From: an uncultured Bacteroidales bacterium
Lineage (GTDB): Bacteria; Bacteroidota; Bacteroidia; Bacteroidales; FEN-979
DNA: 64,000 nt
Assembly (NCBI GenBank): GCA_903885595.1
Contig: CAISJJ010000019.1
Location: 8,697 to 72,696 of the forward strand
Direction: 5' to 3'
Part shown: piece after piece, positions 1 to 64,000 of the stretch
How positions within the stretch are numbered: the first letter of the stretch is position 1
Layout of the letters: each line of letters opens with the position of its first letter
The notes under the pieces: model-generated
Database searches by the model: none
Told to the model about the DNA's origin: nothing
What the model saw: only the letters and a program-made list of their open reading frames with translations
Position numbers and translations under genes: made by a program

Positions 1-487
1 GGTAATCCACATATACCATATTCCCGACATCCGTGCTGTCGCTTCCATATTGTTTTTGCCAGATGATATTTCCATTGGAATCAAACCTGGCCACGATGAT
101 ATCTTCCTTTCCAAAATTCTTCTCACCGAACACCCCGTTTGTACAACCGGTTACAAAAACATTTCCGGATGGGTCCAACGTTACCCAGTTGATGATATCA
201 TCTTCGGTTGTTCCAAATTGTTTAGTCCAGATCGCATTTCCCGTGCTGTCGAATTTGGAGACAAATCCATCTGTTTTGCCAAATGACTGACCGGCAAGAA
301 TCCCTTTCGTATTGCCAGCGATGAAGACATTCCCGCATTTATCAGCTACAGGGTTAAAGGCAACGCCATCCTTATCTGAACCAAATTGTTTTCCGTAGAT
401 AAAATTGGTTTGTGAATCAACACAATTTGCTACACACGCCAACAGGAATAACATAAATATCCCTTTGATTCTAATTGAATTTTTCAT
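1..487 (-). CDS. SBBP-type beta-propeller repeat protein, N-terminal part (gene continues beyond the left edge)
   Basis: Absent from the ORF track because no stop lies inside the window. My reverse-complement translation from the ATG at 487-485 gives MKNSIRIKGIFMLFLLACVANCVDSQTNFIYGKQFGSDKDGVAFNPVADKCGNVFIAGNTKGILAGQSFGKTDGFVSKFDSTGNAIWTKQFGTTEDD... This is a signal peptide followed by repeated G-N-x-F-(I/V)-x-G-x-T...G-x-x-D-x-(F/I)-V-x-(K/R)-F-D-S-x-G-N-x-I-W-x-K-Q-(F/Y)-G units, as in SBBP (PF06739) repeats. The frame stays open to position 1. Confidence 0.7.
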   Translation of the reverse strand, partial: MKNSIRIKGIFMLFLLACVANCVDSQTNFIYGKQFGSDKDGVAFNPVADKCGNVFIAGNTKGILAGQSFGKTDGFVSKFDSTGNAIWTKQFGTTEDDIINWVTLDPSGNVFVTGCTNGVFGEKNFGKEDIIVARFDSNGNIIWQKQYGSDSTDVGNMVYVDY

Positions 488-597
488 TGTTATGTCTCTA
501 TATTGTATTTCAAATTGGATGGAAAATTAATTCCGGTGCAAATAAAGCGGAAAAATGCTGTTTTCCTTTAATTTCCTCAACTTGTGTCGGGGGCAGT

Positions 598-1710
598 TCA
601 ATAATTTTCAACATATTGTTTCAGCTTGTCCAGGAAATCAGGCACGAAATCATTGAACCTCTTGTACTTATTGCGGTTATTGGCATAATCCTTTATTAGA
701 TCAAGTATAAACTCATTGTATATGTATCCCTGTTGTTTTTCGCCAAGGATAACCATTTGAGCAAACTCATCATATCGATTTTTAATCAAAAAGTAAGCTG
801 TTAAACTCCTCAGGAAGGACTCGCATAAAAAAGAAACCTTTGATGGATCCGCGGTGGAATATTTAAATGGAATCAGGTCAATTTGTTCAGTGAAATTATC
901 CATGACCGGATTTAAGAAGGCATGACCAAGCTCATGTGCTGCGCCATAATAGATATAATCCTTTGCCGCCATTTTCCCTTCTCCCAGGATAGTTGTATCG
1001 CTATTCCCTAATTCGGCATCATGACCGGCAACAAATTTTGGCGATAGAAAAAAGATGCAACTTGATTTACCATTGTCTGCATACCAGTAAGCGTGAATAT
1101 CCTGTTCAAGCAATGTAATGATGAAGGTATAATTATCCTTTTTTGCTCCCCAGAATTTTTCATAATCCCTGATCATTTCAAGGCCTGAAATTTCTCCCGC
1201 AACCACGTCAATCTTCTGATGATAATATTCCCGGTGATTTTCAACGAACAGATCAAACCGGGTAACCCCTGCAAAGGTGACAACTGCATTCCTGAGACTG
1301 TCAAGTATCATTGATTTATTCATCAATGTGTTTGGCAAACCAAAACTATCGAGTTGCAGGAACTTCATATATGAAGTATCACTTTTGAAATTCCTGTCGA
1401 AAAACAACCCGTTTATCGATAAATGAGCATGATAATTCTGCAGAACTTTTTTTACGAATTGAACGGATTGGTCCTTCTTAAATGAAGCAAAATAGGTGTT
1501 TATATCAGATTTATACTTGAAATCAAGATTATTCAGGTAATTTGAATTGGCCAGGTATGCCATGATGTGGAACAACTCAAGTTCAGAATTAATCTCAACT
1601 TTAATTCCTTTTGCTTCAACTCCGAAGTTCTTGAATTCACCTGCTTTAGAATATCCGGCTGATAAAATCACTCCAAATCCAATCATCGCAAATAATACTC
1701 TGCTTTTCAT
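598..1710 (-). CDS. Secreted HExxH metallopeptidase-like protein (DUF4932-like)
   Basis: 370-aa ORF with signal peptide MKSRVLFAMIGFGVILSAGYSKA. It has a zinc-binding HELGH motif in YYGAAHELGHAFLNP. Size and layout resemble the DUF4932 family (assigned from memory, not searched). Confidence 0.8.
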   Translation of the reverse strand: MKSRVLFAMIGFGVILSAGYSKAGEFKNFGVEAKGIKVEINSELELFHIMAYLANSNYLNNLDFKYKSDINTYFASFKKDQSVQFVKKVLQNYHAHLSINGLFFDRNFKSDTSYMKFLQLDSFGLPNTLMNKSMILDSLRNAVVTFAGVTRFDLFVENHREYYHQKIDVVAGEISGLEMIRDYEKFWGAKKDNYTFIITLLEQDIHAYWYADNGKSSCIFFLSPKFVAGHDAELGNSDTTILGEGKMAAKDYIYYGAAHELGHAFLNPVMDNFTEQIDLIPFKYSTADPSKVSFLCESFLRSLTAYFLIKNRYDEFAQMVILGEKQQGYIYNEFILDLIKDYANNRNKYKRFNDFVPDFLDKLKQYVENY

Positions 1711-1737
1711 GAGTTAATAATTTGTTTTTAATGGTCA

Positions 1738-1800
1738 CATGGAATACCCATATTATCATTCACGGTTTGCATTAGCGAAGTTAGTAGGGGTATTTCATAA
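1738..1800 (-). repeat. Copy A of a conserved inverted-repeat element in the 5' region of a minus-strand gene
   Basis: The plus strand reads catggaatacccatattatcattcacggtttgcattagcgaagttagtaggggtatttcataa. It aligns with copies at 26638-26705 and 63331-63397. The arms are aatacccatat (1743-1753) and gtaggggtatt (1784-1794), with 9 of 11 positions pairable. The shared core is attcacggtttgc. It begins about 25 nt upstream of the ATG at 1710. Confidence 0.6.
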
Positions 1801-1929
1801 TTCATAATTTATTTCGGGCCGCACTGTCTTTTTTTACATTACCGCGAACTCAAAATATCCGCTAACAGCTAAATCACGAATGATCTTTATTTTTGCTCAG
1901 TTTGATTAGTGCCTCCTTTGTCCGGACAC

Positions 1930-3045
1930 TTAAGCACCTTTGCAACATCCGATGGATTTTGACCGGTATTCGATGGGAGTGAGGTTGGTAAACAATTTGA
2001 ACTGGTTGTTGAAGGCCGACTTGGAGTTGAACCCCACCTGGTAAAGGATTTCAAGGATAGTCAGGTTCCTGTATTTAGAATCGGCAAGGATCTGCATGCT
2101 CTCCCTGATGCGGTACTCCAGGATAAAGCTTTTAAAATTCTTCTTATGCGCTTCATTGATTATCTGCGATAGGATCCTGGGGTTTACCGAGATTTCACCG
2201 GCAAGCGTTTCGAGGGTAATGTCGGGGTTGAGGAAGGGTTTATGGGATTCCATGTAGGAATTCAGCTTCTGCAGGTACTCCAGTTTATCAGGTTCGGTGA
2301 GTTTGTTGCTTTTATACTTGGCAATGATGTAATAGACATCGGGTTTTAAAAGGAGCACAAACATGACGGTGTTGATGAACAGGAAAACGACCAGGGCGTA
2401 AATGCTGGCGGTATAGGCGCACCATCCGGGTTTTTTGACAATCATATAAATGGCGAAGGAATTTAAATTCACCATCCACACCAGGACGAAGCCCGCCAGG
2501 AGGACCTGTAGCCAGGTGTTGCGGGAGGAGATCAGGATATTCCTGTAAAACCCGCTGAAGCTGATGGTGGTTGATTTCATGCTGACCAGGGTGAGCACGA
2601 TGTAGATAAAATTCTGTGCCAGGATCAGGATTGTGTCAACCAGGTCGGCAGGTGACTCCCAGATGATAAACTGGCTGATGTTCCTGTAAAAAACCATGAG
2701 GACAAGCAAGGAGCAGGTAAATGGCAAAAAGTGTGCTGAAAACCGGTAGTGGAATACTTCCTTTCTTTTTAAAAATGCATTGACATAGAAGTAAATCAGC
2801 GGTCCGATCAGAAACGAACTCTGCCTCACCATGAAAAGTGGTTTATGCCAATACGCGAAATATTGCCAGGCAAATGAACTTGTTGCAAATGAATAGAAGA
2901 TCTGCAGGTTGAAGATCAGCAGGAGGGCCGCCAGGATCTTATTTTCAGGGATGTACCCTTTTTTATTGACGAAGAAGAACAATGACAGGATCATCGTGAT
3001 GAAAATGCTGGCGATGGTCAGAATGGTGAAAAAGTTCAAGGTCAT
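1930..3045 (-). CDS. Membrane-embedded AraC/XylS-family transcriptional regulator
   Basis: The N-terminal ~230 aa form multiple hydrophobic helices. The C-terminal ~100 aa carry the AraC HTH signature (...SQIINEAHKKNFKSFILEYRIRES...LEILYQVGFNSKSAFNNQFKLFTNLTPIEYR). Confidence 0.85.
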   Translation of the reverse strand: MTLNFFTILTIASIFITMILSLFFFVNKKGYIPENKILAALLLIFNLQIFYSFATSSFAWQYFAYWHKPLFMVRQSSFLIGPLIYFYVNAFLKRKEVFHYRFSAHFLPFTCSLLVLMVFYRNISQFIIWESPADLVDTILILAQNFIYIVLTLVSMKSTTISFSGFYRNILISSRNTWLQVLLAGFVLVWMVNLNSFAIYMIVKKPGWCAYTASIYALVVFLFINTVMFVLLLKPDVYYIIAKYKSNKLTEPDKLEYLQKLNSYMESHKPFLNPDITLETLAGEISVNPRILSQIINEAHKKNFKSFILEYRIRESMQILADSKYRNLTILEILYQVGFNSKSAFNNQFKLFTNLTPIEYRSKSIGCCKGA

Positions 3046-3067
3046 AACGGCGCACTATTATTCGAAG

Positions 3068-3075
3068 CAAATCTA
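3068..3075 (-). promoter_or_regulatory. Bacteroidota -7 promoter box TAGATTTG (TAnnTTTG)
   Basis: The reverse complement of caaatcta is TAGATTTG. It lies 23 nt upstream of the ATG at 3045. Confidence 0.4.
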
Positions 3076-3155
3076 AATGGCCCTTGCATAGAAAAGAAAT
3101 CAAATCGGTCAATCCCTGAAAACTTTCGTTAAGTAGTGCAAATCAGGGATCCTCA

Positions 3156-4181
3156 TCACTTTTTTATTGATTTCACCACGAGCAGGCTGATGAGTCCCAG
3201 CAAAATCAGCCCGGAAAGGATAAATGCCCATACATTGATAACCCTTGACCCGACTTCCATGGTATAATCCTCCAGCAGGAAAGCCATCGGGAAGAGATCC
3301 CAGGAAACCTGGTTGCCACTGAGCGCCGTGGAATTGGTACCTGTGATCAGGCCGGGCATCACGGCTTCCACCTGGAATCCTTCCATAGTAAAAAAATGGT
3401 CGATGAACCTTGTTTTCTCCAGGAATTCCCGGAACAGCAGGGGCTGCAGTTCCTTAAGGCGGTCGGCGGCGCGGTTGCCTGTCCAGGTACGGTAGGCATC
3501 GATCAGTTCCCCTTCATAACTGAACTTCGAATTCGTAAGGAAGACCCTGATGCTGTCGTGGTATTCCGGAACCCTTTTCGCGTCCAGTCGTGGATCATTC
3601 AACTTCAGTATCCCTTCGGTGAGGATCTTTTCGGCCTCTGCGGCGGCTGATTCAAGCAGGTATGCCATCGTCTTGTTTTCGGCAGCCTTGCTTTTTATGC
3701 TGTCGGATGGGCTTAGTATCGCACGCCCGCGGATAAGCCAGCGCAGATCCTCCGGCGTCAGATGGTCTTTAAAAGGAAGTGTGGTGAAGGGATTGGCAGC
3801 GGAGTAAACCTCTTTGTATTCTATATAAGAATAAAAGAACCCGAACCTTTTCCTGATGTCGATATGGCGCACCAATTGCTTTTTCCAGCTTGTATCGAGG
3901 CTTATCTCTGCCTGCAGTTCTTCGCAATTCTTGTAGTGTTTCGTATAAGTTACGATAAACTTTCCTTTGCCGGCGGTGTCCTCTTTCGATGTCATCACCC
4001 AGTGGGTATCGAGAGGGTAGGGGAGATCCTTTTTGAAGGCTTCGGCCGAATCGCCGGAAATGGTGATCATGCGTGTAAAGGAGCCGTCAGTGTTCACAAT
4101 GGTTCTGACAGTGATCTCCCTGCAGGCGCTTAAGGTCGAGATCAAAACGACCAGTCCGAAAACCAGGTGTCGTGTTTTCAT
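3156..4181 (-). CDS. Lipoprotein with C-terminal membrane anchor, unknown function (third gene of the ECF sigma operon)
   Basis: It has the lipobox LISTLSAC and a C-terminal hydrophobic helix VWAFILSGLILLGLISLLVV. Its start overlaps the stop of the anti-sigma gene by 4 nt (4178-4181). Confidence 0.7.
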   Translation of the reverse strand: MKTRHLVFGLVVLISTLSACREITVRTIVNTDGSFTRMITISGDSAEAFKKDLPYPLDTHWVMTSKEDTAGKGKFIVTYTKHYKNCEELQAEISLDTSWKKQLVRHIDIRKRFGFFYSYIEYKEVYSAANPFTTLPFKDHLTPEDLRWLIRGRAILSPSDSIKSKAAENKTMAYLLESAAAEAEKILTEGILKLNDPRLDAKRVPEYHDSIRVFLTNSKFSYEGELIDAYRTWTGNRAADRLKELQPLLFREFLEKTRFIDHFFTMEGFQVEAVMPGLITGTNSTALSGNQVSWDLFPMAFLLEDYTMEVGSRVINVWAFILSGLILLGLISLLVVKSIKK

Positions 4182-4714
4182 TTTTTATTTCTTTTTTCCA
4201 ATCGGTTTTTACTAAATGAAAAGAATATGGAGGTTCTTCCCTTTTTCGCAGACAGGATTCTCTCTATCTCAGAAAAGGAGATTCCGGCTTCGCTGATATT
4301 TATTGTTGAAGTTTTTTGAAGGAAGTCTGAATAACGGGGATCTGATTTAATCTCAGCACATTGTTTTTCCAATACACTGATTTTTCTGACCAGGCCGTAC
4401 TGCTCGTATCCGAATAAAAGAAAAAGAACGACCGAAGCGGCGGCAAGCAGGCGCGTAAGGAGCAGCGGGACGACGAATGTTTTCTCCGGGCCCTTCTCTA
4501 TCGCTGCCATGATGTTACCTGTGAGCCCACCAGGGTCACGGAGCTCAGGTTCAGAACGGCGGAGCTGGTTCATAACCTCGCGGGCTTTAAGGGCATCCCA
4601 ATATGCCTGGCTGCACGAGGAGCAGGTGTCAATATGTTCCCTGAGGCCGGCATCTGCCGGAACCTCTTCAAATATCATCCTGTCAAGGATTTCGATGGCA
4701 TCAGTGCAAGTCAT
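4178..4714 (-). CDS. Anti-sigma factor, zf-HC2 type, single-pass membrane protein
   Basis: It has the H-x3-C-x2-C motif (HIDTCSSC) near the N-terminus and one central TM helix (VVPLLLTRLLAAASVVLFLLF). It overlaps both neighbouring genes by 4 nt. Confidence 0.75.
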   Translation of the reverse strand: MTCTDAIEILDRMIFEEVPADAGLREHIDTCSSCSQAYWDALKAREVMNQLRRSEPELRDPGGLTGNIMAAIEKGPEKTFVVPLLLTRLLAAASVVLFLLFGYEQYGLVRKISVLEKQCAEIKSDPRYSDFLQKTSTINISEAGISFSEIERILSAKKGRTSIFFSFSKNRLEKRNKK

Positions 4715-5283
4715 TTTATGGTCCTTTCTTTTTCCAGTATCCTTAATAGTTGCTCCCTTACGCTTTTCCGTGCATGGTACAGGTTGCTTTTCACAGCGTC
4801 GCCTGTCAGTTCCGTGATCGCCTCAACCTCTTCCGACGACCTGCCTTCGACATCGCGGAGGATAAAAACGATCTTCTGTTTACCAGGAAGGTTTCCTGCA
4901 AGCCCTGTGATCAGCAGGGCCAGGTCATGGTTGTCGGCCGGGGTTCCCTGGTCGCACTGCTGCATGGCCGGGAGTATTTGTGAGACCAGGTCGATCGGGA
5001 CCAGTACATGCCGGTGCATTATCCGCAGCCGGTCGGCCGAGGTGTTCGCCACGATCCGGTACATCCATGGCATGAACTCCCTGGAGGAGTCAAAAGAACC
5101 GATCTTTTGCCAGATCTTGATGAAACATTCCTGGGCAGCATCTCTCGCCTCTTCTTCATTGCCGAGAATCCTGAATGCGAGCCGGTATACAGGTTGCTGG
5201 TACAACTCCACCAGTTTTTTGAAGGCCTTGTGATCCCCGTTCCTGATACACACGATAATTTCCTGAAGATTCCCCGGCATCAT
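4711..5283 (-). CDS. ECF-type RNA polymerase sigma-70 family factor
   Basis: It has a region 2 signature (FKKLVELYQQPVYRLAFRILGNEEEARDAAQECFIKIWQKIGSFD...PWMYRIVANTSADRLR). It also has a region 4 HTH (LPGKQKIVFILRDVEGRSSEEVEAITELTGDAVKSNLYHARKSVRE). Confidence 0.9.
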   Translation of the reverse strand: MMPGNLQEIIVCIRNGDHKAFKKLVELYQQPVYRLAFRILGNEEEARDAAQECFIKIWQKIGSFDSSREFMPWMYRIVANTSADRLRIMHRHVLVPIDLVSQILPAMQQCDQGTPADNHDLALLITGLAGNLPGKQKIVFILRDVEGRSSEEVEAITELTGDAVKSNLYHARKSVREQLLRILEKERTIK

Positions 5284-5396
5284 GTTATGTGTTGCGTATG
5301 ATTTATATACGGTGAAATTAAGAAAAAGTAAAATGATTGAGCATAATCATTACTGTATTGCAGCTCAATGGGTTTGTCATATTTGCCCCAAACCCT

Positions 5397-5895
5397 TCAG
5401 GGCTGTATCATCAGGACCTCAAACCCCTTCCCCTTCAGATAGTCGAACAGGTAGTCGTTTTCGAAATGGCGGCGGATTGCCCCGAGATTGTCAAACTTCT
5501 TTTTCCGATAACGCATGGTCAGCCCCGAAAGGTATAAATCTTTCTGAATATCTGCGTCGAGATAATACCGTATATTCCTCAGCTTTTATCTGAATTTCAG
5601 GGATTTGCAGTTCTCCGAATATCTTTTTCCGGTAATTCTCCTAAGCCAGCAGGGGGATGTTGAGAACCGCCACGCCGGGCTTCAGTCCAAGCGCATCCTG
5701 CAGAACCCATAATGGAAATGTGTCGTTGTCGCCGGCAGTGAGGATGATGGCGTCATCGTCGAGGATCTCCGCCCGTCCTTTCCCCAGTTCGTAAGCCTTG
5801 AAACGATCCGTTTCATAATCAGGATAGTCGACGGAGCTGTTGTACAGTTTTATGTAGATTGATTCGTAGGTGCCCGGCATCGCTTTTTGGACCAT
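5397..5895 (-). pseudogene. Decayed gene fragment with a DUF2723-like segment
   Basis: The 84-aa ORF (5641-5895) contains ...DDDAIILTAGDNDTFPLWVLQDALGLKPGVAVLNIPLLA. This resembles the GDNDTFPLWY...V.NLSLL segment of DUF2723 proteins (from memory). It ends at an in-frame TAG, after which the same frame stays open for 49 more codons (ENYRKKIFGELQIPEIQIKAEEYTV...). A second frame then carries 58 protein-like codons (...YYLDADIQKDLYLSGLTMRYRKKKFDNLGAIRRHFENDYLFDYLKGKGFEVLMIQP, stop at 5397-5399). There is no membrane N-terminal part upstream. Confidence 0.4.
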
Positions 5896-6154
5896 GCTGA
5901 CAATATATCTTGCCAGTGGCTTTTTTATGAGCTGCTTTCATTAAGTGGCAAGGACCATTACGGGGAGGCTGTCTGACATTTTTTCCATTTTGTACAACCA
6001 ATAAACATTACGATTTCGTAAGATGATTTTCAAAATCGCGTATGTTTTCATATCAAAAACGTCTCTCTTTTATTGTTAAATCACAGATAATTAATTGATT
6101 AAATATGTGGCATCTTTTTTGCAGACTAAAAAAACCCATTGAGTCTGTACAGGT

Positions 6155-8836
6155 ATGAAAAAATTGTCTCCCGGATTATTTGCCGTATTCATGATATTAT
6201 TGATGGTTGGAGCACATGCGCAAATAAACAGATTGGATTATTTCGATTTCAGGACCAACCACATGCCGCACGCCACTCCGCCAGGATTAAAATTGAATTA
6301 CGTACCGGATGAGATTAAAAACAGGAATTCCTTCCGCAGGCTTGAATGGTTTTACGGTCCGAGGCTGAATGAAACCGGCGTTTTTCCGAAAGAATTTATT
6401 GATGAGCAGAGGGAGAGCGAGTATTCAAAGCTGAAATCGCAGGCTGATAATGTAAATACTTTATACCGGTGGACAAATTTAGGTCCAGTCGGGGTTGATA
6501 TGTCAGCCACTGAAGTTCCGCACTGGGGTATTATCAGCGGAAGGGCAAGAGGCCTGGCCATACATCCGTCAAATCCTGATATCGTTTATATCGCGGCTGC
6601 TTCAGGAGGCATCTGGAAAACCACTGACGGCGGTCAGAGCTGGACTGACAAGAGTAGTGATTTGAACATGATTGCTTTTGGCTCCATAGCAATCGATCAG
6701 GCCAATCCCGATATAATTTATGCCGGAACAGGCGAAGCGGCCTGGTTAATGCCTTATAATATGTATAGCGGTGACGGACTCTATAAGTCTGTCGATGCCG
6801 GTGAGCACTGGACAAGGATTAATTCGGAACTTGGACCGGAAACCCATTTTTCCGAAATTGTCGTCTCTCCGCACGACCCGAATGTCTTAATGGCAGCCCT
6901 CGATACAAGCTCTCAGAATCCTTATCCGAATCAGGGAATCTGGCGAAGCATAAATGCAGGAGTAAACTGGACGCGTGTTGTGAATATCTCCGGGGCTTTT
7001 GACCTTGCATTCCATCCCGTCAACCCGAACCTGGTTTATGCGGCAACGGGAAACAAGCAGCAGGCCGGAGGCTTCCTGATATCCACCGACGGTGGAAACA
7101 CGTTCAGTCAGAGCAACTCAGGACTTCCTCCATATACTTCCATGGGAAGGCTGCAGTTTGATATCTCGCAGTCAGATCCTTCGGTACTTTACTGCCTCGT
7201 GCACGACTATGTTCCTGTTGCAGCCGGCATGAATACATGTGCCTATAAATCGGTCAACGGCGGGGCTTCGTGGTTCCAGATCTCCCCGGGTGTAAACATC
7301 GCCGGCAGTTACGACGGAACTACAGCATTCGACCAGGGAGAATATGACCTTTGCTTAGCTGTCAATCCATCAAACCCTGATCATGTTCTCATCGGGAATG
7401 TTGAACTATCAAGGTCTGCAGACGGCTCTTCAATTTCATTCGTGAGAAAGCCTGACGGTCCGACGAAAGGCACAACTGCACTGGATAGTTATCTGCACCT
7501 GGATGTTCATACGATAAAATTTGCTCCAACAAATCCTTTGGTAAGTTACGCCGGCTGCGACGGAGGTATCTATAAGTCGGTGAACGGCGGGCAAACTTTT
7601 TCACCTGTAAACAGCGGTATTAATTCAATTCAGCTTTACACCCTTGCATCACATCCTTCTGATCCTGATATACTTTACGGCGGATCACAGGACAACGGTG
7701 GTTTCAGGACTGCAAACCGCGGAGCAACTCCCTGGGTTGATAAAGTAACAGGAGATGGAGTGAATTGTTTTATCGATTATTCAAACCCGGATGTTGTTTT
7801 TATTGCAACAAACTTCGGAACACTCAGCAGAAGCACGGACGGAGGCGCTACCTGGACTGAAATCGTCCCTCAGAACATGGACTCAACAGCTTTTCGAGCC
7901 CAGTACTGGCAAAACCCCGTAAATCCAAACTTCATTTACGGAGCGTACAAACGCAGGATCTATAAGTCGACCGACAAGGGTGATACCTGGTTTTATACAA
8001 CTTCAGCTCCAATTACCAATGTCGAAATATCTGCTGTTGCCCAGTCAAAAGTCAGTCCCGGCAATATGATTCTTATTACCAGGGACATTCCCGCCAGCAT
8101 TTACAGATCAATGGATGAAGGCTTTACCTGGACCGATATAACCGCAAACCTTGATTTTCCAGCAGCAAGCCTGATGAACATTCAGGCAGACCCTTCTGAT
8201 GGACACACATTCTACCTTTTACGAGGTTCCTATACAACTGGCCAGGTATTGAAAACAACCGACTTTGGCGACAGCTGGACCGACATCAGTTCAGACCTGC
8301 CCAAAGTTCCTGCAGATGTTATTTTTGCAGACACTTCAAGCGCCGGCGTTATATTCCTTGGCAACGATTTCGGAGTGTACAGAACCACAAACGGTGGCGG
8401 CAGCTGGTCAAGACTGGGTAACGGTTTTCCTTTTGTTCCTGTGATAGAATTCAGTTGTTTCAATCACAATGGAACAAGACTTCTGAGAGCTGCCACATAC
8501 GGCAGGGGCGTTTTTGAGCTTGACTTGAACCAGTCTTTATCAGTTAGCGATCCAACAGGAATCATTCCGACTGAATATGGACTAAGCCAAAACTATCCGA
8601 ATCCGTTTAATACTGCAACAAAAATTGATATCAGGCTTCCTTTTGATTCAAGGATAACGCTGAAGGTTTTTGACTTCACGGGAAAGGAAGTTGCGCGGTT
8701 AATAAACAACGATTTTATGCATGCGGGGCATCATCACGTTACATTCGATGGAAGCAGCCTGCCGGGCGGTTTATATTTCTATCAATTGACAATGGAAAAA
8801 TATTCGGCTGGTAAAAAACTGACATTGATCCGTTAA
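6155..8836 (+). CDS. Secreted BNR/Asp-box double beta-propeller protein (GH74/sortilin-like fold) with T9SS C-terminal sorting domain
   Basis: It has a signal peptide (LLMVGAHAQ) and about 12 Asp-box motifs of the S-x-D-x-G-x-(T/S)-W type (TTDGGQSWTD, SVDAGEHWTR, SINAGVNWTR, STDGGATWTE, TTDFGDSWTD, TTNGGGSWSR...). The C-terminal ~80 aa form a type A T9SS CTD (YGLSQNYPNPFNTATKIDIRLP...GGLYFYQLTMEKYSAGKKLTLIR). Confidence 0.9.
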   Translation: MKKLSPGLFAVFMILLMVGAHAQINRLDYFDFRTNHMPHATPPGLKLNYVPDEIKNRNSFRRLEWFYGPRLNETGVFPKEFIDEQRESEYSKLKSQADNVNTLYRWTNLGPVGVDMSATEVPHWGIISGRARGLAIHPSNPDIVYIAAASGGIWKTTDGGQSWTDKSSDLNMIAFGSIAIDQANPDIIYAGTGEAAWLMPYNMYSGDGLYKSVDAGEHWTRINSELGPETHFSEIVVSPHDPNVLMAALDTSSQNPYPNQGIWRSINAGVNWTRVVNISGAFDLAFHPVNPNLVYAATGNKQQAGGFLISTDGGNTFSQSNSGLPPYTSMGRLQFDISQSDPSVLYCLVHDYVPVAAGMNTCAYKSVNGGASWFQISPGVNIAGSYDGTTAFDQGEYDLCLAVNPSNPDHVLIGNVELSRSADGSSISFVRKPDGPTKGTTALDSYLHLDVHTIKFAPTNPLVSYAGCDGGIYKSVNGGQTFSPVNSGINSIQLYTLASHPSDPDILYGGSQDNGGFRTANRGATPWVDKVTGDGVNCFIDYSNPDVVFIATNFGTLSRSTDGGATWTEIVPQNMDSTAFRAQYWQNPVNPNFIYGAYKRRIYKSTDKGDTWFYTTSAPITNVEISAVAQSKVSPGNMILITRDIPASIYRSMDEGFTWTDITANLDFPAASLMNIQADPSDGHTFYLLRGSYTTGQVLKTTDFGDSWTDISSDLPKVPADVIFADTSSAGVIFLGNDFGVYRTTNGGGSWSRLGNGFPFVPVIEFSCFNHNGTRLLRAATYGRGVFELDLNQSLSVSDPTGIIPTEYGLSQNYPNPFNTATKIDIRLPFDSRITLKVFDFTGKEVARLINNDFMHAGHHHVTFDGSSLPGGLYFYQLTMEKYSAGKKLTLIR

Positions 8837-8919
8837 GGAAAAGCGTCTTGCTCTGCCTCCTGAAACGTTTGCCTGAAATATCAGATCTCATTATTACACA
8901 TTCAAAATAGAATTTCAGC

Positions 8920-9528
8920 ATGAAGAAAAAAATAATCCTGACCATTCTGTCGTCTCTCCTTCTAATAGCGGCGTGTAAAAAAAGCAGTTCTACTGATGAG
9001 AACAGCACGCCCGACAAGATAGCCCTTTCGCAAAACTATGTGCCTTACGGGACCGAAAAATCTTTGAGGATTTGCTATATGCTGAACACATGGGAGTTCA
9101 TGAAGGAAGGACTTAAATTGCAGGCCATTTTGGTTTATGACCTTGAAACCAAAGCCGGGCTCGACACCATCCTGCAGGCCGATCTTCCGAAGATCTGGAA
9201 AGCTCCTCTCCCTTCGAGTCCTGAATATGCCTCCGACAATATCGCCCGTTACTATCTTTCCTTACAGGTGCCGATTCCGCTTAGCCAGTCTGTACCTTCA
9301 AGCCTGATGCATCGGTTCATACTTACGGATACCACAACAGGGGGAACAGTGACCATCGACGGCGGTATCGTGCCGGTTAGAAAAAGTGATATTCCCCGTA
9401 TGATCGCCCCACCCGTAAAGGGAGATTACTATTTGTTTCACAACCAGTCGACGAAAGGTTATCGTTTCCGTTCAGTAAAAGCAAACGGAAACTGCATTTT
9501 AAACATTATGAATGTTTCTCCTGTATGA
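8920..9528 (+). CDS. Lipoprotein of unknown function (possibly a truncated peptidase N-terminal region)
   Basis: It has the lipobox LLLIAAC followed by KKSSS. The tail ...MIAPPVKGDYYLFHNQSTKGYRFRS recalls the region that precedes the catalytic domain in some M23 peptidases (weak, from memory), but no HxxxD or HxH motif follows. Its stop overlaps the next start by 4 nt. Confidence 0.55.
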   Translation: MKKKIILTILSSLLLIAACKKSSSTDENSTPDKIALSQNYVPYGTEKSLRICYMLNTWEFMKEGLKLQAILVYDLETKAGLDTILQADLPKIWKAPLPSSPEYASDNIARYYLSLQVPIPLSQSVPSSLMHRFILTDTTTGGTVTIDGGIVPVRKSDIPRMIAPPVKGDYYLFHNQSTKGYRFRSVKANGNCILNIMNVSPV

Positions 9529-12215
9529 ACAGAATCTCTAACTCTAATTCATTAATCAATATGAACCGAAAATCATTTGTTTTACCTGTCGCATTCATGT
9601 TTGTCTTCATGGCAGGAGCGCTGTCGCAGATTAACAGGGACGCCTATTTCGATTTCAATGCCAACTCACCAACATTGGCTACTCCTTCGGTTTCGCAATG
9701 GGACAATGTTTCGTCCGAAGTAAAGAACCGGAATTGGTTCAGGAGGCTGGAATGGTTTTACAGGCCAAGGATGAATGAACAGGGTATCTTCCCCGGTGAT
9801 TTCATCGACATGCAGAAGCAGGCCGAGATGTTGAAAATGCAGAATCAGCCCGATCTTGCCGGTTCCGGAGAGCAATGGACCAGCCTGGGCCCTGTGGGTG
9901 TTGACTTTTCAACCGATTCCACAGTGAAACAATGGGGAGTGGTCAGCGGAAGGGTCAAGGGCCTTGCAGTGCACCCCACCAATCCGAACATCGTTTACGC
10001 AGGAAGTGGGGGAGGAGGGATATGGAAGTCAACAGACGGCGGTCAGACATGGGTGGACAAAAGCGGTGAACTGCACATGCTTACTTTTGGATCCATTGCC
10101 ATTGATCCTTCGAATCCGGAAGTCATTTACGCCGGGACGGGTGAATACGTAATTGGCCTCACCGAGCGGTTTTACTGGGGTGACGGGATGTATAAGTCGA
10201 CAAACGGCGGTGACAGCTGGGAAAAGATCAATGCCGGTTTCGGCTCGGTGACGCATTTTACGGCGCTTGCGGTTTCTCCTCACAATCCAAACATCGTGAT
10301 GGCCGCCATCGCCAAAAATCTGGAGAATGCTGCCCCCAATGAAGGTATCTGGCGCAGCAGCGATGCAGGTGTCCACTGGAACTGTGTGCTACCGGGAGAA
10401 GGAATGTGGGATATTGTCTTTCATCCCACCGACCCGAACACGGTATGGGTGGCCTGCGGAAATGCCCAACCCAAGGCCGGAATCCTGGTGTCGCATGACG
10501 GCGGACTTACTTTCGCGCAAAGCAATACAGGCCTGCCGGTAAATAATCATATCAACAGGTTGCAGTTCGACGTTTGCAGGTCGAACCCTTCGGTGCTTTA
10601 TACTGTGATCTATAACAGTGCTCCTGCTCCCGGAGGGGTGGGGACCAGCATCTTCAAATCCATTGACGGGGGGACTTCCTGGAGCCAGATCTCGCATGGG
10701 GTCAACCTTTCCCCGGCAGGCGACCAGGGGTTCTACGATCAGTGCATTGCAGTGGATCCACTTGATCCCAACCACCTGTTGCTGGGGAATGTCGAATTGG
10801 TCAGCTCGACCGACGGTTCCACCTTTTCTTTTGTCAGGGATCCCAACGCGTACGGGGGTGGACAACTTTCCTTCGATTCCTACAACCACGTCGATAACCA
10901 GATTATCAGGTTTGCACCCTCCGATCCATCCGTGGTATATATTGGCTGTGACGGTGGTGTGTACCGGTCTTCGGATGGCGGAACTACTTTTCATCCTGTC
11001 AATAACGGCATTTCGTCCATTATGCTATACCGCGTGGCTTCGCATATCTCGAACCCGGATGTCCTTTATTCGGGAGCCCAGGACAACGGCTTTATTTCCA
11101 CGCAAAACAGGGGGGCAACCGCGTATAAACTTGAAAATTTTGCCGATGGCACAGAGTGTTTCATGGATTACGCTGATTCAAATGTGATTTTCTTTGAAAC
11201 GTTCTGTGGCTTCCTGGGCCGCAGCACCAACGGAGGACAGAGCTGGGACCTCTCGGTTGATCCGGGGCCTAACGATTCAAATGCCTTCATCAGTCCTTAC
11301 TGGCAGCACCCTGTTGAACCCAACATCATCTACGGATGCATCAGGCATAAACTGTTAAAATCAACAGATAAGGGAACTACCTGGGCGTATACAACTTCCT
11401 ACCCCATTACAAGCAATGTGATCTATACAGCCGCACAGTCGCCTGTCAACACCAGCAACATCATGGTTGTTGCCCGGAATGGGACGGTAAGTCTGGTGAA
11501 ATCCTCAGACGGCGGCTACAACTGGCAGGACATCACGGGAACACTGGGTATGCTTGCGGGCGGGAATTTTATGAGGCTGGTGGCCGACCCATGGGACGGA
11601 AATACGTTTTATCTGCTTAAAAGTACCTATTCGGGAGCCCTAATCCTCAAAACAACGAATTTCGGCAGTACCTGGATTGACATCAGTTCCGACCTTCCCA
11701 AGGTGCCCGTGAATGATTTGTTCATCGACACCGTAAATACTGGAACAATGTATCTTGCGAATGATTTCGGGGTGTACCGTACAACCGACAACGGTGGCAG
11801 CTGGGCCAGGTTTGGCAATGGCCTGCCTTTCATCCCCGTGCTCGATTTCGATTGTTACAGCCATTCCGGGACCCGCCTGCTGAGGGTGGCGACCTTCGGA
11901 AGAGGTGTTTTTGAGTTTGATCTTAGTAAACCCCAGGGCGTGGAAGAAGGACATTCGGGGTTTACCGTTTTGCGCGCCTGGCCTAACCCGGTTTCAGACA
12001 GGCTGTGGGTGGATATCCCGGCCTTTTCACCCGACAGATGCACCCTCAGCCTGGTATCGGTCAGAGGGTCGGAAGTGGCTTCCTGCCCGGTTTACACCAC
12101 CGGATTGCAGTTCAGTACAAGCATGGATGTCTCCTCACTTACACCGGGGTGCTACCAGCTGATATTCAAAGGCAACCGGGAACTGCAAACCTGCAGGGTG
12201 GTCATTGTGAAGTAA
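9525..12215 (+). CDS. Secreted BNR/Asp-box double beta-propeller protein with T9SS CTD, paralogue of 6155-8836
   Basis: It is colinear with the upstream paralogue over the whole length, with the same FDF...NRN.FRRLEWFY.PR.NE.G.FP N-terminus and the same Asp-box series. The C-terminus is a different T9SS CTD (VLRAWPNPVSDRLWVDIP...CYQLIFKGNRELQTCRVVIVK). The signal peptide follows the second Met (9561), so the true start may be there. Confidence 0.9.
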   Translation: MNRISNSNSLINMNRKSFVLPVAFMFVFMAGALSQINRDAYFDFNANSPTLATPSVSQWDNVSSEVKNRNWFRRLEWFYRPRMNEQGIFPGDFIDMQKQAEMLKMQNQPDLAGSGEQWTSLGPVGVDFSTDSTVKQWGVVSGRVKGLAVHPTNPNIVYAGSGGGGIWKSTDGGQTWVDKSGELHMLTFGSIAIDPSNPEVIYAGTGEYVIGLTERFYWGDGMYKSTNGGDSWEKINAGFGSVTHFTALAVSPHNPNIVMAAIAKNLENAAPNEGIWRSSDAGVHWNCVLPGEGMWDIVFHPTDPNTVWVACGNAQPKAGILVSHDGGLTFAQSNTGLPVNNHINRLQFDVCRSNPSVLYTVIYNSAPAPGGVGTSIFKSIDGGTSWSQISHGVNLSPAGDQGFYDQCIAVDPLDPNHLLLGNVELVSSTDGSTFSFVRDPNAYGGGQLSFDSYNHVDNQIIRFAPSDPSVVYIGCDGGVYRSSDGGTTFHPVNNGISSIMLYRVASHISNPDVLYSGAQDNGFISTQNRGATAYKLENFADGTECFMDYADSNVIFFETFCGFLGRSTNGGQSWDLSVDPGPNDSNAFISPYWQHPVEPNIIYGCIRHKLLKSTDKGTTWAYTTSYPITSNVIYTAAQSPVNTSNIMVVARNGTVSLVKSSDGGYNWQDITGTLGMLAGGNFMRLVADPWDGNTFYLLKSTYSGALILKTTNFGSTWIDISSDLPKVPVNDLFIDTVNTGTMYLANDFGVYRTTDNGGSWARFGNGLPFIPVLDFDCYSHSGTRLLRVATFGRGVFEFDLSKPQGVEEGHSGFTVLRAWPNPVSDRLWVDIPAFSPDRCTLSLVSVRGSEVASCPVYTTGLQFSTSMDVSSLTPGCYQLIFKGNRELQTCRVVIVK

Positions 12216-12279
12216 CCCTGAGTACTTTTTGATCGTTTCAGATAACGAATTGTCATCCGCAGAATAAAAAACAAAAAAG

Positions 12280-13533
12280 ATGAAAATAAACAAGAACTTT
12301 TCGTCCTATTTATTGGCGATTGTATTATTAACAGGTTCTCTGTTCCTGCTTTCGGGCTGCAAAAAGGAGGAACCTGCTCCCGTTCAGCCGGAAGTGACCT
12401 GGCAGTATATCGAAACCTATGACCTGCAGAGGCTAAATCATATACTGAACCAGGAACTTGAGGAGTTCCTGGCGGGTTCAACCATGCAGGCCTCCGATTT
12501 CCAGGGTCAGTTTGCAGTACCGGCATACCCTGTAAAATTATACCGGGTAACCTATCCCACTTCTGTGCCTGAACTCGGGATAAATACAGTGGCTTCCGGC
12601 CTGGTGGCCATTCCCGACAACGGCCTGGATTCCATACCCGTCATCTCCTACCAGCACGGAACTGTTGTAGTCAAGAGCGCCTGCCCTTCCAACCCCGATT
12701 CATCACTGGAAATAAGGTTGATGATCGCGCAGTTTGCCTCCCGGGGCTATATCGTGATCGGAGCCGATGTGATCGGTCTCGGAGTTTCAGATCAGCCCCA
12801 TGCAGATTTCGTCAGACTGAGTACAGAACAAGCCTGCATCGACATGCTGAATGCAGCCGATAAGGTTCTCAAAGATCAGAAGATCAGGCAAGGGCCTTTG
12901 TTCCTGCATGGCTGGTCACAGGGAGGTTGGGCCACCATGACCTTTCTGAGGAAACTGGAAGCCATGAACATACGCGTGACGGCTGCATCAACGGCCTGCG
13001 CTGCTGCCGACTTTTTCGCCCTGATGGATCGCTGGATCAACAATCCCCAACCCGGCGATTCACCGGCTCTGCCGGCTGTGGTTGCCGTTTGCCTCTTTGC
13101 CTGCGAATATTACAACCAGGTGGCGGGTCTTGCCGCCTCGGCAATCAAGCCTGAATATTACCAGGCTTCCAGAGATCTTTACGAGTGGAAGATGGATCTG
13201 ATCACCTTCCTTACAAAAACGACATTCAATGTCAGGGAGTTATTGCGACCGGAGTTCATGTCGACCGGAAATATCGGAAGCGCTCCCTTCTGGCAGATCA
13301 TTGAGCAGGCCCAGGCTTACCGCTGGCGATGTCAAACCCCGCTCAGGATGTATTATGGCGAGACCGATGATCTCATTCCGGTATATCTCTCCACGATGCC
13401 GGCAGATTATCAGAATCAGTTGGGCTGCAATACCATTGCCATTTCGGCAGGAGCGATAGCTGATCACAGAGCCGCCTATGTTTACTCCCTCATTCATGCA
13501 AAACCATGGTTTGATGAATTACTAAACAAATAA
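12280..13533 (+). CDS. Lipoprotein alpha/beta hydrolase, secretory-lipase (LIP)-like
   Basis: It has the lipobox LFLLSGC followed by KKEEP, and a nucleophile elbow G-W-S-Q-G-G (LHGWSQGGWATM). The context ...ISYQHGT...PSNP...GYIVIGADVIGLGVSD... is as in LIP-type lipases. It is a paralogue of 15955-17223. Confidence 0.85.
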   Translation: MKINKNFSSYLLAIVLLTGSLFLLSGCKKEEPAPVQPEVTWQYIETYDLQRLNHILNQELEEFLAGSTMQASDFQGQFAVPAYPVKLYRVTYPTSVPELGINTVASGLVAIPDNGLDSIPVISYQHGTVVVKSACPSNPDSSLEIRLMIAQFASRGYIVIGADVIGLGVSDQPHADFVRLSTEQACIDMLNAADKVLKDQKIRQGPLFLHGWSQGGWATMTFLRKLEAMNIRVTAASTACAAADFFALMDRWINNPQPGDSPALPAVVAVCLFACEYYNQVAGLAASAIKPEYYQASRDLYEWKMDLITFLTKTTFNVRELLRPEFMSTGNIGSAPFWQIIEQAQAYRWRCQTPLRMYYGETDDLIPVYLSTMPADYQNQLGCNTIAISAGAIADHRAAYVYSLIHAKPWFDELLNK

Positions 13534-13557
13534 TCATATACAAACAAGTATAATTCT

Positions 13558-14667
13558 ATGAAAACAAGGATGAACGACATCAGCAAAACACTGATTTACC
13601 CATTTATTGTAACAGTAGGACTTGTAATGCTTCTTGTCAATGGCTGCAAAAAAGATGAACCGCTGCCATCTCAACCCTATCAGGAATTGTTCTGGGTGAC
13701 CGCCAAAGGCTCTCAAATGCCCGTCCTGATGACCGGCAACAAAGGGAGCGCTTCCATCGTGCTGTTTATTCACGGAGGCCCGGGATCATCTTCGATAGAT
13801 GTAGCCGGGATATACTCAGGAAATTCCCCGGAAAATCTGACGGATAACTTTTTATTGGCCAGTTGGGACCAGCGGTATGCCGGATATTCCATCAATCCTG
13901 ATCCCATCGACTGGTCAACGGTCAATGTTGACCAGTATGCTGAAGATTGCGCGATGGTGACCGACCAGTTGAAGATACGGTTTCCCGGCAAAAAAATCAT
14001 TGTTGTCGGGCATAGCTGGGGTGGCGCCGTGCTTACGAAATTCATTTCAAATTCAGCATACCAGGACAAGTATAATGGCTGGGTGACGGCCGAAGGCATG
14101 GTCAATGGCTTTGAGCTTGCAAACGCCATGCAAAGCTACTCCCGTCAAAGATGCAATAAGCTGATCGCCGAAGGGAATGTGCATTACGTCGACACCCTTG
14201 CTTACCTCAATTCGGTGGTATTAGACCCGGTGGCTTATGACAAACCAACCTTTTTAAGGTTGCAAATGTTAGCAATTTCCTTGGCTAAACCAGGGGAAAA
14301 ACCACTCGATCCTGAGGTTCTCAGCCGCTGTGCTCAATTGGAAAAAAGCATTTTCCCTGACAGTGCAGACCGGATCAGGAAAAATAACAATTCAGCTTCA
14401 CAGGCTAACCTCGATTTATTATACAACCAGGTCTATTTTATTAACAGCAACGCCTCCTATGTCAATATCAGCAAACCTGGATTAATTATCTGGGGGGAGA
14501 ATGATTGCGTCGTTCCTGCAGATGCCGCATATCCTTTTACCGGCAGGCTGGGTTCACTTGGAAAAATATTTCAGCTCAAACTGTATCCCGATTGCTGGCA
14601 TACCCCCATGTTTAGTAACACGCAGCAATATATTGATGACATAAAGAAGTTTATTGACGGTTTATGA
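13558..14667 (+). CDS. Lipoprotein alpha/beta hydrolase (proline iminopeptidase-like)
   Basis: It has the lipobox LLVNGC followed by KKDEP, an oxyanion-region HGGPGSS, and a nucleophile elbow GHSWGG. A C-terminal ...CWH... may hold the catalytic His. Confidence 0.85.
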   Translation: MKTRMNDISKTLIYPFIVTVGLVMLLVNGCKKDEPLPSQPYQELFWVTAKGSQMPVLMTGNKGSASIVLFIHGGPGSSSIDVAGIYSGNSPENLTDNFLLASWDQRYAGYSINPDPIDWSTVNVDQYAEDCAMVTDQLKIRFPGKKIIVVGHSWGGAVLTKFISNSAYQDKYNGWVTAEGMVNGFELANAMQSYSRQRCNKLIAEGNVHYVDTLAYLNSVVLDPVAYDKPTFLRLQMLAISLAKPGEKPLDPEVLSRCAQLEKSIFPDSADRIRKNNNSASQANLDLLYNQVYFINSNASYVNISKPGLIIWGENDCVVPADAAYPFTGRLGSLGKIFQLKLYPDCWHTPMFSNTQQYIDDIKKFIDGL

Positions 14668-15893
14668 AAAAGCTCACCATCATTCTGTTTTCAGGCATCA
14701 TCCTTCTTGCCTGTGGCTGTCGTAAAAATAATACTTCCCGTAATCCTTACGATGTACTGCTTGTTCAGCAGAAGCTCCAGACGATGGCCGATTACCTGAT
14801 GGCCGGGTACAAGGCGAAATACCCTGAGTATCCCGGAGGGTTGGCTGTAAAGGTCATTTACAAAGGCAATTCCTGGTTCGTCACATCAGGCATGGGGCAG
14901 GGGGTCACAGGCGACTGGAGGTTCAGGGCAGCCAGCAACACCAAGCTGTTCACAGCCTCGGCGATCCTGCTTCTCTACCAACAAGGGAAACTGAATCTCG
15001 ATGCCAGTATAACCGACCTGATCCCGGGCACGAACATGACGTATGTTCCCATGGATGCGAATTTTGCCGTCCCGTTCAGGGAAAGGATCACCATCAGGCA
15101 ACTGCTTCAGAACAAGGCCGGGGTGTTCGACATAGTCAATGATAAAATCCCCGACACTGTCTCGGTGCCGGTTCCGTACAAAGGTCAGAACTATTTGGAT
15201 TGGGCCAAAAAACAGGATTCCACCCATACGTTCACCTTTGACGAACTGGTGGGTGTAGATGCGACCTGCAGGCTCTATTATTTTGAACCAGGAACATCCT
15301 ACCACTACTCCGATACAGGTTGGGCAATACTGGGAAAGATCATCGAAAGGGTTTCAGGACAGAGGTACAGCGACTTCATCATGAATGAGATCTTTGTTCC
15401 CATGGGGCTGGTCAGCAGCTCGATGCCCTATCTGGGCACCGACAATACCTTACCTTCTCCGTATGTGAAAGGATATTATTACGACGCGACCCTTAACATA
15501 GATGCCACCTGGTCCAATGTCTCTCCCAACGTAGCAGATGGAACCCTCATCACCACACCCAACGACCTGTCGAAATTCATCAGGACCCTCCTCAGGGGCG
15601 AGGGCGTCCTGAGTGCCGTCACCGTGAACTCTGTGCTGCTTTCACCCATGGTGCCCCCCGATACCATGATGACCTATTACTGCGGAATAGAGACCATCAA
15701 TAACCTTGGATACGGTCATGACGGTGACAAACAGGGATACTCCAGCCGGATGGCCTACGACCCTGAATTGGATTTTGCGGTCGTTGCTTTCACCAACGGT
15801 AATAACCTGTTCAACGGCATGATAAGCTTTGGTGAACTTGTAGATGGGGTTGTGCTTGAAAGCTGTTACATGGCGAAACTGATTGTACCGTAA
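14664..15893 (+). CDS. Lipoprotein serine hydrolase of the beta-lactamase / DD-peptidase / EstB family
   Basis: It has the lipobox LLACGC and an S-x-x-K motif (AASNTKLF). A second motif is Y-S-D (YHYSDTGW). Its ATGA start overlaps the previous stop. Confidence 0.85.
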   Translation: MKKLTIILFSGIILLACGCRKNNTSRNPYDVLLVQQKLQTMADYLMAGYKAKYPEYPGGLAVKVIYKGNSWFVTSGMGQGVTGDWRFRAASNTKLFTASAILLLYQQGKLNLDASITDLIPGTNMTYVPMDANFAVPFRERITIRQLLQNKAGVFDIVNDKIPDTVSVPVPYKGQNYLDWAKKQDSTHTFTFDELVGVDATCRLYYFEPGTSYHYSDTGWAILGKIIERVSGQRYSDFIMNEIFVPMGLVSSSMPYLGTDNTLPSPYVKGYYYDATLNIDATWSNVSPNVADGTLITTPNDLSKFIRTLLRGEGVLSAVTVNSVLLSPMVPPDTMMTYYCGIETINNLGYGHDGDKQGYSSRMAYDPELDFAVVAFTNGNNLFNGMISFGELVDGVVLESCYMAKLIVP

Positions 15894-15954
15894 GGCGAAT
15901 ATGAAAAATATCAGCGGCTTTTCCTCTCATATATTAAAAGCAGCATAATAAAAA

Positions 15955-17223
15955 ATGATCCCAATGAACGAGAAACGATTTACCATTAGAAAGAACCTGC
16001 TTTTACTCATTGTAGCAAACCTGCTTTTTATCCTTGTTATCAGCTCCTGCAGAAAAGAGAGCCCCGCCCCCGTTCAGCCGGAAGTGACCTGGCAGTATAT
16101 CGAAACATACGACCTGCAGAAACTCAATCATGTCCTGAACACGGAACTTGAGGAGTTCATGGTTGGTTCAACCATGCAGGCTTCCGATTTCAAGGGTCAG
16201 TTTGCAGTGCCGGCATTCCCTGTGAAATTATATCGGGTAACCTATCCCACTGTGGTACCTGAACTCGGCATCAGCACGGTGGCTTCCGGCCTGGTGGCCA
16301 TTCCCGACAACGGCATGGATTCCATGCCCGTCATCTCCTATCAGCATGGAACTGTCATGCTTAAGGATGCCTGCCCTTCCAACCCCAATGCATTGCTGGA
16401 AACGAGGCTGGTGATCGCACAGTTTGCCTCCTGTGGCTATGTCGTGATCGCGGCCGATTTCATCGGCCTTGGAGTTTCAGATCAGCCCCATGCGGATTTT
16501 GTCAGACTTACTACAGAACGAGCATGCATCGACATGCTGAGTGCTGCCGACAAGGTTCTTAAGGAACAGAAGATCAGGAGGGGGCACCTGTTCCTTCATG
16601 GATGGTCGCAGGGAGGATGGGCCACCATGACCTTTCTGAGGAAACTGGAAGAGATGAAAACAGGTGTGACGGCTGCATCAACGGCCTGCGCTGTGGCCGA
16701 CTATTTTGCCTTAATGGATCGCTGGATCAACAATCCCCAACCCGGCGATTCACCCATTTTGCCAGCCATCGTTTCCAACTGCCTCTTTGCATGCGAATAT
16801 TACAACCAGCTGAATGGTCTTGCTGCTTCGGCCATCAGGCCCGAATTTTTACAGGCGTCCAAAGATCTTTACGGATGGAAAATGGATTATATAACCTTCC
16901 TTAATAATACGACAACGAATGTCAGGGAGCTGCTGAGGCCTGATTTCATGTCGACCGGAAATAGCGGAAATACTCCATTCTGGAAGATCATCGACCAGGC
17001 CCAGGCTTATCGCTGGCGTTGCCGGACCCCCCTGAGGATGTACTATGGCGAGACCGATGCAATCATCCCGGTATATTTCTCCACCCTGCCGGCAGAATAC
17101 CAGAATCAGTTGGGCTGCAGTACCATGGCGATATCGGCAGGTCCCGTTGCTGATCACAGCGCCGCATATATTTATTCCCTCATTCATGCAAAAGCATGGT
17201 TCGATGAATTACAAAACAAATAA
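15955..17223 (+). CDS. Lipoprotein alpha/beta hydrolase, LIP-like, duplicate of 12280-13533
   Basis: It has the lipobox VISSC followed by RKESP and the same GWSQGG elbow. Most residues are identical to the first copy, and long identical DNA runs are shared (e.g. cccgttcagccggaagtgacctggcagtatatcgaaac). Confidence 0.85.
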   Translation: MIPMNEKRFTIRKNLLLLIVANLLFILVISSCRKESPAPVQPEVTWQYIETYDLQKLNHVLNTELEEFMVGSTMQASDFKGQFAVPAFPVKLYRVTYPTVVPELGISTVASGLVAIPDNGMDSMPVISYQHGTVMLKDACPSNPNALLETRLVIAQFASCGYVVIAADFIGLGVSDQPHADFVRLTTERACIDMLSAADKVLKEQKIRRGHLFLHGWSQGGWATMTFLRKLEEMKTGVTAASTACAVADYFALMDRWINNPQPGDSPILPAIVSNCLFACEYYNQLNGLAASAIRPEFLQASKDLYGWKMDYITFLNNTTTNVRELLRPDFMSTGNSGNTPFWKIIDQAQAYRWRCRTPLRMYYGETDAIIPVYFSTLPAEYQNQLGCSTMAISAGPVADHSAAYIYSLIHAKAWFDELQNK

Positions 17224-17428
17224 TCATGAGGCCAGTATAAAAACGCTATGATCGCGAAAAATGACAGTTTATCAAATTGACCTCATCCCCTAACCCCTTA
17301 TTCACTTGTCGATAAGTAACCATTGAAAGAGAATATTCTCAATTAGAATCCATACCAGATAATTTTGAAAAATATGTTGTGTCGCTCGACGACATTCAAT
17401 TACAAAACAGAAATAGAATTTCTGTTCA

Positions 17429-17436
17429 TACCTTTG
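17429..17436 (+). promoter_or_regulatory. -7 promoter box TACCTTTG
   Basis: It matches TAnnTTTG and ends 17 nt before the ATG at 17454. Confidence 0.4.
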
Positions 17437-17453
17437 CCTCGAAATAAACCAGT

Positions 17454-17906
17454 ATGTGGAAAAGGATCAGAGAATGGCTCGGCAGGTACTTTTGGGCGGA
17501 GGTGATCAGCACGATCTTCACCTTCCTCTTCGGATGGGTTTCCGGCTTAATAACCGCGAATCCTCTGGTTATTGCCTATGCAGGAACGCTTGGCGCTGCA
17601 ATCGGGTTTTACGGAGCCATCTTTATACGGGATATCTACCACAGTTACCGGAAACATGAACCGGACACGATCGGAGCAAAGACCCTGCTTGTTGCCAAAT
17701 GCCTCAGAAACATGGGATTTGAATTCGGGCTTGCCGAGGTCATCGATTTCTTTGCAGTACGTCCGTTCTTCCTTCTTTGGGGTCCTGTGACACTTGAGAA
17801 CTTTTTCTGGGGAATCATGGCCGGAAAAACAATGGCAGATATCATCTTTTTTTCCATTTCCATTCTCATGTTCGAAATCCGGAAAAAACATTTTCACTGG
17901 TTTTGA
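17454..17906 (+). CDS. Small integral membrane protein, unknown function
   Basis: 150-aa ORF with about four hydrophobic helices. It is preceded by a -7 box. I recognise no family. Confidence 0.6.
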   Translation: MWKRIREWLGRYFWAEVISTIFTFLFGWVSGLITANPLVIAYAGTLGAAIGFYGAIFIRDIYHSYRKHEPDTIGAKTLLVAKCLRNMGFEFGLAEVIDFFAVRPFFLLWGPVTLENFFWGIMAGKTMADIIFFSISILMFEIRKKHFHWF

Positions 17907-17970
17907 GAGACTTGTCAACGGGATCAGGATGTTCGTGGGAGGACCCTATTCCAGCGCGGAACTTAAGGCT

Positions 17971-18366
17971 CTAATCCCTCTTGTAAGCCAGTATCAGTGC
18001 GCCATTATAAATACAAACAGTTCTGCCATCGGGCTGAATCATCCAGGCAGTATTTGCCTGTAAAACAGGTTTTATATCACTATTTCGCTTCATCATTCAT
18101 GACTATCATGTCACCGATCAGCAGCCCTTTACCACCATACCCGACGTAGAACTCGACGTTTTTTGCACTAAGGTGCTGCAGAGATAATGATTCTCCTGCC
18201 ACCTGACGTAAATCGAGCCAGCAGTAATAATCAACAACAGCGGCATTTTCTGTTACCGTTATCCTGGCCGGACTTCATCCTGCGCTTTGGTCCACTCCTG
18301 AGAAAATGCGGTGGTAGAAATTACGATAATACATTCGAGCGTTGCAAATCTCAGTGATGTTTTCAT
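17971..18366 (-). pseudogene. Disrupted small secreted-protein gene (frameshifted)
   Basis: The ATG at 18366 gives MKTSLRFATLECIIVISTTAFSQEWTKAQDEVRPG followed by TAA. A shifted frame continues with ARITVTENAAVVDYYCWLDLRQVAGESLSLQHLSAKNVEFYVGYGGKGLLIGDMIVMNDEAK, and a third frame gives ANTAWMIQPDGRTVCIYNGALILAYKRD. The pieces loosely recall a SnoaL/DUF4440-type fold (weak). Confidence 0.3.
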
Positions 18367-18373
18367 AGATTTG
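18366..18373 (+). promoter_or_regulatory. -7 promoter box TAGATTTG
   Basis: It matches TAnnTTTG and lies about 65 nt upstream of the ATG at 18438. Confidence 0.35.
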
Positions 18374-18437
18374 TTTTTTAATTGGTTAGTTTTACCAATC
18401 ATATGTAAAAATAAAAAATCAACCAATATCTATAACC

Positions 18438-19028
18438 ATGAAAAGACTTACCATCCTGGCCATCCTGCTGATGGTCATTTCTGTTCCATCCTTTGCCCAG
18501 GATATAATAGAAAAGCCTAAGGAGCCAATCAAGCCTGCCCTGATTGTGATCGACATCCAGAAGGCCTTTTTACCAATGATGTCAGCGGATAAGGAGATGG
18601 CAATGGAATACATCAATGCCCTCATCGACCTGTTCCGAAAGAATGGCTACCCTGTGATCCGGGTTTACCACACCAGCGAAGAGTATGGTGTAACACCGGG
18701 AACCGAAGGATTTGAATACCCTGAAACGGTGAAGATCCTGCCGGCCGATCCGAAGGTGCTGAAAACATACGGCGACGGCTTTAACCAGACCGACCTCGAC
18801 AAGGTTGTTAGAGCCACCGGCAGCAACACCCTCTTCCTCTGTGGACTGAGTGCGACCGGATGCGTGCTTGCCACATGGATCGGAGCCCAGAACCACGATT
18901 ACAAGGCCTTTATGGTGAAAAATGCCATAATCAGCCCCAGCTCAGAATATACGAAGGATGTGGAGCAGATTTTTGATGCGATATCTTATGACATGGTGCA
19001 ACTGATAATGGATTCGGTACAGAGATAA
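18438..19028 (+). CDS. Secreted isochorismatase-family cysteine hydrolase
   Basis: It has a signal peptide (ISVPSFAQ). It also has ALIVIDIQKAF (catalytic Asp region) and LFLCGLSATGCVLAT (catalytic Cys). Confidence 0.85.
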   Translation: MKRLTILAILLMVISVPSFAQDIIEKPKEPIKPALIVIDIQKAFLPMMSADKEMAMEYINALIDLFRKNGYPVIRVYHTSEEYGVTPGTEGFEYPETVKILPADPKVLKTYGDGFNQTDLDKVVRATGSNTLFLCGLSATGCVLATWIGAQNHDYKAFMVKNAIISPSSEYTKDVEQIFDAISYDMVQLIMDSVQR

Positions 19029-19043
19029 CGGATCGTTCAATAC

Positions 19044-21434
19044 ATGCAGGAAAATATATTTATGAGGTTGGTGGAGGGGTCAATTTTAATTTCAAAAGGG
19101 GTCAGGAAATTAATAATTATCCTGGTATTTTTGCTTCCACTCACGGGTTGCAATGTCACAAAAAATTTTGAAACCAACGAATTCCTGCTTGTTAAAAATA
19201 AAGTTCAGGTTGTCAAATACAAAGTCCCGGCTGACAACCTTGCAGATTACATTCAACAGAAACCCAATACTAAACTGTTTGGGATATTTCGAGCCAACAT
19301 TGCGTTTTTTAACATGGGAAGCCAGGGTGAAGATACAAGATTCAAGAAATGGATCAGAACCAAGGTTGGGACAGCCCCTGTGATTCTTGATACGAGCCTC
19401 GTTTCGATAACTGCCTTGCAAATGAGCCTGTATCTTGCGAATATCGGCTACTTTCAATCCATTGTCAATGATTCGATCATCATCAAGAAAAAAAAAGCTA
19501 CTGTGGTGTATAAGGTATATCCCACAACCCCTTACACCATCAAAGAGATTTCATATGCCATACCGGACACACAGCTTCAAGCCTTTGTATATCGTGATAC
19601 CAATAAATGTCTCATTAAAAAGCGAGCCAACTTTGACTCATACATTGTCGACAATGAAAGGTCGCGGATAACAAACAATCTTTTAAACCATGGTTTTTAC
19701 CGGTTCAACTCCAAATATATTATTTTCAGGATCGACTCTAATTTCAAGCAGCACCTGATCAAGGTGACAGTGGAAATTACGAATCCTGTTGTCCCCTCAT
19801 TCGATGATTTTGCAACAGTTCTGCAGGTCCCACACAGGCGGTATTTCATAAATAAGATTTATATCTATCCTGAATTCGACCACCTTCAAACCTTTGCAGG
19901 TACATTTGATACGCTGGTGAAAACATACACGAATCCCGAAAAAAAAAATGCACCTACCAGCTATTATTTCCTGTATAAGGACAAATTCAAAATAAAACCC
20001 CGAACTATTGCCCAATCCATTTTTATTACTCCTGAAACGAATTACAACCTGAAAGATGTGAGCCAGTCATATACACGATTATCTGGTTTACAAGCATTCA
20101 AATATATAAACATTGTATTCAAAGACCCTCCGGAACGAGAAACAAGCAAAAGAAATGATCTGATTGATTGCCATGTTGAATTATCTCGCACATCGGCGCA
20201 GTCATTTACCTCGTCTATTGATGGTACCAATTCCAGCGGCGCTTTTGGGGTTCAGGGAAGTGTAGGTTATCTCAATCGTAATATTTTCAGGGGCGCACAG
20301 CTATTCAGGATTAATTTCACCGGATCATTGCAAATGCAGGCTTCAGACGGCATAACAACCGAATCCTTTTTCAATGTAATTGAGTTGGGAGCTACTGCCG
20401 GGATTACATTTCCACAGTTTATAATTCCAATTAAACCGGAAATGATTTCAAAATACTTTAAACCAAAAACGACCATCTCGATTGGATATAATTATCAGCA
20501 TCAGTTTTATTATGACCGGCACATTTCCAATATCTCTTTCGGCTATACCTGGTCACAGAAAGACAAGATCACTCATTTACTGAACCCGGCTGAGATTTCC
20601 CTGGTTAAATTGTTTGCCCAACCAGAATTCAAGGAATTAATCGACAGCTTCCCCGACGCCAAATTGCATAGTCAATATTCAGATCACCTGGTTGCAGGAT
20701 TGAGATATACATTTACCCTCAACAATCAGCAGTTAAATAAGGTTAAGGATTTCATGTATGTCAGGGCAAATTTTGAGACAGGCGGAAACCTGATTTACGG
20801 GATTCAGAAATTGGTTAACGCACCTAAAAAGAATGATTTATATTATACACTTTTCGGGATGCCTTATTCTCAATATGTCAGACCGACGATCGATGCCCGG
20901 TATTACGACGTAATGGGCACTCAGTTTTCACTCGTCTACCGGGTTTATGCCGGAATTGGGATTCCATATGGAAATTCGAATGTTTTGCCATTCGAGAAGT
21001 CTTTTTTTGCCGGGGGCGCCAATGGAATGCGCGGCTGGAAAATGTATACGCTCGGACCCGGAACTTACAAAAATCCATCGGAACTTAATGACTTTAACCA
21101 GATCGGCGATATTCAGCTTGAAGCCAACATCGAATACCGTTTCCCGGTTTTTGACTGGATCCGCGGAGCCGTTTTTGTCGATGCCGGAAACATCTGGCTG
21201 CTTCAGGAGTCAAAATTATTACCAGGAGGGAAGTTCTTGTTCCCCGGATTCCTGGCTCAGATTGGTATTGATGCAGGGTTAGGGGTCAGGCTTGATTTTG
21301 ATTTCTTTGTTATCCGCCTTGACCCTGCAATTCCCATCAGGGTTCCATCCTATCCCGAGAGTGACCGCTGGTATTTCAGCAAAATGCAATTGAGTGATAT
21401 TATCTGGAATTTCGGAATCGGGTATCCATTCTGA
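19044..21434 (+). CDS. Omp85-superfamily (BamA/TamA-like) outer-membrane protein
   Basis: It has a lipoprotein-like leader (LLPLTGC). The C-terminal surface-antigen barrel carries FFAGGANGMRGWKMYTLGP and ends in the aromatic FGIGYPF. Confidence 0.85.
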   Translation: MQENIFMRLVEGSILISKGVRKLIIILVFLLPLTGCNVTKNFETNEFLLVKNKVQVVKYKVPADNLADYIQQKPNTKLFGIFRANIAFFNMGSQGEDTRFKKWIRTKVGTAPVILDTSLVSITALQMSLYLANIGYFQSIVNDSIIIKKKKATVVYKVYPTTPYTIKEISYAIPDTQLQAFVYRDTNKCLIKKRANFDSYIVDNERSRITNNLLNHGFYRFNSKYIIFRIDSNFKQHLIKVTVEITNPVVPSFDDFATVLQVPHRRYFINKIYIYPEFDHLQTFAGTFDTLVKTYTNPEKKNAPTSYYFLYKDKFKIKPRTIAQSIFITPETNYNLKDVSQSYTRLSGLQAFKYINIVFKDPPERETSKRNDLIDCHVELSRTSAQSFTSSIDGTNSSGAFGVQGSVGYLNRNIFRGAQLFRINFTGSLQMQASDGITTESFFNVIELGATAGITFPQFIIPIKPEMISKYFKPKTTISIGYNYQHQFYYDRHISNISFGYTWSQKDKITHLLNPAEISLVKLFAQPEFKELIDSFPDAKLHSQYSDHLVAGLRYTFTLNNQQLNKVKDFMYVRANFETGGNLIYGIQKLVNAPKKNDLYYTLFGMPYSQYVRPTIDARYYDVMGTQFSLVYRVYAGIGIPYGNSNVLPFEKSFFAGGANGMRGWKMYTLGPGTYKNPSELNDFNQIGDIQLEANIEYRFPVFDWIRGAVFVDAGNIWLLQESKLLPGGKFLFPGFLAQIGIDAGLGVRLDFDFFVIRLDPAIPIRVPSYPESDRWYFSKMQLSDIIWNFGIGYPF

Positions 21435-21463
21435 TTTTTAAAAAAAGATAAAAGTAAATCAAA

Positions 21464-23422
21464 ATGATTTACTTTAGTAAATTAATCATAACTGAAATGA
21501 AAATAACGATTTATCTAGCCATTCTGCTGATATGTTGCTATGCAATGCCAGCATCAGCATGGGTATACCCCGAGCACCGGGAAATCATGATGGCCGCCAT
21601 CAAAAAGCTTGATCCCAAGCGGCGGGCAATCCTCGATCAACTATGGGCATCGGCAAGGATAGGGCACGAGACAAGGCTTTGTGAATCGGTTATTGAACCC
21701 GACCAGGGGGTAAATCCACAATGCCTCGACTATGCCGCTTGGACCGGGATCGCAGCCGATCACTCGGTATCTGCCCAGGACATGACCAATATTGTTCTCA
21801 CTTCTCCGTGGATCCTGAAAGTAGCAGATATCACAGCCTGGTTAAAAGTCGGTCTTGATAAATCGCAGAAACGCAGTTCGCGAATCAGTGAAGTGAGGGA
21901 TTCAGACATTAAGTTGCTTCGTGCCGATCCGGAGTACGTTTCGAGAGCCGGAAAAAACAATGGCCATTTTTTGCTTCCGCTCCCGGCTGTGAATACCAAG
22001 CCTGAAGTCTATTTTGCATTGTGTTATCAGGCAGGGACAGAAATGAATACAGTTGGGTCGTATACATGGTTTCATATCAGCGCCTTGTCGAAAGCTGCCC
22101 TCCTGAACTCAAAAGATCTTACACCCGAACAGCGAACGGCCCTGGCCCTCTCGACCCTGGCCGATGAAGCATTCGCTGCTCATTTTCTCGAGGATAGTTT
22201 TACTTCGGGGCATGTGATGGGAATATGGGGTGATGCTGCAAAGCGCAAGGGAACACATGATTATTATAATGAAGAAGGCCTGGATGTAAATACCTGGCAA
22301 GGTAAACAGATGGTTTTAATGGGCGATGCCACGATGCGGAAAGAGGATATAGGTTGGACATCCGATGCGCTTCTAAAGAGCCTGGAACAAATGTTGGATG
22401 CAGTGAGCGGCACGATAAGGTTTGATCGTGCCTTCGTCAGGGATGATCTCTCACCGGCCACTCCTGACACATTTAACGTGAGCAAGGCCATGGTAATGCC
22501 ATCACGCCCGATTGATCATAACGCGATGATATTATGCGACACCGTGCTGATGGCATTCCCTATTCCGGGGCTGACAGCCGGAATGGGAGAATTCCCAAGA
22601 TTCAGGGCTGAAATGGGTCCTTTTGCCGGGGTCAGCGGCGCAGCCAACCTCAATTATCTGGATGGTGGGTTTTTCGACTATCAAAAGGGTTACGGCGTCA
22701 CTGCCGGATTGGAACTTGGCTTCCGTGTAGGATTAGGAATGGAAGGAGTATTGAACGAGGCAGGCGATGGACTGGTCTTCCTCGATCTGGGCGGCCGTAT
22801 TGATTTAAGCTCCAGCCAGGCTTATGATGGTTCCCATGACAACCCTGATTTAAAAGGATATGGTTCAATGATTTCAGCCATTCCATCCCGTTTCGGTATT
22901 ACTGTCCGCTTCAGATTACCCTTCTTCCTGATCCCTGGCGACCTGGTGATTTTAGCGCCTGTTTTGGCGCTGGTATCTCCGAATTCCATGCAACGCATTG
23001 TCACAACTGCGGCAAATGGAGGCCTGATCCCCTGGCAAACAGGGTTGCCAACCCCTGTCGGAAGATTCCAGTTTGTGCTTGGAAGGGAGGTTGCAATCAG
23101 CATGTATGGAGTGGGAAAAAAATCAGATACTTATTCAGTATTTCCGCCAGATGAACTCATCGGATCTTATTACAAATTGAATACCACCAGGTTTGAATTC
23201 CCGATCGTGGAATACCGTCCTTTCCGAACCTATTCTTCACGACAAACAGGGAGTCTTCTTTTTCAATTACATGCTGGTTTTGATGTGCCGGGCAGACGGG
23301 CAGAAGCCACGCAGGGCCAGGAAATTTTTCAGCTTGGGTTACCAGCAACACGAACCATCTGGTATGCAGGTATCCGGCTGGTTTTTGACTACCGTTATTA
23401 TTTTTCAGGAACGAAGAGGTAA
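21464..23422 (+). CDS. Secreted zinc phospholipase C / P1-nuclease-superfamily-like domain fused to a Gly-rich, barrel-like C-terminal region
   Basis: The likely start is 21497 (MKITIYLAILLICCYAMPASA). Predicted cleavage leaves Trp as the first mature residue (WVYPEHREIMMAAI), which is the Zn-ligating Trp1 arrangement of PLC and P1 nuclease. There is a second Zn-site-like motif, AHFLEDSFTSGHV (compare HYLGDVNQPMH). The C-terminal ~280 aa show alternating-pattern, Gly-rich strands (GVTAGLELGFRVGLGMEG...). Confidence 0.7.
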   Translation: MIYFSKLIITEMKITIYLAILLICCYAMPASAWVYPEHREIMMAAIKKLDPKRRAILDQLWASARIGHETRLCESVIEPDQGVNPQCLDYAAWTGIAADHSVSAQDMTNIVLTSPWILKVADITAWLKVGLDKSQKRSSRISEVRDSDIKLLRADPEYVSRAGKNNGHFLLPLPAVNTKPEVYFALCYQAGTEMNTVGSYTWFHISALSKAALLNSKDLTPEQRTALALSTLADEAFAAHFLEDSFTSGHVMGIWGDAAKRKGTHDYYNEEGLDVNTWQGKQMVLMGDATMRKEDIGWTSDALLKSLEQMLDAVSGTIRFDRAFVRDDLSPATPDTFNVSKAMVMPSRPIDHNAMILCDTVLMAFPIPGLTAGMGEFPRFRAEMGPFAGVSGAANLNYLDGGFFDYQKGYGVTAGLELGFRVGLGMEGVLNEAGDGLVFLDLGGRIDLSSSQAYDGSHDNPDLKGYGSMISAIPSRFGITVRFRLPFFLIPGDLVILAPVLALVSPNSMQRIVTTAANGGLIPWQTGLPTPVGRFQFVLGREVAISMYGVGKKSDTYSVFPPDELIGSYYKLNTTRFEFPIVEYRPFRTYSSRQTGSLLFQLHAGFDVPGRRAEATQGQEIFQLGLPATRTIWYAGIRLVFDYRYYFSGTKR

Positions 23423-23504
23423 AATAATAATTCATCTGGTGATGTGAATCAAGGATTAAAATATTGAGTCGTTAACAGACTGATTGTTAATAATATGATA
23501 CACA

Positions 23505-23717
23505 TTAATCATATTTCATCTTTACCAGGACTTTATTTCCCGATGAGGAATAATTGAACTTTAGTTTTCCAAAGTTTGGCATTCCTGAAAAAAGACCGAG
23601 TTTCCAGTTATTGGTATAACCCAGTGGTTCGGCGGGAATGCCCAACTTGTGGTCAATTATTCCATTTTTATACCTTTCGTGTACTAAAATTGCGGCATAT
23701 TCTCCAATGCGGCACAA
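23505..23717 (-). CDS. Small ORF, possibly the tail of a decayed lipoprotein gene
   Basis: 70-aa ORF. The frame stays open upstream to about 23786 and reads ILSTIFFLLSVCRRQ (lipobox-like), but has no usable ATG. I recognise no family. Confidence 0.25.
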   Translation of the reverse strand: MCRIGEYAAILVHERYKNGIIDHKLGIPAEPLGYTNNWKLGLFSGMPNFGKLKFNYSSSGNKVLVKMKYD

Positions 23718-23800
23718 AGATTGTTATAAGACGTGCCAGTTGGCGCCTGCAAACTGATAACAAAAAGAAAATGGTCGATAATATTTAAAATCTTATAGCC

Positions 23801-24856
23801 ATGAAAAAGATGATTTTTGCTCTGGCATTTATGATGGCAACAACAATCTGTGTTGAAGGGCACAATTATTATAACAATCAAGTAACCATCTCAGTCCAGA
23901 CTTTTTACGATGAACTCCTTCCTTATGGTGAATGGATCAACACCCCTGAATATGGGTATGCCTGGCGCCCTTACCTCGAGAATCGGGATGAATTCAGACC
24001 TTACGCATCGGAGGGAAACTGGGTTTACACTGATTTAGGCTGGACCTGGGTTTCCGATTACCGCTGGGGATGGGCTGCCTTCCACTATGGAAGATGGTAT
24101 TTTAATGATTACCTAGGCTGGATGTGGATTCCCGGTAATGAATGGGCGCCGGCATGGGTAACCTGGGGTTCATATTATGATTACTGGGCATGGGCTCCCA
24201 TGGGTCCAGACATCCAGGTCAGTGTCAATTTAAACTGGGTTGCCCCCCATTCATGGTGGACATTTGTTCCCTACCGTCACTTCTGTTCGAATAACTGGTA
24301 TTCTTATATCTACAACCCACCGGTCCAGATAGTAAATATCACCTTCATCACAAATGTATACAACAACTACCAGCACAACAACGTTAACTGGTTTTATGGC
24401 CCGAGGGTCAGGGATGTTGAAAGACATTCAAATGCCAGGGTGCGCAAAATGCAGGTCGTCGATTCCGAAAAACCAGGAAATACGATCGCAAGGAATAACC
24501 GGGTGAGTTTATACCGCCCCAGGGTAAACAGCGGAGGTGAAAGCATTCGTCCTGCCAGATATCGCAGCATTGAATCCGTAAGGGCCAACCAGAAAAATTT
24601 GCGGACAGGTCTGAACCCGAAACGTAAAATTGCTACCGGTATTGAAACACGAACATCAAATCAAAATGGAAGAAATATTGGCAGTACCGGAATGAATAAC
24701 ATTTCCAGTAATTCATATCAAAAAACAAATGTCCAGAAGCAGCAGCGCCAACCATCAAACAAGGTAATTTCTCAGCGGAGTTCCAAGTCAGATGGTTCTA
24801 ATCGTACCACCTGGAAAAGCAATGACGGAAATGACTTGAGGAGAAACAACAGGTAA
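23801..24856 (+). CDS. YXWGXW-repeat (DUF6600-like) secreted protein with a basic low-complexity tail
   Basis: It has a signal peptide and repeated aromatic motifs (YGYAWRPY, WVYTDLGWTWVSDYRWGWAAFHYGRWYFNDYLGWMWIPGNEWAPAWVTWG). The C-terminal third is rich in N, S, R, K and Q. Confidence 0.85.
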   Translation: MKKMIFALAFMMATTICVEGHNYYNNQVTISVQTFYDELLPYGEWINTPEYGYAWRPYLENRDEFRPYASEGNWVYTDLGWTWVSDYRWGWAAFHYGRWYFNDYLGWMWIPGNEWAPAWVTWGSYYDYWAWAPMGPDIQVSVNLNWVAPHSWWTFVPYRHFCSNNWYSYIYNPPVQIVNITFITNVYNNYQHNNVNWFYGPRVRDVERHSNARVRKMQVVDSEKPGNTIARNNRVSLYRPRVNSGGESIRPARYRSIESVRANQKNLRTGLNPKRKIATGIETRTSNQNGRNIGSTGMNNISSNSYQKTNVQKQQRQPSNKVISQRSSKSDGSNRTTWKSNDGNDLRRNNR

Positions 24857-24883
24857 CTGTTACCCATGGATTATGGTTTGCAA

Positions 24884-25261
24884 TTATTGGATTGTTGAGG
24901 CTTTGACAGTAATACCTCCACCTGAGCAAAAGGCTCCATCATTTACTGACACAACTTCCACCCTGGTAGCTGACCCCTGGTAATGACAATGTTTATAGTT
25001 ATGAGTCGGGTCGTTATCAAAAATAACCTCGCAGGTTCCAAGTTTATTCCTGCAATCTAAACCCCAACTCTGTGCTGTCCCTTTATCCCCGACAGAGGGC
25101 ACATAAGTTCCTCCGATAGTACCTTTGAGTTTATTTTTCTCCGGTGACTGATAGTTTGATGAAATGATCAGGATAAATACCAGTGCCGAGATGAATACCC
25201 CCGAAAATAATCCGGCCAGAAAAAATTTATTTTTGAGGAATGTGATATTGATTTTTTTCAT
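24884..25261 (-). CDS. Small membrane-anchored Cys-containing protein, unknown function
   Basis: 125-aa ORF with an N-terminal TM anchor (FFLAGLFSGVFISALVFILII) and four Cys residues in the ectodomain. Confidence 0.5.
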   Translation of the reverse strand: MKKINITFLKNKFFLAGLFSGVFISALVFILIISSNYQSPEKNKLKGTIGGTYVPSVGDKGTAQSWGLDCRNKLGTCEVIFDNDPTHNYKHCHYQGSATRVEVVSVNDGAFCSGGGITVKASTIQ

Positions 25262-25499
25262 GGAGTTTATTTTTTTATTAATTACGATGAATCGTCAATT
25301 AAGTTGGTTTGATCTCCAACGAATTTATAATTTTTTTTCTTATGCCATCGTCATCATGAAACATTTTGAATTTCATTTTCATTTTTATTGTTCAATAATT
25401 AATTGATAAAAAATCGTCCTGGGGATTGCCCCTCTACAAAGGCACCTGAATTAAACGATGACAACGAAAAAGGGTCTGATGAATTAATCAGGCAGTTAT

Positions 25500-25649
25500 T
25501 TATAAATACGGGTTCAGGGCGATGAAATCGGAGAACGAAGGAATCATTTCCGCCAGTTTTACCTATCGGTTTTCCCTGTCAATTATGATCTCAAACCGGG
25601 TCTTAAACTCCTCAATGGTGATCAGTTTTGTTGATGTATACCGGATCAT
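25500..25649 (-). mobile_element. Remnant of a transposase N-terminus (first ~48 codons only, inactivated)
   Basis: Reverse-complement translation gives MIRYTSTKLITIEEFKTRFEIIIDRENR*VKLAEMIPSFSDFIALNPYL*. The pattern ...D.ENRWVK.A..IPW... occurs at the N-terminus of a DDE transposase family common in Bacteroidota (from memory). Here both expected Trp codons are mutated (TGG to TAG and TGG to TCG). No DDE domain follows. Confidence 0.35.
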
Positions 25650-25893
25650 AAGTGCAAGCTTTATGATTTATAGATTCGAAAAATACACACTTTTCATATA
25701 CAAATAATGTTATATATTGTTAACAATCAAATGCTTATAAAACTTTCACCAGGATTTAATTGCAGGTTTTCACACCCGGTTTTCGATGAATTTCATACAG
25801 GGGAATACTCGCATGTGGCAGTTTGTTCAATCAAACCTAGATTACTGACCATAATGATTCAGACGATCAGAAAGGTTTGACAACCTATTCTCC

Positions 25894-26613
25894 TTAAGAA
25901 TTATCCATCAGATTATGCCGTACCAACAGTGAAGAAGAGACCGCCGAAATGATAAGTTTCAATTCAGGTGTAAGGTCATTTTTGATGTAAACCCGGCCGT
26001 TACCGGCTATTGAGACTGCAGCAACTGAAATGCCATCCTGGAAAAATTCGTAACCCCAAACCTCCGCGGGAACCCATTTGGGCTGACCCTCCATTTTTGT
26101 AACCCCATGTATTGAGATTTGATTGCCGTTTTTGTCTTTTACAATGCCACAACCAGCATTCTTTTCGAGAATAAGGTCAGGATCGGATATTAAAAACTCC
26201 CAACTGTTCTCGGTACTGTTTTGAAGCATGATTGCTCCTGCAAATGAGTTTACAAACTTCCATGAATAACCCATAAATCCATCGAGAAACTCAGTTTCGT
26301 CGCTAAAAAACCTACTGACGGCAATAATAGTGCAACTCAGACTATCTGGTGTGTACTGTGTAAAACTAAGTTTTTCCCTGGCAGCCCTGAAACGTTCGAA
26401 AAAATCCATGTCAATTCCGGCAGACCAGCTTCTTTTTATTTTAGAGGTGTGAAATCCCCCAAAACTGATAACCTGATTGAACTGCCAACCCTGCTTTCCT
26501 TTTACATCCAGAATGGTTGAATTTGATCTTAATTCTTCTGAAACGATGATCCCCTGAGCTTTCGAAGCTATAGCGGAGACAAAAATCATTAAAACGACTA
26601 CCAGCTCTTTCAT
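25894..26613 (-). CDS. Secreted protein of unknown function
   Basis: 239-aa ORF with signal peptide MKELVVVLMIFVSAIASKAQG. I recognise no motifs. Confidence 0.65.
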   Translation of the reverse strand: MKELVVVLMIFVSAIASKAQGIIVSEELRSNSTILDVKGKQGWQFNQVISFGGFHTSKIKRSWSAGIDMDFFERFRAAREKLSFTQYTPDSLSCTIIAVSRFFSDETEFLDGFMGYSWKFVNSFAGAIMLQNSTENSWEFLISDPDLILEKNAGCGIVKDKNGNQISIHGVTKMEGQPKWVPAEVWGYEFFQDGISVAAVSIAGNGRVYIKNDLTPELKLIISAVSSSLLVRHNLMDNS

Positions 26614-26637
26614 ATGTTAATTTTAATTTTTTCGGGC

Positions 26638-26705
26638 CATATGGAATAGCCATAAATTATGATTCACGGTTTGCATGTACGTTGTACTTATGGCAATTTC
26701 ATGTG
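26638..26705 (-). repeat. Copy B of the conserved inverted-repeat element
   Basis: The plus strand reads catatggaatagccataaattatgattcacggtttgcatgtacgttgtacttatggcaatttcatgtg. The arms are aatagccataa (26645-26655) and ttatggcaatt (26688-26698), with 10 of 11 positions pairable. It begins about 22 nt upstream of the ATG at 26613. Confidence 0.65.
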
Positions 26706-26993
26706 ATAAAATTTATTTTATACAAAGCGGTCGCATGGAATACTCATATGTTTCGGGTTTCAATCAAGGGTATGATGTGGTAGTTTCACTCATAGCACCG
26801 CTTATTCCAGCCGAAGTTAAAGGTACAGAAAATACCGATCCATTTTCAACTTTTCATTTATTCATGTACTTTTTTCATCCTGGATTTTTTATGAGATGAG
26901 TGACAGTGATTAATCTGATGATCCAAAGTAGGATCTTAGTTATCAATTTATGGCACTATCCTGCTGGATAGCATTATCACTTTGTAAAAACCT

Positions 26994-27293
26994 ATGAATA
27001 ACCTGGCGATTATCCCAATCAGCTTAAGTAACCCGCATCACTATAACTAGGACTTTGAGTATATCCTGCAATGGGCTTCCCAACGATATCAGGAACTTAT
27101 CGTGAACATCGCAGATTCGATATACAGGCACAACTATGCTGACACAAAGACGTCGGATGAAACGGAGGCTTATAAATCGGCGAACAGGCAAGGATCAATC
27201 AGGCATTTTCATAACCAGGTAATTGATGGGTTCAGACTGGAACAGAGCAGGAAGTTCATCCTGGAGGAGAGTGCAAAAAGGAGCAATATATGA
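26994..27293 (+). pseudogene. ORF interrupted by an in-frame TAG, unknown function
   Basis: The ATG at 26994 gives MNNLAIIPISLSNPHHYN, then TAG. The same frame continues with DFEYILQWASQRYQELIVNIADSIYRHNYADTKTSDETEAYKSANRQGSIRHFHNQVIDGFRLEQSRKFILEESAKRSNI. The ORF track reports only the GTG-started tail, 27102-27293. Confidence 0.3.
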
Positions 27294-27324
27294 CCTCTTG
27301 CGCGCTAACTCAGGATAAAAACCC

Positions 27325-27332
27325 TATTTTTG
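27325..27332 (+). promoter_or_regulatory. -7 promoter box TATTTTTG
   Basis: It matches TAnnTTTG and lies about 60 nt upstream of the ATG at 27394. Confidence 0.35.
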
Positions 27333-27393
27333 CAAATCATTCGTTGAAGGATTTCTATGTTATTAATCCGGAAAAGGCGCAACCATTATTTTA

Positions 27394-27666
27394 ATGAAAG
27401 ATAACCCGAAGCCCATCAAAATTGAGATGTTTTATACGCTGACTTGTCCGAACTGCAAACCATTAAAGCGGTTACTGAATGAAGTTTTACCTGAATTCGG
27501 GGATAAGTTTGAATTTAAAACAACACTAGCCAATGGACCGCTAGGTATGATCCGGACCCTGAAGTTAGGCATTCATACAGTACCAACACTTTTAATCAAC
27601 GATGTGATCGTATTCAGGGAAGTCCCTGCCAAACAGGAGTTAATCAACAAACTTAACATGTATTGA
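27394..27666 (+). CDS. Small thioredoxin-fold protein (glutaredoxin-like, CxxC)
   Basis: 90 aa with the active-site-like motif TCPNCKP near the N-terminus. A cis-Pro region (HTVPTLLIND) is typical of short thioredoxin_3-type proteins. Confidence 0.8.
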   Translation: MKDNPKPIKIEMFYTLTCPNCKPLKRLLNEVLPEFGDKFEFKTTLANGPLGMIRTLKLGIHTVPTLLINDVIVFREVPAKQELINKLNMY

Positions 27667-27902
27667 AAATGGAACAAAAGAAAAAACTCAGATGCCCGAT
27701 GGGTGTCCCCGGTGGTATCATTGCCGTTTTAGTAGGTTTAACGGGAATTATTGTCAATAGTATATGTTTTAACTGGATGGGTTTAATAACCTCTGTTGCC
27801 TTGTTTTTGCTCGGGGGGCCATTTGTGCGTGTTACCATGATGGTTCATTCGGCAAACGACCGTTTGGATGAACTGGAGCGTAAAACCGGGGAGAAAAAAT
27901 AG
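27663..27902 (+). CDS. Small two-helix membrane protein
   Basis: 79 aa. Its ATGA start overlaps the stop of the thioredoxin-like gene. It has two hydrophobic helices and a charged tail. Confidence 0.5.
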   Translation: MKMEQKKKLRCPMGVPGGIIAVLVGLTGIIVNSICFNWMGLITSVALFLLGGPFVRVTMMVHSANDRLDELERKTGEKK

Positions 27903-27928
27903 ATTTTCTTTCCCATGTTTTTTCCCGT

Positions 27929-28528
27929 TCAGCAGCCGGCCGGGACCGGGGCAAAGCTGATGATCCGCTCATGCCGTATAAAATTAAAATCCAGGAAGTT
28001 CCCCCCGGTTGATGTAACATTTAAAATCCTAAAATCAATATTACCTGAGGATTCAGCGTTATTGCTGCTTTTTACATTGGCTGAAACAACCAGGATATAA
28101 TATCTGCCAGGCATTAAATTCAAAGTATAATTTCCTGTCGCATTTGCTGTGGTCTTGATAACCGTCGGTAATTTTTTGAATCCGCGAAGATATTTCAGGG
28201 CGAGATTTGATGCATTATCATAATTGTCCTGCGCTCGTTTAATTTTAGCTGGATCTATCACGGTATTTGCCGACAGGAAATGATCGAATTTGATGAATTG
28301 GAAATTTCCCATTACACTTGCCATGTTTTCATATTCAGTCGATCTGACATCGGCTTCATTAACAGCATATATTTCAGCTCCCGCATCGGCCTGCTTTGCT
28401 GATGCGTAAGCTTCCTGATATGTGATAACACCCGACAGTGTAGCCTTTTCGGCAGGCAGCTTTCCATTTTCTGTCGTAAACGACAGGGAGATCCCAAGGA
28501 TTAAAATACCGACAAGAATGTTTTTCAT
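27929..28528 (-). CDS. Secreted protein with carboxypeptidase-regulatory-like (CarboxypepD_reg) domain
   Basis: It has a signal peptide. The motif GNYTLNLMPGRYYILVVS is the typical G-x-Y-x-L-x-L-x-P-G-x-Y strand pair. Confidence 0.65.
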   Translation of the reverse strand: MKNILVGILILGISLSFTTENGKLPAEKATLSGVITYQEAYASAKQADAGAEIYAVNEADVRSTEYENMASVMGNFQFIKFDHFLSANTVIDPAKIKRAQDNYDNASNLALKYLRGFKKLPTVIKTTANATGNYTLNLMPGRYYILVVSANVKSSNNAESSGNIDFRILNVTSTGGNFLDFNFIRHERIISFAPVPAGC

Positions 28529-28554
28529 AACCTAATAATTTGAGATTGATTCAG

Positions 28555-28562
28555 CAAAAGTA
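28555..28562 (-). promoter_or_regulatory. -7 promoter box TACTTTTG
   Basis: The reverse complement of caaaagta is TACTTTTG. It lies 27 nt upstream of the ATG at 28528. Confidence 0.4.
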
Positions 28563-28649
28563 GTTTTTATTAAACTGGTGACTTGTTACTGAGTAGTTAT
28601 TGGTTTGTTAATGACTTGTTAACGCGGTTCAGACTCCATGGAAAAGGAC

Positions 28650-28657
28650 TAATTTTG
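28650..28657 (+). promoter_or_regulatory. -7 promoter box TAATTTTG
   Basis: It ends 9 nt before the ATG at 28667 and lies inside the TTG-extended version of the ORF (28583). This supports the shorter start. Confidence 0.4.
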
Positions 28658-28666
28658 CGGTCTCAC

Positions 28667-29920
28667 ATGAAACCGAACCGAACCTGGCTTTTCATTGTAA
28701 TTTCTTCGATCGCATTATTACTGGTGCTGATCATCCAGGTGAATTGGATCTTCGAGACAGCAAAAATAAAGGAAGCGCTGTTCAGTGAAAAGGCCAATAT
28801 GGTTCTTTCAAGGACCACCGAGGCGTTGCGTTCGGATAAGGAGACCTGCATTAAAATCGGCGCCTGTGCCGAAATGGAAGGCTCTTCCGGATCAGCCGTG
28901 AAATTAGGAGAGGATGAAGTTCATAAAATAGACTCGTTGTTTAATCATTATATGCGATTCTACAACTTCCATGTCGACTATACATTCGTTGTTACAAAAC
29001 CAGGATTCGCTGCAGGTGAAAACGAAAGCGGATCTGCGAATTACATCTATAATAAACCCCTGAATGATGCAGCCAGCAACCCCGGAATAGAATTGAAGCT
29101 CATCTTCCCGGAGAAAAAACAATTCATCATGGCAGAGATGGGAACAATGTTCCTCACTTCTGTTGTCCTGATACTTGTAGTGCTTGTTTTGTTCTGGCGG
29201 ACCATCCTGTCGCTCATGAAGCAAAAAAAAATATCGGAGCACACCACCGACTTTCTAAACAACATGACCCATGAATTTAAGACACCTCTCACAAACATTG
29301 CACTTGCAGGGAGGATGATCATGAAAGATTCAACGATTCAGCAGGAGGATAAAATCAAACATTACTCAGGAATTATCCTTGAAGAGAATGAGAAACTTCA
29401 GCTCCAGGTCGGGCAGGTGTTGAGCATGACCGCGTTTGAAAGAGGTGAGATTCCACTTCTGAAAACGGAACTGAATTTTCACGCCCTGATCCATGAAGCT
29501 TTAAAAGGGATCAGTGTGCAAATAGAAAATATACAGGGGAATATCAGGTTGAACCTGGAGGCCGATAGGTTCATGGTGATGGGCGACAAAACACACCTTA
29601 CAAATGCAATGTGCAACCTGGTTGACAATGCTGTCAAGTATTCGGGGGGAAAACCTGAAATATCCATTCAAACATGCAATTCCGGTCAATATTTAGTGGT
29701 TGCAATTTCCGATGGAGGCATTGGAATCGAAAAGGAATATCATAAGAAAGTGTTTGATACGTTTTTCAGGGTTCCAACCGGGGATGTACATGATGTGAAA
29801 GGATTTGGTCTGGGCCTGGCTTATGTAAAAAAAATCATAGAAATGCATGGAGGTTCCATAGAATTGCAGAGTCAAAAAGGGAAAGGTACCACATTCAAGG
29901 TCATACTCTCCTATGTCTGA
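28667..29920 (+). CDS. Sensor histidine kinase
   Basis: It has two TM helices flanking a periplasmic segment, and an H-box (MTHEFKTPLTNI). The HATPase N and G boxes are NLVDNAVKYS, DGGIGI and GFGLGLAYV. I take the start at the internal ATG at 28667 (MKPNRTWLFIV...). Confidence 0.9.
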   Translation: MKPNRTWLFIVISSIALLLVLIIQVNWIFETAKIKEALFSEKANMVLSRTTEALRSDKETCIKIGACAEMEGSSGSAVKLGEDEVHKIDSLFNHYMRFYNFHVDYTFVVTKPGFAAGENESGSANYIYNKPLNDAASNPGIELKLIFPEKKQFIMAEMGTMFLTSVVLILVVLVLFWRTILSLMKQKKISEHTTDFLNNMTHEFKTPLTNIALAGRMIMKDSTIQQEDKIKHYSGIILEENEKLQLQVGQVLSMTAFERGEIPLLKTELNFHALIHEALKGISVQIENIQGNIRLNLEADRFMVMGDKTHLTNAMCNLVDNAVKYSGGKPEISIQTCNSGQYLVVAISDGGIGIEKEYHKKVFDTFFRVPTGDVHDVKGFGLGLAYVKKIIEMHGGSIELQSQKGKGTTFKVILSYV

Positions 29921-30626
29921 AAAAAAAATCAACATATTGCTTGCGGAGGATGATCTGAACCTGGGCATCCTCCTGGTTGATTACCTGGAGGATGAGGGAT
30001 TTGAAGTAAAGCTATGCAAAGACGGGGAGATGGCGTTAAAAGCATTCCAGGGCGGTCGGTTTGACCTGTGCCTGCTGGATGTGATGATGCCGAAGCTGGA
30101 TGGATTCACTCTGGCAAAAGCGATCAGGTTGACGAATAAAAGCATACCGATCATTTTTATCACTGCCAAGTCTTTAAAAGAGGATAAATTAAAGGGGTAT
30201 GGGCTCGGCGCCGACGATTATATCACGAAACCATTTGATGAAGAGGAATTGCTCTGGAAGATCAAGGCTGTAATTCGCAGGATCGCTGGAAATAACAGTG
30301 ACGACAAGCCCGGAATCATTGCAATCGGTAAATACACCTTTGACCTTCACAATCAATCCCTGTCAATAGGCGGTAAAACAAAACGGATTACCGAAAAGGA
30401 GAGTGATATTTTATACTATTTATCGGCCCGCCGGAATAAAGTAATAAAGCGTGAAGAACTGCTGAGGGAGCTCTGGGGAGAGAACGATTATTTTCTCGGC
30501 AGGAGCCTCGATGTATTTATCACCAAAATACGCAAGTACCTGAAGGAAGACCAGGATATATCCATTGAGAATGTATTCGGGGTCGGATTTGTTTTCAATG
30601 TTCCCGGAAATGAAGATGACGTGTAA
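29913..30626 (+). CDS. OmpR/PhoB-family response regulator
   Basis: The receiver domain reads ILLAEDD...LCLLDVMMPKLDG...ITAKS. It has a winged-helix output domain (LTEKESDILYYL...VFITKIRKYL...ENVFGVGFVF). It overlaps the kinase gene by 8 nt. Confidence 0.92.
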   Translation: MSEKKINILLAEDDLNLGILLVDYLEDEGFEVKLCKDGEMALKAFQGGRFDLCLLDVMMPKLDGFTLAKAIRLTNKSIPIIFITAKSLKEDKLKGYGLGADDYITKPFDEEELLWKIKAVIRRIAGNNSDDKPGIIAIGKYTFDLHNQSLSIGGKTKRITEKESDILYYLSARRNKVIKREELLRELWGENDYFLGRSLDVFITKIRKYLKEDQDISIENVFGVGFVFNVPGNEDDV

Positions 30627-30705
30627 ATCGGGACGCGGAACGAAAAACGTGACGTACGTGACGAAGGAACGTGACGGAAAACGTAACAAAGGTCAGGACA
30701 CAGGA
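30617..30705. repeat. Degenerate purine-rich word repeat (aacgtgacg-type units)
   Basis: The sequence is gacgtgtaaatcgggacgcggaacgaaaaacgtgacgtacgtgacgaaggaacgtgacggaaaacgtaacaaaggtcaggacacaggaca. The word acgtgacg occurs three times, with related words alongside. It begins in the last codons of the response-regulator gene. Confidence 0.5.
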
Positions 30706-30850
30706 CATTCATTGCAATACTTGGATTATCAATTAAAGCTTACGGTCAAAGACAACAAATTCCCATCCTGCTTCGATGGGAGGCTTGTATCCATTGGCTT
30801 TTGAAACAAACAGTCCTGTTTACAGGATAATAAAATCCGCCATTAATCCT

Positions 30851-31060
30851 TTATACACCTGACCGAGCTTTTCCAACTTTATCTTCCATTGCAGAACCAT
30901 CATAATTATAACCATTGGCTATCAGATAATTTTCTAGAGTTGTCCATTCCGATTCGGCAGGAACATGCCAGCCAACCGGTGCGATTCTTCAGCTGTCGGC
31001 GACTGCATACCAGGTATAAAACCGGCCATAGGTTGCAATAAGACTCTCATCATTATTCAC
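30851..31060 (-). pseudogene. Remnant of a Fibrobacter-succinogenes-major-paralogous (TIGR02145/FISH) domain gene
   Basis: Reverse-complement translation gives VNNDESLIATYGRFYTWYAVADS*RIAPVGWHVPAESEWTTLENYLIANGYNYDGSAMEDKVGKARSGV*. It carries the family signature YGRLYNWYAV...APxGWHVPsxxEW, interrupted by an in-frame TGA. There is no signal peptide or N-terminal part, because a stop lies two codons upstream. Confidence 0.5.
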
Positions 31061-31224
31061 TGATCATTTTACTGAGCGAACATTATATATCCTTATCGTC
31101 TGATTTGAATATTGTAAATGTATGAACCCTGTCAAATTAATTAATTAGCGGAAATCCCGGTGTTAAGGGAATTATTATTTTGTATTTTTGTTAAGATAGG
31201 ACTCAAACCATTTAATTAAAAAAC

Positions 31225-31232
31225 AAGGAGGT
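31225..31232 (+). promoter_or_regulatory. Strong Shine-Dalgarno sequence AAGGAGGT
   Basis: It ends 5 nt before the ATG at 31238. This is unusual here, because most starts in the window lack any SD. Confidence 0.6.
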
Positions 31233-31237
31233 AAATT

Positions 31238-31714
31238 ATGCATTCAAAATTTTTCACAAAAGGGATCATCCTGTCACTTATTTTTTCATTTTTTGCATTT
31301 GTCGCCGTCAGGGTGCAGGGCCAGGTTGATGCTGCTGAACTGAAGAAACTGCAGGGCACCTGGAAGTTGGTTTCGGCAGAGATGGATGGTAAAAAAGTGA
31401 AGGATGACCAGTTAAAACAGGCTATGATCGCCTATTCGGGAGATAAGGTGATCCTTTTCACACCGCACCAGCACAAAGACACCATCTATGCAAGGATCAC
31501 AAAGCTTGACCCCTCAAAGGAGCCTGGCAATATGTATTGGGTTCGTTCGGACGGTCCAAATGCAGGAAAAACCATGATCTCAATCTACAAGTTTGACGGA
31601 CCAGATCAATGCCATGTTTGCTTTGACCCTGCCATGACAACTATACCAAATAAATTCGGCGCCGACCCTGGATCCGGGTATATCTGGCACACCTGGAAGC
31701 GGGTGAAGAATTAA
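31238..31714 (+). CDS. Secreted TIGR03067-family protein (family best known from Planctomycetota)
   Basis: It has a signal peptide. The sequence LQGTWKLVSAEMDGKKV...GDKVILF...LDPSKEPGNM...ISIYKFDGPDQCHVCF...IPNKFG follows the TIGR03067 pattern (lqGtWklvsae.dGkk...ld.sk.Pk.id...giYkl.gD.L.lc...rP..F), from memory. Confidence 0.8.
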   Translation: MHSKFFTKGIILSLIFSFFAFVAVRVQGQVDAAELKKLQGTWKLVSAEMDGKKVKDDQLKQAMIAYSGDKVILFTPHQHKDTIYARITKLDPSKEPGNMYWVRSDGPNAGKTMISIYKFDGPDQCHVCFDPAMTTIPNKFGADPGSGYIWHTWKRVKN

Positions 31715-31905
31715 CCGTCGGAGTTAAAAACCGGGCCGGCGTGCACCATTCAGCCTATGCCGGAATATGCCAGCCTGATGGGCTTATTCCCTGAACTTCC
31801 ATTCATGGTAAGGTGTAGCTCCGGTTGTCATATACCGTCTTTCCCTGGGCTTAAAACAGTTGCAGCTCCCTAATTTTATTATCCCTGGGGATCGATCGGG
31901 CACTC

Positions 31906-31956
31906 TTTTTTCAAAATGTTTGCGATTAATTTTTTTCAAAATATTTGCGCATTAAA
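31906..31956 (+). repeat. Tandem direct repeat (2 x ~25 nt)
   Basis: ttttttcaaaatgtttgcgattaa (31906-31929) is followed by tttttttcaaaatatttgcgcattaaa (31930-31956). Each unit contains a TTTG. Confidence 0.6.
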
Positions 31957-31964
31957 TTTTTTTT

Positions 31965-31972
31965 TAATTTTG
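31965..31972 (+). promoter_or_regulatory. -7 promoter box TAATTTTG with upstream TTTG
   Basis: It matches TAnnTTTG. A TTTG at 31944-31947 lies 17 nt upstream, as a possible -33 element. It is about 108 nt before the ATG at 32081. Confidence 0.35.
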
Positions 31973-32080
31973 GTTATAGGTCTATCCGCAAAAATGTTTA
32001 AGATTTCCGATATTTTCTCACCCATGTCATAATATCATCTTTTAAATAAAAAATCTATACCTTTTTAAAAACTAAATTTT

Positions 32081-33376
32081 ATGAAAATGAAAAATCGATT
32101 TTTTACGATCGCATTGGTCTTTTCTGCAATGACGGTTTTTGCACAGACCACAGGCGTTAATGATCCCAAATCTGGCAAGACAGGGATTGTTATTACTTCG
32201 CTCTCAGCGACTAACGATGAAGTCAAAGCTATGGCAATTCAAAAGGATGGGAAAATTGTTGTAGCAGGATGTTCAAACACCGATTTTGCCATAGTCAGAT
32301 ATAAACAAGATGGCGCACTGGATGAAGGCTTTGGGAAAGGGGGCATCGTAACGACTTCTCTCAGAGGCGGTGATGATTGCACTACGGCCATTGCTATTCA
32401 GGATGACGGGAAAATTTTAGCAGCAGGCACCTCATACAACGGGACAAGTAAAGACTTTGCCTTACTCAGATATAATACAAACGGCAAACTGGATTCCTCC
32501 TTCGGGAAAGAAGGCATGGTAATTAATTCAATTCAGACCGGCGATGATAATGCTTCGGGTATTGCCATACAGAAAGATGGAAAGATCGTAATTGCAGGGA
32601 GTTCAAATAATGGAGCCAGTAACGATTTCGCCTTAACCAGATACGATGCAAATGGCAAATTGGATAACTCTTTCGGAAAAAACGGCATTTTAGTAACCTC
32701 ACTCCAAACCGGGAATGATGATCTCGCAGGATTTATCCTCGAGCCAGACGGGAAGATGCTGGTCTCAGGAAGTTCAAATAATGGGAAAAGCAATGATTTT
32801 GCATTAATCAGGTACAGCGCAAATGGAACATTGGATCCTGCTTTTGGGAAAGGGGGTATCGTATTGACTTCTCTCGGAAACGGCAATGATGATGGTTCGG
32901 GCTTTGCCTTGCAGAAAGATGGTAAGATTTTAGTTGCAGGAAGTTCAGATAACGGGACGAGTAAAGATTTTGCAATAGTCAGATACAATGCAAATGGCAC
33001 GCTGGATGCTTCATTTGGAAAAAACGGCATTGTCCTCAATTCTGTCCAGGCCGGTGATGACAAAGCTACAGGTTTGACCATACTGAAAGATGGCAAGATC
33101 CTGGTTTTGGGAACTTCAAATAATGGAAAAAGTAATGATCTGGCTTTAGCCAGATACGATGCAAATGGCAAATTGGATGCTGCTTTTGGGAAAGGCGGTA
33201 TCGTTGTTACATCACTGGGCGCCGGCGATGATACATCAGCCGATTTTGCCATCCAGAAAGACGAAAAGATCATTGTTTGCGGAACTACATTTAACGGATC
33301 AACTACCGATTTTGCCTTGATCAGGTACAATGCAAATGGCTCGCTGGATCCTACCTTTGTTGCAGGCAAAAAGTGA
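32081..33376 (+). CDS. Secreted delta-60 repeat protein (TIGR02608-type)
   Basis: It has seven ~55-60-aa units, each ending in (V/L/I)RY(N/D/S/K)xNG(K/T/S/A)LDxxFGKxGI(V/L), with DGKI(V/L)(V/I)AG in between. Confidence 0.85.
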   Translation: MKMKNRFFTIALVFSAMTVFAQTTGVNDPKSGKTGIVITSLSATNDEVKAMAIQKDGKIVVAGCSNTDFAIVRYKQDGALDEGFGKGGIVTTSLRGGDDCTTAIAIQDDGKILAAGTSYNGTSKDFALLRYNTNGKLDSSFGKEGMVINSIQTGDDNASGIAIQKDGKIVIAGSSNNGASNDFALTRYDANGKLDNSFGKNGILVTSLQTGNDDLAGFILEPDGKMLVSGSSNNGKSNDFALIRYSANGTLDPAFGKGGIVLTSLGNGNDDGSGFALQKDGKILVAGSSDNGTSKDFAIVRYNANGTLDASFGKNGIVLNSVQAGDDKATGLTILKDGKILVLGTSNNGKSNDLALARYDANGKLDAAFGKGGIVVTSLGAGDDTSADFAIQKDEKIIVCGTTFNGSTTDFALIRYNANGSLDPTFVAGKK

Positions 33377-33444
33377 TTGCTTACTGGGCGCTGATTTTGG
33401 GTGTTGTAAAATTTGCAAAGATCAAATAAGCAAATAGGTGGAAG

Positions 33445-33461
33445 TGCCGGTGTTCCCGGCA
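33445..33461 (+). terminator. Weak hairpin downstream of the delta-60 gene
   Basis: The stem is tgccgg / ccggca (6 bp) with loop tgttc, followed by tttccatttcc. It has a short stem and a poor T-tract. Confidence 0.25.
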
Positions 33462-33550
33462 TTTCCATTTCCAGGTGGACCGGATTTCAGCCCCGGTTTT
33501 GTTTGAGCGGACAGGACGGTGAATCTGGAATTATAAAATAATGAATACAG

Positions 33551-34327
33551 ATGAGATCATTGCCTCAGATACTAATTCTGGTTCTCCTTCTACAATTGAC
33601 AATCAAGGCGCAAACTGACAGCACCGAATGCATCGTTCCCGACAGACCAGGAGTGGCAACCTCCCCGGAAATATTATCAAAAAGGACATTTCAGATTGAA
33701 TGCGGACTTCAGTATGAAAAAATTTCGGACCGCTTTGTTACGATAGAAAAATTTCTGTTTTCATCATTGCTTTTAAGATATGGGGTTGCGAAGGACTTTG
33801 AAGTAAGAATTCAGACCGATTATGCTTTAAATAATGAGATTGACAGCACGGGTATATCAACCAGTCATGGGATGATGCCATTGACCATCGGAACCAAAAT
33901 CAGTCTGATCAAGAATCGTAAAATAATTCCCAGCATCTCCCTTTTGTTTAATCTTACTTTGCCCTATGTTGGCCATAAAGATCTCAGGCCAGATGATTTT
34001 GCCCCCTCATTTCTGATTTTACTATCCAATCCGATATCGGAGAAACTGACGCTGTGTTATAATTACGGAATGGCATGGGACGGCCTTACTCCCGAGCCAA
34101 CTCAGTTATACGCTATTTCACTGGGAATTAACCTGAATAAAAGGTGGAATGCCTTCATCGAAAACTTTGGTTTCTTCCACAAAGAAGAGGCACCCAAATA
34201 TTATGTGGATGGAGGATTTACCTACCTGATAAACCATCACCTACAGTTGGATTTATCTGCAGCCGGATATTTGAGCTCATTTCTGGCATATTATGCGTTG
34301 TATGCCGGATTTGCATGGAGAATATAG
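33551..34327 (+). CDS. Outer-membrane beta-barrel 'transporter' of the MetA-pathway (Phenol_MetA_deg, PF13557)-like family
   Basis: It has a signal peptide (LQLTIKAQ). The N-terminal DRPG...S.E...FQIECG motif matches the family's TDRPdqTes...lQiEtG pattern (from memory). The C-terminus is aromatic-rich (YALYAGFAWRI). Confidence 0.7.
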   Translation: MRSLPQILILVLLLQLTIKAQTDSTECIVPDRPGVATSPEILSKRTFQIECGLQYEKISDRFVTIEKFLFSSLLLRYGVAKDFEVRIQTDYALNNEIDSTGISTSHGMMPLTIGTKISLIKNRKIIPSISLLFNLTLPYVGHKDLRPDDFAPSFLILLSNPISEKLTLCYNYGMAWDGLTPEPTQLYAISLGINLNKRWNAFIENFGFFHKEEAPKYYVDGGFTYLINHHLQLDLSAAGYLSSFLAYYALYAGFAWRI

Positions 34328-34841
34328 ATAACGCTTGGTGGTACCAAATATGGTTAAAAGGGAAAAAAGTAATTGTTTCCTGCAGTCTTTTTTGAGATCC
34401 CTTGTAATCCCGGGCCTGATCACATTTCAGCCAGCCAGTTTATCCTTGTTCGTGGCAGCGTGCTGAACGGCTCCCTGTGCTCAATGAATCGCTGAATCAG
34501 GAGCATTATCAGCACAGGCAATACTCAGCCAGTGCATGTTCATGAATCTTCCCGAGTCGGATGTGCAATTCTTCAAAACAGTTTTCACATTGTCGAACTA
34601 ACCGGATCGTTGTATCAATAGATAAAGAGGAAGGAGGAGAATAACTATTATTATCTTTTTCATTTTCTGAATTTAGCTAGAATGATACCCAATGGTTACC
34701 TGAGTCCTCCAAATCCTGGAGGATTTGACCAGCCCATCCTGTTTTATCCGTTTCATAAGCATAGATGACTGAAATTCTCAAGATTAAGAAGAACCATATT
34801 ACCTTTTAACTTTACCTTTGGATTAACTTTTTTCAGGCACC

Positions 34842-36083
34842 ATGAATGACACTTTTTCAGCGAATCTCCTGTTCTCCATGATGGCCAAGCCCATCGGTTC
34901 TGCATGCAACCTGAATTGCACCTATTGTTATTATCTTGAAAAGGAACGACTGTTTCGCCGCGATTTGCAGCAACATACAATGAGCGAAAAACTCCTTGAA
35001 ACCTATATTGCCCAGACCATTTATTCCTCACCCAACCCGGTTGTTCTCTTTGCCTGGCATGGCGGTGAACCGATCATGCGTGGGTTGGATTTCTTTGGGA
35101 AGGTCATTCAGCTGCAAAAAAAACATGGCGCAGGCAGGGTAATTGAGAATTCGTTGCAAACCAACGGAACCATGTTGACTGATGAGTGGTGCTGCTTTTT
35201 CACCGACCATCATTTCCTGATCGGACTTTCGGTCGACGGACCAGCGCATTGTCACGATCGATACCGGGTATACAAGAACGGTCGGGGCAGTTTTGCACAA
35301 TGCATGAAGGGCTTGGAATTACTGGTAAAACACAAGACCGAATTCAATACACTTTCGGTTGTGAATGATTATAACTCAAAATACCCTGATGAAATTTACC
35401 GTTTCCTGAAAAGCATTGGCAGCAGATATATGCAGTTTCTCCCGGTTGTGCAATGGATCGATCCGGCAGCGAAACCGGATGAGCCCAGGATATTGCCGGC
35501 GAATACAAGGAAAAATGCTGAAGTGACCGACTGGACTGTTAACCCGGTTGATTACGGAAATTTCCTGATCCGGATATTTGACGAATGGGTTCGTAATGAT
35601 GTAGGCATCTGTTTTGTAAGTACCTTCGATTGTGTACTTGAAAATTGGATGCGTGTACCTCCCTCAGTATGTGTTTCTGCCGAAACCTGCGGCCATGCGG
35701 GTGTTATGGAATATAACGGGGATGTATTCGCCTGCGATCATTTTGTTTTCCCTGAATATAAACTCGGCAACATCAATGAAAAATCGTTGCTGACCCTGAT
35801 GAATTCTCCATTTCAGCATCAGTTCGGGCGGAACAAGCGTGACATGCTGCCTGCTGTCTGCAGGAAATGCGAATTCCTTGACCTCTGCAACGGGGAATGT
35901 CCAAAAAACCGCATCGTAAATACACCCGAAGGAGAACCTGGATTAAACTACCTATGTCCCGGGTTCAAAATGTTTTATAAACACGCAGAACCCTACTTTG
36001 ATTTCATGGCCACTGAATTGCAGCATAAACGACTACCTGCAAATGTCATGAAATGGGCTTTAAACTGCCAAATGGGAACCTGA
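34842..36083 (+). CDS. Anaerobic sulfatase-maturating enzyme (radical SAM / SPASM)
   Basis: It has KPIGSACNLNCTYCYYLEK (CxxxCxxC) and then WHGGEP...QTNGTLLTDEW...SVDGP. The SPASM motif is CRKCEFLDLCNGECPKNR (C-x2-C-x5-C-x3-C). It appears colinear with the Bacteroides anSME ChuR as far as I remember that sequence. Confidence 0.92.
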   Translation: MNDTFSANLLFSMMAKPIGSACNLNCTYCYYLEKERLFRRDLQQHTMSEKLLETYIAQTIYSSPNPVVLFAWHGGEPIMRGLDFFGKVIQLQKKHGAGRVIENSLQTNGTMLTDEWCCFFTDHHFLIGLSVDGPAHCHDRYRVYKNGRGSFAQCMKGLELLVKHKTEFNTLSVVNDYNSKYPDEIYRFLKSIGSRYMQFLPVVQWIDPAAKPDEPRILPANTRKNAEVTDWTVNPVDYGNFLIRIFDEWVRNDVGICFVSTFDCVLENWMRVPPSVCVSAETCGHAGVMEYNGDVFACDHFVFPEYKLGNINEKSLLTLMNSPFQHQFGRNKRDMLPAVCRKCEFLDLCNGECPKNRIVNTPEGEPGLNYLCPGFKMFYKHAEPYFDFMATELQHKRLPANVMKWALNCQMGT

Positions 36084-36388
36084 GATGCAGGTTTAAATGC
36101 CAGCCGTTTTTTTACTTTGTCATTTGATTGAGCAAAACTATGCGACAACTTACCACAACCGCATTCACTAAACCCGGGAAACAGAGTGATTTGTTCATCT
36201 GGCAGCCTTGCTTGTTGCTTAATGACTAGTGCGCTGTAGGTACGCAATGCTCCCGAACCTCATCGTTCTACCCATATTTCGCTCCCGGGGAACGTATGGA
36301 AGAAAGTTTCTGCTCCAAATATTAACTTCACTGGTATAAAAGTGCTCAATCAATTAAAAAAATCATATATTTGAAAAAGAATTCATAA

Positions 36389-36412
36389 AAGACACAAATA
36401 TATTTGTGTCTT
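36389..36412. promoter_or_regulatory. Perfect 24-bp palindrome (12 + 12, no spacer)
   Basis: The sequence aagacacaaata|tatttgtgtctt lies 33 nt upstream of the ATG at 36445 and about 300 nt after the anSME stop. Confidence 0.45.
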
Positions 36413-36444
36413 AACTAAAATATCATAGAACTTACTACAGGGAT

Positions 36445-37059
36445 ATGCAAAAGACAATAATAATATTGATATTCGCTTGCGTTATAAGCAATGTTTCTGC
36501 CCAGGAAAGACCATGGAGAATTGGAGTTAAGGCTGGCGTCAACTTCATACATTTGGAGAACTATGGCACCGGCTATTATTCCGACTTTGAAGCGAAATCA
36601 GGCTGGACTTTCGGCGCCTTTTTTCAATATAAATTCGGAGGTTTTGTAAATTACTCGATCGTGCCTGAAATTATTTTTACAAATTCATCGACCGATGCAG
36701 ATCTGATTTACTATACAGATATGATAACAACTTTGCAGACCATCGATATTCCTGTTAATTTCAAGGTGGGCCTGCAATTAAGTAAGATTTTCAGGCCGTA
36801 TCTGCTGGGAACCATATATGGATCATATGTAGTCAGCTATGAAGGAGATTTGTTTTACCATGTAGATGACTATAACGAAAGCGTTATCAAGAGTAATATC
36901 AATAAACTATTTTTCGGAGTTGGTGCCGGGATGGGTTTTGATATCTGGAAATTCCAGGTAGAGGGACGATACAGATGGAATATGAACAGAATTAATTCCG
37001 AATACTTCAGTGCCCTGAAACAACAGGGACTGGAAATCTCCTGCGCATTTCTTTTTTAA
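36445..37059 (+). CDS. Small outer-membrane beta-barrel protein (porin-family/OMP_b-brl_2-like)
   Basis: It has a signal peptide (VISNVSAQ), alternating hydrophobic strands and a terminal Phe (ISCAFLF). Confidence 0.7.
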   Translation: MQKTIIILIFACVISNVSAQERPWRIGVKAGVNFIHLENYGTGYYSDFEAKSGWTFGAFFQYKFGGFVNYSIVPEIIFTNSSTDADLIYYTDMITTLQTIDIPVNFKVGLQLSKIFRPYLLGTIYGSYVVSYEGDLFYHVDDYNESVIKSNINKLFFGVGAGMGFDIWKFQVEGRYRWNMNRINSEYFSALKQQGLEISCAFLF

Positions 37060-37086
37060 TTAAGGATTTTAAACACCATACCGAAG

Positions 37087-38283
37087 ATGAAAAAATTATT
37101 ATTGTATTGCGTCCTGATTTTTTGCTTATTCTCATGTAAGAAGGAACCCCTGGCCGAGGAAGATTGGATAATACTGGATAGCGTAAACAATGTTGAAACA
37201 ATAAATAAGTATGAACTGGCGGTAAGAACCAAACAAGACCCAAATGGGATTCTTTTCAAAGGGTTGCCTAATAAAAAAATAAAGGTAGTTTCAATAAATT
37301 ACCGGACTCTTGACCCTCAAAATAGAGAAATCATTGCTTCAGGTGCAATTTTTTACCCGGCGGTAGATGCAGATTATGCGAGATTGGGAACTATCTTAGG
37401 GCTTCATTACACCCTTGGAGCAAATTATGAGGCTCCTTCCGTGAGGATGGGAGCAACCGAAGGTCTTTTCTCACTATTCGGCTACTGCGTAGTAGTACCG
37501 GATTATATTGGTTATGGCGCCACATCCGATTCAATTCATCCCTATTATTGTGTTGAAAATACCGGCCGGGTCTCTGCCGACATGCTATTGGCTGCAAAAG
37601 AATATTTTGCTTCGATCAGCAGAAAAATGTCTCACAAAATCACGGTTTTGGGTTATTCTCAAGGCGGCCAGGCCTCCCTCTGTTTTCTCAAATTTGTAGA
37701 GACTGACGAGTTATATAAGGATGCCTTTGTAATAGACCAGGTTTTTGCCGGCGGTGGCGCTTATGATTTAGTGAAATCTTATGACGAATTTGTTCTTAAG
37801 AATTACAGCAGCCAGCCGGTTACAATCCCTCTGTTGGTACTGGGGCTCGATTATGGGGATAATTTACAATTAGATATTAAACAATGTTTTAAAGAACCCC
37901 TTTTATCACACTATAAGGAATGGGTGCTGTCAAAGAAGTACACGACCGACGAGGTTTCTGCAAAGCTTGATACAAAACTCACCAATGTCATGGCCGATTC
38001 AATGTACAGGAAGGACAACCCCAATACCAAAAAGTTTCTCAATGCATTGAAAATAAACAGTTTGATCATTAACGGGCAAACAACTGGATGGGCTCCCAAG
38101 GCTAAGGTAACCTTATTGCATGGGACTGACGACACCATAGTTCCCTACGCGAATACAAAAAGCGCCTATGAGGCGTTTTTGGCTGCAGGCTGTAATATTA
38201 CCCTTCATGATCTTAAAGGGAAAGACCATAAAGATGGCGGCCCGGTTTTTTACTCCTATTGTATTCTTAAATTAATGATTTAG
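37087..38283 (+). CDS. Lipoprotein alpha/beta hydrolase, LIP-like lipase (third in the window)
   Basis: It has the lipobox CLFSC followed by KKEP. It has the nucleophile elbow GYSQGG and the context VVPDYIGYGATSD. A C-terminal HGTDDTIVP...H region follows. Confidence 0.8.
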   Translation: MKKLLLYCVLIFCLFSCKKEPLAEEDWIILDSVNNVETINKYELAVRTKQDPNGILFKGLPNKKIKVVSINYRTLDPQNREIIASGAIFYPAVDADYARLGTILGLHYTLGANYEAPSVRMGATEGLFSLFGYCVVVPDYIGYGATSDSIHPYYCVENTGRVSADMLLAAKEYFASISRKMSHKITVLGYSQGGQASLCFLKFVETDELYKDAFVIDQVFAGGGAYDLVKSYDEFVLKNYSSQPVTIPLLVLGLDYGDNLQLDIKQCFKEPLLSHYKEWVLSKKYTTDEVSAKLDTKLTNVMADSMYRKDNPNTKKFLNALKINSLIINGQTTGWAPKAKVTLLHGTDDTIVPYANTKSAYEAFLAAGCNITLHDLKGKDHKDGGPVFYSYCILKLMI

Positions 38284-38294
38284 CTATTCTAACG

Positions 38295-38828
38295 ATGAAG
38301 ACCAGGACATCCCTTTTTATTTTATTGTTGATTTCGACGGCACTCAGCGCCCAGGATTCGACGGCGCTCAGAACCCACAATAAAAAGTCTTACGCAAAAC
38401 ACAACAAAGGATATTTCTTCGATGTGGGGATGTCGGCCGGAGCAACATTCCCAAAAGGCCTTGACCCGAAAGCGATTGTTGAAGTTTATTCAACACACGG
38501 CTACCAGTTCTCCAATACCTTTTCATTAGGTGCCGGCATTTCCACTTACAATACGGAAAGCATAATCGGTTACTTCCAATTAAGATTCAATTTGCGCAAG
38601 ATAAAGGAAAACAGAACTAGTTACCCGTATATTGCACTGAAAGGGGGTTATTCATGGAGTACCTGGACCGGCGATTCATGGGGAGACGACAAAGGCCCGG
38701 TAGAGGAACTTAAACTCGGATGGTGTTTTTATACAAAAGAAGCAAATTTAAGGTGGAGTGTATTTGCAGCACCCAGCCTATATCAGTTCTACTTTATTCC
38801 AAAGATCGGATTAGCTTTTGAATTCTAG
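38295..38828 (+). CDS. Small outer-membrane beta-barrel-like protein
   Basis: It has a signal peptide (ISTALSAQ), Gly/aromatic-rich strands and a terminal IGLAFEF. Confidence 0.6.
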   Translation: MKTRTSLFILLLISTALSAQDSTALRTHNKKSYAKHNKGYFFDVGMSAGATFPKGLDPKAIVEVYSTHGYQFSNTFSLGAGISTYNTESIIGYFQLRFNLRKIKENRTSYPYIALKGGYSWSTWTGDSWGDDKGPVEELKLGWCFYTKEANLRWSVFAAPSLYQFYFIPKIGLAFEF

Positions 38829-38868
38829 AAGAGCTTGAAACACCCGAACAGGTAACTTACAGCTTACA

Positions 38869-39660
38869 CTATTTCAGGGAAAATGCTGGCGGGCCAGCTA
38901 CTTTTTCCATCCGGAAGCTGGTAATCCGGCCATTTTCTCGTAAACCCGTCCAAAACATTGTATCCCCTTTAATGCTGAAATTCCAGCATTCATAAGCCTT
39001 GCCTTTTTCTCCCGATATGAGGTCGTTGGTGTAATTGGATGCCATAAAGTCCCCGTAAAGAAAGTAAACCCCTTCATTATCAAGTTTATTGAGCCAGTTA
39101 CCATGATCATCCTGATAATAGTAATCATAATGACCGTTTGTGAAATACTCCCAATAATGATAACCGACATCAGGACTGCCCGGTGTTGTAGATTTTCCGT
39201 ACCATGTACCCACAAACTGACGGGAGAGATCAGCTGTTATTTTCTTATTGGTGTATGTTTTATGATCGGGATATTCTACATTATTAATTATAAATTTACT
39301 GACCGAATAGCTTAAGGTTTGCTGATCAACCGACAGGATTTCAAACTCCATGTGAAACCTGTTACCAAATTTATTCATCCCATCGATAATGATCATTTTG
39401 CCATTGACGCTGTATGTGTGGTCATTGTTTTCCAGCCAGGTTTTATTGTTCTCGTCCAATTTATATCCTGTGGCATAAGGCTGGACATTGTCTGACCTGA
39501 ACTCAAAAGTAAAAGAGGCATCGGTTAAAACCGATTCATTATTCACCTGTGTATTGACCCATTTACCGAGGATCAGGGAGGCATAATTTGTTTCCGTCTC
39601 TTTTTTGCAGCCAAAAAGCAGAAGCGGCAGGATAATTCCAGCCAATAAGCGTTTTTTCAT
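38869..39660 (-). CDS. Lipoprotein of unknown function
   Basis: I place the start at the internal ATG at 39660 (MKKRLLAGIILPLLLFGC followed by KKETE). A -7 box at 39692-39699 lies inside the longer track ORF (start 39768). Confidence 0.7.
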   Translation of the reverse strand: MKKRLLAGIILPLLLFGCKKETETNYASLILGKWVNTQVNNESVLTDASFTFEFRSDNVQPYATGYKLDENNKTWLENNDHTYSVNGKMIIIDGMNKFGNRFHMEFEILSVDQQTLSYSVSKFIINNVEYPDHKTYTNKKITADLSRQFVGTWYGKSTTPGSPDVGYHYWEYFTNGHYDYYYQDDHGNWLNKLDNEGVYFLYGDFMASNYTNDLISGEKGKAYECWNFSIKGDTMFWTGLRENGRITSFRMEKVAGPPAFSLK

Positions 39661-39691
39661 TAATTCAACAATAAAAATTTTAATTTCTGGC

Positions 39692-39699
39692 CAAAAGTA
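39692..39699 (-). promoter_or_regulatory. -7 promoter box TACTTTTG
   Basis: The reverse complement of caaaagta is TACTTTTG. It lies 32 nt upstream of the ATG at 39660. Confidence 0.4.
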
Positions 39700-39944
39700 G
39701 CAATAATGAACCAAAGCAGGCCATAATAACCGGAATTCATTTTGTGATTCATTTGTTAACCTGGGCATACAGCGCTTCCATGTTCTTCAATCTGACCGTT
39801 TGCGGAGCATTTGGTTGATCGTGATCCCAGTGGTGGCAGAGGGGATAAGTTTTATGTTTGAAAGAATTGTCCTTAATGTGTTTAATAGGGCATTACCAAG
39901 TGACTAATTCTGTAAATTAGCCGGCCTATTCTGATAAAAACAAC

Positions 39945-41390
39945 ATGATCAAACGAAAATTATTATTCCTTATCGCGGTCATCCTTATTGCAGTCGTCGC
40001 CGGGTTTACCAGCTGTAAAAAAGCCGATCCTGAATCATATCGTTTCCAGTTCCAGTTCATCACTGAAGAATACAAACCGCTCAACTATAACGACAACGGG
40101 AATCTGACGGGTCTAGGTCCTGAACTCCTGAAGGAAATTTGCCAGCAGCTTGACATTCCGTTTGAGGTGAGTGTACTTCCCTGGGATCAGGCTTATTCTA
40201 AGGCGCTTGAAACCGATAATGCCGTCCTTTTTTCGACGATCCTGAATGCCCACAGGAAAGACCTGTTCAAATGGGCAGGGCCTATCGCAAGTCTCGACCA
40301 GGTGTTTTACTCCTCTTCGCAGAACCCGATCAAGCTTAACTCACTGGAGGATGCAAAAACTATCGGGAAAATAGGGGTACTGCAGGATTATGCGATAACG
40401 CAGTTCCTGGTTGGCCAGGGATTCACCAATCTTGTGTATTGTAAAGACATCCTTGAAGCCTTTAACCAGTTGCTTGATGGGGAGATCGATCTCTTCCCGT
40501 CTGACAGGATCAGTGCCAATGCTGCCCTTGAAGCGCTTGACAAATCAATCTATTCGGTTTCCGAACGGCTGACCATTCGAACCGATCTTGTTTATTATGC
40601 ATTCAATAAAAAAATTCCGGATGATGTGGTGGCAGATTTCCAGATTCAATTAAACCGGCTTAAGGAGAACGGCAAGGTGTTATCGCTGTATAGGAAATTC
40701 ATGAACTCATCGGATTTCCCGGGCAGTTTCCAGGTTTATACCGAGAACTACCCGCCCCTGACCTTCAGGGATGCCTATGGAAATATCACCGGCTTTGGCA
40801 CCGAGGTGGTCAGGGAGATCATGAAGAAGAACAATCAATTCGCCGACATCAGGCTGACGCTGTGGAGCATCGGGTATGACCTCGCACAAAACAATCCGAA
40901 TTTCTGCCTTTTCACGATGGACCGCACCCCAGGCCGTGATTCTCTTTTCCAGTGGGTGGGTCCGCTGGGGACCAATACCACCTATTTTTATACAAAAAAC
41001 GGATCCGGAATTACTATTTCTTCGCTCCAGGATGCCATGAACCTTCCGGCAGTGGGTACGGTAGATTCATGGTTCTCGGACCAGTATTTACGGTCGCTTG
41101 GGTTTACCAACCTGGTTTCGGATGGTGACCCGGTTTTGATGACCAAAAAGCTCATGTCGGGACAAGTTCAGGCATTCGTATGTTCCAGCGTCACCTTTCC
41201 TGATATTGTGCATGAATCAGGTTTCATGTCCAGCCAGGTTGTTCCCTCCTTCCCGCTTATGTTTACGGACTATTACATAGCATTTTCAAAAAACACGCCG
41301 GCAAACGTCATTAGTCAATGGCAACAGGCGCTGGATGAGTTGAAGGCGGATGGAACGTATGGGGAGGTTTACAGGAAGTGGTTTAATTAA
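39945..41390 (+). CDS. Lipoprotein with two tandem type-3 solute-binding (SBP_bac_3-like) domains
   Basis: It has the lipobox GFTSC followed by KKADP. An internal duplication is visible: YKPLNYNDNGNLTGLGPELLKEI...PWDQAY...LFKWAGPI matches YPPLTFRDAYGNITGFGTEVVREI...LWSIGY...LFQWVGPL. Confidence 0.8.
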   Translation: MIKRKLLFLIAVILIAVVAGFTSCKKADPESYRFQFQFITEEYKPLNYNDNGNLTGLGPELLKEICQQLDIPFEVSVLPWDQAYSKALETDNAVLFSTILNAHRKDLFKWAGPIASLDQVFYSSSQNPIKLNSLEDAKTIGKIGVLQDYAITQFLVGQGFTNLVYCKDILEAFNQLLDGEIDLFPSDRISANAALEALDKSIYSVSERLTIRTDLVYYAFNKKIPDDVVADFQIQLNRLKENGKVLSLYRKFMNSSDFPGSFQVYTENYPPLTFRDAYGNITGFGTEVVREIMKKNNQFADIRLTLWSIGYDLAQNNPNFCLFTMDRTPGRDSLFQWVGPLGTNTTYFYTKNGSGITISSLQDAMNLPAVGTVDSWFSDQYLRSLGFTNLVSDGDPVLMTKKLMSGQVQAFVCSSVTFPDIVHESGFMSSQVVPSFPLMFTDYYIAFSKNTPANVISQWQQALDELKADGTYGEVYRKWFN

Positions 41391-41395
41391 GATGT

Positions 41396-41475
41396 CGAGG
41401 TAGTGAGGTAGCGAGATAGCGAAATGGAGAAATAGCGAGGTAGCGAGGTAGCGAGGTAGCGAAATGGTGAAAGAT
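41396..41475. repeat. 8-nt-period tandem repeat (10 units, arranged as 2 x 40 nt)
   Basis: The units are cgaggtag tgaggtag cgagatag cgaaatgg agaaatag | cgaggtag cgaggtag cgaggtag cgaaatgg tgaaagat. They lie between two convergent genes. Confidence 0.8.
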
Positions 41476-41482
41476 TGGCTGG

Positions 41483-42511
41483 TTACCAGCCTGTTGAAAT
41501 GCTGCCGTCGATGATGCCTGCTTTGATGTTTTCAATGGCAAGTTTCATGCTATCGGGTATCTGCGATTCATAATCGTGCCAGGGAGCCAGCTCTACACCC
41601 TGGTTCGACAGGTTGCCGGTGTAAATGCCACCGCCAATAAAGCGACCATAAATAAATGATTTAATTACTGCGTAAATAGCATTGTCGAGACTTTTCATGG
41701 CAGAAGAGATCAAAATGCCGGAAACCTCCGGAACAGATATAAACTGATCCACATCAACCCCAACACCCTGCTTTCCGAGTTCCATTGCTTTGAACAATGC
41801 TCCATTCCCAGTTTGTCCGCCCACACCAAACATCACATCGGCTCCGGTTGCAAACAGACTGTCGGCAAGATGCCCGCCCAACCCGGAATTGATGAAGGTC
41901 CCGGCGTAAACCCCGTGATGGGCTACTGTTTTTCCAAACTCCTGGTTAAACCGTTCGACCCCATTCAGGTAAGGCTCAGTAAACTGCCTGATAGTGGGAA
42001 TCTCAAACGCACCGACGAATCCCACTGCCGGGTTTTCGTTGTCATGAACATCGGCCCACCATGCTGATAAAAACCCCAATGGATATGCAACTTCATCCAC
42101 ATCGAACAAAACACTAACCGTGTTGGCCCGGGGTGGCGACAATTCAGCATCAACGAGAACGAATTTGGTTCCAGGGTAGTTATTTGCCGATGCTGCAACA
42201 GCATCATTCCACATATACCCAACGGCGATAATTAAATCGAAGTTCTGGTTAGCGAAGTATCCCAGCCTTTCCTGGTAGCTGTTGGTAGTTGTATCGATGC
42301 TATATTCACATTCGAGGCTGAAATCCGTTTTTGCCTTTTCGAGACCGGTTTTACAGCTTTGCAGGAATGCGCCATCATCGAAGGTAATACCCTGGGCCAG
42401 CATCGCTACCCTTATTTTTTGGTGTGATGAGTTGTCTTCTTGTTTGCAGGAAGGTATGACCCACAGGGCTCCTAATAATAACCAAAAAAAACAGCCTGTT
42501 GAATTATGCAT
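41483..42511 (-). CDS. BMP-family (PnrA-like) substrate-binding lipoprotein
   Basis: I place the start at the internal ATG at 42511 (MHNSTGCFFWLLLGALWVIPSC followed by KQED). It has IRVAMLAQGITFDDGAFLQS...DLIIAVGYMWNDAVAASANNYPGTKFVLVDA, as in Bmp/PnrA proteins. The -7 box at 42530-42537 excludes the longer ORF. Confidence 0.8.
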   Translation of the reverse strand: MHNSTGCFFWLLLGALWVIPSCKQEDNSSHQKIRVAMLAQGITFDDGAFLQSCKTGLEKAKTDFSLECEYSIDTTTNSYQERLGYFANQNFDLIIAVGYMWNDAVAASANNYPGTKFVLVDAELSPPRANTVSVLFDVDEVAYPLGFLSAWWADVHDNENPAVGFVGAFEIPTIRQFTEPYLNGVERFNQEFGKTVAHHGVYAGTFINSGLGGHLADSLFATGADVMFGVGGQTGNGALFKAMELGKQGVGVDVDQFISVPEVSGILISSAMKSLDNAIYAVIKSFIYGRFIGGGIYTGNLSNQGVELAPWHDYESQIPDSMKLAIENIKAGIIDGSISTGW

Positions 42512-42529
42512 TGTAAACACAATTTTCGG

Positions 42530-42537
42530 CAAAGATA
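42530..42537 (-). promoter_or_regulatory. -7 promoter box TATCTTTG
   Basis: The reverse complement of caaagata is TATCTTTG. It lies 19 nt upstream of the ATG at 42511. Confidence 0.4.
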
Positions 42538-42698
42538 AGAAAATGGCTGTTGTCACGGAGCACAAAGCCGGAAGGGAGGAGCCATGGGTACACCGGACGG
42601 AGGACGAGGGAGATTTTTCAACATTGGATCTATCTGGCGGACAATCCGGGATTAACACCCGGTAAACCGGAGGGGTAATTTTTTTGCCTCCAAGGAAT

Positions 42699-43835
42699 TC
42701 ATTTTGCTTCAAATTTGTAAATTCTGTATTGCTTAATGCACGTACCTCCTACTTTTTCGAGAATTGATTTCATTCTCAGGTTGTTTTCCATCACGTAACC
42801 GGCCTCTCCGTGATACATTCCCAGTGACATGCAATTTTCCTTTATTTTCTGATACAGGATCAGATCGATGCCCTTGTTCCTGAATTCATCGAGCATGCCC
42901 AGGATCAGAATGCGTGCATTGCTGATCTTTCGTTTGTACCAAATGAATTTAAGAATGCCGAATAATCCCAATTTTCCTGATTTGATGCGGCTGAATACCT
43001 GGTTCAGGTCGGGGAGGGCTATTATAAAACCAATGGGCTGCTGCCCTTTTTCGACGATCAGGATCAGTTTCTCCGGAACAAACTGGCTGAACTGCCGGGC
43101 AGTGCTTCTGAATTCCGGTTCAGTCATTGGCAGGAATCCCCAGTTGTCTTTATTCGCCTGATTGTAGACTCCAAGCAAGGGCACTATTTCCTGGTCGAGC
43201 GTTTTATAGTTAATCGCCCTGATTTTTATATCGGATTCCGCAAGATGATCGCTGATCCGTTTTACCATTCTTAGCACGGAGGGTGACAATAAAACCCGGT
43301 CATCCTGCAAGGTGTAGGAAGATAAATCCATTTCCTTTTCAAACCCGAACCGGAGGAGGAAATCATTGTACCAGGGCTTGTTGTATGGCATCATCACAAC
43401 CGGCGGGGTGTCGAATCCCGAAATCAGCATTCCGCACGATTCATTGGTTGTAAAGTTTTCAGGGCCTCGAAGGGTTGTCAAACCTTCCTCCCTGATCCAG
43501 CTTACTGCCTTGTTGAGCAGGGCTGCAGCCACTTCAAAATCATTCACTGATTCGAAAAAGCCAAAAAAACCACACAGTTCACCGGTATGGCTGATGTGGT
43601 TATTATTCCTTATCAGAGCGATGCGGCCGGCCACCTGGTTTTCTTTACATGCCAGGAAAAAATCGACCTTTGAATGCAGGAAAAATGGATTCTTCTTCCG
43701 GTCGAACAGGGACTGTTGCATGACAAAGGGCTCCTGGATATAACATGGATCATCGCGGTATAAAATATGGGGAAACCGGATGAACCGCCTGAGATCCTTC
43801 ACAGACATTACTTCATGTATTTCAATCATGATCAT
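42699..43835 (-). CDS. ~380-aa GNAT-fold acyltransferase-like protein of an uncharacterised family
   Basis: It has an N-terminal ...LRRFIRFPHILYRDDPCYIQEP...KKNPFFLHSKVDFFLA...GRIALI...GFFGFFES pattern. A C-terminal acetyl-CoA-site-like RILILGMLDEFRNKGIDLILY follows. It resembles a widespread but unstudied Bacteroidota GNAT family (from memory). Its start overlaps the upstream stop by 4 nt. Confidence 0.7.
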   Translation of the reverse strand: MIMIEIHEVMSVKDLRRFIRFPHILYRDDPCYIQEPFVMQQSLFDRKKNPFFLHSKVDFFLACKENQVAGRIALIRNNNHISHTGELCGFFGFFESVNDFEVAAALLNKAVSWIREEGLTTLRGPENFTTNESCGMLISGFDTPPVVMMPYNKPWYNDFLLRFGFEKEMDLSSYTLQDDRVLLSPSVLRMVKRISDHLAESDIKIRAINYKTLDQEIVPLLGVYNQANKDNWGFLPMTEPEFRSTARQFSQFVPEKLILIVEKGQQPIGFIIALPDLNQVFSRIKSGKLGLFGILKFIWYKRKISNARILILGMLDEFRNKGIDLILYQKIKENCMSLGMYHGEAGYVMENNLRMKSILEKVGGTCIKQYRIYKFEAK

Positions 43836-45040
43836 TCAGCTATTTGTTTTTCAAGGGGCCTGCCATGGCGTTTGAATTCCTCCAGGCCACAGGAGGGAAC
43901 AAGCCTGCCTTCGTACAGCATGGCATCGGGACAGCCATCGCATTCATCTCTGATTCCATTTACAAAACCGGGTGGAATGATGTAACAGATCAGTTGAACG
44001 GTTGAACGCCTGAACAGGTTCAGGGGGTTCCGGATGATCTCTTTCAGGAAATTATACACGATAATCCTGAAGTCAGAAAGAAACAGGCTTAATAATACCA
44101 GCTGAATGAAATTCAGGTAACTTCTGCCGTTGCCGAATTTATAGGCATATTTCCCGGCGAACAAATGGTGGAAAACCTGGAACGATTCGACAAATTTCGG
44201 GCCTGTAAAACCAAGTATTTTTTTATTCAGGACGATGTAGGATGACTGCAGCCATTTGATGCGGGCATCTTCCAGCCTGCTTCCCAGGTAAGCTGAATAC
44301 CTTATGCCGGGAATAACAGTCTGCACCTGGTTGCACAGGTCTTCAGCATAGACCCATTTCGAACAATCCAGAATTTCATCTTTTTCAAAAAGAACCTGCC
44401 GGATGGGAATAAAGGTTACAAAATCAACGAGGCTGGCGTGTTCCACCGACCAGTTGATTACGGAACCAATCTCTTTGAGGTTGTCGTGGTTTACTACGCA
44501 CAGGAAGGTCAGGTGTATGCCTCCCACAGCATGAACCATTTCACCATAGCGTTTCCGGAGGTCATTGAGTTTCTCTTCCGTTACCGACCTGTGCCGGCTT
44601 AAAGAGTCGACCCTGATGATGAGGCCCGCCAGCCCCTCTTTTTTAAGCCCCGCAAGTACTTCACTGGTTAACAGCACCCCGTTTGTATGTACGAAGGGAA
44701 CCATATCGTGGTCCCTGATAAACCGGATGATGGTTCCGAGTTCAGGATGCAGGAATGGTTCTCCGCCACTGAGGGAGATGATCTGGCAATTCCGCAGCCG
44801 TTTCATCTCAAGGATGTTTTCCTTCACCTTTTCAATGGGTTGGTGAACGGGGATGTTGTCATCCCGGTCGCACCCCCTGTAACATCCCGGGCATTTGAGG
44901 TTGCAGTCGGTGGTTATCTCGACCCAACCGTTCGGGTTGTCGTTCTTGGTAAACGGCAGGCGGTACAGCGTCGAAATGTCAGGAAGTCCGGTTGCTATAT
45001 TCATCTTAGATTTGGTTAGTCGGATTGTTTTACGGTTCAT
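43832..45040 (-). CDS. Radical SAM enzyme (no B12-type N-terminal domain)
   Basis: The CxxxCxxC motif sits near the N-terminus (ITTDCNLKCPGCYR), followed by SLSGGEPFLHPEL and HTNG. The C-terminal Cys-rich tail reads IRDECDGCPDAMLYEGRLVPSCG. Confidence 0.85.
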   Translation of the reverse strand: MNRKTIRLTKSKMNIATGLPDISTLYRLPFTKNDNPNGWVEITTDCNLKCPGCYRGCDRDDNIPVHQPIEKVKENILEMKRLRNCQIISLSGGEPFLHPELGTIIRFIRDHDMVPFVHTNGVLLTSEVLAGLKKEGLAGLIIRVDSLSRHRSVTEEKLNDLRKRYGEMVHAVGGIHLTFLCVVNHDNLKEIGSVINWSVEHASLVDFVTFIPIRQVLFEKDEILDCSKWVYAEDLCNQVQTVIPGIRYSAYLGSRLEDARIKWLQSSYIVLNKKILGFTGPKFVESFQVFHHLFAGKYAYKFGNGRSYLNFIQLVLLSLFLSDFRIIVYNFLKEIIRNPLNLFRRSTVQLICYIIPPGFVNGIRDECDGCPDAMLYEGRLVPSCGLEEFKRHGRPLEKQIAE

Positions 45041-45085
45041 TATGCTTATTTAAGCTGATCATTTCACAAATGACAATCAATGATG

Positions 45086-45210
45086 TTTTCTTTGTGATTC
45101 TAAGTGTCTACTATGTGAACTCCGTGTAATTTTCTTTCATGGAGAGCCTCGTTGAAATCTTCTTTCACGGAGAACCACGGAGAGATTACACAGAGAGCTA
45201 CAAAGAAAGA
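45086..45210. repeat. Imperfect inverted/direct word repeats (CTCCGTG / CACGG(G)AGAG / CACAGAGAG)
   Basis: ctccgtgtaat (45120-45130) faces attacacagag (45186-45196), with 10 of 11 positions complementary. ttctttcatggagag (45132-45146) and ttctttcacggagaac (45160-45175) are direct repeats. ctttgtga (left) faces tacaaag (right). The repeats lie in the 211-nt gap inside the rSAM operon. Confidence 0.6.
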
Positions 45211-45251
45211 ATTTATAAGTTGTTCCAATTTTAAATTAAAAAACATATTTG

Positions 45252-46574
45252 TCATACAATCAGCGGTGTTTCCCCCTTCTTAACATAAGAACGGTAATGC
45301 AGATTCACGGCGAATGCAAAGATGTAATTCACCGGATGCTTCAGTATCTGCCTGTTCAGCAGCGTACGGCAGACGATTCCGCCCAGGGAGAATATTTTTC
45401 CATTTAGCCAGTGGTACATCAAAGTCAGATTTTCCGGGGTGATTTGTTCAGGGTAATGAACACATTCCGATGCTGTATAATGGTCGAAATTCTCATGAAT
45501 CAGCCGGCCTGCTGCCTTATATTCAAGATAGAGCCGGGTAGCGGGAACGGGCGTTAAAAAGTAGATGCGCAGCAAGGGAATTTTACATTTCCTGATGAAA
45601 TCCCAGGTTGCCTGCAACGACTCCGTGGTATCTCCATCTGTCCCGATGATCATCTCGGCGCTTATCATAATCCCGGCCTTATTGAAAGCAGCCATCAGCT
45701 TTTGATGGTCATCGGTCCTGAGCCACTTCTTATTCAGCTTGTCAAGGCCCTCCTGCGAAATACTTTCAAGGCCAAGGCTGAGGATCTCACACCCCGACCG
45801 GGCCACCAGTTTCAGCAACGATTCATTCCGGGCCAGGTTCATGGTGCACTGGCTCGACCACTTCATTTTCATCGGGAGTATCCTTCTGCACAGTTCCTCC
45901 AGGTATGCAGGGTTGCTCACAATGTTGTCATCAATCATATAAAACTTATGATACCCGAGACTTTTAATCTTTTCAATGTCCCTGATCACCTCGTCAACAG
46001 GTCTTGCCATGTGACGGCCCTTATACAAGCAGGCGATGGAGCAAAAGCTGCATGTGTGGTTGCAACCCCTTCCCGCCTGCACAGGCAGCATGTCGCCGAT
46101 TCGCTTTTCGGCAAGCATTTCATAACGGGGAAGCGGCAAATTGTTAAGGTCACCGACCGGATTGTTGTAAACAGGTTGCAGCCTGCCATGCTTCTCAAAA
46201 TCCGACAGCAGCAACGGGAACGATATTTCCGCATCCCCGATGACAATACTGTCGACAAATTTCAACGCAAGTTCCGGGACCATCGAGGCCATATAGCCTC
46301 CCATGAAAACGATCTTTCCTCTTTTTCTGAATTCCCCGGCCAGGTCGAAGGCCCTGAAAATGGCGTGTCCCATGGCGCCAATGCCAATGATATCCGCATC
46401 CGTGTCGAAGCTGATCTCCTCAATGACTTCAAGTTTGATTTCCACCTCCCAGTTTCCGGGAGCCATGGCAGCCAGGAGCGGAAACACCAATCCCGGCAGG
46501 TAAAGTTTCTTCTGCCTTACAACATTCCCGGTTGAAAGATATTGAGAGGATTGTATCAGCAGGACCTTAGGCAT
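45252..46574 (-). CDS. Class B-like (B12-binding-domain type) radical SAM enzyme
   Basis: A ~170-aa Rossmann-like N-terminal extension (KVLLIQSS...GLVFPLLAAMAP...IIGIGAMG) precedes VQAGRGCNHTCSFCSI (CxxxCxxC). Confidence 0.85.
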   Translation of the reverse strand: MPKVLLIQSSQYLSTGNVVRQKKLYLPGLVFPLLAAMAPGNWEVEIKLEVIEEISFDTDADIIGIGAMGHAIFRAFDLAGEFRKRGKIVFMGGYMASMVPELALKFVDSIVIGDAEISFPLLLSDFEKHGRLQPVYNNPVGDLNNLPLPRYEMLAEKRIGDMLPVQAGRGCNHTCSFCSIACLYKGRHMARPVDEVIRDIEKIKSLGYHKFYMIDDNIVSNPAYLEELCRRILPMKMKWSSQCTMNLARNESLLKLVARSGCEILSLGLESISQEGLDKLNKKWLRTDDHQKLMAAFNKAGIMISAEMIIGTDGDTTESLQATWDFIRKCKIPLLRIYFLTPVPATRLYLEYKAAGRLIHENFDHYTASECVHYPEQITPENLTLMYHWLNGKIFSLGGIVCRTLLNRQILKHPVNYIFAFAVNLHYRSYVKKGETPLIV

Positions 46575-47967
46575 GTTTCGTCACCTCCATGATTTTCTTC
46601 CTGTATTGCTGTTTTACTTTTATCAGACCTTTTGCCAATTTTATCTGCATATGCAGCGGATATTTCAAAAGGCTGAGGAGGTTTTTCGGGTGGAGGATGA
46701 TCCGGAGATAGAGATCCCGGATGTTTTTATAATACGCTTCAAGGCTCATTTTTTCGGGACGGATGGCAACATGGGCGAGGTCCCATTTCACGAAGTCGTT
46801 TCTGCCGATTACAAGATCTGCTTCATTCACCTTCAGACCGGTTCCTTTCAATGGTGTGAGCGGTTGCAGGTTTACGAACTTTATCCCGAGTTCAAGCATG
46901 ATATCGCCCGCTTTTCTGAAATCGCGTGCACTCCAGGAAGGTGAAACAATGACGGCTGCATAACAATCCACCTTGCATGTGTTCAGTACAGCCATGGCCT
47001 GCCTGTTTGTATCACTGCTGGTTTGTTTATTAAAATCAAGCAGCTCAGGATCGTCAAATGATTCGAGCCCGACAATCACCGTTCTCAGTCCAGCCTCTTT
47101 GAATTCCCTTATCAGATCAGGATTGGCCGCGATAAAGTCGGCCCTTCCGTACACCAGGAATTTTTTCATGATCCCCCTTTCATTTAACTGGCGGATAAAT
47201 TCTTTGGTGCGTTTTACACTGACCAGGAAATCATCATCCACAATATAGATCTCCTTTTCCCTGATGGCTGACAATTCATCCATGACGTCATCCAGTGGAC
47301 GGGTAAAGTACCTGTCGCCGGTTATTTTCCTGCAAAAACAGAACTTGCATTGCCAGGGGCAGCCAAACGAGGTTTTTATCAAAGCCACCTTGTTGTGAAA
47401 CACATAAAAGTATTTGTCACGGTACTTTGCGGTAAGTTCCCGGTTGGGCAGCGGGATGTAAAAATCGTAATCCGGAAGCGTGGCTTCGTTTAACACCTCG
47501 TGTTTTCCCAGCGCTCCCGCAGGAAAGGATGATTTCCCATTCAGAAAACTGATAAGCTGCGGGAAAGATCTGGTAGCGTTTCGGACAATGCGGTAATCAA
47601 CCGATTCGTGGTCAATATCCTCAGGGAATTTTTCAAAATGTACACCGCCTGCAACAGTAATGATGTTCTTATTAATCAGTTTTGCAGCTGTACAATATTG
47701 AAGAATAACCGGAATGTGAGTAATATATCCGGTCAGACACAAAACATCCGGGGCGAATGTTCTTATAAAAACATCAACCGGCTCCTCTTCAAGAATCATA
47801 TCCACAATGCTGACCTCGTGCTCTTCCTGAACTAGCGCTGCAAGTATTTCCAACTCCAGGGGTTCCACAATCATCAGATGCTGGAGACCAATGGTATCGG
47901 GGGAGGGTTTAGGCCGGACAAACAGTATTTTCAACGGGTCAAATTTGATTTTCAACTTTAAATGCAT
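46567..47967 (-). CDS. Class B-like (B12-binding-domain type) radical SAM enzyme
   Basis: The N-terminal extension (ILFVRPKP...GLQHLMIVEPLELEILAALV...VLCLTGY) precedes KTSFGCPWQCKFCF (CxxxCxxC). It overlaps the downstream gene by 8 nt. Confidence 0.85.
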   Translation of the reverse strand: MHLKLKIKFDPLKILFVRPKPSPDTIGLQHLMIVEPLELEILAALVQEEHEVSIVDMILEEEPVDVFIRTFAPDVLCLTGYITHIPVILQYCTAAKLINKNIITVAGGVHFEKFPEDIDHESVDYRIVRNATRSFPQLISFLNGKSSFPAGALGKHEVLNEATLPDYDFYIPLPNRELTAKYRDKYFYVFHNKVALIKTSFGCPWQCKFCFCRKITGDRYFTRPLDDVMDELSAIREKEIYIVDDDFLVSVKRTKEFIRQLNERGIMKKFLVYGRADFIAANPDLIREFKEAGLRTVIVGLESFDDPELLDFNKQTSSDTNRQAMAVLNTCKVDCYAAVIVSPSWSARDFRKAGDIMLELGIKFVNLQPLTPLKGTGLKVNEADLVIGRNDFVKWDLAHVAIRPEKMSLEAYYKNIRDLYLRIILHPKNLLSLLKYPLHMQIKLAKGLIKVKQQYRKKIMEVTKHA

Positions 47968-48952
47968 GACATTTTTCAGGTGGTTTCGAATAGGTCAGAA
48001 AACCTTTAAATAACCTGAGAATATAAAGAATCGCGGGGTTCCGGTGATAGGCAAACATCCTTCTTTCACTCACATTCCCGCCAAGACGGATTTTGGCAAT
48101 TTCGGCGGTTTGTCCGAAATCGATAACCCCGTATTTATGCTCAACCGCTTTATTAATAATACCTAACAGGTTATTGTTGTAAGATTGATAAAGGTCCCTG
48201 AGGGCATAGTTCAGGCCGCCGAAAAAGAAAAACAGCACATCCGAATCTTTACAGACCACATGCCAGCACAACATCTTCTTTCCTGCGTTACAGGTGGTAA
48301 GCAGGAAGTTTGACGGAAGGTACCTGAATGCATCCAGGCTGAGGATTTCCAGTTTTGTCGTGGTCTTTTTCATGATTTCAAGGTACAAGGCATGATGCTC
48401 TTCGCTGAATACCGAGCAATCTGTGGTGACAGTCCTGACATCTGCGAATTTTTTCCTGATCCTGTGAATCCTTCTCCGGTAGCTGTGCCGGAGCGTATTT
48501 TCATAACCTGAAACACTCTTACTTTTTAATTTTAAGATTACCGTCGGCAATGTTCTCAAATTTAACACTTTATTCCTTAAGTGATCTTCCATAAAATTTA
48601 CCCCGACAATCAGTCCCGATTCAAGTTTAATAAGTTCTGACAGGAAATATTCAAATTCGCCGGGATCACCGATCATAGGCGGGGCTGCTACAGACACGGG
48701 CAATCCGATAATATGCGCTTTAAACGGACTTGGGATGTTGACAAAGGTGAAAATGTCGATCTTCAAGGTGTACACCACTGTTCCTGCAACCAGGTTATTG
48801 TCATGGTAGAGTTCATAATAACGCTGGGCGCAGGGGTTGTACCGGTGAAGGTGTTCCAGGAATTCTGATTTCTGAAAGTAGAAATCTGCCAGGTTATCCC
48901 ATTGGGCATTGAGGTGTTCAGGACTGCTCAATTTTTTAATCGCTTTCTTCAT
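47939..48952 (-). CDS. FemAB/GNAT-fold (acyl- or aminoacyl-transferase-like) protein
   Basis: I place the start at the ATG at 48952 (MKKAIKKLSS...), because the track start at 49051 is TTG. The N-terminal W..L......F...EFLE.L pattern and the C-terminal ...FFFFGGLNYALRDLYQSYNNNLLGIINKAVEHKYGVIDFGQTAEIAKIRLGG resemble FemAB-like/CelD-like GNAT families (from memory). It overlaps the downstream rSAM gene by 29 nt. Confidence 0.6.
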   Translation of the reverse strand: MKKAIKKLSSPEHLNAQWDNLADFYFQKSEFLEHLHRYNPCAQRYYELYHDNNLVAGTVVYTLKIDIFTFVNIPSPFKAHIIGLPVSVAAPPMIGDPGEFEYFLSELIKLESGLIVGVNFMEDHLRNKVLNLRTLPTVILKLKSKSVSGYENTLRHSYRRRIHRIRKKFADVRTVTTDCSVFSEEHHALYLEIMKKTTTKLEILSLDAFRYLPSNFLLTTCNAGKKMLCWHVVCKDSDVLFFFFGGLNYALRDLYQSYNNNLLGIINKAVEHKYGVIDFGQTAEIAKIRLGGNVSERRMFAYHRNPAILYILRLFKGFLTYSKPPEKCHAFKVENQI

Positions 48953-49302
48953 GTTTTTTGGCAATTGCCTCTCCGGGTCTGTCTCATGCTCATTCGCGTT
49001 AAAAGGTTTTGATTTTCGAAACGAATGTAATACAGGATTAAAAGGAATCAAAATTGATTTTCACGACAATTAAGAACCTTGTTGCAGAAAATCATAAAAA
49101 ATGGTGCCGGAGTTTGAATGTTAGTGAAAAATGTAATTTTAAAAAGCTGAAATGCCCGGCTGAACCCATAAAACAGCCTAAAGGTTTAAATAATCAGTGG
49201 CCCGATACCCTTTCTAATATAGGTTCTGTAATGAAAGTTGATATACAATGCGTAAAAGTTGATCAGTGGGCTGGTGAAAATAGTTCGCACAAACAGGTTT
49301 CT

Positions 49303-50233
49303 TTATAGGATGTTGGTGATTGAATAGGTATCATTGTAAATCCACCAATACATGGCGTCAGTTGTCGCAGGTGTCATTTGTGCAGGTCGATGGACGCAAG
49401 TAAAGCCGTTATACCTGTTAAAATCTTCATGCAGAAGCCTGTTTTCCTGTTTTAATTTCTTAAACAAATATGTTCCGGGAAGCGGTGTAAGCAGGTTGAA
49501 TACCGGAATAGCAATCTTGCTTTTTGCAATAAACCGTGAAGTTTTGCGGATGGTTTCCTCTGTGTCGTGGTCCGTTCCGATAAGAAAGGAGGCGAAGATC
49601 ACGATGCCGGCCTTCCGGATGTTTTTCAGTAATGCCGCTGTATCTGCGGTTTTCACCCATGATTTGTTAAACTCATCCAACCCTTCCTGGTTTATTCCCT
49701 CGATACCGACACTAAGCAGTTTACATCCCGATTTTGCTAATAATTTCAAGATGTTTTTATGCCGGGCAATGTTGATGGTGCATTGCCCGGCCCAGCTCAT
49801 TTTCAAGGGAATGATCTTCTTTAAAAGAGTTTCAAGGTAAGGTATGTTTCCTGCCATGTTATTATCCAGGAGCGTAAAGCGTTTATAACCCAATTGCCTG
49901 ATTATTTTAATGTCGCGGATGACTTCATCGACCGGCCTTACTGCATACTTGCCCCGGTGAATGCTCGAGTTTTCCCCGGGTACGGAATTCTTTTGCAATA
50001 TCCATTGCCCGGAATACGGAATAACCCATGGCGCCGAGTCCTACCAGATCACAATCTTCATCAAAGTCAACCTCATCGATGATCTCAATGATGATCTTTA
50101 CCTGCCAGTGACCAGGAACCATGGCTGCCAGCAACGGCAATGCAAGACCGGGTAACGACATGTGTTTTTCCTTGCACAATGTCCTGCCATCAGATTCGTA
50201 CTGCGACGGTAATATTAAAATTACTTTAGGCAT
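49303..50233 (-). pseudogene. Dead paralogue of the rSAM gene 45252-46574 (internal deletion plus frameshift, Fe-S motif lost)
   Basis: ORF 49925-50233 (MPKVILILPSQYESDGRTLCKEKHMSLPGLALPLLAAMVPGHWQVKIIIEIIDEVDFDEDCDLVGLGAMGYSVFRAMDIAKEFRTRGK) aligns to residues 1 to ~87 of the intact copy. ORF 49303-49998 (...HRGKYAVRPVDEVIRDIKIIRQLGYKRF...) aligns from ~191 onward (KGRHMARPVDEVIRDIEKIKSLGYHKF...). The two pieces are in different frames. The ~100 residues between them, which include GCNHTCSFC, are missing. Confidence 0.7.
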
Positions 50234-50258
50234 CTCCTGTTCGCTAAATATTTTTCAA

Positions 50259-51905
50259 TCATGGCCCGCGATATTCCATACGAATGGTTTCGGGCTGGTC
50301 GCCGGCAGGGAGGATAAAATGCCTTACAGATCCCAGGAAAACATATCCTGAAAGAACAGGGAAAGCAAAAACGGCCACGATCCATCCCAGGATGCACCAA
50401 AATGGCTTCTCAAGAAACATCATTCCCATCAAATGTTTCCATCGTTTCCGGAATCCTGTGCCATAAAACAGCAGTCCGCAGATGCACGAAAGGATATATA
50501 ATGGCGGCAGCATTTTTTTATATCCCTTAGCGCGGTTCCTGTGTTCAGGGCCATCCTCTTTTTCCAGTGATTGAATGCCCTTATACATATTTTCAAGCAT
50601 CCTGAAAGGCCAGGGGCCGCCTTCATCCACCAGTTTCTGGTAGGTGGTGAGGATATAATTCATGGATTCCTCCTGGGTGATATTTTTAAAGCGGAAGGAG
50701 GATTTTTCAAGCCGGGCTTTATCAAAGGAAAAATCAGGATTGATCCGACCCTCCTTTTTCATGCGCTGCCAGAGCGGTGTTCCGGGTACGGCCTGTAAGG
50801 GCATCACCTGGTACAAGGTCGGGTTCAGCTTTATAAACCGGTCAAGCTCCAGTGGAATTGATTCATTGGTGTGATCATCCCAGCCGATGATGATCGATCC
50901 GAGGGTGTGTATACCTGCACCATGAAGTTTGGCGAAAAGCTGCTCAATATCAACCTGACTGCCACCCCGTTTTTTAAGTTTTTCGGTTTCAAGAAGATCG
51001 TTATTAAAAGATTCGACTCCTATGTACAACATTCCGATACCACACCGGATAAGTTCCGAAAGGGTGTACCTGGCCACATTGTGTGCCGAGGAAAAGACCG
51101 TAAGATAAAAGGGGCGGCTTATCAGTTCGGAATCCTTTTCCATGCAATGCATAAATTCAAGGACCGCTTCACGGTTTTCCAGGAAATCTTCATCAAAGAT
51201 CACCCCGGAGGTGGCACGGGGATATTTACCGGCGCCCTGTTTAACACTTTTGTACAGATTTTCACCCGAAAACAATATCTTTTTTTGTTTAAACTGGCTG
51301 GAGGTGGAACAAAAACTGCAATGAAAATTACATCCGAGGGCTGCCATGAAATTCAGATTCAAATGAATGGGGAAGCGGGTCCTGAAAAAACTGACCTCGA
51401 TTGGCAGAAGGTCCTGTGTGAGAGGCTGACTGGTTATGATCCCATACTTTTCCTTCAGATAACTTGACAGAAAGGCTAAACCTTCTCCTGTACAAATATG
51501 ATCAACCGTATTTCTCAGTTGTTCAGAAATTTTATACGATTCACTGAAAACAGCCGTGCCATATCCTCCGATGATAATTTCTGTTCCGGGAGAATGATTT
51601 TTCACCCAGGTTGCCATTTCAAGTATCCGGGAGGCCGTGATCACACTAAAGGTAAATGCTACAACATCGTAGTGATGATGCGAAATTTCCTGTTTGAACA
51701 GTTTAAATGAGGGATTTTCCAAAACCACAGACGATACCGGCAAATTTTGAGCGAGAAAATGCAATGGATGCCAGCTTTGGTTCTGGCGAAGTTGAAAAAT
51801 GCCCTGCCTGAGTGTATTCCTGTAATAAAAAAAATCAATATTATCCTCAAATAAACTGGCTTTCGGATAAGGAATATAAGGCGTGGCAAACAGGACATTC
51901 ACCAT
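50259..51905 (-). CDS. Class B-like radical SAM enzyme with C-terminal transmembrane hairpin
   Basis: The N-terminal extension precedes MAALGCNFHCSFCST (CxxxCxxC). The last ~90 aa contain two hydrophobic helices (MLPPLYILSCICGLLFYGTGF and FWCILGWIVAVFAFPVLSGYVFLG). Confidence 0.85.
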   Translation of the reverse strand: MVNVLFATPYIPYPKASLFEDNIDFFYYRNTLRQGIFQLRQNQSWHPLHFLAQNLPVSSVVLENPSFKLFKQEISHHHYDVVAFTFSVITASRILEMATWVKNHSPGTEIIIGGYGTAVFSESYKISEQLRNTVDHICTGEGLAFLSSYLKEKYGIITSQPLTQDLLPIEVSFFRTRFPIHLNLNFMAALGCNFHCSFCSTSSQFKQKKILFSGENLYKSVKQGAGKYPRATSGVIFDEDFLENREAVLEFMHCMEKDSELISRPFYLTVFSSAHNVARYTLSELIRCGIGMLYIGVESFNNDLLETEKLKKRGGSQVDIEQLFAKLHGAGIHTLGSIIIGWDDHTNESIPLELDRFIKLNPTLYQVMPLQAVPGTPLWQRMKKEGRINPDFSFDKARLEKSSFRFKNITQEESMNYILTTYQKLVDEGGPWPFRMLENMYKGIQSLEKEDGPEHRNRAKGYKKMLPPLYILSCICGLLFYGTGFRKRWKHLMGMMFLEKPFWCILGWIVAVFAFPVLSGYVFLGSVRHFILPAGDQPETIRMEYRGP

Positions 51906-52068
51906 GGTTTAATCAATAACAGGCTAAAATAGGAGTTTTTCATTAAATCAATCGTAATATTTGACCAAAAAGGATAAACACCGGTTACGGGCTGATAACA
52001 AAATATGCTATGAAATGCATGGATCGAAATATCTGTCCCCGGAAGCGGAACAGGCAAAAAATTATATA

Positions 52069-52076
52069 TATCTTTG
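52069..52076 (+). promoter_or_regulatory. -7 promoter box TATCTTTG
   Basis: It matches TAnnTTTG and lies about 60 nt upstream of the ATG at 52138, in the 232-nt divergent intergenic region shared with the rSAM operon. Confidence 0.35.
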
Positions 52077-52137
52077 TTTGCATATACAATTCATTTATTC
52101 CAAACATACTGCACCCAACCTAAGAGTTGCACAATAA

Positions 52138-52677
52138 ATGACATTCCACCAGATCATCCTTTTTTCCTTTTTAACTGTCGTTGCGGTCATTCTTTTATCG
52201 GGACACCAGGTAAGGATTTACCGGATTAAAAAAGCCAAGAACAGGGCATCTAAACCGCCGGGAGCGAGGAAAGTAAAACTTGAGTTAAAGGGGGATATCT
52301 TCGAACTGGACAAACTGGCCATTATTCTTGAAGATCTTGTGCGTTACCAGGTTCCGGTTAAAACCATTCTTGATCTGAATATTATACTGGAAGAGGTTTA
52401 TACAAGCATTGTCAATCACCAGGAAGAGGACCAGCATGATAAAAAGGTTCTCATCACGCTGATGCTGGAGCCTGGCCAGATCAGTGCCTTTGTAAAGGAC
52501 TCCAATGATGAATTTGATCCTACGGTGATACAGGCGATTGATTTAAATGCTCCTATCGAAGAAATTTCCTTCCAGGGGCTGGGCTTTCATATGGTGAGGC
52601 ACCTGGCCGATCAACTGATTTATCAAAGGCTAGAGGATCAGAACATCCTGACCATCAGGAAAACTTACACGATCTGA
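52138..52677 (+). CDS. Membrane-anchored RsbW/SpoIIAB-like HATPase (anti-sigma-type Ser kinase fold)
   Basis: It has an N-terminal TM helix (IILFSFLTVVAVILLS). Then come LNIILEEVYTSIVNH (N-box-like), VKDSNDEFDP and FQGLGFHMVRHLADQLIYQR, which is the HATPase_c_2 layout. Confidence 0.65.
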   Translation: MTFHQIILFSFLTVVAVILLSGHQVRIYRIKKAKNRASKPPGARKVKLELKGDIFELDKLAIILEDLVRYQVPVKTILDLNIILEEVYTSIVNHQEEDQHDKKVLITLMLEPGQISAFVKDSNDEFDPTVIQAIDLNAPIEEISFQGLGFHMVRHLADQLIYQRLEDQNILTIRKTYTI

Positions 52678-53987
52678 TGAAAAGGCTGAAATTCATAGAG
52701 GCACTGTTACGATGGAAATGGTATCCAGATATTTTGAGAATCCCATTCTTTATAGGAACTATTTACCTGTTGTATGTGTTGTTATTCGGAGATCAGGCTG
52801 AAGGCAGGAATACCGGCCTATCGATGATTTGGGTGCTTCTCTGGTCCATGTTACCCATTGCGTTTCTCATTATGGGTCGTTTTTGGTGCGGGTTATGCCC
52901 TTTCGGTACAGCTGGCGACCTGGTGCAAAAAGCCGTTGGCAATGAAATTCATCCCCCTCTTTTTCTCAAAAAGTGGGGAGTCTGGTTTGCATATACCTTT
53001 TTCATCGTGATCCTGCTCATTGAGACTTTGGTTCATATGGCCAGCTCCACGGCCGCATCCAGTATTTTATTATTGTCCATTTTCACGATGGCCATGATTT
53101 CCGGAGCCTTTTTCAAACGACGGACATGGTGCCGCTACTTATGTCCCCTGGGTGTTGCGGGTGGCGTTTTTTCTAGGCTCAGAATCATAAAGCTAAGTAA
53201 AGACAATGCAATTTGCAATGACTGCAAAGAGTTTGAATGCCTCCAGGGCTCTGAGAAATCAAAAGGCTGCCCCATGGGTCTGTGCATAAAAAAGCATGAT
53301 TTGGATGCGGATTGCATTTCATGCGGAAATTGTCTGAAAAACTGCCCAAATGATTCCCCGCGCATTCAATTGCGTTCTCCTGTTAAGGGCTTCCTGTCGA
53401 ATGTAAAACTGAACCAGGCAGAATCGGCATTCGCAAGCAGTTTTATCGGGTTTTCGATAGCTTTATACCTGGTTAAGGATTATCTGGATAAAGTAAACCG
53501 GGCTGTCGGGTCAGGGAATCCTTTATGGAATGAACTCCTGGTCATCATCGTTTTCACCGGGCTGTCGTTTTCACTCTTTTACATATTCAGTTACATCATC
53601 CGTCCCATAACCAGGCAATCGCAAAAGTATAACTTCAGGTTTTTCGGGTTCTTCCTGATTCCTTACATCTTTTTTGCCTTGGTTAACCTGACTGCCATCC
53701 ATGGGGTATCCCTGAACGGGATGACCCTTTTTTACAATGTAAAAATGCTGCTGGGCCTTCCGCTGCAAGGGCCTCTTTTCCACCACCACCCCCTCATCAG
53801 CGCCCAGGCCAAGCACATCATCCAGGGGTTGGGGATCCTGGCCGGAAACATTATCTCCATTGTTTTTTGCTTACAGGAACTGCAGAAGGTTCTTAACAAC
53901 AGGCAACGGAATAAGATCATAGCTGTATTCAGCGTTTTTCTGGTGGGGGTGACGGGGTTGAGTCTATACCTGTTTATGTTTCTTTAG
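52677..53987 (+). CDS. Polytopic membrane 4Fe-4S protein (NapH/MauN-like polyferredoxin)
   Basis: It has two membrane-edge CxxCP motifs (RFWCGLCPFG and TWCRYLCPLG). It also has ferredoxin-type clusters (CNDCKEFEC...CPMGLC and CISCGNCLKNCP) and further C-terminal TM helices. Its ATG overlaps the preceding TGA by 1 nt (TGATG). Confidence 0.8.
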   Translation: MKRLKFIEALLRWKWYPDILRIPFFIGTIYLLYVLLFGDQAEGRNTGLSMIWVLLWSMLPIAFLIMGRFWCGLCPFGTAGDLVQKAVGNEIHPPLFLKKWGVWFAYTFFIVILLIETLVHMASSTAASSILLLSIFTMAMISGAFFKRRTWCRYLCPLGVAGGVFSRLRIIKLSKDNAICNDCKEFECLQGSEKSKGCPMGLCIKKHDLDADCISCGNCLKNCPNDSPRIQLRSPVKGFLSNVKLNQAESAFASSFIGFSIALYLVKDYLDKVNRAVGSGNPLWNELLVIIVFTGLSFSLFYIFSYIIRPITRQSQKYNFRFFGFFLIPYIFFALVNLTAIHGVSLNGMTLFYNVKMLLGLPLQGPLFHHHPLISAQAKHIIQGLGILAGNIISIVFCLQELQKVLNNRQRNKIIAVFSVFLVGVTGLSLYLFMFL

Positions 53988-54021
53988 GAGATAACAACAG
54001 GTGACACGTTACATGAGGTTT

Positions 54022-54651
54022 TTATTTACGGCATTTGATGATATATGCTTTCCTGAATTCGTAATTGATATCGCGGAATCCTGCGAATTTCAAAGCATCG
54101 ACAACCTGCCCGATTGAATATTTACAAAAGATGCCATCTTTTGTAAATTTCTTCTTCTTTAAATAATCGCCGGAAGCCATAAATATACAAAACAGACCAC
54201 CGTCTTTAAGAAGTGTTTTTATCTTTGAAAATGGTTCATCCAAATTGATCCAAAAATAAATCACATTTGTACAGAAAATAATATCATACTGATCGGGAAT
54301 CATTTCAGCTGTTAAAAAATCTCCATGATATAATTCCGCCTTACCGTTTTTGATGTGTTTTTTATTCTTTTTACTTGCCAGCTTGTACATAAGGTCGGAA
54401 AAATCAATTCCCGACACAAAACAATCATAACCTGACCCTATTTTGTCAATACCGACGCCGAGTCCATAACCTATTTCGAGGATCCTGTCATTTTGTTTTA
54501 TGCCCAGTCCAGGTATTATTTTATCGTAGACCGGGATATTTCCCCGGGTCATTTTTTTAGCGATAATTCTGCCTAATAATCCTGAAGGTTTCCTGTATTG
54601 ATTGCCGATCAACCGGTACATGTGTGTTGTTTTTAACGTGTAATACTTCAA
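54022..54651 (-). CDS. Class I SAM-dependent methyltransferase
   Basis: It has motif I ILEIGYGLGVG, an acidic motif II (SGIDFS) and motif post-II (YDIIFCTNVIYF). Confidence 0.85.
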   Translation of the reverse strand: MKYYTLKTTHMYRLIGNQYRKPSGLLGRIIAKKMTRGNIPVYDKIIPGLGIKQNDRILEIGYGLGVGIDKIGSGYDCFVSGIDFSDLMYKLASKKNKKHIKNGKAELYHGDFLTAEMIPDQYDIIFCTNVIYFWINLDEPFSKIKTLLKDGGLFCIFMASGDYLKKKKFTKDGIFCKYSIGQVVDALKFAGFRDINYEFRKAYIIKCRK

Positions 54652-54886
54652 TTATAAAAGGATAGTAAAACGGGATATGTGAAACGGATGCGGAGATCCT
54701 AAGTGATAATGTAATCTTCATGGTTCAGTGATATTATTGTCAAACACGGTGACTCCTCATTGGAATTCTGTCAAAAAGATTGTTTAAGCAAATATACTTA
54801 GGATTGTTACCAATTCAAACTCACCCGCTAATTTTTCAGGCGAAATCAAAGATAGCCACACAATGCTATGCGGGGTGAAAAATTGT

Positions 54887-54894
54887 TAATTTTG
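54887..54894 (+). promoter_or_regulatory. -7 promoter box TAATTTTG
   Basis: It matches TAnnTTTG and ends 20 nt before the ATG at 54915. Confidence 0.4.
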
Positions 54895-54914
54895 TAAAAT
54901 ATAACGATTTGATA

Positions 54915-56585
54915 ATGAGAATTTACTTTTTTGTTTTCATTTTCATCACATTCATTGTTTCCTGCAGCAAGAAAGATGAACCAGTTGCAATACCGCCGGA
55001 CGCGGCTGTTTCTACGCTTGCCTGTTCTTTTGCTACGGCAACGCCGGTGGCTATTGCCGGCAGTGAATACTCAGGTGTCATAACAGTGCCTTACACAGGA
55101 GGCAATGGTGCAATTTACAATGCAGGTGCCCCGATTGCCTCGACCGGTTTAACAGGTCTTACCGCTACTTTGCAAGGAGGCACATTATCCTATGGTCAGG
55201 GTAACTTTATCTATGTCGTAACCGGGACACCTTCTGCAACAGGAGCGGCCTCTTTTGCAATTTCTTTTGGCAGCTTGTCCTGTACCTTTTCTTTAGCAGT
55301 TGGAGAACAACCCCTGATCCAGTATGGAACTCCGTTTACAGGTGTTCCGGATGGGCGTGATGCGGTTATTTACCAGGTAAATATGCGTGCTTTCAGCTCT
55401 TCCCGGAATTTCCAGGGCGTAATTAACCGGCTTGATTCCATTAAGGCCCTGGGTGTAAATGTGATTTACCTGATGCCGGTTTATACTGTTGGAATTTTCA
55501 AGGCGATTAATTCACCCTATTGTGTAAAAGATTATAAGGCAGTAAATACTGAATTCGGAACGCTCACCGATTTACGGAACCTGATTGACGGGGCACATAG
55601 CCGGGGCATGGCGGTAATCCTTGACTGGGTGGCAAATCACACCTCATGGGATAATGCATGGATCGACAGTCATAAAGATTGGTACAAGCAGGATGGCGCC
55701 GGTAATATTGTAAGTCCATCAATGGGGTGGAATGATGTAGCCCAGCTTAATTTCAGCAATGCAGCCATGCGCCTGGAGATGATCAGGTGCATGAAATACT
55801 GGGTTTATACGGTCAATTGCGACGGATTCAGGTGCGATTATGCCGATGGCCCGCCCAACGATTTCTGGATACAGGCTATTGATACTTTAAGAAATATAAG
55901 AACCCATAATTTACTGATGCTTGCTGAGTCAAACAACACATCAAAATACGGAGCAGGATTTGATTATATTTTTGGTTTTAATTTTTATTCTAAATTAAAA
56001 TCGATTTTTAGCAATAATGTATCAGTTCAAACTATCGACAATATAAATAATTCGGATTACAATGGTGTATTAAACAGCCGGCAACAAGTTGTGCGATATT
56101 TGACCAACCATGATGTAAACAGTTCGGAGGGAACAACACTTGATTTATTCGGCGGCAGTTCCGGTTCGATGGCGGCTTTTGTGGCAACCGCCTGCATGAA
56201 AGGTGTTCCGATGATATACAATGGCCAGGAGGTGGGAACAACTTATCGATTGTATTTTCTGACACTGGGGAACACCATCAACTGGAATCAGAATCAACCC
56301 ATGGTTGAGGAATACAAAAAAATTATTGCCATCAGAAACAGCAGTGTGCCTATAAGAAGAGGCCAGTTAACATCATACAGCAATACAAATATTTGTGCAT
56401 TTACCAAAGAGCAGGGAGCCGAAAAGGTTTTCGTCGCATCAAACTTGAGAAATACCAGCATCAGCTATACGCTGCCTGCAAGTGTGGCTAATTCTACCTG
56501 GACGGATGCCATGAATGGCGCCTCGGTCTCCTTAACAAGTCAGCTTAACCTGGCGCCCTATAGTTATCGGATTTTTAAGAAATAA
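54915..56585 (+). CDS. Lipoprotein GH13-family alpha-amylase
   Basis: I place the start at the ATG at 54915 (MRIYFFVFIFITFIVSC followed by SKKDEP). The GH13 conserved regions are present: VILDWVANHTS (I), GFRCDYA (II, nucleophile Asp), LMLAE (III, Glu) and YLTNHD (IV). Confidence 0.9.
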   Translation: MRIYFFVFIFITFIVSCSKKDEPVAIPPDAAVSTLACSFATATPVAIAGSEYSGVITVPYTGGNGAIYNAGAPIASTGLTGLTATLQGGTLSYGQGNFIYVVTGTPSATGAASFAISFGSLSCTFSLAVGEQPLIQYGTPFTGVPDGRDAVIYQVNMRAFSSSRNFQGVINRLDSIKALGVNVIYLMPVYTVGIFKAINSPYCVKDYKAVNTEFGTLTDLRNLIDGAHSRGMAVILDWVANHTSWDNAWIDSHKDWYKQDGAGNIVSPSMGWNDVAQLNFSNAAMRLEMIRCMKYWVYTVNCDGFRCDYADGPPNDFWIQAIDTLRNIRTHNLLMLAESNNTSKYGAGFDYIFGFNFYSKLKSIFSNNVSVQTIDNINNSDYNGVLNSRQQVVRYLTNHDVNSSEGTTLDLFGGSSGSMAAFVATACMKGVPMIYNGQEVGTTYRLYFLTLGNTINWNQNQPMVEEYKKIIAIRNSSVPIRRGQLTSYSNTNICAFTKEQGAEKVFVASNLRNTSISYTLPASVANSTWTDAMNGASVSLTSQLNLAPYSYRIFKK

Positions 56586-56625
56586 AGTTACAAATAGGCT
56601 CACAGAAAAAAAAATATTTATAAAG

Positions 56626-57900
56626 ATGAAAACGAAATATTGGTTTTTCCCGGTCATTACCGTAATCCTTTTATTTCAGCTTTTTCCCAGCTGCTCAAAT
56701 CCTGAATACCAGTCCTGCGATGAACTTGACAAGCTTAACTGGTCGGAGCGGAACTACAAAATGCTGAACCAGATGATCAAAGATTACGGTATCGGAGGAA
56801 AGTATTATGATGCAAGCGAAACCCCCTATATTGTGATGGACTGGGACCAGACGTGCGCTCATTTTGATGTGGAGGAGGCCTTGATGCGATACCAGTTATT
56901 CAACCTGCATTTTAAGTTTTCGGAGGATCAGTTTAAAAATTTTCTCAAAGACACCATCAACGGGGTAACGCAATTGTCGGAAAACTTCAATAACATAAGG
57001 CTGGCCGATATCAACGCTGACCTGGAGAGTGATTATCAATTTATCCGGGATAATTACCAGGGCTTCAATGGAAAGATGACACTTGAAGCAATCAAGCTAA
57101 CGCCCCAATATAACGATTTCAGCGTTAAGATGCTGTTTTTGGTTGAGGGATATCTCGATACACCGGGCATCGGAATGGATCATGCCTACCTTTGGGAAGT
57201 ATATCTGCTGACCGGCTTTACAATTGATGAAGTAAAGGCCATCGCCCAGAAGGCTATCTCGTACGAACTCGCAAACCAGATCGGCAGCCACACCCTGCAC
57301 TCGCCTCCCGGGCTAAAAACCAAAGCAGGTGTGGTTAGCTATTCATTTAATTCAGGCCTGCGTGTTTTTCCCGAAATGCAGAACCTGATTTCAACCTGCC
57401 AGGGCCACGGTATTGATGTGTATATCGTTTCGGCAAGTTATAAGCCGGTTGTTGAAGTGTTTTCGGGTGTGGGAACCTATGGCTACAATTTATCCCCGGA
57501 AAATGTAATCGGGATGGAACTTGCCACCGATGCGAGCGGTAAAATAATTCCAGAGTATAAAGCCGGCTGGGTTAAAACGGTACGGGGAGGAAAGGTTGAG
57601 GCTATTAACAAGGCTATAAAATCCCTGCCTGGCAAAAACCATGATCCTTTATTTGCAGCCGGTGACAGTGATGGGGACATTGAAATGCTTACACAGTTTC
57701 AGGGAATGAAACTAAGTCTGATCTGGAACCGGGCGAAAGGCGGGGAGATCGGCAAACTCAGCAAACAAGCCGTCGACGAAATGGAAAGCTCCAACCCAAG
57801 GTTTATCCTCCAGGGCCGCAATGAAAATACCGGGATGGCAAGGGCATCATCGGAATCGATACTTCTTGGAAAAACAGAACCGGTATTGTTAAAACAATAG
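56626..57900 (+). CDS. Secreted HAD-superfamily hydrolase (HAD-IB-like with large cap)
   Basis: It has a lipobox-like LFPSC. The HAD motifs are motif I DWDQT (IVMDWDQTC), motif II VSAS and motif IV GDSDGD. Confidence 0.8.
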   Translation: MKTKYWFFPVITVILLFQLFPSCSNPEYQSCDELDKLNWSERNYKMLNQMIKDYGIGGKYYDASETPYIVMDWDQTCAHFDVEEALMRYQLFNLHFKFSEDQFKNFLKDTINGVTQLSENFNNIRLADINADLESDYQFIRDNYQGFNGKMTLEAIKLTPQYNDFSVKMLFLVEGYLDTPGIGMDHAYLWEVYLLTGFTIDEVKAIAQKAISYELANQIGSHTLHSPPGLKTKAGVVSYSFNSGLRVFPEMQNLISTCQGHGIDVYIVSASYKPVVEVFSGVGTYGYNLSPENVIGMELATDASGKIIPEYKAGWVKTVRGGKVEAINKAIKSLPGKNHDPLFAAGDSDGDIEMLTQFQGMKLSLIWNRAKGGEIGKLSKQAVDEMESSNPRFILQGRNENTGMARASSESILLGKTEPVLLKQ

Positions 57901-57990
57901 GTTTAAAAATCGGAGCAGATGACAAATGTGACTACCTCCGATAGGTATAATTGCCCGGTTTAACTAGTTTATATTGGTAATCAAGGTAGT

Positions 57991-60900
57991 TTATTGAATG
58001 CTCAATGGCAGGGAAAACCTGAAATCGCTGCCTTTCCCGGGTACACTCTCCACCCAGATTCTACCTCCGTGTTTTTCTACAAACTCTTTGCACAGGGTCA
58101 ACCCAATCCCGGTGCCTTTTTCATTTGAGGTTCCGGGTCTTGAGTAACTGGTGGTAATGTCCCAGAGTTTCGGGATGTCTTCTTCATTGATGCCGATGCC
58201 ATTGTCAGAGACTGTGATAACTGCCATCTCCTGATCAATTTGGCTGAATATTTGTATCTTTCCGCCAGGATTCGTGAATTTAATCGCATTTGACAGCAGG
58301 TTCCTTATTACGGTTTTATACATGTTTACGTCTGCTGTAAGGATAAGGTGCCCGCTTTTTTCCGAACATGTTATCGTGATCTGTTTGCTGTTTGCACTTT
58401 CAATGAGGTTCCCGATAATTTCATTACAGGTTTCATAAAAAAGGATCTTTTCAGGAACGAAAGGCAGTTTCCCGGTTTGCAGATTTGCCCACATCAGGAT
58501 ATCTTCCAGCAGTTTGAAAGTTTGTGAAGAGATCCGGTGAATGATGCTAACCTGTTTTTCAATAATGTCTTTGTCGAATTCATTCAGATTTTCCAGCAGT
58601 AATTCTGAAAATCCGAGCAATGAATTAAACGGACTGCGCAGATCGTGAGCGATAATTGAGAAAAATTTATCCTTTGTTGCATTGATCTCATGTAATTCCT
58701 TGTTTTGTTCCAGGATCCGCATTTCTGCTTGCTTGCGCTCAGTTATATCAATGGTGAATCCGGCAAGATAGGGGCGCTTACCTTCCAGGTGGATTGGGAA
58801 TTTTATGGTGGTGTAGATCCGGTCTCCAAGCGATTCTTCAAATTCCATAGGTTTTCCTCCGGTTAACACCCTCATATCCTCGTCGATAATTTGGTTTGCA
58901 AAGGCAGGAGGGAACAACTCATGCATCGATTTTCCGATCGATTCATTTAACGGTATCCCGTTCACTTCAGCAAAATTAGGACTTAACCTGACAGCTTTTA
59001 AATCGGAATCCTTTACAAAAATATAGATCGGGCTGTTCTCGAGCAATGTGTTGAACAGTTTTTCCCCTTCTTCGGCAATCTCTTTGGCCCGTATCAGCGC
59101 TTCGTTGGTAATGACCAGCTCTTCGTTGATGTCAGCAAGTTCGGTGGTTCGCTCTGCCACCTTCATTTCAAGGTTATTGATCAGCAACGCATTTTCGATG
59201 GAGATCACAGCCTGCGAAACGATGATCTGTAATACTTCAAGCCGCTCTTCAGAAAATGCATGAGGAAGAAGGTTGTTTTCGAGATATAACAATCCGATCA
59301 GGTTGCCCTGTGAAAGCAAGGGCTGGCATAACAATGATCTGACATCATGGCTACTGATATAGGAGTCTGTTTTGAAATTGCTGTCAAAACTGGCATTTCC
59401 AAGTACAATACGCTGCCTGGTCCGGCTCACGAAATGAACGATACCCTGTGAGAGTTTCCCGCTATTGCCGATGGGCTCAGATACCTGTACCCTGACCTCT
59501 TCATTTTTAGCGTTTATCTCGGCTTCAATGAACAAGAGGCCATTTCGTTCTAAAATCAGGAATCCGCGTTCTGCCCCTGCATATTCTATAGCAAGGGTCA
59601 TCAGTTTTTTCAGCAGATCCGGCAACCTGATCTCACCTGAAAGCACCTGCGAGACTTTGATGATAGTACTTTCATCAAAACTGATAGCCTTGAACCTATC
59701 GCTGACAAGCAACCTGGCATATTTTTTTTCAAGATCCTTCAATTTCGCCCTGGCTCCCCAGGCTTTGTAACAGCGGTAGGCTTCGCTGAGATACAGGTGG
59801 GCGAATTTTTCATTTTTCAGCGACAGCCAGAATTTGGCAGCCCTTTCGTTGGCAAAGGCTTCAATATATATGAATTCATTCTCACCCGCCAGTTCAATAG
59901 CGTGGTCATACATTCCAATAGCGCCGGCAATATCTCCTTTCACCCGCGCAAGTTCTGCATCGATCAGCCAAAGATTATGCCCGTGGTTCATCGGTGCATG
60001 CTCTGCCCAGACCTTAAAATCGTTCCTGTTACTATTGATGCGTTTAATAAAATTCGAATATTCCGGATCATTTTCATCTTTTATCAAGGCCAGTAAGGCA
60101 ATGGTCTCGGTGAATTTAAAAAACGGGATGTGATAGGTGGATGTTGCTCCTGGCAGGTTTTCGTTGCCTTTACTGATATATTCCAGCGTATGTTCGTACT
60201 TTTCAAATATCAGACCCAGGAACGATTTAAATGTATAAAAAACAAAAAGGGCGGTCATCCCCCTTGTCTGTAAATCGTCAGCGCTGACCTGTCCTTCATT
60301 GAAGTTTTCGCCGAACAACAGATCCTGTTCATCATCCTTGGATATAAAATTTTCGAAGACCTGATGATAAATTTGCAGCAGAATGTAATGCAGCGAATTC
60401 TCCTGGTGGAGCCCGGTCAGTTTTGACTGGTTGCTATCGAGTTCGCTGCAAAGGAACCCAAGGGATTTGCCGGCAAAGAACGAATAGTAACAATAACCAT
60501 GTATGCAGTCGACGGCATAAGGGATGTCCCCCGATTCCAGCCCGGTTTGATGAGCCTCTTTGAGAAATGGTATTCCCGTGATGACATGCTGTTTCCAGTG
60601 TGCGATCAGATTGTAGAAAATGACCGTAGTTTGTGCCGTGAACTCCCTGTATCCTGTTTTCTTCAATAGTTCGGTGGCAAGTATTCCGAACCGGAATCCC
60701 TTTTCGTAATCATTGGCCACGGCGCACAGAACCAGCCCATACACTGCATACCCCGGGATTGAATGGGGTGCATTCCCGTATTTTACAGATAATTCAACAC
60801 ATGTGGCAGCCAACAATGGAAAATACTGGGGTGCAACGAAAAAGATGCCGTGGAGGAGGCTTGAGATGATTCTCAGGGTCTCGATCTTTTCAGGTTCCTC

Positions 60901-63282
60901 CATATTGGGCAGGGCGAGCAAATCATCAAAGTTTTTCTCCTTCAGCAATGCTTCGATGTTGAGCAATGCGGATTGAATATCTTCAGGGGTTACAGTTGCC
61001 GGATAAACAATGCCCAGCATTTTCAGTGTTTCGAAAGAGAATTTAACAGCTTCTGCCGGGTTGTTTACGGAATAGAAGGAGAGAATCCTGAGGTGGCTGA
61101 TCTTTACCTTATCCAGGACATCCCTTACATGTTGACTTGCTGATTCAATATAGGAATCCATGCCGTCCAGGTCCCCTGAAAGTATAGAAGATTCAATGAG
61201 CGAGTAGAAAACACCGAAAACCAGGGAATAGTTATCCGTCCACGAACTGGCGGGAAGCAGCTCTTTTGCAGTTCTGAAGAACATCAATGCATCGGAATAG
61301 GCAACCGATTTTTTCGCCTTGATCCCGGCCCTGAGGTTTAACCGGGCCAGCTGAAGTTTTTCTGTGGTTGTTTGAAGGAGTTCACGGGCAATATTCAGGT
61401 GGCTGACGATCTCAAAGAGGTTTTCATCCTCGGCCAGTTCATGTTTCTGTTGGAGCAGGTATTGTCCGATCCTGAAATGAACCACTTTAAGTTCCTCCAT
61501 GGGGATCAGGGAGTAGACCGCCATCTGTATCTGGTCGTGCGAAAACCGGTACACCGCCTCCTTTTCAGCGTTAAACGAAATGATGATATTTTCCCTGGTG
61601 GCCCACCTCAGAATTCGATTAACCTCGTCAGGAGGATTGATGGATAATTGCAGTAACATGCCAGAGTTGAACTGGTTCCCCATTGCAGAAGCAAGCATGA
61701 GAAGCTCCCGAGCCCCGGCAGGGAATTCATTGATTTTCCTGATCAGGAACCCGGCCAGGTTGTCGGTCAGGTTCATAGTTCCTATTTCCTTCATATTCCA
61801 GGTCCATCTGTTTGTCATGGAATCGAACGAAATGATTTTGGTATGGTAGAGGGAGGTTAAAAACTGCTTGAAATAAAACGGATTGCCTTCGGTTTTTTTC
61901 AAACATAATTTAGCCAGTGGGTTGGCTTCTTCTTCGGTGCATTTCAGGGTGTTGGCAATTATTCCAGCCATATCCCGCTTCTCCAGTGGTTTCAGAAGGA
62001 TGGATTGGATCGCCCCTGATTTTTTATCAAGTCGGTTCATGGCCTGTATCAGCGGATGATGAAGATCGACCTCGTTGTCGCGGTATGCTCCTATCATCAG
62101 GATACACTTGTTTCCCGGAGTCGTAATGATCATCTCCAGCAGGTTCAGTGTTGCCTGGTCGATCCATTGAATATCATCCAGAAATATCACCAGGGGATTC
62201 TCTTTCTGTGTAAAGACCTCAACAAATCGTTCAAGAACAAAGTGAAAACGATGCTGTGTTTCGGTGGGTCCCAGCTCCTTCACGCGGGGTTGCCTACCGA
62301 TAATCAGTTCAAGTCCGGGTAAAACGTCGACCATAACCTGCCCGTTAACCGTCAAGGCCGTTTCCAGCTTTGATCTCCATGCACCCAGGCTGGCAGGGCT
62401 TTCGGTAAGCAGCCGGGTAATCAACCCGTTGAATGCCTGGATCAGCGCTGAAAAGGGCGTATTCCGCTTGTATTGCTCGCATTTTCCAGAAACGAAATAA
62501 CCTTTTTTTTCGAGGAGTTTATCGCGAAACTGGTTCACCAGTAGGGTTTTCCCGATCCCCGGAGGACCTGTGATCAGCAGGAGTTCTGCCGGCCGGTCCA
62601 CGATCCGGTCAATGGCGTCCGACAAAAACTCCGTCTCCTTTTCTCTTCCGAAGAGTTTTTGATGGATTTCGAAACGACCTGAAAAATCATTTTCCCCGAT
62701 TAGGAAACGGAGCTGCGACGAATTTTTTGGATCAGCCAGGAATGAAAGGCATTTTTCAAGATCATGTTTTAATCCATTCGCAGACTGATACCGGTCCTCC
62801 GCATTTTTCGACAACAGTTTCATGACGATTTCCGAGACTACCTCTGGTATTGAGGAGTCAACCTTGTGCGGAGCCACGGGAGTCAGGGCAACAATGGCAT
62901 GAATGAGCTCAAAATCATCGGAACAGGTATAGGGAAGCTGCCCGGTAAGCTGCTGGTACAGGTAAATACCAAATGAATAAAGGTCAGTCCGGTAATCTAC
63001 CTGACGGTTGATCCTTCCCGTTTGTTCAGGCGATGTGTACTGGGAAAATGATTGTCCTGCCCTGGTAATTAGCAACGGGAACCCTTCGACCCCATTCTGC
63101 TGTATTGAATCGAGGTTAAGATTCCCGTGATATTCATCCCGATAATGTATCGCGGCAAGTTGTTCGCATAGGCTGCACGCCGACCTGAGGATATGGCTTA
63201 AGTCCATTGTATCTGTTTTTTTGCAACAAGGAATCCAGTATGAATGTATGAAACGTATTTCAAAGCTAAAGAAATAGAGCAT
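57991..63282 (-). CDS. Giant multidomain sensor: truncated kinase-like domain / AAA(+)-type NTPase / long helical (TPR-like) region / GAF / PAS / histidine kinase
   Basis: It has a kinase C-lobe-like region (TSPEQTGRINRQVDYRTDLYSFGIYLYQQLTGQLPY), a Walker A (ITGPPGIGKT) and a GAF-like segment. A coiled coil and PAS region follow, then an H-box (IAHDLRSPFNS). The HATPase boxes are LLSNAIKFT, DNGIGI and GTGIGL. An alternative start is the ATG at 63207 (MDLSHILRS...). Confidence 0.9.
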   Translation of the reverse strand: MLYFFSFEIRFIHSYWIPCCKKTDTMDLSHILRSACSLCEQLAAIHYRDEYHGNLNLDSIQQNGVEGFPLLITRAGQSFSQYTSPEQTGRINRQVDYRTDLYSFGIYLYQQLTGQLPYTCSDDFELIHAIVALTPVAPHKVDSSIPEVVSEIVMKLLSKNAEDRYQSANGLKHDLEKCLSFLADPKNSSQLRFLIGENDFSGRFEIHQKLFGREKETEFLSDAIDRIVDRPAELLLITGPPGIGKTLLVNQFRDKLLEKKGYFVSGKCEQYKRNTPFSALIQAFNGLITRLLTESPASLGAWRSKLETALTVNGQVMVDVLPGLELIIGRQPRVKELGPTETQHRFHFVLERFVEVFTQKENPLVIFLDDIQWIDQATLNLLEMIITTPGNKCILMIGAYRDNEVDLHHPLIQAMNRLDKKSGAIQSILLKPLEKRDMAGIIANTLKCTEEEANPLAKLCLKKTEGNPFYFKQFLTSLYHTKIISFDSMTNRWTWNMKEIGTMNLTDNLAGFLIRKINEFPAGARELLMLASAMGNQFNSGMLLQLSINPPDEVNRILRWATRENIIISFNAEKEAVYRFSHDQIQMAVYSLIPMEELKVVHFRIGQYLLQQKHELAEDENLFEIVSHLNIARELLQTTTEKLQLARLNLRAGIKAKKSVAYSDALMFFRTAKELLPASSWTDNYSLVFGVFYSLIESSILSGDLDGMDSYIESASQHVRDVLDKVKISHLRILSFYSVNNPAEAVKFSFETLKMLGIVYPATVTPEDIQSALLNIEALLKEKNFDDLLALPNMEEPEKIETLRIISSLLHGIFFVAPQYFPLLAATCVELSVKYGNAPHSIPGYAVYGLVLCAVANDYEKGFRFGILATELLKKTGYREFTAQTTVIFYNLIAHWKQHVITGIPFLKEAHQTGLESGDIPYAVDCIHGYCYYSFFAGKSLGFLCSELDSNQSKLTGLHQENSLHYILLQIYHQVFENFISKDDEQDLLFGENFNEGQVSADDLQTRGMTALFVFYTFKSFLGLIFEKYEHTLEYISKGNENLPGATSTYHIPFFKFTETIALLALIKDENDPEYSNFIKRINSNRNDFKVWAEHAPMNHGHNLWLIDAELARVKGDIAGAIGMYDHAIELAGENEFIYIEAFANERAAKFWLSLKNEKFAHLYLSEAYRCYKAWGARAKLKDLEKKYARLLVSDRFKAISFDESTIIKVSQVLSGEIRLPDLLKKLMTLAIEYAGAERGFLILERNGLLFIEAEINAKNEEVRVQVSEPIGNSGKLSQGIVHFVSRTRQRIVLGNASFDSNFKTDSYISSHDVRSLLCQPLLSQGNLIGLLYLENNLLPHAFSEERLEVLQIIVSQAVISIENALLINNLEMKVAERTTELADINEELVITNEALIRAKEIAEEGEKLFNTLLENSPIYIFVKDSDLKAVRLSPNFAEVNGIPLNESIGKSMHELFPPAFANQIIDEDMRVLTGGKPMEFEESLGDRIYTTIKFPIHLEGKRPYLAGFTIDITERKQAEMRILEQNKELHEINATKDKFFSIIAHDLRSPFNSLLGFSELLLENLNEFDKDIIEKQVSIIHRISSQTFKLLEDILMWANLQTGKLPFVPEKILFYETCNEIIGNLIESANSKQITITCSEKSGHLILTADVNMYKTVIRNLLSNAIKFTNPGGKIQIFSQIDQEMAVITVSDNGIGINEEDIPKLWDITTSYSRPGTSNEKGTGIGLTLCKEFVEKHGGRIWVESVPGKGSDFRFSLPLSIQ

Positions 63283-63330
63283 ATAAATCCATAAATTTCA
63301 CCTGTTAATATTTATTTTTCAAAAAACGGC

Positions 63331-63397
63331 CATTTGCAATACCCATAAATTAACATTCACGATTTGCCTGAACGTTGTGTTATGGGTATTTCATGTG
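63331..63397 (-). repeat. Copy C of the conserved inverted-repeat element (best-paired copy)
   Basis: The plus strand reads catttgcaatacccataaattaacattcacgatttgcctgaacgttgtgttatgggtatttcatgtg. It has a perfect 11-bp inverted repeat, aatacccataa (63338-63348) and ttatgggtatt (63380-63390), around a 31-nt spacer. It lies 49 nt upstream of the ATG at 63282. Confidence 0.7.
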
Positions 63398-63851
63398 TTG
63401 GGTTTATTTTTTATTAAGCGTAACGAATGTGGAATACGCGAAGATTCTTTCTATTTCAGGGCATCCAGAAATTATAAATTCCCATTTGATAAACACATGA
63501 TCACCAACCTAAGTTCGAAGAAGGTGTTCGTCAAAATGCATGGCACAGCTTATAACATTGAAGTGGGGAGCACAAAGTCTTTTTGGCCTACGCGTTTTTG
63601 AGCCAATCCGCGAAATCGCTCAGAAATCTATTCGAATTGTACATCCAAAAACCCAGGTAAAAAACACATCAATCAAAATAAAAGTTATATTAAAACTGTT
63701 CAATTCCATACAGATAGCTGATAAATCACATGCGGTTTCCCTTCGCCGGTTATTTATGGCCCACCCTTTGTATGTCTAACAGCACTGGACAGAAGTTCAG
63801 GTCTCGTCTGAGTGGAGCAATCACTGTATTAATTAAAGGAACGGAGGTAAA

Positions 63852-64000
63852 ATGAATGCTTATAAATGTCAAAAATGTGGCACATTAACAGGTGGGAATG
63901 AAAAGTTTTGCAATTTGTGCGGGCACCCACTGAATGGGGAATCCCTAACTTGCGGCGAAACATGGCGGTTTTTATCTGATTACAGGCTTTTTCCTGGTTT
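63852..64000 (+). CDS. Zinc-ribbon protein, N-terminal part (runs off the right edge)
   Basis: The ATG at 63852 is preceded by GGAGGT (63843-63848). Translation gives MNAYKCQKCGTLTGGNEKFCNLCGHPLNGESLTCGETWRFLSDYRLFPG..., with a CxxC-x12-CxxC zinc ribbon. Confidence 0.5.
   Translation, partial: MNAYKCQKCGTLTGGNEKFCNLCGHPLNGESLTCGETWRFLSDYRLFPG

What the first reader, a model, noticed from the sequence alone, without database searches (positions are those of the whole stretch)
26634..26722. Conserved ~65-90-nt element with an inverted repeat and one compensatory base-pair change, upstream of three unrelated genes (copy B)
Seen: three stretches align over about 65-90 nt. They are 1738-1800, 26638-26705 and 63331-63397, with similarity extending a little on both sides.
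- All have an 11-nt arm (aataCccataa in copies A and C, aataGccataa in copy B).
- All have a ~31-nt spacer with a conserved core attcacg(g/a)tttgc.
- The complementary arm is ttatgGgtatt in copy C and ttatgGcaatt in copy B.
- Relative to copy C, copy B changes arm position 5 from C to G and the pairing position from G to C. This is a compensatory double substitution that keeps the pair. Copy B also has one new mismatch.
- A further outer pairing (catg.gaat / atttcatg) and a T-rich run follow.
- All three lie 22-50 nt upstream of the ATG of a minus-strand gene, in the same orientation.

Inference: this is either a structured 5' leader or small RNA, a binding site for a dimeric regulator, or a small REP/MITE-like repeat with a preference for 5' intergenic DNA. 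The three downstream genes (HExxH protein, unknown secreted protein, giant sensor kinase) share no obvious function.
Basis: seen in the sequence. Interest (0 to 1): 0.62.

Follow-up and report, generated by a model that had tools for sequence, protein, structure and literature searches.

The report
Start-codon-inserting 89-bp mobile repeat
The three look-alike stretches are copies of an 89-base mobile repeat, abundant in freshwater Bacteroidota, that inserts exactly at ATGAAA start codons and brings a replacement start codon with it, so the gene it lands on stays intact.

Summary
Each copy is a unit of about 89 nt read on the minus strand:
- ATGAAAT plus a left arm;
- a 31-nt loop with the core GCAAACCGTGAAT;
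- a right arm;
- an A-rich tail;
- CAYATGAAA, whose ATG is the downstream gene's start codon.

It is not a gene-specific leader or an operator. It is a dispersed repeat, with 76 copies in 59 contigs of Bacteroidales, Prolixibacteraceae and Draconibacterium genomes assembled from metagenomes (MAGs). It breaks assemblies and reaches 50-350 times flank depth in lake metagenomes.

Two independent filled/empty comparisons show a clean insertion at the native start codon with ATGAAA duplicated. In one, orthologues up to 95% identical lack the element. The native promoter stays upstream, so the element probably becomes part of the mRNA leader.

Two base pairs covary, supporting a long hairpin and a stem over the new AUG.

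The closest known kinds are Neisseria REP2, Borrelia IR and mycobacterial MIRUs. There is no Rfam match, no terminal inverted repeats and no coupling ORF. I call it a new variant of a known kind. The mobilising enzyme is unknown.

The parts
26608..26702 (-). Copy B, the full unit. It runs from the 5' ATGAAAT (26702) through the left arm, loop, right arm and A-rich tail to the 3' ATGAAA (26613-26608).
   Evidence: nhmmer E = 2e-25. Loose ends of metagenome contigs pile up at 26608 and at 26702-26704, and depth there is 50-350 times the flanks.
26688..26702 (-). Left arm of copy B, which is also a vestigial start codon plus a 4-codon decoy ORF (ATG AAA TTG CCA TAA).
   Evidence: Read from the sequence. 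In 51 of 53 copies with a 5' ATG, the ORF from it stops before the real start.
26656..26687 (-). Loop of hairpin 1 in copy B, with the invariant core GCAAACCGTGAAT and a short inner stem.
   Evidence: The inner stem is 93% paired across copies but shows no double changes.
26638..26655 (-). Right arm of copy B (TTATGGCTATTCCATATG). It pairs with the left arm. Its last six bases, CATATG, are complementary to the CATATG that contains the start codon.
   Evidence: Covarying pairs at alignment columns 15-61 and 70-101.
26614..26637 (-). A-rich tail of copy B (type 1, GCCCGAAAAAATTAAAATTAACAT). It forms the leader directly in front of the start codon.
   Evidence: Alignment A2. Two tail subtypes occur across copies.
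26608..26613 (-). ATGAAA: the 3' end of the repeat and the first two codons of the 239-aa gene 25894-26613.
   Evidence: The repeat boundary at 26608 is seen.
26697..26748 (-). Degenerate 3' half-unit (right arm plus tail) directly upstream of copy B. It is the remnant of an older tandem copy.
   Evidence: nhmmer match to model positions 53-100, E = 4e-4. Sequence read.
1705..1798 (-). Copy A, with a type-2 tail. Its 3' ATGAAA (1710-1705) starts the DUF4932 gene 598-1710.
   Evidence: nhmmer E = 1e-21. An ORF of 370 aa runs from the element's ATG. Pfam match.
63296..63395 (-). Copy C. Its 3' hexamer has decayed to GTGAAA, and the 1763-aa kinase ORF starts at 63282 in another frame.
   Evidence: nhmmer E = 9e-21. 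The ORF from the GTG closes after 11 codons. Pfam match.
25894..26613 (-). Gene B, a 239-aa secreted protein of unknown function whose start codon the element supplies.
   Evidence: Homologues at 57-62% identity have no element upstream.

Best explanation
This is a non-autonomous mobile DNA repeat of about 89 bp, specific to a group of freshwater Bacteroidota.

**Shown**
- It integrates at ATGAAW start codons, with a preference for A-Y just before the ATG. After integration the hexamer stands at both ends.
- The left ATGAAA sits where the gene's original start codon was, behind the native promoter and leader. It now opens a 4-codon dead-end ORF (MKYP* or MKLP*) inside the left arm.
- The right ATGAAA, preceded by the element's own A-rich tail, becomes the working start codon. 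The protein is unchanged. An upstream gene whose stop overlapped the start (ATGA) also keeps its stop.

**Inferred**
- The element is transcribed from the native promoter as part of the leader or of the spacer between genes in an operon.
- Junction anatomy fits recombination between an ATGAAA core in the element and the same core in the target. At the left junction the bases before ATGAAA come from the target. At the right junction they are the element's own CAY.
- The right arm (TTATGGGTATTCCATRTG) is complementary to CAY-ATGAAAT-ACCCATAA. That is exactly the sequence made when the element's 3' end is joined to its 5' end. So an 18-bp hairpin with one conserved A.C mismatch is the likely structure recognised by the unknown enzyme on single-stranded DNA.
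- In mRNA the same complementarity lets the right arm pair with either the decoy AUG or the real AUG.
For: **Dispersed, high copy**
- There are 76 copies in 59 contigs of about 10 MAGs plus the window.
- At least 10 copies lie at true contig ends.
- Contig depth over the element is 50-350 times that of its flanks in lake metagenomes.

**Association with gene starts**
- In 37 of 56 assessable terminal copies the element's ATG opens an ORF of at least 80 aa (or one that runs off the contig). One more copy, set aside as truncated, has a 380-aa ORF. In 14 more, a same-strand ORF starts within 400 nt.
- By comparison, 12% of other ATGAAA hexamers are the first ATG of such an ORF. Gene starts make up 34% of ATGAAW sites that lie outside ORFs of 100 aa or more.

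**Filled versus empty sites**
- L005 carries the element. Five syntenic orthologues at 95, 90, 85, 81 and 81% protein identity (L065-L069) lack it.
- All six share the -7 box TATCTTTG, 16-18 nt before the native ATG.
- In L005 the coding sequence resumes as ATGAAA|ATTACATTTCTGGG, as in L065 and L069.
- A second pair, L006 (filled) and L014 (empty), has colinear protein N-termini.

**The 5' flank behaves like a native upstream region**
- TAnnTTTG occurs in 22% of 5' flanks, 21% of control gene starts and 4.6% of random 100-mers. It occurs in 1 of 76 elements.
- In five cases the upstream gene's stop overlaps or abuts the left ATG.

**Independent insertions and structure**
- In 7 of 8 tandem pairs the neighbours are less alike (76-90%) than each is to a copy elsewhere (89-99%).
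- Covariation: pair 15-61 is CG 30, GC 13, UA 10, AU 3. Pair 70-101 is AU 25, GC 22, GU 4. The target-derived 5' base shows no association with column 70.
- Well-kept copies fold with z = -3.4 to -5.6.

**Transcription**
- Metatranscriptome contigs join the element to both flanks.
Against: - No transposase or recombinase has been identified, and no autonomous parent element was found.
- No circular or excised form has been seen.
- All data come from MAGs and short-read contigs, which break at the repeat. Copy number per genome is therefore indirect, and no filled/empty polymorphism within one population could be recovered.
- The evidence for transcription rests on a few metatranscriptome contigs that could be DNA carry-over.
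- Covariation rests on only two variable pairs. Relatedness between subfamilies inflates such counts.
- Gene starts are hit about twice as often as a pure 'any tolerated ATGAAW' model predicts. Either targeting reads more than the hexamer or selection also acts.
- The window's own copies A and B are degenerate (fold z = -1.9 and -0.17).
Confidence: 0.8

Rival explanations
1. It is a cis-regulatory RNA leader, a translational switch kept by selection in front of a regulon. The right arm alternates between pairing with the decoy AUG and the real AUG, so that translation of the 4-codon ORF or a trans-acting factor sets expression.
For: - Two covarying pairs.
- Predicted folds show either the start-sequestering stem or the extended hairpin, depending on the copy.
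- Position -3 is an invariant C rather than the favoured A (PMC6847099). This looks like a constraint from pairing.
- The element lies downstream of native promoters.
Against: - Copies are 96-99% identical within a MAG yet differ between MAGs, which points to amplification rather than site-by-site selection.
- The downstream genes are functionally unrelated.
- The element is absent from orthologues at 95% identity.
- Tandem arrays are built from different subfamilies.
- Rfam gives only noise.
- A regulatory side effect remains possible, but it does not explain the distribution.
Confidence: 0.1
2. It is a mobile promoter or operator cassette like Neisseria REP2/CREN. The repeat would bring its own promoter and a binding site for a dimeric regulator, and so rewire transcription of the genes it lands on.
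For: - It always lies immediately upstream of, and co-oriented with, genes.
- A near-match to the Bacteroidetes -7 box (TAATTATG, one mismatch) occurs in 45 of 76 copies.
- Some divergent neighbours start only 23-39 nt from the element, which leaves little room for another promoter.
- REP2 is a precedent (PMC3184786).
Against: - A canonical TAnnTTTG occurs in only 1 of 76 elements.
- The native -7 box is retained upstream in the filled site.
- The 5' flanks carry -7 boxes at the normal gene-start frequency.
- Several copies sit in operon junctions where the upstream stop overlaps the left ATG.
- The 31-nt gap between the arms is long for a dimer operator.
Confidence: 0.08
3. The spread needs no dedicated enzyme. 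Replication template switching or gene conversion between the 6-8-nt microhomologies (AYATGAAA) and the similar A-rich leaders of native genes copies the unit to new gene starts and builds tandem arrays.
For: - The hexamer is identical at both ends, and there are no terminal inverted repeats.
- The native leader in the empty site L065 (AAATATTTAACAT|ATGAAA) closely resembles the element's tail.
- The hairpin could stall replication forks.
Against: - Tens of near-identical copies per genome, and tandems made of different subfamilies, imply an efficient and repeated process.
- A 6-nt microhomology is very short for two coordinated switches.
- Covariation that preserves a hairpin with a fixed A.C mismatch suggests recognition of a structure.
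Confidence: 0.1

Closest known systems
Neisseria REP2 (CREN) repeats and Borrelia plasmid IR sequences (Parkhill 2000; Morelle 2003; Dunn 1994; reviewed in PMC3184786)
   Same: - They are dispersed intergenic repeats without terminal inverted repeats.
- They have two internal stem-loops.
- They lie immediately upstream of unrelated ORFs.
- The repeat carries leader sequence and the ATG that starts the ORF.
- Their mechanism of spread is unknown.
   Different: - REP2 is 120-150 bp, has about 26 copies, and is reported to contain a promoter and a Shine-Dalgarno site.
- This element is about 89 bp and lacks a canonical Bacteroidetes -7 box. It sits downstream of the native promoter and has an A-rich leader without a Shine-Dalgarno site.
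- It shows an explicit ATGAAA duplication, proven by empty sites.
- No sequence relationship was tested or is expected, since the phyla differ.
Mycobacterial interspersed repetitive units, MIRUs (Supply 1997; PMC12548453, PMC3184786)
   Same: - The units are 40-100 bp and occur singly or in tandem at about 40-50 loci.
- They insert at start codons, often inside operons.
- They are oriented with the genes and arranged so that the downstream gene is still expressed.
   Different: - MIRUs carry an ORF through the unit that is coupled to the gene by a -4 overlap. Here only 13 of 54 copies have an internal ORF from the ATGATAA site ending at the ATGA overlap, and the decoy ORF stops after 4 codons.
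- MIRUs are GC-rich and actinobacterial.
- Here most tandems are made of different subfamilies rather than VNTR-type duplications.
Putative mobile promoters, PMPs (Matus-Garcia, Nijveen and van Passel 2012; PMC3575422)
   Same: Both are highly similar non-coding sequence upstream of non-homologous genes within a genome, also shared between related taxa.
   Different: - PMP is an operational class defined on positions -150 to -50. It has no stated mechanism or boundaries.
- Here the boundaries, target and duplication are defined, and a promoter function is not supported.
Classical bacterial MITEs such as Correia elements (Neisseria) and BrickBuilt (Porphyromonas gingivalis, PMC4596501)
   Same: All are small, non-coding and high in copy number. 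They contain inverted repeats, are flanked by a short duplication, are often co-transcribed with neighbouring genes, and break assemblies.
   Different: - MITEs have terminal inverted repeats matching a parent IS, and duplications defined by length rather than by sequence (TA for Correia).
- Here the inverted repeat is internal, with a 24-27-nt tail beyond it.
- The duplicated hexamer is always ATGAAW.
IS200/IS605-derived palindrome-associated elements, REP/RAYT elements and integron attC sites (structure-recognised, single-strand recombination; from general knowledge)
   Same: All rely on imperfect hairpins with conserved mismatches and compensatory changes. They are strictly sequence-specific for a short target, lack terminal inverted repeats, and can build tandem arrays.
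   Different: - No GTAG (REP) or GTTRRRY (attC) motif is present, and the copies are not in cassette arrays.
- IS200/IS605 elements do not duplicate their target, although a right end that repeats the target sequence would look the same.
- No TnpA, RAYT or IntI gene has been linked to the element.

Membership tests
Any Rfam family | A covariance-model score at or above the family's gathering threshold | tested here: not met
   There were 0 hits in the whole window at gathering thresholds. In the E-value mode only noise appeared: RAGATH-27 at 16.9 bits against 76.1 needed, and mir-989 at 16.2 against 59.
Classical MITE | Terminal inverted repeats at the two extremities of the inserted segment | tested here: not met
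   The empty sites define the insert. The 15-18-nt inverted repeat lies at unit positions 1-16 and about 47-65, followed by a conserved 24-27-nt tail. By eye, the ends of the inserted segment show no terminal inverted repeat under any of the registers I tried.
Classical MITE | Short target-site duplication flanking each copy | tested here: met
   ATGAAA (5-6 bp) is present once in the empty sites and twice in the filled sites. Atypically, the duplicated sequence is the same in all copies.
Classical MITE | A parent IS with the same ends encoding the transposase | not tested
   Only 8-kb blocks around copies were available, so no systematic search of whole MAGs was possible.
REP/REPIN with RAYT | A 20-40-nt GC-rich palindrome with a conserved GTAG, mostly at 3' ends of genes or between convergent genes, plus a RAYT gene in the genome | tested here: not met
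   The element is AT-rich, about 89 nt long and has no GTAG. It sits at 5' ends and is co-oriented with the downstream gene in about 51 of 56 copies. Presence of a RAYT gene was not tested.
MIRU-type start-codon repeats | Dispersed 40-100-bp units, single or tandem, inserted at start codons and oriented with the gene | tested here: met
MIRU-type start-codon repeats | An ORF running through the unit whose stop overlaps the gene's start (-4 coupling) | tested here: not met
   Only 13 of 54 copies have an ORF from the internal ATGATAA that ends at the ATGA overlap. The outcome depends on the length of the A-run. The 5' ORF stops early in 51 of 53 copies.
REP2 / Borrelia IR class | No terminal inverted repeats, two internal stem-loops, and a repeat ending in the ATG that starts the downstream ORF | tested here: met
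REP2 / Borrelia IR class | The repeat itself contains the promoter | tested here: inconclusive
   A canonical TAnnTTTG occurs in 1 of 76 copies and a one-mismatch version in 45 of 76. The native promoter is retained upstream. No transcription start data are available.
Invertible promoter (inverton) | The segment between the inverted repeats is found in both orientations | tested here: not met
   In all 66 pattern matches and all full-length profile hits the loop has the same orientation relative to the tail and the gene. A 31-bp spacer is also very short for inversion (from general knowledge).
Integron attC | R''/L''-L'/R' boxes with a GTTRRRY core, in co-oriented cassette arrays next to intI | tested here: not met
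   The consensus has no GTTRRRY core. Copies are dispersed over many contigs, upstream of resident syntenic genes.
IS200/IS605-type single-strand transposition (PATE) | Hairpin ends, insertion next to a fixed 4-5-nt target, and a Y1 TnpA acting in trans | tested here: inconclusive
   A fixed target and a hairpin with a conserved mismatch are present. There is only one long hairpin rather than two subterminal ones, and no TnpA was sought.

The most novel reading that the evidence does not exclude
The element would define a so far undescribed way of moving DNA in Bacteroidota.

- A tiny hairpin element would be excised or copied into a form whose 3' and 5' ends are joined. Only in that form does CAY-ATGAAAT-ACCCATAA lie opposite the right arm as an 18-bp stem with a fixed A.C mismatch. 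This would explain why the base before the 3' ATG covaries with the right arm while the target-derived base before the 5' ATG does not.
- A structure-specific recombinase would then integrate it into the commonest start-codon context of its host (AY-ATGAAW).
- Because it brings a decoy ORF, a leader and a new AUG that can be masked by the same arm, it could also act as a portable translational switch.
- It could also serve as a model for how the long-unexplained REP2 and MIRU type repeats spread.
Probability: 0.25. Interest if true: 0.8.

Novelty: new variant of a known kind. Interest (0 to 1): 0.6.

Why it matters
Repeats that carry a start codon and sit exactly at gene starts (Neisseria REP2, Borrelia IR, mycobacterial MIRUs) have been known for decades, yet nobody knows how they get there.

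This family gives an unusually clean case:
- exact insert boundaries, taken from filled and empty orthologous sites;
- a fixed 6-bp target that is also the commonest start context of the host (16 of 51 long ORFs in the window begin ATGAAA);
- tandems built by repeated insertion;
- covariation pointing to a specific hairpin as the recognised structure.

That makes the enzyme and the intermediate directly searchable.

There are practical consequences too:
- The repeat fragments short-read assemblies of abundant lake Bacteroidota.
- It will mislead start-codon annotation, because of the decoy ATGAAA 89 nt upstream.
- It places a structured leader in front of dozens of genes in a phylum that starts translation without Shine-Dalgarno sites. 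This is a natural experiment on how leader structure tunes expression.

Tried and rejected
- **Rfam.** Searches at gathering thresholds and in the permissive E-value mode gave nothing above noise.
- **Viral contigs.** The pattern was not found.
- **Empty alleles in metagenome runs.** Four attempts with read laying failed because Logan contigs break at the repeat. Only a 161-nt deletion variant turned up.
- **Homologues of window gene B.** At 57-62% identity they lack the element, but they sit in other genomic contexts and are too distant to define junctions.
- **Orthologue of window gene A in L014.** It lacks the element but has different synteny and a different signal peptide.
- **MIRU-like translational coupling ORF.** Rejected.
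- **Canonical Bacteroidetes promoter inside the element.** Rejected.
- **Inverton.** Rejected, since the orientation is constant.
- **Intrinsic terminator.** Rejected by reading the sequence: no T-run follows the hairpin on either strand.
- **Local slippage as the source of tandem arrays.** Rejected for 7 of 8 pairs.
- **Pure 'any tolerated ATGAAW site' neutral model.** It under-predicts the share of copies at gene starts, 34% against 66% (37 of 56).
- **tRNA at the high-depth window end.** None found.
- **Steps not run.** I did not build a covariance model, because the nhmmer profile already recovered all copies in the sequence held. I did not run R-scape, because it is not available.
Full report
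**1. The observation**

The three stretches are present as described. Read on the minus strand they align over about 95-100 nt, at 75% mean column identity.
- The 13-nt core GCAAACCGTGAAT occurs at 0 or 1 mismatch only at these three places. None of 100 shuffles reached the 8 matches found at up to 2 mismatches.
- A profile made from related copies hits the window only at 1705-1799, 26608-26704 and 63296-63396, with E = 1e-21 to 2e-25. It also finds a partial unit at 26697-26748.
- The similarity does not stop 22-50 nt before the genes. It continues through an A-rich tail into the ATGAAA that starts genes A (598-1710, DUF4932) and B (25894-26613). In copy C the hexamer has decayed to GTGAAA.

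**2. Anatomy**

The unit repeats with a period of 88-89 nt. In order it contains:
- ATGAAAT(A/T)(C/G)CCATAA, the left arm;
- about 31 nt of loop, holding GTTCATGCAAACCGTGAATGATAA;
- TTATGG(G/C)TATTCCAT(G/A)TG, the right arm;
- an A-rich tail of two types, CCCGAAAAAAATAAATATTATCAC or CCATTAAAATAGAAATTATTAACAC;
- ATGAAA.

The left end reads ATG AAA TAC CCA TAA, a 4-codon ORF. In 51 of 53 copies that have a 5' ATG, the ORF from it stops before the real start.

**3. It is a dispersed repeat family**

One pattern scan of species-representative genomes gave 59 contigs from about ten MAGs labelled Bacteroidales, Prolixibacteraceae, Draconibacterium or Bacteroidota.
- More than 30 of the contigs come from one MAG.
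- At least ten copies lie at true contig ends.
- Several copies are in tandem at a spacing of 88-91 nt.
- The profile finds 76 copies in all.

The window comes from a lake-water metagenome organism.
- In DNA runs the contig depth over 26616-26703 is about 900 against 10 (X1), 500 against 5 (X2) and 8000 against 36 (X7).
- Loose contig ends pile up exactly at 26608 and at 26702-26704. The same pattern appears at copy A and at a locus of another MAG.
- Within a MAG, copies are 96-99% identical to their best match elsewhere. MAGs differ in arm sequence and in TAATTATGG versus TAATTTATGG.
- There is no match in viral contigs and none in Rfam.

**4. Position relative to genes**

Of 56 assessable terminal copies:
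- 37 have the element's 3' ATG as the first codon of an ORF of at least 80 aa, or of one that runs off the contig;
- 14 more have a same-strand ORF starting within 400 nt;
- 2 face an opposite-strand ORF;
- 3 have none.

One further copy, L011, was set aside as truncated in that count but has a 380-aa ORF from its ATG.

Only 12% of other ATGAAA hexamers are the first ATG of such an ORF. In the window, 16 of 51 long ORFs start with ATGAAA. The downstream proteins are unrelated: lipoproteins, response regulators, a metallo-hydrolase, a nucleotidyltransferase and kinases.

**5. Filled and empty sites**

*(a) The metallo-hydrolase gene behind the element in L005.* It has syntenic orthologues (DHDPS and DUF6913 on one side, SBP_bac_5 on the other) at 95, 90, 85, 81 and 81% protein identity (L065-L069).
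- None of the orthologues has the element (nhmmer at E up to 1).
- All six loci share the Bacteroidetes-type -7 box TATCTTTG.
- In the empty sites the box lies 16-18 nt before ATGAAA|ATTACATTTCTGG. One orthologue has ATGCAA instead.
- In L005 the box lies 16 nt before the element's left ATGAAA. After the right ATGAAA the coding sequence continues ATTACATTTCTGG.
- The insert is therefore 89 bp with ATGAAA duplicated, and the native promoter stays upstream.

*(b) L006 (filled) and L014 (empty).* They share the upstream dehydrogenase-like gene and a downstream protein that is 81% identical.
- The left ATG lies 33 nt after the upstream stop in L006. The native ATG lies 36 nt after it in L014.
- The N-termini are colinear: MKTNMKKLIRFGE against METKKKKVIKFGE.

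More distant homologues of window gene B also lack the element.

**6. The 5' flank behaves like a native gene-upstream region**
- A perfect TAnnTTTG occurs within 100 nt in 12 of 54 flanks (22%). The figure is 20.7% for 425 control gene starts and 4.6% for random 100-mers. Only 1 of 76 elements contains one.
- The upstream neighbour is co-directional in 31 cases and divergent in 20.
- In five co-directional cases the upstream ORF's stop overlaps or abuts the left ATG: ATGA in L052 and L056, TAATG in L016, and TAA plus 1 nt in L013 and L053. This is the signature of an operon junction. The insertion preserves both genes there as well.
- The two bases before the left ATG are enriched for A-Y (0.62 A; 0.49 C and 0.38 T), against 0.40 A and 0.20 C, 0.42 T at control starts. 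The target preference therefore extends a little beyond the hexamer.

**7. Tandem arrays**

In 7 of 8 adjacent pairs the two units are 76-90% identical to each other, yet 89-99% identical to copies elsewhere. Most tandems therefore arise by a further insertion into the ATGAAA of a resident copy, not by slippage. The half-unit upstream of window copy B is a decayed example.

**8. Structure**

On 59 copies, 87% of cells in the proposed pairs are standard pairs. With partners slid by 1-3 columns the figure is 23-43%. Two pairs vary, and both covary.
- Arm pair 15-61: CG 30, GC 13, UA 10, AU 3.
- Pair 70-101, the R of CATRTG at the end of the right arm against the Y just before the 3' ATG: AU 25, GC 22, GU 4.
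- The equivalent base before the 5' ATG shows no association with column 70 (CA 16, TG 12, TA 10, CG 12).
- Position 10-66 is an A.C mismatch in 58 of 58 copies.
- Well-kept copies fold as hairpin 1 plus a 7-bp stem that includes the real AUG, or as an extended hairpin 1 that includes the decoy AUG. Their z-scores are -3.4 to -5.6.
- Window copies are weaker: C -3.0, A -1.9, B -0.17.

Such pairing would be selected equally in RNA and in single-stranded DNA.

**9. Transcription**

Contigs from three metatranscriptome runs contain the element joined to sequence on both sides, and one contains a tandem junction. This fits read-through from upstream promoters. The evidence is weak, because coverage is low and DNA carry-over is possible.

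**10. Mechanism**

*Shown:*
- integration at AY-ATGAAW start codons, with the hexamer at both ends;
- target-derived bases to the left of the left core;
- the element's own CAY to the left of the right core;
- no terminal inverted repeats.

*Inferred:*
- This is the outcome expected from recombination between an ATGAAA core in the element and the same core in the target.
- When the element's ends are joined, CAY-ATGAAAT-ACCCATAA faces the right arm as an 18-bp hairpin with the fixed A.C mismatch. This explains the 70-101 covariation and the absence of covariation with the 5' flank.
- A structure-specific enzyme acting on single strands, as for IS200/IS605, RAYT or integron integrases, is the most economical guess. 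None has been identified.

*Consequences for the host gene:*
- The old AUG opens a dead-end 4-codon ORF.
- The new AUG follows an A-rich loop, but it has C at -3 (0.99) and can be masked by the right arm. In Flavobacterium, A at -3 and low secondary structure favour initiation (PMC6847099).
- The element may therefore lower or modulate translation rather than being strictly neutral.
- Gene starts are hit about twice as often as expected if every ATGAAW outside ORFs of 100 aa or more were equally tolerated: 66% (37 of 56) against 34%. Either a wider target context is read or selection contributes.

**11. Comparison with known systems**

The closest kinds are:
- Neisseria REP2 and Borrelia IR repeats. 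They have no terminal inverted repeats, have two internal stem-loops, and carry leader and ATG fused to ORFs (PMC3184786).
- MIRUs, which 'insert themselves at start codons' (PMC12548453, citing Supply 1997).

The differences are the absence of a canonical promoter inside the element, the absence of a coupling ORF, the A-rich leader without a Shine-Dalgarno site, a different phylum, and the explicit sequence-specific duplication. The element also fits the operational class of putative mobile promoters (PMC3575422), without evidence of promoter function. It fails the defining tests for classical MITE, REP/REPIN, attC and inverton (see the membership table). Literature searches found no description of this family.

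**12. Verdict**

The finding is real and is well explained as a new family of start-codon-inserting repeats. It is a new variant of a known but mechanistically unexplained kind. Confidence in the mobile-insertion reading is about 0.8. The recombination model and any regulatory role remain hypotheses.

Noticed in passing
window 26648-26808: A related strain in run X7, about 95% identical over gene B, carries a 161-nt deletion. It removes the left arm, the loop and the upstream half-unit, and keeps part of the right arm, the tail and the ATG. The joint lies at a 4-nt AGCC microhomology.
   Followed up: partly
window 63916-64000: Contig depth is 10-100 times that of the surroundings in several runs, including an 8.4-kb contig at depth 599 in X2. 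The stretch lies inside the start of a small zinc-ribbon-like ORF (MNAYKCQKCGTL...) that runs off the window. There is no tRNA. It is probably a gene shared with a much more abundant organism.
   Followed up: partly
window 63280-63301: In copy C the element's terminal hexamer is GTGAAA, and the frame from it closes after 11 codons. The 1763-aa kinase ORF (partial Pkinase, AAA_16, GAF, PAS and HisKA/HATPase_c domains) starts at 63282 in another frame. The cause may be a frameshift, start-codon reassignment or decay of the element's end.
   Followed up: no
window 26614-27929: About 1.3 kb upstream of copy B has no ORF of 110 aa or more. It holds only small ORFs of 55-90 aa on both strands, so it may contain small genes or gene remnants.
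   Followed up: no
L014 6400-6900 (minus strand): The 80%-identical orthologue of window gene A (DUF4932) has no element. It starts in an ATGA overlap with an upstream amidohydrolase-like gene. Its synteny and signal peptide differ from those in the window.
   Followed up: partly
alignment A2 columns 14-62; for example window 26689/26650: The TTGCC/GGCTA arm subfamily, which includes window copy B and the ELA494 MAG, keeps a fixed T.T mismatch next to the covarying pair in 16 of 59 copies. A persistent mismatch of this kind may matter for recognition.
   Followed up: no
alignment A2 columns 73-98 (the tail): Two tail subtypes occur, CCCGAAAAAAATAAATATTATCAC and CCATTAAAATAGAAATTATTAACAC. They coexist within one MAG and combine freely with the arm subtypes, which suggests recombination between subfamilies.
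   Followed up: no
L065, 15 nt before the start codon at 1501: The native leader of the empty site (AAATATTTAACAT|ATGAAA) is almost identical to the last 12 nt of the element's tail (AAATATTAACAT|ATGAAA). Either the target preference extends into the leader, or the tail derives from a typical host leader.
   Followed up: no

Follow-up and report, generated by a model that had tools for sequence, protein, structure and literature searches.

Besides methylation, class B radical SAM (rSAM) enzymes carry out cyclisations, ring contractions and C-C couplings, and PhpK works on an N-acetylated substrate (phosphinothricin). The conversion of a fatty acid to an amine has been described for TamH (PMC9594044). 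With regard to the lipid methylase HpnR, a benchmarking study reported that most proteins assigned to its KO term are not true HpnR, and listed the enzyme in Pseudomonadota, Desulfobacterota and Actinomycetota, with no mention of Bacteroidota (10.1101/2025.07.29.667474).

Here, we analysed an operon in a 64,000-nt stretch of DNA from an uncultured Bacteroidales bacterium (the window). HpnR is the closest characterised relative of one of its rSAM proteins, and its tandem GNAT is similar in fold to CoA-dependent tandem GNATs whose substrates are small amines (2wpw, glucosamine (GlcN) N-acetyltransferase and MshD). No account of this gene cassette was found in the literature or in curated descriptions. 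The first-pass annotation had proposed a multi-step anaerobic tailoring pathway that it could not map to a known one; a multi-step tailoring or biosynthetic pathway agrees with our results, in which neither a curated family (Pfam, NCBIfam) nor a matching paper was found. On the basis of current results, the cassette is a real, widely conserved and uncharacterised orphan pathway composed of known enzyme classes, not a new class.

Organisation of the operon

The operon occupies the minus strand of the window between 42699 and 51905, and, besides a Fem-fold and a tandem-GNAT protein, encodes four rSAM proteins that are intact; a further rSAM gene is a truncated pseudogene. All of the ORFs in the first-pass annotation were recovered on this strand with the same boundaries, and its four CxxxCxxC motifs were exactly as quoted there (CNFHCSFC at residue 192 of rSAM-548, CPWQCKFC at 203 of the 466-aa protein, CNHTCSFC at 171 of the 440-aa protein and CNLKCPGC at 46 of the 402-aa protein). 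The features are as follows:

42699..43835, minus strand: predicted tandem-GNAT N-acyltransferase, 378 aa, core gene (AlphaFold2 and Foldseek)
43832..45040, minus strand: rSAM-402 (E), accessory radical SAM, not class B; N-terminal CNLKCPGC, Cys-rich C-terminus, hydrophobic segment 309-327
45041..45251, minus strand: D-E spacer, 211 nt, lineage-specific, containing a 51-aa ORF (45103-45255)
45252..46574, minus strand: rSAM-440 (D), B12-like radical SAM, core gene (Pfam and NCBIfam)
46567..47967, minus strand: rSAM-466 (C), B12-binding radical SAM, HpnR-like, core gene (Pfam and NCBIfam)
47939..48952, minus strand: Fem-like tandem-GNAT transferase, 337 aa from ATG, core gene; no curated match
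49303..50233, minus strand: pseudogene, remnant of an accessory rSAM-440 paralogue (frameshifted fragments 49925-50233 and 49303-49998)
50259..51905, minus strand: rSAM-548 (A), accessory class-B-like radical SAM; Rossmann-like N-terminal domain, weak DUF4070 match, hydrophobic C-terminal tail

The Pfam Radical_SAM cut-off was exceeded by all four intact rSAM proteins. Apart from such Pfam domain matches, no operon protein reached a curated family cut-off in Pfam and NCBIfam profile searches. Every rSAM score was far under the NCBIfam equivalog cut-offs, and the term 'methylase' is thus taken from the enzyme class alone. A class B N-terminal extension had been proposed for three of these proteins. 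This holds for C (B12-binding 55.6 bits, cut-off 32.1; Radical_SAM 49.3 bits), whereas the B12-binding match of D (24 bits; Radical_SAM 53.9 bits) fell under the cut-off, and rSAM-548 (Radical_SAM 46.7 bits) had no Pfam B12 match, its N-terminal domain showing only weak similarity to NCBIfam models. The HpnR model TIGR04367 aligned to C over its full length and scored 161 bits, where the cut-off is 650; the Flavobacterium copy of C reached 220 bits. The best NCBIfam matches were the PhpK family for D (100 bits vs a cut-off of 600), HpnJ for rSAM-548 (62 bits vs 578), and TrsS (64 bits, cut-off 490) and Tes (57 bits, cut-off 450) for rSAM-402, the last two covering the rSAM core only; in Pfam, rSAM-402 matched Radical_SAM (62 bits) and Fer4_12 (30 bits).

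Three coding overlaps had been reported, of which those of 4 nt (43832-43835) and 8 nt (46567-46574) were confirmed. The third, of 29 nt between the Fem-like gene and C (47939-47967), is probably an artefact of ORF extension, because C orthologues are 455 aa long and start with MKILFVRP. In the window, this start corresponds to a TTG at 47934, 4 nt past the Fem stop codon, which is likely to be the true start of C.

Structure prediction bore out the transferase folds assigned to the other two core proteins. The AlphaFold2 model of the Fem-like protein (pLDDT 90.8) had FemX, Sbb17/Sba18, FemA and aminoacyl-PG synthases as its top Foldseek matches (E ∼1e-11 to 1e-8, TM 0.5-0.6), in line with the earlier FemAB/GNAT-type assignment. 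Pfam FemAB itself did not match this protein, and PF13480 was weakly matched by 15 out of 18 family members. The protein is a putative N-acyltransferase, dependent on aminoacyl-tRNA or an acyl donor; the modelled fold suggests the former donor but is not proof of tRNA use. The second protein, described before as GNAT-like, was modelled as a tandem-GNAT fold (pLDDT 89.4) whose top Foldseek matches were the clavulanate-pathway tandem GNAT 2wpw, the glucosamine N-acetyltransferase 5kf1, MshD and MAB_4324 (E ∼1e-14 to 1e-9, TM 0.55-0.63), and Pfam Acetyltransf_1 matched its C-terminal half (27.6 bits).

The 'one dead copy' of the first reading is indeed a broken gene. Its two fragments align to rSAM-440 residues 1-88 (53% identity) and 181-401 (46% identity), and some 90 residues, among them those of the CxxxCxxC motif, are gone. 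Two assemblies from one population both carry this broken gene, whose place is empty in the closest relatives (L004 and L005). Among intact genes, the extra D-like gene of L015 is nearest to it (61% identity); that gene and its counterpart in L020 make up a separate two-member group.

By their distribution, rSAM-548 and rSAM-402 are lineage-specific accessories. Orthologues of rSAM-548 occurred in about 8-10 of 83 loci, all with a hydrophobic segment near residues 495-520, and rSAM-402 was found in about 12 loci, each time adjoining D. In other loci with E, the gap between D and E is ∼2-39 nt. The longer spacer of the window is not a repeat, and its 51-aa ORF, the sole small ORF called, is without a counterpart in all other loci, even those where protein identity is 85-91%.

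Conservation and distribution of the cassette

The seven genes had originally been treated as one equal set. Comparison of loci reduced the conserved core to four genes, encoding the Fem-like protein, C, D and the tandem GNAT. For this core, co-occurrence in other genomes, on which the first-pass annotation had staked its own refutation, was strongly positive. Relatives were identified in 139 species-representative genomes, the majority from Bacteroidota, and some 80 loci belonging to several phyla share the gene order. The 80 loci examined were mostly from Bacteroidota, and ∼18 were labelled otherwise (Ignavibacteria, Myxococcota, Acidobacteriota, Cloacimonadota, Armatimonadota, Bacillota, Spirochaetota and 'Deltaproteobacteria', among others); the cassette extends beyond Bacteroidota. 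The hosts include cultured organisms, such as Parabacteroides sp. FAFU027, R. hungatei DSM 14427, F. enshiense DK69 and Saccharicrinis. Flanking DNA was sufficient in 54 loci. Of these, 50 had C immediately downstream of the Fem-like gene, 53 had a D-like gene no more than 5 kb from it, and 49 had a homologous tandem GNAT no more than 7 kb away; the full set of three partners was present in 45. The Fem-like family comprised 211 representative clusters at E<=1e-30, and the main D family covered 58 loci.

The flanking genes are not conserved, and the cassette is thus autonomous. In R. hungatei, it is set among housekeeping genes with no lipid genes nearby. The divergent polyferredoxin, formerly taken as evidence of membrane chemistry, adjoins the cassette in this window only and is unlinked elsewhere.

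Several related loci carry additional genes. A LysA-like PLP decarboxylase, soluble in type, was the commonest extra partner (39 loci); such decarboxylases normally act on soluble amino acids. It scored 160 bits with the DAP decarboxylase model (cut-off 298) and 87 bits with the exosortase-A-associated decarboxylase TIGR03099 (cut-off 478). Seven loci had AT937, a TamH/PigE-like class III transaminase joined to a domain that shows homology both to long-chain acyl-ACP reductase and to the N-terminal part of PigE (matches to PDB 6jzu and to TIGR04058, 71 bits), and this domain logic is the same as that of TamH in converting fatty acid to amine (PMC9594044). Two Rosetta-stone fusions involved the Fem-like protein, one with AT937 (P0243, 1282 aa) and the other with the tandem GNAT (P0261, 718 aa). 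Six loci encoded PEMT/ICMT-type integral-membrane methyltransferases, one of them (L030) within an operon of the window type. A P450 was present in some loci, and an MMPL-like transporter adjoined the cassette in a single lineage (Parabacteroides sp. FAFU027). The window version encodes neither the decarboxylase nor AT937.

Proposed product and alternative explanations

The product of the cassette is probably a methylated, acylated amine compound and possibly a lipid. Our preferred, still tentative, reading is that it would be an amphiphilic, C-methylated N-acyl or N-aminoacyl long-chain amine or aminolipid. In the window, the self-contained biosynthetic cassette is present in elaborated form, with rSAM genes added to its four-gene core. 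The acceptor would be a primary amine. In other versions, this amine could come from AT937, which would turn a fatty acyl thioester into a fatty amine, or from the LysA-like decarboxylase; since the window version lacks both enzymes, a pre-existing cellular amine must serve here. The Fem-like enzyme would form an amide on the amine from a pre-activated donor (aminoacyl-tRNA, or possibly an acyl thioester), the second tandem GNAT would cap a free amino group, acyl-CoA being the source of the acetyl or acyl moiety, and the B12-type rSAMs would then methylate, or perform related radical chemistry at, unactivated carbons. Lineage-specific rSAMs would vary the number or type of modifications, here rSAM-548 with its membrane tail, rSAM-402 and the dead third D-like copy. 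The related loci lend indirect support to the lipid guess of the first-pass annotation.

The same chemistry (amide formation, N-capping and radical C-methylation) could instead act on a soluble small molecule. The product might then be a modified diamine or a conjugate of an amino acid with a role as osmolyte, a thiol-like cofactor of low molecular weight (MshD-type logic), or an antibiotic that, like phosphinothricin, carries an N-acetyl group for self-protection. We consider this rather unlikely, yet deserving of attention. The frequency of the LysA-like decarboxylase, the absence of predicted membrane segments from the core proteins and the surroundings of the R. hungatei cassette count for a soluble product, as do the activities of the best structural matches of the GNAT, which acetylate GlcN and a mycothiol precursor, and the PhpK match of D, although the latter is far below its cut-off. 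The lack of both amine-forming enzymes in the window counts against the preferred reading, and net charge and pI did not discriminate. The points toward a lipid are the fusion of the Fem-like protein to a module with an acyl-ACP-reductase-like domain, the membrane methyltransferases, the P450, the rSAM-548 tail, the likeness of C to HpnR and the MMPL-like gene; the lipid-pointing accessories are confined to a minority of loci. A soluble product also finds no conserved pepM, transporter or resistance gene.

Tailoring of a peptide or protein encoded elsewhere, by Fem-like amino-acid addition (L/F-transferase or PEARL logic), N-acetylation and PoyC/Mmp10-like C-methylation, is improbable. PoyC and Mmp10, which C-methylate peptides and proteins, do belong to the class B rSAMs, weak matches to RiPP C-methyltransferase, ApyD and MCR glutamine methyltransferase models were found, and peptides are possible substrates of Fem-type and GNAT-type enzymes. 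However, the 83 loci contain no conserved small ORF, the 51-aa ORF of the window being unique, which makes a classical RiPP unlikely, and RRE, leader peptidase and exporter are all absent, as the first reading of the locus had recognised. Nor is a protease conserved; the fatty-amine module, the amino-acid decarboxylase and the fusion to the Fem-like protein would also ill suit a peptide. Modification of a cell-envelope polymer or precursor (peptidoglycan stem peptide or DAP, LPS or exopolysaccharide), comparable to FemABX bridges or to the set of FemAB and decarboxylase genes associated with exosortase A, appears quite improbable. The Fem fold and a decarboxylase that is LysA-like and weakly similar to TIGR03099 would fit, but the decarboxylase scores are far under both cut-offs, the fatty-amine module is unsuited, and no conserved glycosyltransferase, Mur, flippase or exosortase genes lie nearby; to our knowledge, interpeptide bridges are not expected in diderm Bacteroidota, to which most hosts belong. 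Methylation of hopanoids or other polycyclic or isoprenoid lipids by HpnR-, HpnP-, HpnJ- or Tes-type enzymes is very improbable. It is suggested by the best curated matches (HpnR for C, HpnJ for A and Tes/TrsS for E) and by the automatic JGI label 'hopanoid C-3 methylase' on some C orthologues. These scores are small fractions of the cut-offs (161/650, 62/578 and 57/450), such pathways have no use for the ever-present Fem and GNAT partners, and the benchmarking study argues against it through both the HpnR KO term and the taxa listed (10.1101/2025.07.29.667474). Squalene-hopene cyclase, polyprenyl and other hpn genes are absent from the window, as already observed in the first annotation, and from the related loci. 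Finally, there is hardly any chance that the operon is an adjacency of unrelated genes or an anti-phage defence system. A weak resemblance of rSAM-402 to prokaryotic viperins covers the rSAM core (57 bits with PADLOC pVip; 51 bits with NCBIfam viperin, cut-off 180), but rSAM-402 is only an accessory gene and there was no system-level PADLOC match; order and content are kept across distant phyla and the genes form fusions. Chance juxtaposition is effectively refuted by the synteny data.

Gene content of the cassette and curated-family searches

The radical SAM (rSAM) cassette lies at 42699-51905 on the minus strand of the window, and all seven genes described there by the first-pass annotation could be identified:

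Genes of the cassette
50259-51905, minus: rSAM-548 (A), radical SAM
49925-50233 and 49303-49998, minus: broken rSAM (dead copy), aligns to rSAM D
47939-48952, minus: Fem-like protein, 337 aa
46567-47967, minus: rSAM-466 (C), B12-binding and radical SAM
45252-46574, minus: rSAM-440 (D), radical SAM
43832-45040, minus: rSAM-402 (E), radical SAM
42699-43835, minus: GNAT-like protein, 378 aa

The four intact CxxxCxxC motifs were found as originally quoted, and A, C, D and E all scored above the Pfam Radical_SAM (PF04055) cut-off. The dead copy is also real: it matches D over residues 1-88 and 181-401, lacks the segment bearing the cluster motif, and shows identical breakage in two assemblies of one population. 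It could not be interpreted as a decayed core-type D, since clustering placed it in a rare accessory group of D paralogues, which is intact in two related loci (L015 and L020). A class B (cobalamin-domain) extension had been proposed for three of the rSAM enzymes. This holds for C (B12-binding domain PF02310, 55.6 bits; cut-off 32.1), whereas D remained below the threshold (24 bits) and there was a weak suggestion for A, which had no Pfam B12 match and a weak NCBIfam alignment at residues 67-150. In E, the motif is located at residue 46, and neither an N-terminal extension nor a B12-binding domain is present. With regard to the coding overlaps that had been noted, those of 4 nt and 8 nt are real, but the 29-nt overlap between the Fem-like gene and C is probably not, because C orthologues are 455 aa long and start with MKILFVRP; in the window, this start corresponds to a TTG codon at 47934, 4 nt past the Fem stop codon. 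D and E are separated by a 211-nt insertion (45041-45251, minus), compared with ~2-39 nt in related loci. This spacer is not a repeat and holds a 51-aa gene-caller ORF (45103-45255) with no homologue.

None of the seven products reached a family-specific cut-off in Pfam or NCBIfam.

NCBIfam matches of the intact rSAM proteins (bits; cut-off)
C: best match HpnR, 161; 650
D: best match PhpK family, 100; 600
A: best match HpnJ, 62; 578
E: TrsS, 64; 490
E: Tes, 57; 450

The alignments of E to the Tes and TrsS models, both below cut-off, covered the rSAM core alone (residues 39-214), and the NCBIfam viperin model gave 51 bits for the same protein (cut-off 180). The Fem-like and tandem-GNAT proteins had no NCBIfam match and no sequence relative in the PDB, and PDB sequence searches with the rSAM proteins returned generic matches only (for example, AprD4, CysS, TsrM and MiaB). 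No system was matched by the PADLOC defence models, in which similarity was limited to the rSAM core (pVip, 57 bits for E; PDC-M51A, ~24 bits). No riboswitch, other Rfam element or tRNA was detected, and scans for sigma-70 promoters and terminators stayed at background level; one Bacteroidota-type TAnnTTTG motif, found 203 nt upstream of rSAM-548, occurs at about chance frequency. In a full-text literature search, the gene combination of the cassette was not described. Two studies considered as possible matches, on sinefungin (B12-rSAM and PEARLs) and on a tRNA deacylase, deal with different systems.

Conserved core, distribution and variants

The Fem-like family is compact. A word-indexed search yielded 115 clusters at 90% identity, and 211 representative clusters were found at E<=1e-30 among 1.84 billion representatives. 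A scan of species representatives revealed relatives in 139 genomes, from which 80 loci were examined in detail. The carriers were mostly Bacteroidota, and also included Ignavibacteria, Myxococcota, Acidobacteriota (Terriglobia and Aminicenantes), Cloacimonadota, Armatimonadota, Bacillota, Spirochaetota and 'Deltaproteobacteria'. The carrier genomes (at least 139) originate from anoxic sediments, peat and wastewater as well as from gut-related lineages. The cassette also occurs in cultured strains, among them Ruminiclostridium hungatei DSM 14427, Flavobacterium enshiense DK69, Saccharicrinis spp. and Parabacteroides sp. FAFU027.

Synteny was analyzed by mapping the window proteins onto all loci and by de novo clustering of neighbouring ORFs, and was counted in the 54 loci with sufficient flanking DNA. 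The C gene was directly downstream of the Fem-like gene in 50 of them, a D-like gene was present within 5 kb of it in 53, and a homologous tandem GNAT within 7 kb in 49; all three accompanied the Fem-like gene in 45 loci. No other neighbour was conserved around these four genes in the related loci, which makes them a self-contained core of four genes. Thus, the seven genes do not form a unit as had been assumed: two of the four intact rSAM genes, A (in ~8-10 loci) and E (in ~12), are accessories. On the other hand, the conserved synteny in other genomes shows that the cluster is more than a chance juxtaposition, and the novelty proposed by the first-pass annotation withstood the refuting conditions set there. 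In R. hungatei, the cassette comes after dnaG, rpoD, trmK and nif3.

Divergent from the cassette, the window encodes an RsbW-like HATPase_c_2 protein of the anti-sigma-factor kinase type (52138-52677, plus) and a 436-aa NapH-like membrane polyferredoxin (52677-53987, plus), an unusual pair with a 1-nt coordinate overlap that was not linked to the cassette in any of the other ~80 loci. Both of these upstream genes and a BMP lipoprotein gene downstream were rejected as cassette members, since they are cassette-adjacent in the window only. For the same reason, the polyferredoxin, which had been cited as evidence for a membrane connection, does not provide it.

Three types of cassette could be distinguished. 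Type a, with the order Fem-C-D-(E)-GNAT, includes the window as well as many Bacteroidota and Ignavibacteria; Parabacteroides sp. FAFU027 shares the Fem-C-D-E-GNAT arrangement of the window. In type b (~39 loci in many phyla), a decarboxylase (X4) and the GNAT come before the cassette, which often also includes a class I methyltransferase and a third B12-rSAM. X4 is a LysA-like fold-type III PLP decarboxylase, scoring 160 bits against a LysA cut-off of 298, and its Orn/DAP/Arg decarboxylase Pfam domains are above their cut-offs. The third type, found in Flavobacterium, Gillisia, Saccharicrinis and Phaeodactylibacter, adds a protein of ~940 aa (AT937), whose N-terminal half is a class III transaminase and whose C-terminal half is homologous to the N-terminal domain of PigE and to the cyanobacterial long-chain acyl-ACP reductase. 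It is this homology that led us to reject a glutamyl-tRNA-reductase-like reading of its NAD domain. A P450 is further found in the third type, together with two methyltransferases, one a membrane protein of the PEMT/ICMT type and the other CmoA-like. The two methyltransferases were always paired (L002, 8082-9438; L001, 7227-8564; also in L036 and L037), and the CmoA-like protein scored 170 bits against a CmoA cut-off of 193. This makes carboxy-SAM-dependent carboxymethylation a possibility in the cassettes of Flavobacterium and Saccharicrinis. The window encodes neither X4 nor AT937, that is, no amine-forming enzyme.

Core genes were also found fused, to an accessory (Fem-like protein and AT937; P0243, 1282 aa) or to each other (tandem GNAT and Fem-like protein; P0261, 718 aa). 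Another protein (P0331, 454 aa) appears to join a B12-binding domain to the C-terminal half of a Fem-like protein, and could be a real fusion or an artefact of the gene model or assembly. In Parabacteroides sp. FAFU027 (L086, 4344-7775) and in L011, two genes diverge from the cassette, one for a 700-aa protein that matches MMPL (RND lipid-exporter) faintly and one for a 435-aa B12-rSAM. The MMPL-like transporter, found in these two loci only, was rejected as a general partner; the 435-aa B12-rSAM type recurs as a second D-like gene in ~7 other loci. The cassette of R. hungatei is followed, at a distance of ~2 kb (L076, 17322-19658), by genes for a type II thioesterase, a CN-hydrolase and a 4'-phosphopantetheinyl transferase. 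They may represent a separate NRPS/PKS-type cluster or an extended version of the cassette, and this set was not conserved at the other loci.

Transferase folds and comparison with known systems

AlphaFold2 models of the two transferases were confident, with pLDDT values of 90.8 (337-aa Fem-like protein) and 89.4 (378-aa GNAT). In Foldseek searches, the Fem-like protein appeared as a tandem GNAT of the Fem fold, nearest to FemX, the aminoacyl-tRNA-dependent peptide synthases Sbb17/Sba18, FemA and aminoacyl-phosphatidylglycerol synthase domains (E ~1e-11 to 1e-8, TM 0.5-0.6); the top matches, FemX, Sbb17/Sba18 and FemA, had a probability of 1.00, E ~1e-11 to 1e-10 and TM 0.52-0.62. At the sequence level, the family did not match Pfam FemAB (PF02388) or curated Fem models, and gave a weak match to PF13480 in 15 of 18 members and to PF04339 in one. 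The 378-aa tandem GNAT is distinct from the Fem-like protein and is nearest to CoA-dependent acylators of small amines, namely a clavulanate-pathway tandem GNAT, a glucosamine N-acetyltransferase, MshD and MAB_4324. These fold-level resemblances of both transferases correspond to 10-15% identity, and it is from such modelled folds that we infer their probable donor substrates. The pI and net charge were uninformative as indicators of tRNA binding, because all cassette proteins are basic.

The cassette resembles Sbb17/Sba18, MprF, TamH/PigE, MshD and multi-methylase class B rSAM pathways, and is a member of none of them. In C, a B12-binding domain precedes a CxxxCxxC rSAM domain, as in class B C-methylases (HpnR/HpnP, the iterative TokK/ThnK, and CysS). 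C aligns to the HpnR model over its full length, and DUF4070 of HpnP also occurs in A and in an accessory protein (D8). The presence of several paralogues per cluster suggests that the cassette rSAM enzymes may carry out multiple or iterative C-methylations. However, the scores are far below all equivalog cut-offs, no hopanoid, carbapenem or cystobactamid genes accompany the cassette, and these pathways have no counterpart to its Fem-like and tandem-GNAT partners. FemX/FemA, the streptothricin-type Sbb17/Sba18 and the MprF synthase domain share the tandem-GNAT Fem fold with the cassette protein, which, similarly to Sbb17/Sba18 and MprF, would have a non-protein amine or alcohol as its acceptor in a small gene set free of adenylating enzymes. 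It differs from the Fem-type enzymes in sequence (~10-15% identity, TM 0.5-0.6), and from MprF in lacking the transmembrane flippase domain. MshD, the Clostridium GlcN N-acetyltransferase and the clavulanate-pathway CBG have the same two-domain architecture as the cassette GNAT, in which an Acetyltransf_1 motif is recognisable in the C-terminal half; yet identity is ~10-13%, the cassette protein is ~50 residues longer, and there are no mycothiol or clavulanate genes.

The exosortase-A/PEP-CTERM-associated set likewise combines a protein related to FemAB (TIGRFAM TIGR03019) with a LysA-like, DAP-decarboxylase-like enzyme (TIGR03099), the function of the set being unassigned. Unlike the cassette, this set has no rSAM genes, whereas the cassette shows no match to the FemAB PEP-CTERM model and is accompanied by no exosortase, acyl-CoA ligase or ACP; X4 matched TIGR03099 weakly (87 bits, cut-off 478). 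Di-domain enzymes of the TamH/PigE type, with transaminase and thioester-reductase activities, convert a fatty acyl thioester into a fatty amine (PMC9594044). To judge by its domains, AT937 of Flavobacterium, Gillisia and Saccharicrinis would have both activities in one chain, but it differs from PigE in its score (307 bits, cut-off 850) and in the absence of pyrrole or prodiginine genes.

Candidate pathway and product

Two unrelated amine-forming enzymes have been recruited alternately to one core, which leads us to infer an amine as the shared substrate. No conserved adenylating enzyme, ATP-grasp, carrier protein or NRPS/PKS was found in the cassette loci, which means that the two acyltransferases must draw on pre-activated donors (aminoacyl-tRNA, acyl-CoA or acyl-ACP). 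In the proposed pathway, the Fem-like enzyme would form an amide on the amine, the tandem GNAT would cap the free amino group, and C, D and the variable paralogues would perform cobalamin-dependent radical methylation or related chemistry at unactivated carbons. The cassette is an orphan biosynthetic module composed of known enzyme classes in an undescribed combination. It is conceivable, if rather doubtful, that the core makes an unrecognised, widespread class of metabolites, that is, C-methylated N-aminoacyl or N-acyl amines such as a new family of aminolipids or alkylamine lipids, formed free of NRPS, ATP-grasp and adenylation steps, fed by aminoacyl-tRNA, and diversified by swaps of the amine module and by rSAM paralogues.

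As to the nature of the product, we lean tentatively towards an amphiphilic, lipid-like molecule, in line with the membrane-lipid tailoring that had been guessed at before. This lean comes from the acyl-ACP-reductase-like module and its fusion to the Fem-like protein, the membrane methyltransferases, which in one case (L030) occur within a type-a operon, the presence of a P450 in variant loci, the conserved hydrophobic tail of rSAM A, the full-length alignment of C to the HpnR model and, in one lineage, the adjacent MMPL-like gene. Against it, the commonest accessory is a decarboxylase of soluble type, the core proteins are soluble-looking, and the window version encodes no enzyme that would supply the amine; a soluble metabolite, which the first two of these observations would favour, appears somewhat unlikely to us. 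Readings in which the product is a peptide or protein, an envelope polymer or a hopanoid-type compound are each improbable. A classical RiPP had already been argued against, and the related loci agree, with no conserved precursor, RRE, protease or exporter: when ORFs of at least 40 aa from 83 loci were clustered de novo, none of the small sense-strand ORFs was conserved, and no RRE/PqqD-like domain, leader peptidase or exporter was found in the cassette proteins (Pfam and NCBIfam) or conserved neighbours. The 51-aa ORF between D and E was considered as a precursor, but it is not conserved and its spacer is unique to the window lineage, so the RiPP reading was rejected. Hopanoid methylation was rejected as well. 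The HpnR model (TIGR04367, cut-off 650 bits) gave 161 bits for C and 220 for a Flavobacterium homologue, and no squalene-hopene cyclase or other hpn genes were found in the window, as had been stated, or in ~80 related loci.

In JGI/IMG data, many rSAM-466 orthologues carry the automatic names 'hopanoid C-3 methylase' or 'YgiQ family'. According to a benchmarking study, annotation by the HpnR KO term is over-inclusive, and the phyla given there as having HpnR are Pseudomonadota, Desulfobacterota and Actinomycetota, with Bacteroidota not mentioned (10.1101/2025.07.29.667474). Considering this over-annotation together with the sub-cut-off scores and the absent shc/hpn genes, the JGI label 'hopanoid C-3 methylase' is unreliable; it is misleading and should not be used for inferring hopanoid methylation in Bacteroidota, since systematic mis-annotation could inflate the inferred hopanoid-methylation potential in metagenomes of this phylum.

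If the proposed model holds, the cassette would open a new way of making amide-linked metabolites or lipids, in which tRNA- or thioester-dependent amide formation is joined with C-methylation by class B rSAM enzymes. Substrates have been assigned to few class B rSAM enzymes, so a conserved pair whose partners are defined and whose hosts include cultured strains offers a tractable entry point. The cassette is attractive for the enzymology of rSAM proteins and perhaps for lipid biogeochemistry: should the product be a methyl-branched lipid, it could have a bearing on where the branched lipid biomarkers of anoxic sediments originate. However, uncharacterised clusters with rSAM genes are common.

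Several other features of the window were also observed. A fifth intact radical SAM gene (34842-36083, plus; rSAM/SPASM, 413 aa), ~6.6 kb from the cassette, is located among outer-membrane and hydrolase genes and is unrelated to the cassette families. Two Sortilin/BNR-repeat proteins of ~895 aa are encoded at 6155-8836 and 9525-12215 (plus), one of them with a T9SS C-terminal sorting domain, a feature in support of the window being of Bacteroidota origin. Finally, a 1763-aa multidomain sensor (57991-63282, minus), recognised by reading the translation, looks to have a protein-kinase-like N-terminus, an ATPase/TPR-like region and a histidine-kinase-like C-terminal region.

Follow-up and report, generated by a model that had tools for sequence, protein, structure and literature searches.

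The window analysed here is a stretch of 64,000 nucleotides from an uncultured Bacteroidales bacterium. Two overlapping genes on its forward strand encode a membrane protein resembling the anti-sigma-factor kinases RsbW and SpoIIAB and a polytopic polyferredoxin, and both reading frames run exactly between the coordinates given in the initial annotation of this DNA. The pair is a real, rare and self-contained membrane cassette in which an anti-sigma-kinase-like protein stands beside an iron–sulfur electron-transfer protein. The features of the locus are listed below, with the evidence for them in parentheses where it is not given by the description.

41483–42511, reverse strand: gene for a Bmp/PnrA-like lipoprotein (PF02608, 143.9 bits)
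42545–52019, reverse strand: 9.5 kb block with the whole radical SAM (rSAM) operon (42699–51905), outside the cassette (break in blastn colinearity)
52049–52137, forward strand: conserved block upstream of the pair (homology with the related loci L070, L075 and L071)
52138–52677, forward strand: gene for a membrane RsbW/SpoIIAB-like protein of 179 residues, here called the HATPase protein (PF13581, hydropathy, AF2, Foldseek, orthologues, dN/dS)
52675–52679, forward strand: TGATG stop/start overlap of 1 nt (sequence; overlaps in orthologous loci)
52677–53987, forward strand: gene for a polyferredoxin of 436 residues with roughly nine transmembrane (TM) helices (Fer4_5, invariant Cys residues, topology, AF2)
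52887–52901, forward strand: CxxCP motif in the NapH-like half of the polyferredoxin (residues 1–240)
53130–53147, forward strand: CxxxCP motif in the same half
53214–53348, forward strand: two [4Fe-4S] motifs in the same half
53415–53984, forward strand: C-terminal five-TM domain of the polyferredoxin, residues 247–436 (no Pfam family)

The stop codon of the first gene (TGA, 52675–52677) and the start codon of the second (ATG, 52677–52679) have one base in common, as annotated, and the junction reads ...ATCTGATGAAA. An overlap of 1 or 4 nt is present in all of the orthologous loci that span the junction, and the two genes are truly a coupled pair. The TGATG overlap implies that the HATPase and polyferredoxin genes would be coupled in translation. 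The cassette also carries its own conserved upstream block, the homology with its relatives restarting at 52020–52059 directly after the Bmp-side sequence. Within this block, TATCTTTG (52069–52076) resembles the Bacteroidetes −7 promoter box TAnnTTTG and is a candidate promoter. The start of the pair lies 232 nt from the start (51905) of the rSAM gene on the opposite strand, which agrees with the spacing first noted.

The product of the first gene is a single-pass, membrane-anchored, RsbW-like protein, as had been proposed, with one N-terminal TM helix and an HATPase_c_2 domain (PF13581, 49.8 bits against a cutoff of 27.4, residues 66–175, nt 52333–52662). The TM helix spans about residues 2–25 (nt 52141–52212; hydropathy of 2.24 over residues 2–20), with a basic, Lys/Arg-rich linker on its C-terminal side, and the AF2 model (pLDDT of 78) contains a helix at residues 3–35. 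Foldseek ranks SpoIIAB, RsbW and UsfX highest, with 1til, 1l0o and 6m37 matched at E of 2e-8 to 3e-7 and target TM-scores of 0.77–0.87, and SiaB is also among the signalling proteins matched by fold. The domain is predicted to have a GHKL/Bergerat fold like those of SpoIIAB and RsbW. The scores against the NCBIfam equivalog models for RsbW (NF003144 and TIGR01924) and SpoIIAB (TIGR01925) are 28.4, 23.6 and 16.7 bits, against cutoffs of 145, 155 and 135, respectively.

The HATPase core is degenerate. It retains the N-box Glu (E86), the G1-box Asp (D121), F126 and the G2 'GLG'. The N-box Asn position is Ser (S90) in this protein and Ser, Gly or Ile in 24 of the 27 orthologues, and the G1 Gly is replaced by Asn (N123 here) in 27 of 27 Bacteroidales sequences. 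Because the Bacteroidales protein has neither the Mg-ATP-binding Asn nor the G1 Gly, yet purifying selection on the gene persists (dN/dS of 0.14–0.24), it probably works by binding and not as a kinase. The lid segment IDLNAPxEEISFxGLGFH belongs to the most strongly conserved parts of the alignment; in SpoIIAB the lid region is part of the partner-binding surface. In the TM helix F11 is invariant, which is consistent with a specific packing of this helix. The orthologues form 40 clusters of about 180 residues.

The initial annotation had remarked that neither a STAS antagonist nor a sigma factor accompanies the pair, and none lies beside it in any of about 15 contexts. No STAS gene was found on the window's contig, and about 47 kb separate the pair from the closest sigma-70_r2 gene. 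The genome as a whole has 20 sigma-70-family and six STAS candidates, and a canonical HATPase_c_2 and STAS module is present elsewhere in it (on C326).

The polyferredoxin matches Fer4_5 in two stretches (43.9 bits) and is, in line with the initial annotation, NapH-like; the likeness lies in its N-terminal half. Its twelve invariant Cys residues fall in C71xxC74P, C152xxxC156P, C180xxC183xxxxC188...C198P and C213xxC216xxC219xxxC223P. The earlier description of two CxxCP motifs and two ferredoxin-type Cys clusters is correct for the first motif and for both clusters; the second motif is CxxxCP. The predicted topology places the N-terminus in the cytoplasm, followed by four TM helices, a cytoplasmic domain with two [4Fe-4S] motifs, a further five TM helices and a C-terminus on the outside; the first four helices bear CxxCP and CxxxCP on their cytoplasmic side. 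By its motifs and predicted topology the polyferredoxin is an integral-membrane iron–sulfur electron-transfer protein of the NapH/NosR/CcoG superfamily. Residues 240–436 have no Pfam match even at E ≤ 1, and the PDB gave no fold match for the protein (best E of 0.19). The AF2 model has a pTM of 0.80, with pLDDT below 50 at residues 178–217 in the Fe–S region. H342 is the only near-invariant His, and the dN/dS of 0.08–0.12 reflects purifying selection.

The pair had initially been linked to the operon next to it: the polyferredoxin would serve the membrane-associated B12-radical-SAM enzymes encoded there as their dedicated reductant of low potential, with the HATPase protein as its accessory. 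rSAM enzymes require a reductant, and the divergent arrangement of pair and operon across the short gap in the window accords with such a role. A different B12-rSAM gene, encoding 619–629 residues, also lies convergent just downstream of the polyferredoxin gene in one lineage (L046, L047, L053 and L074; at 2.4 kb in L054). However, the distribution of the pair and the operon refutes the proposal. In three close metagenome relatives (L070, L071 and L075), which have the same Bmp and amylase flanks as the window, the pair is present but the whole rSAM operon (about 42545–52019) is missing, and the Bmp gene directly adjoins the pair as its divergent neighbour. In blastn alignments to the window, L070/L069, L075 and L071 accordingly stay colinear up to 42533–42544 and resume at 52020–52059. 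Conversely, two genomes of the same genus that are 98% complete (G013 and G028) carry the operon at 85% identity, in another context, and have neither gene of the pair.

Because the operon is absent between the same flanks in the three relatives and present without the pair in the two genomes, the pair is independent of it. Their adjacency comes from a 9.5 kb lineage-specific indel and not from a functional partnership; the simplest reading of the block is that it was inserted between the pair and the Bmp gene. The initial annotation had itself named conservation of the pair away from rSAM genes as evidence against the link, and the gene-neighbourhood comparison found the pair kept without rSAM neighbours in most contexts, class-B rSAM genes being absent from the fetched flanks in about 12 contexts other than those described above. 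The rSAM protein of the L046 type is not orthologous to any in the window (44 bits). An enrichment of rSAM neighbours was considered and rejected: the only extra adjacency, in one lineage among about 14 contexts with the prompting window excluded, is within chance because the bacterium's own 6 Mb genome holds 40 rSAM hits. We are therefore highly confident that the pair is autonomous, with no functional tie to the operon, and consider a dedicated reductant role very unlikely; interpretations of the neighbouring orphan rSAM operon should not assign it the pair as reductant.

About 15 different neighbourhoods contain the pair as a unit of two overlapping genes, and its genes are the only ones common to all of 18 loci. 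Its distribution is very patchy, with occurrences in two of 37 genomes of the same genus, one of 401 sampled Bacteroidota and seven of 185,579 species genomes. A search of 1.84 billion representatives returned only five HATPase clusters at E ≤ 1e-30, along with a small number of TM-anchored relatives that matched less strongly, and a word-search for the HATPase profile together with a metagenome scan gave no matches outside the Bacteroidales clade. Nap or Mau neighbours (NapG and others) were found in none of the contexts. This patchiness and the differing flanks in many contexts would be explained if the cassette were cargo of mobile elements, for example a defence or toxin–antitoxin-like pair. 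Such an origin is nevertheless extremely improbable. Neither protein has a match in PADLOC, no integrase, transposase or repeat lies consistently beside the pair across the contexts examined, and the synteny with the Bmp and amylase genes is stable among close relatives. The twelve invariant Cys residues and the strong purifying selection on the polyferredoxin are, moreover, typical of a redox enzyme.

A version of the cassette is carried by Magnetominusculus (Nitrospirota), where a TM-anchored HATPase protein (32% identity, E of 2e-32) is followed by a SoxA/TsdA-type cytochrome c and then by the polyferredoxin (37% identity). Both the N-box Asn and the G1 Gly are retained in this HATPase protein. 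The Magnetominusculus polyferredoxin continues at its C-terminus into a fused cytochrome c domain; the fusion fits the predicted outside location of the C-terminus and argues for the polyferredoxin being a putative transmembrane electron conduit. Among 300 Nitrospirota genomes searched the module is present in Magnetominusculus only, and the matches ranking next in this sample are RsbW genes of the usual soluble kind, with STAS genes beside them. Polyferredoxin homologues in Firmicutes are preceded by exported YtkA/FixH-like proteins, a pairing in keeping with a family of conduits that deliver electrons to extracytoplasmic acceptors, and those in Chloroflexi and other groups have different upstream genes. 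The polyferredoxin belongs to an uncharacterized yet widespread branch of roughly 450 residues in which the partner varies by phylum (RsbW-like, YtkA/FixH-like or cytochrome c).

The best explanation of the cassette, to which we give an even chance, is that a redox-linked regulatory subunit sits on a membrane Fe–S electron-transfer protein. The polyferredoxin would most likely carry electrons across the membrane, with the cytoplasmic face or the menaquinone pool at one end and the outer face of that membrane at the other. The TM helix of the HATPase protein would hold its RsbW-type domain at the cytoplasmic face, where the domain may dock on the Fe–S domain of the polyferredoxin and act as a redox-linked switch or regulatory subunit. 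Such a switch might gate the conduit, or it might pass on the conduit's redox state to a partner in the cytoplasm whose gene lies elsewhere, either a sigma factor or a STAS protein. Lacking the Mg-ATP Asn and the G1 Gly, the Bacteroidales version would act by binding, without phosphorylation. The signalling output is speculative, since no sigma-factor or STAS gene lies beside any copy. A further reason for caution in reading regulation into this polyferredoxin family is the history of NosR, NirI and RdhC, first described as regulators but today regarded as electron carriers (PMC5928378).

An alternative is a complex that is an electron-transfer or metal-reductase device only, like CcoG/FixG or NapH, with the RsbW-like protein as a non-signalling structural or assembly subunit that stabilizes or shields the cytoplasmic Fe–S domain and has no client. 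The losses at the ATP site in Bacteroidales, the contexts devoid of sigma or STAS neighbours and the reassignment of NosR and RdhC all lean this way, as do the quite different small partners of the Firmicutes polyferredoxins, which suggest that the upstream gene may be an exchangeable accessory. However, every characterized HATPase_c_2 protein matched by fold (SpoIIAB, RsbW, UsfX and SiaB) is a signalling protein, the intact ATP site of the Nitrospirota orthologue would be unneeded in a structural role, and the lid segment, whose counterpart in SpoIIAB binds partners, is highly conserved. We regard a purely structural subunit as possible but doubtful. Within the redox-linked regulatory reading, a more specific form would make the cassette a redox sensor of a kind not recognized before, in which the Fe–S conduit directly controls a tethered RsbW-type (pseudo)kinase that holds or releases a partner, of sigma-factor or STAS type, whose gene lies elsewhere. 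Partner switching would then be wired to the membrane redox state from the ATP-competent Nitrospirota version to the binding-only Bacteroidales version; at present this form seems rather unlikely.

The initial annotation did not recognize the pairing as a described module, and a full-text literature search likewise returned no paper on a polyferredoxin with HATPase_c_2 or on RsbW with a polyferredoxin. If the two proteins form a complex, it would be the first attachment known to us of an anti-sigma-kinase fold to a NapH/CcoG-type membrane iron–sulfur protein and would provide a handle on the branch of roughly 450-residue polyferredoxins. Such a complex would also point to electron flow at the membrane acting directly on gene regulation, or to a novel means of gating an electron conduit.

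In comparison with known systems, the HATPase protein shares the Bergerat/GHKL fold of the anti-sigma-factor serine kinases RsbW, SpoIIAB, UsfX and SiaB, together with the residues equivalent to E86, D121, F126 and the G2 'GLG'. It differs from them in its N-terminal TM anchor, in having a polyferredoxin gene and not an adjacent STAS or sigma gene as partner, in the replacement of the N-box Asn and G1 Gly in the Bacteroidales clade, and in equivalog scores of 17–28 bits against cutoffs of 135–155. CcoG/FixG, which acts with FixH in cbb3 oxidase assembly and of which CcoG is a cupric reductase, is likewise a polytopic Fer4_5 polyferredoxin encoded beside a small partner. FixH has its counterpart in the YtkA/FixH-like partners that precede the Firmicutes homologues, whereas the partner in the window is cytoplasmic and RsbW-like; the polyferredoxin has no NCBIfam CcoG match at E ≤ 0.01 and no FixG_C Ig-like domain.

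The N-terminal half resembles NapH/MauN, NosR/NirI and RdhC (PceC), in which, as predicted for the polyferredoxin, a set of four TM helices carries a pair of Cys-Pro motifs on the cytoplasmic side; NapH and NosR have two C-terminal [4Fe-4S] motifs as well, and PMC5928378 describes the shared module. The family scores are nevertheless low, at 49.2 bits for NapH/MauN TIGR02163 (cutoff 213), 41.3 for NF007013 (cutoff 234) and 23.3 for the NosR model NF046105 (cutoff 1000), and Pfam gives no FMN_bind match for the N-terminal periplasmic FMN-binding domain of NosR/NirI. The first motif is CxxCP (C71–P75) instead of the CX3CP of NapH, to which the second (CxxxCP, C152–P157) conforms. An extra five-TM C-terminal domain of 190 residues and the absence of Nap, Nos or Rdh genes nearby further separate the polyferredoxin from these proteins. 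In Wolinella succinogenes, NapH recruits the cytoplasmic NapF to the membrane via its first Cys motif (Kern and Simon 2009, as summarized in PMC5928378). NapF is an Fe–S maturation protein and not one of GHKL fold, and the partner in the cassette has a TM anchor of its own; the NapH–NapF interaction nevertheless offers a precedent for a cytoplasmic partner docking on a NapH-type module.

The cassette consists of two adjacent genes, taken here from the ORF listing:

52138-52677, + strand, HATPase_c_2 protein gene, 179 aa
52677-53987, + strand, polyferredoxin gene, 436 aa

The sequence at the stop/start junction reads TGATG, a 1-base overlap, and the ATG of the HATPase gene and the start of the divergent rSAM gene (50259-51905) are 232 nt apart. 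The ORF listing and the junction sequence thus confirm the coordinates, overlap and gap proposed in the initial annotation. Purifying selection acts on both genes, with dN/dS values of 0.14-0.24 (HATPase) and 0.08-0.12 (polyferredoxin).

Approximately 40 orthologue clusters of the HATPase were identified, all of about 180 aa, 56-79% identical and derived from Bacteroidales/Bacteroidota MAGs and metagenomes. At every fetched locus the polyferredoxin gene lies directly downstream with a 1- or 4-nt overlap, and an all-against-all comparison of flanking ORFs found only the pair genes to be common to all 18 loci. The flanks vary widely (among them a GH36 glycosidase, beta-CASP nuclease, P-type ATPase, PAS hybrid kinase and an HATPase_c_2-GNAT protein). 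The two genes form a conserved, autonomous cassette. It is also rare, being present in two of 37 same-genus genomes, one of 401 sampled Bacteroidota and seven of 185,579 species genomes, with five clusters at E<=1e-30 in 1.84 billion representatives. Literature searches yielded no description of this pairing, in agreement with the earlier impression that it is not a described module. The HATPase_c_2-GNAT protein was located as follows:

L037:8400-9917; L056:16666-18159; G000:C78:246-626, ~500-aa protein with an N-terminal HATPase_c_2 and a GNAT acetyltransferase domain

In one MAG its gene immediately precedes the pair, in another the distance is 5 kb, and many relatives without the pair also have it.

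The polyferredoxin had been proposed as a possible dedicated reductant of the neighbouring rSAM enzymes, to be checked by whether such pairs recur beside B12-rSAM genes. Three close metagenome relatives were compared with the window using blastn (nucleotide identity of 88% for L070/L069, 84-88% for L075 and 75-80% for L071). All are colinear with the window through the Bmp/PnrA-like lipoprotein (Bmp) gene to 42533-42544 and then continue straight from 52020-52059, beyond which the homology in L070 runs via the pair, a methyltransferase and the amylase region to 57979. In these relatives the pair stands without rSAM neighbours: 9.5 kb containing the entire rSAM operon are missing between identical flanks. 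Conversely, two same-genus genomes that are 98% complete, G013 and G028, carry orthologues of the first rSAM gene (85% identity) but lack both the polyferredoxin and the TM-anchored HATPase; in G013 the operon is syntenic but has upstream sequence with no relation to the window. In G034, the one same-genus genome with the pair, the two genes lie on a contig of 11.7 kb that matches the window at 52113-53987 only. Recurrence was seen in a single other lineage, in which a class-B rSAM gene of 619-629 aa lies convergent and downstream of the pair; this gene is a different one, with no orthologue among the rSAM genes of the window, and with 40 rSAM matches per 6 Mb in the window's own genome, this adjacency is within chance. 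The link between the pair and the rSAM genes fails, and the earlier hypothesis was wrong.

With respect to the three relatives, the block at 42545-52019, which holds the whole rSAM operon, is an indel, and in them the Bmp and HATPase genes are divergent neighbours ~20-170 bp apart. The Bmp/PnrA-like ORF as listed (409 aa, 41483-42712, - strand) probably begins too far upstream, at a TTG; its start is likely to be the ATG at 42511, and homology with the relatives stops near 42544. A split or dead rSAM paralogue (49303-50233, - strand) is missing from the otherwise syntenic G013 and G028 operons, in which a Fem-like gene directly follows the first rSAM gene.

The 179-aa protein scored 49.8 bits against PF13581 HATPase_c_2 (cut-off 27.4) and weakly, 17-28 bits, against the RsbW/SpoIIAB equivalog models (cut-offs 135-155). 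Hydropathy analysis gave a single strongly hydrophobic segment at the N-terminus (residues 2-20) and after it a linker rich in K/R, an arrangement in which the GHKL domain should be cytoplasmic. In the AF2 model (pLDDT 78) an alpha/beta domain follows a long helix at the N-terminus, and the top PDB matches of the model are SpoIIAB, RsbW, UsfX and SiaB (E 2e-8 to 5e-4). The initial description of a membrane-anchored RsbW-like HATPase is borne out. Alignment with RsbW (6m36) shows that the protein has kept E86 (N-box Glu), D121 (G1 Asp), F126 and the 'GLG' of G2. The Mg-ATP Asn position is S, G or I in 24 of the 27 Bacteroidales sequences and the G1 Gly position is an invariant Asn across the Bacteroidales clade; from these replacements, the Bacteroidales HATPase is probably not a kinase, though still constrained. 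Patchy loss of the same residues also occurs in weaker TM-anchored relatives. The window's own genome has an ordinary HATPase_c_2 and STAS module elsewhere, on contig C326, and 20 sigma-70-family matches, none of them near the pair. In Nitrospirota the best soluble relatives of the HATPase (L084:1095-1905 and L085:1489-2285) are encoded by ordinary RsbW genes of 139 aa with STAS genes next to them, which fits a putative descent of the tethered HATPase from partner-switching kinases.

The 436-aa protein matches Fer4_5 in two stretches (43.9 bits) and Fer4 weakly; it scores 49 bits against NapH/MauN, far under the 213-bit cut-off, and 23 bits against NosR. Both proteins fall within known superfamilies, but by the tests applied neither belongs to a named family. 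Twelve Cys residues are invariant in a 43-sequence alignment (C71xxC74P, C152xxxC156P, C180xxC183xxxxC188...C198P and C213xxC216xxC219xxxC223P), so that of the two CxxCP motifs and two ferredoxin-type clusters noted initially the first motif and the clusters stand, while the second motif is CxxxCP. By hydropathy and in the AF2 model (pTM 0.80) the protein has approximately nine TM helices, with a predicted topology of N-terminus inside, Cys motifs and Fe-S domain cytoplasmic and C-terminus outside. The five TM helices at residues 247-436 match no Pfam family even at E<=1, and the whole model had no PDB fold match. A predicted outside-facing loop (window 53700-53790, residues 342-380) contains a His triplet, H369-H371, and H342; among these residues H342 alone is almost unvaried in the family, and no clear motif for haem or metal binding was made out.

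Outside Bacteroidota, Candidatus Magnetominusculus (Nitrospirota) has the closest homologue of the polyferredoxin (37% identity), in a locus with the gene order TM-anchored HATPase_c_2 (190 aa, 32% identical, E 2e-32), SoxA/TsdA-type cytochrome c and polyferredoxin. This HATPase retains both the Mg-ATP Asn and the G1 Gly (EIFTNIITH, DDGREF). The polyferredoxin C-terminus is fused to a SoxA/TsdA cytochrome c domain; a periplasmic cytochrome at this position fits the predicted outside-facing C-terminus and argues that the polyferredoxin moves electrons across the membrane. A further cytochrome c gene is convergent, and DsrE and rhodanese genes lie upstream. The locus as a whole (L065:2754-9099; the module, three SoxA/TsdA-type cytochrome c domains, DsrE and a cNMP-binding rhodanese) hints at a link to the redox chemistry of thiosulfate or tetrathionate. 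Among more distant homologues, those of Firmicutes (31-35% identity) have a gene for an exported Met/His-rich YtkA/FixH-like protein upstream:

L048:5444-7392; L049:5517-7389, Clostridium and Desulfitobacterium polyferredoxin homologues with an upstream YtkA/FixH-like gene

The Clostridium and Desulfitobacterium YtkA/FixH-like proteins are C-terminally anchored. Because of these partners, and because YtkA domains have a role in copper handling in Bacillus subtilis (PMC13344008), the Firmicutes branch resembles a FixG/FixH-type system in split form and suggests an uncharacterised split FixG/FixH-like metal-reductase system. Other homologues have yet other small genes upstream; a partner of the RsbW-like kind is confined to the sub-branch made up of Bacteroidales and Magnetominusculus.

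We propose that the two proteins may form a two-subunit membrane complex. The polyferredoxin would be the electron conduit, with its NapH-like module facing quinol or the cytoplasm and its extra TM domain reaching the outside. The main rival reading is that the RsbW-like protein is a purely structural accessory. In the proposed complex, it would instead be a redox-linked switch or regulator, acting by binding in Bacteroidales; here the protein-protein contact, the client and the direction in which electrons flow are inferred. The tethered RsbW-like subunit would dock on the cytoplasmic Fe-S domain, much as NapH, the precedent, recruits cytoplasmic NapF via its Cys motif (PMC5928378).
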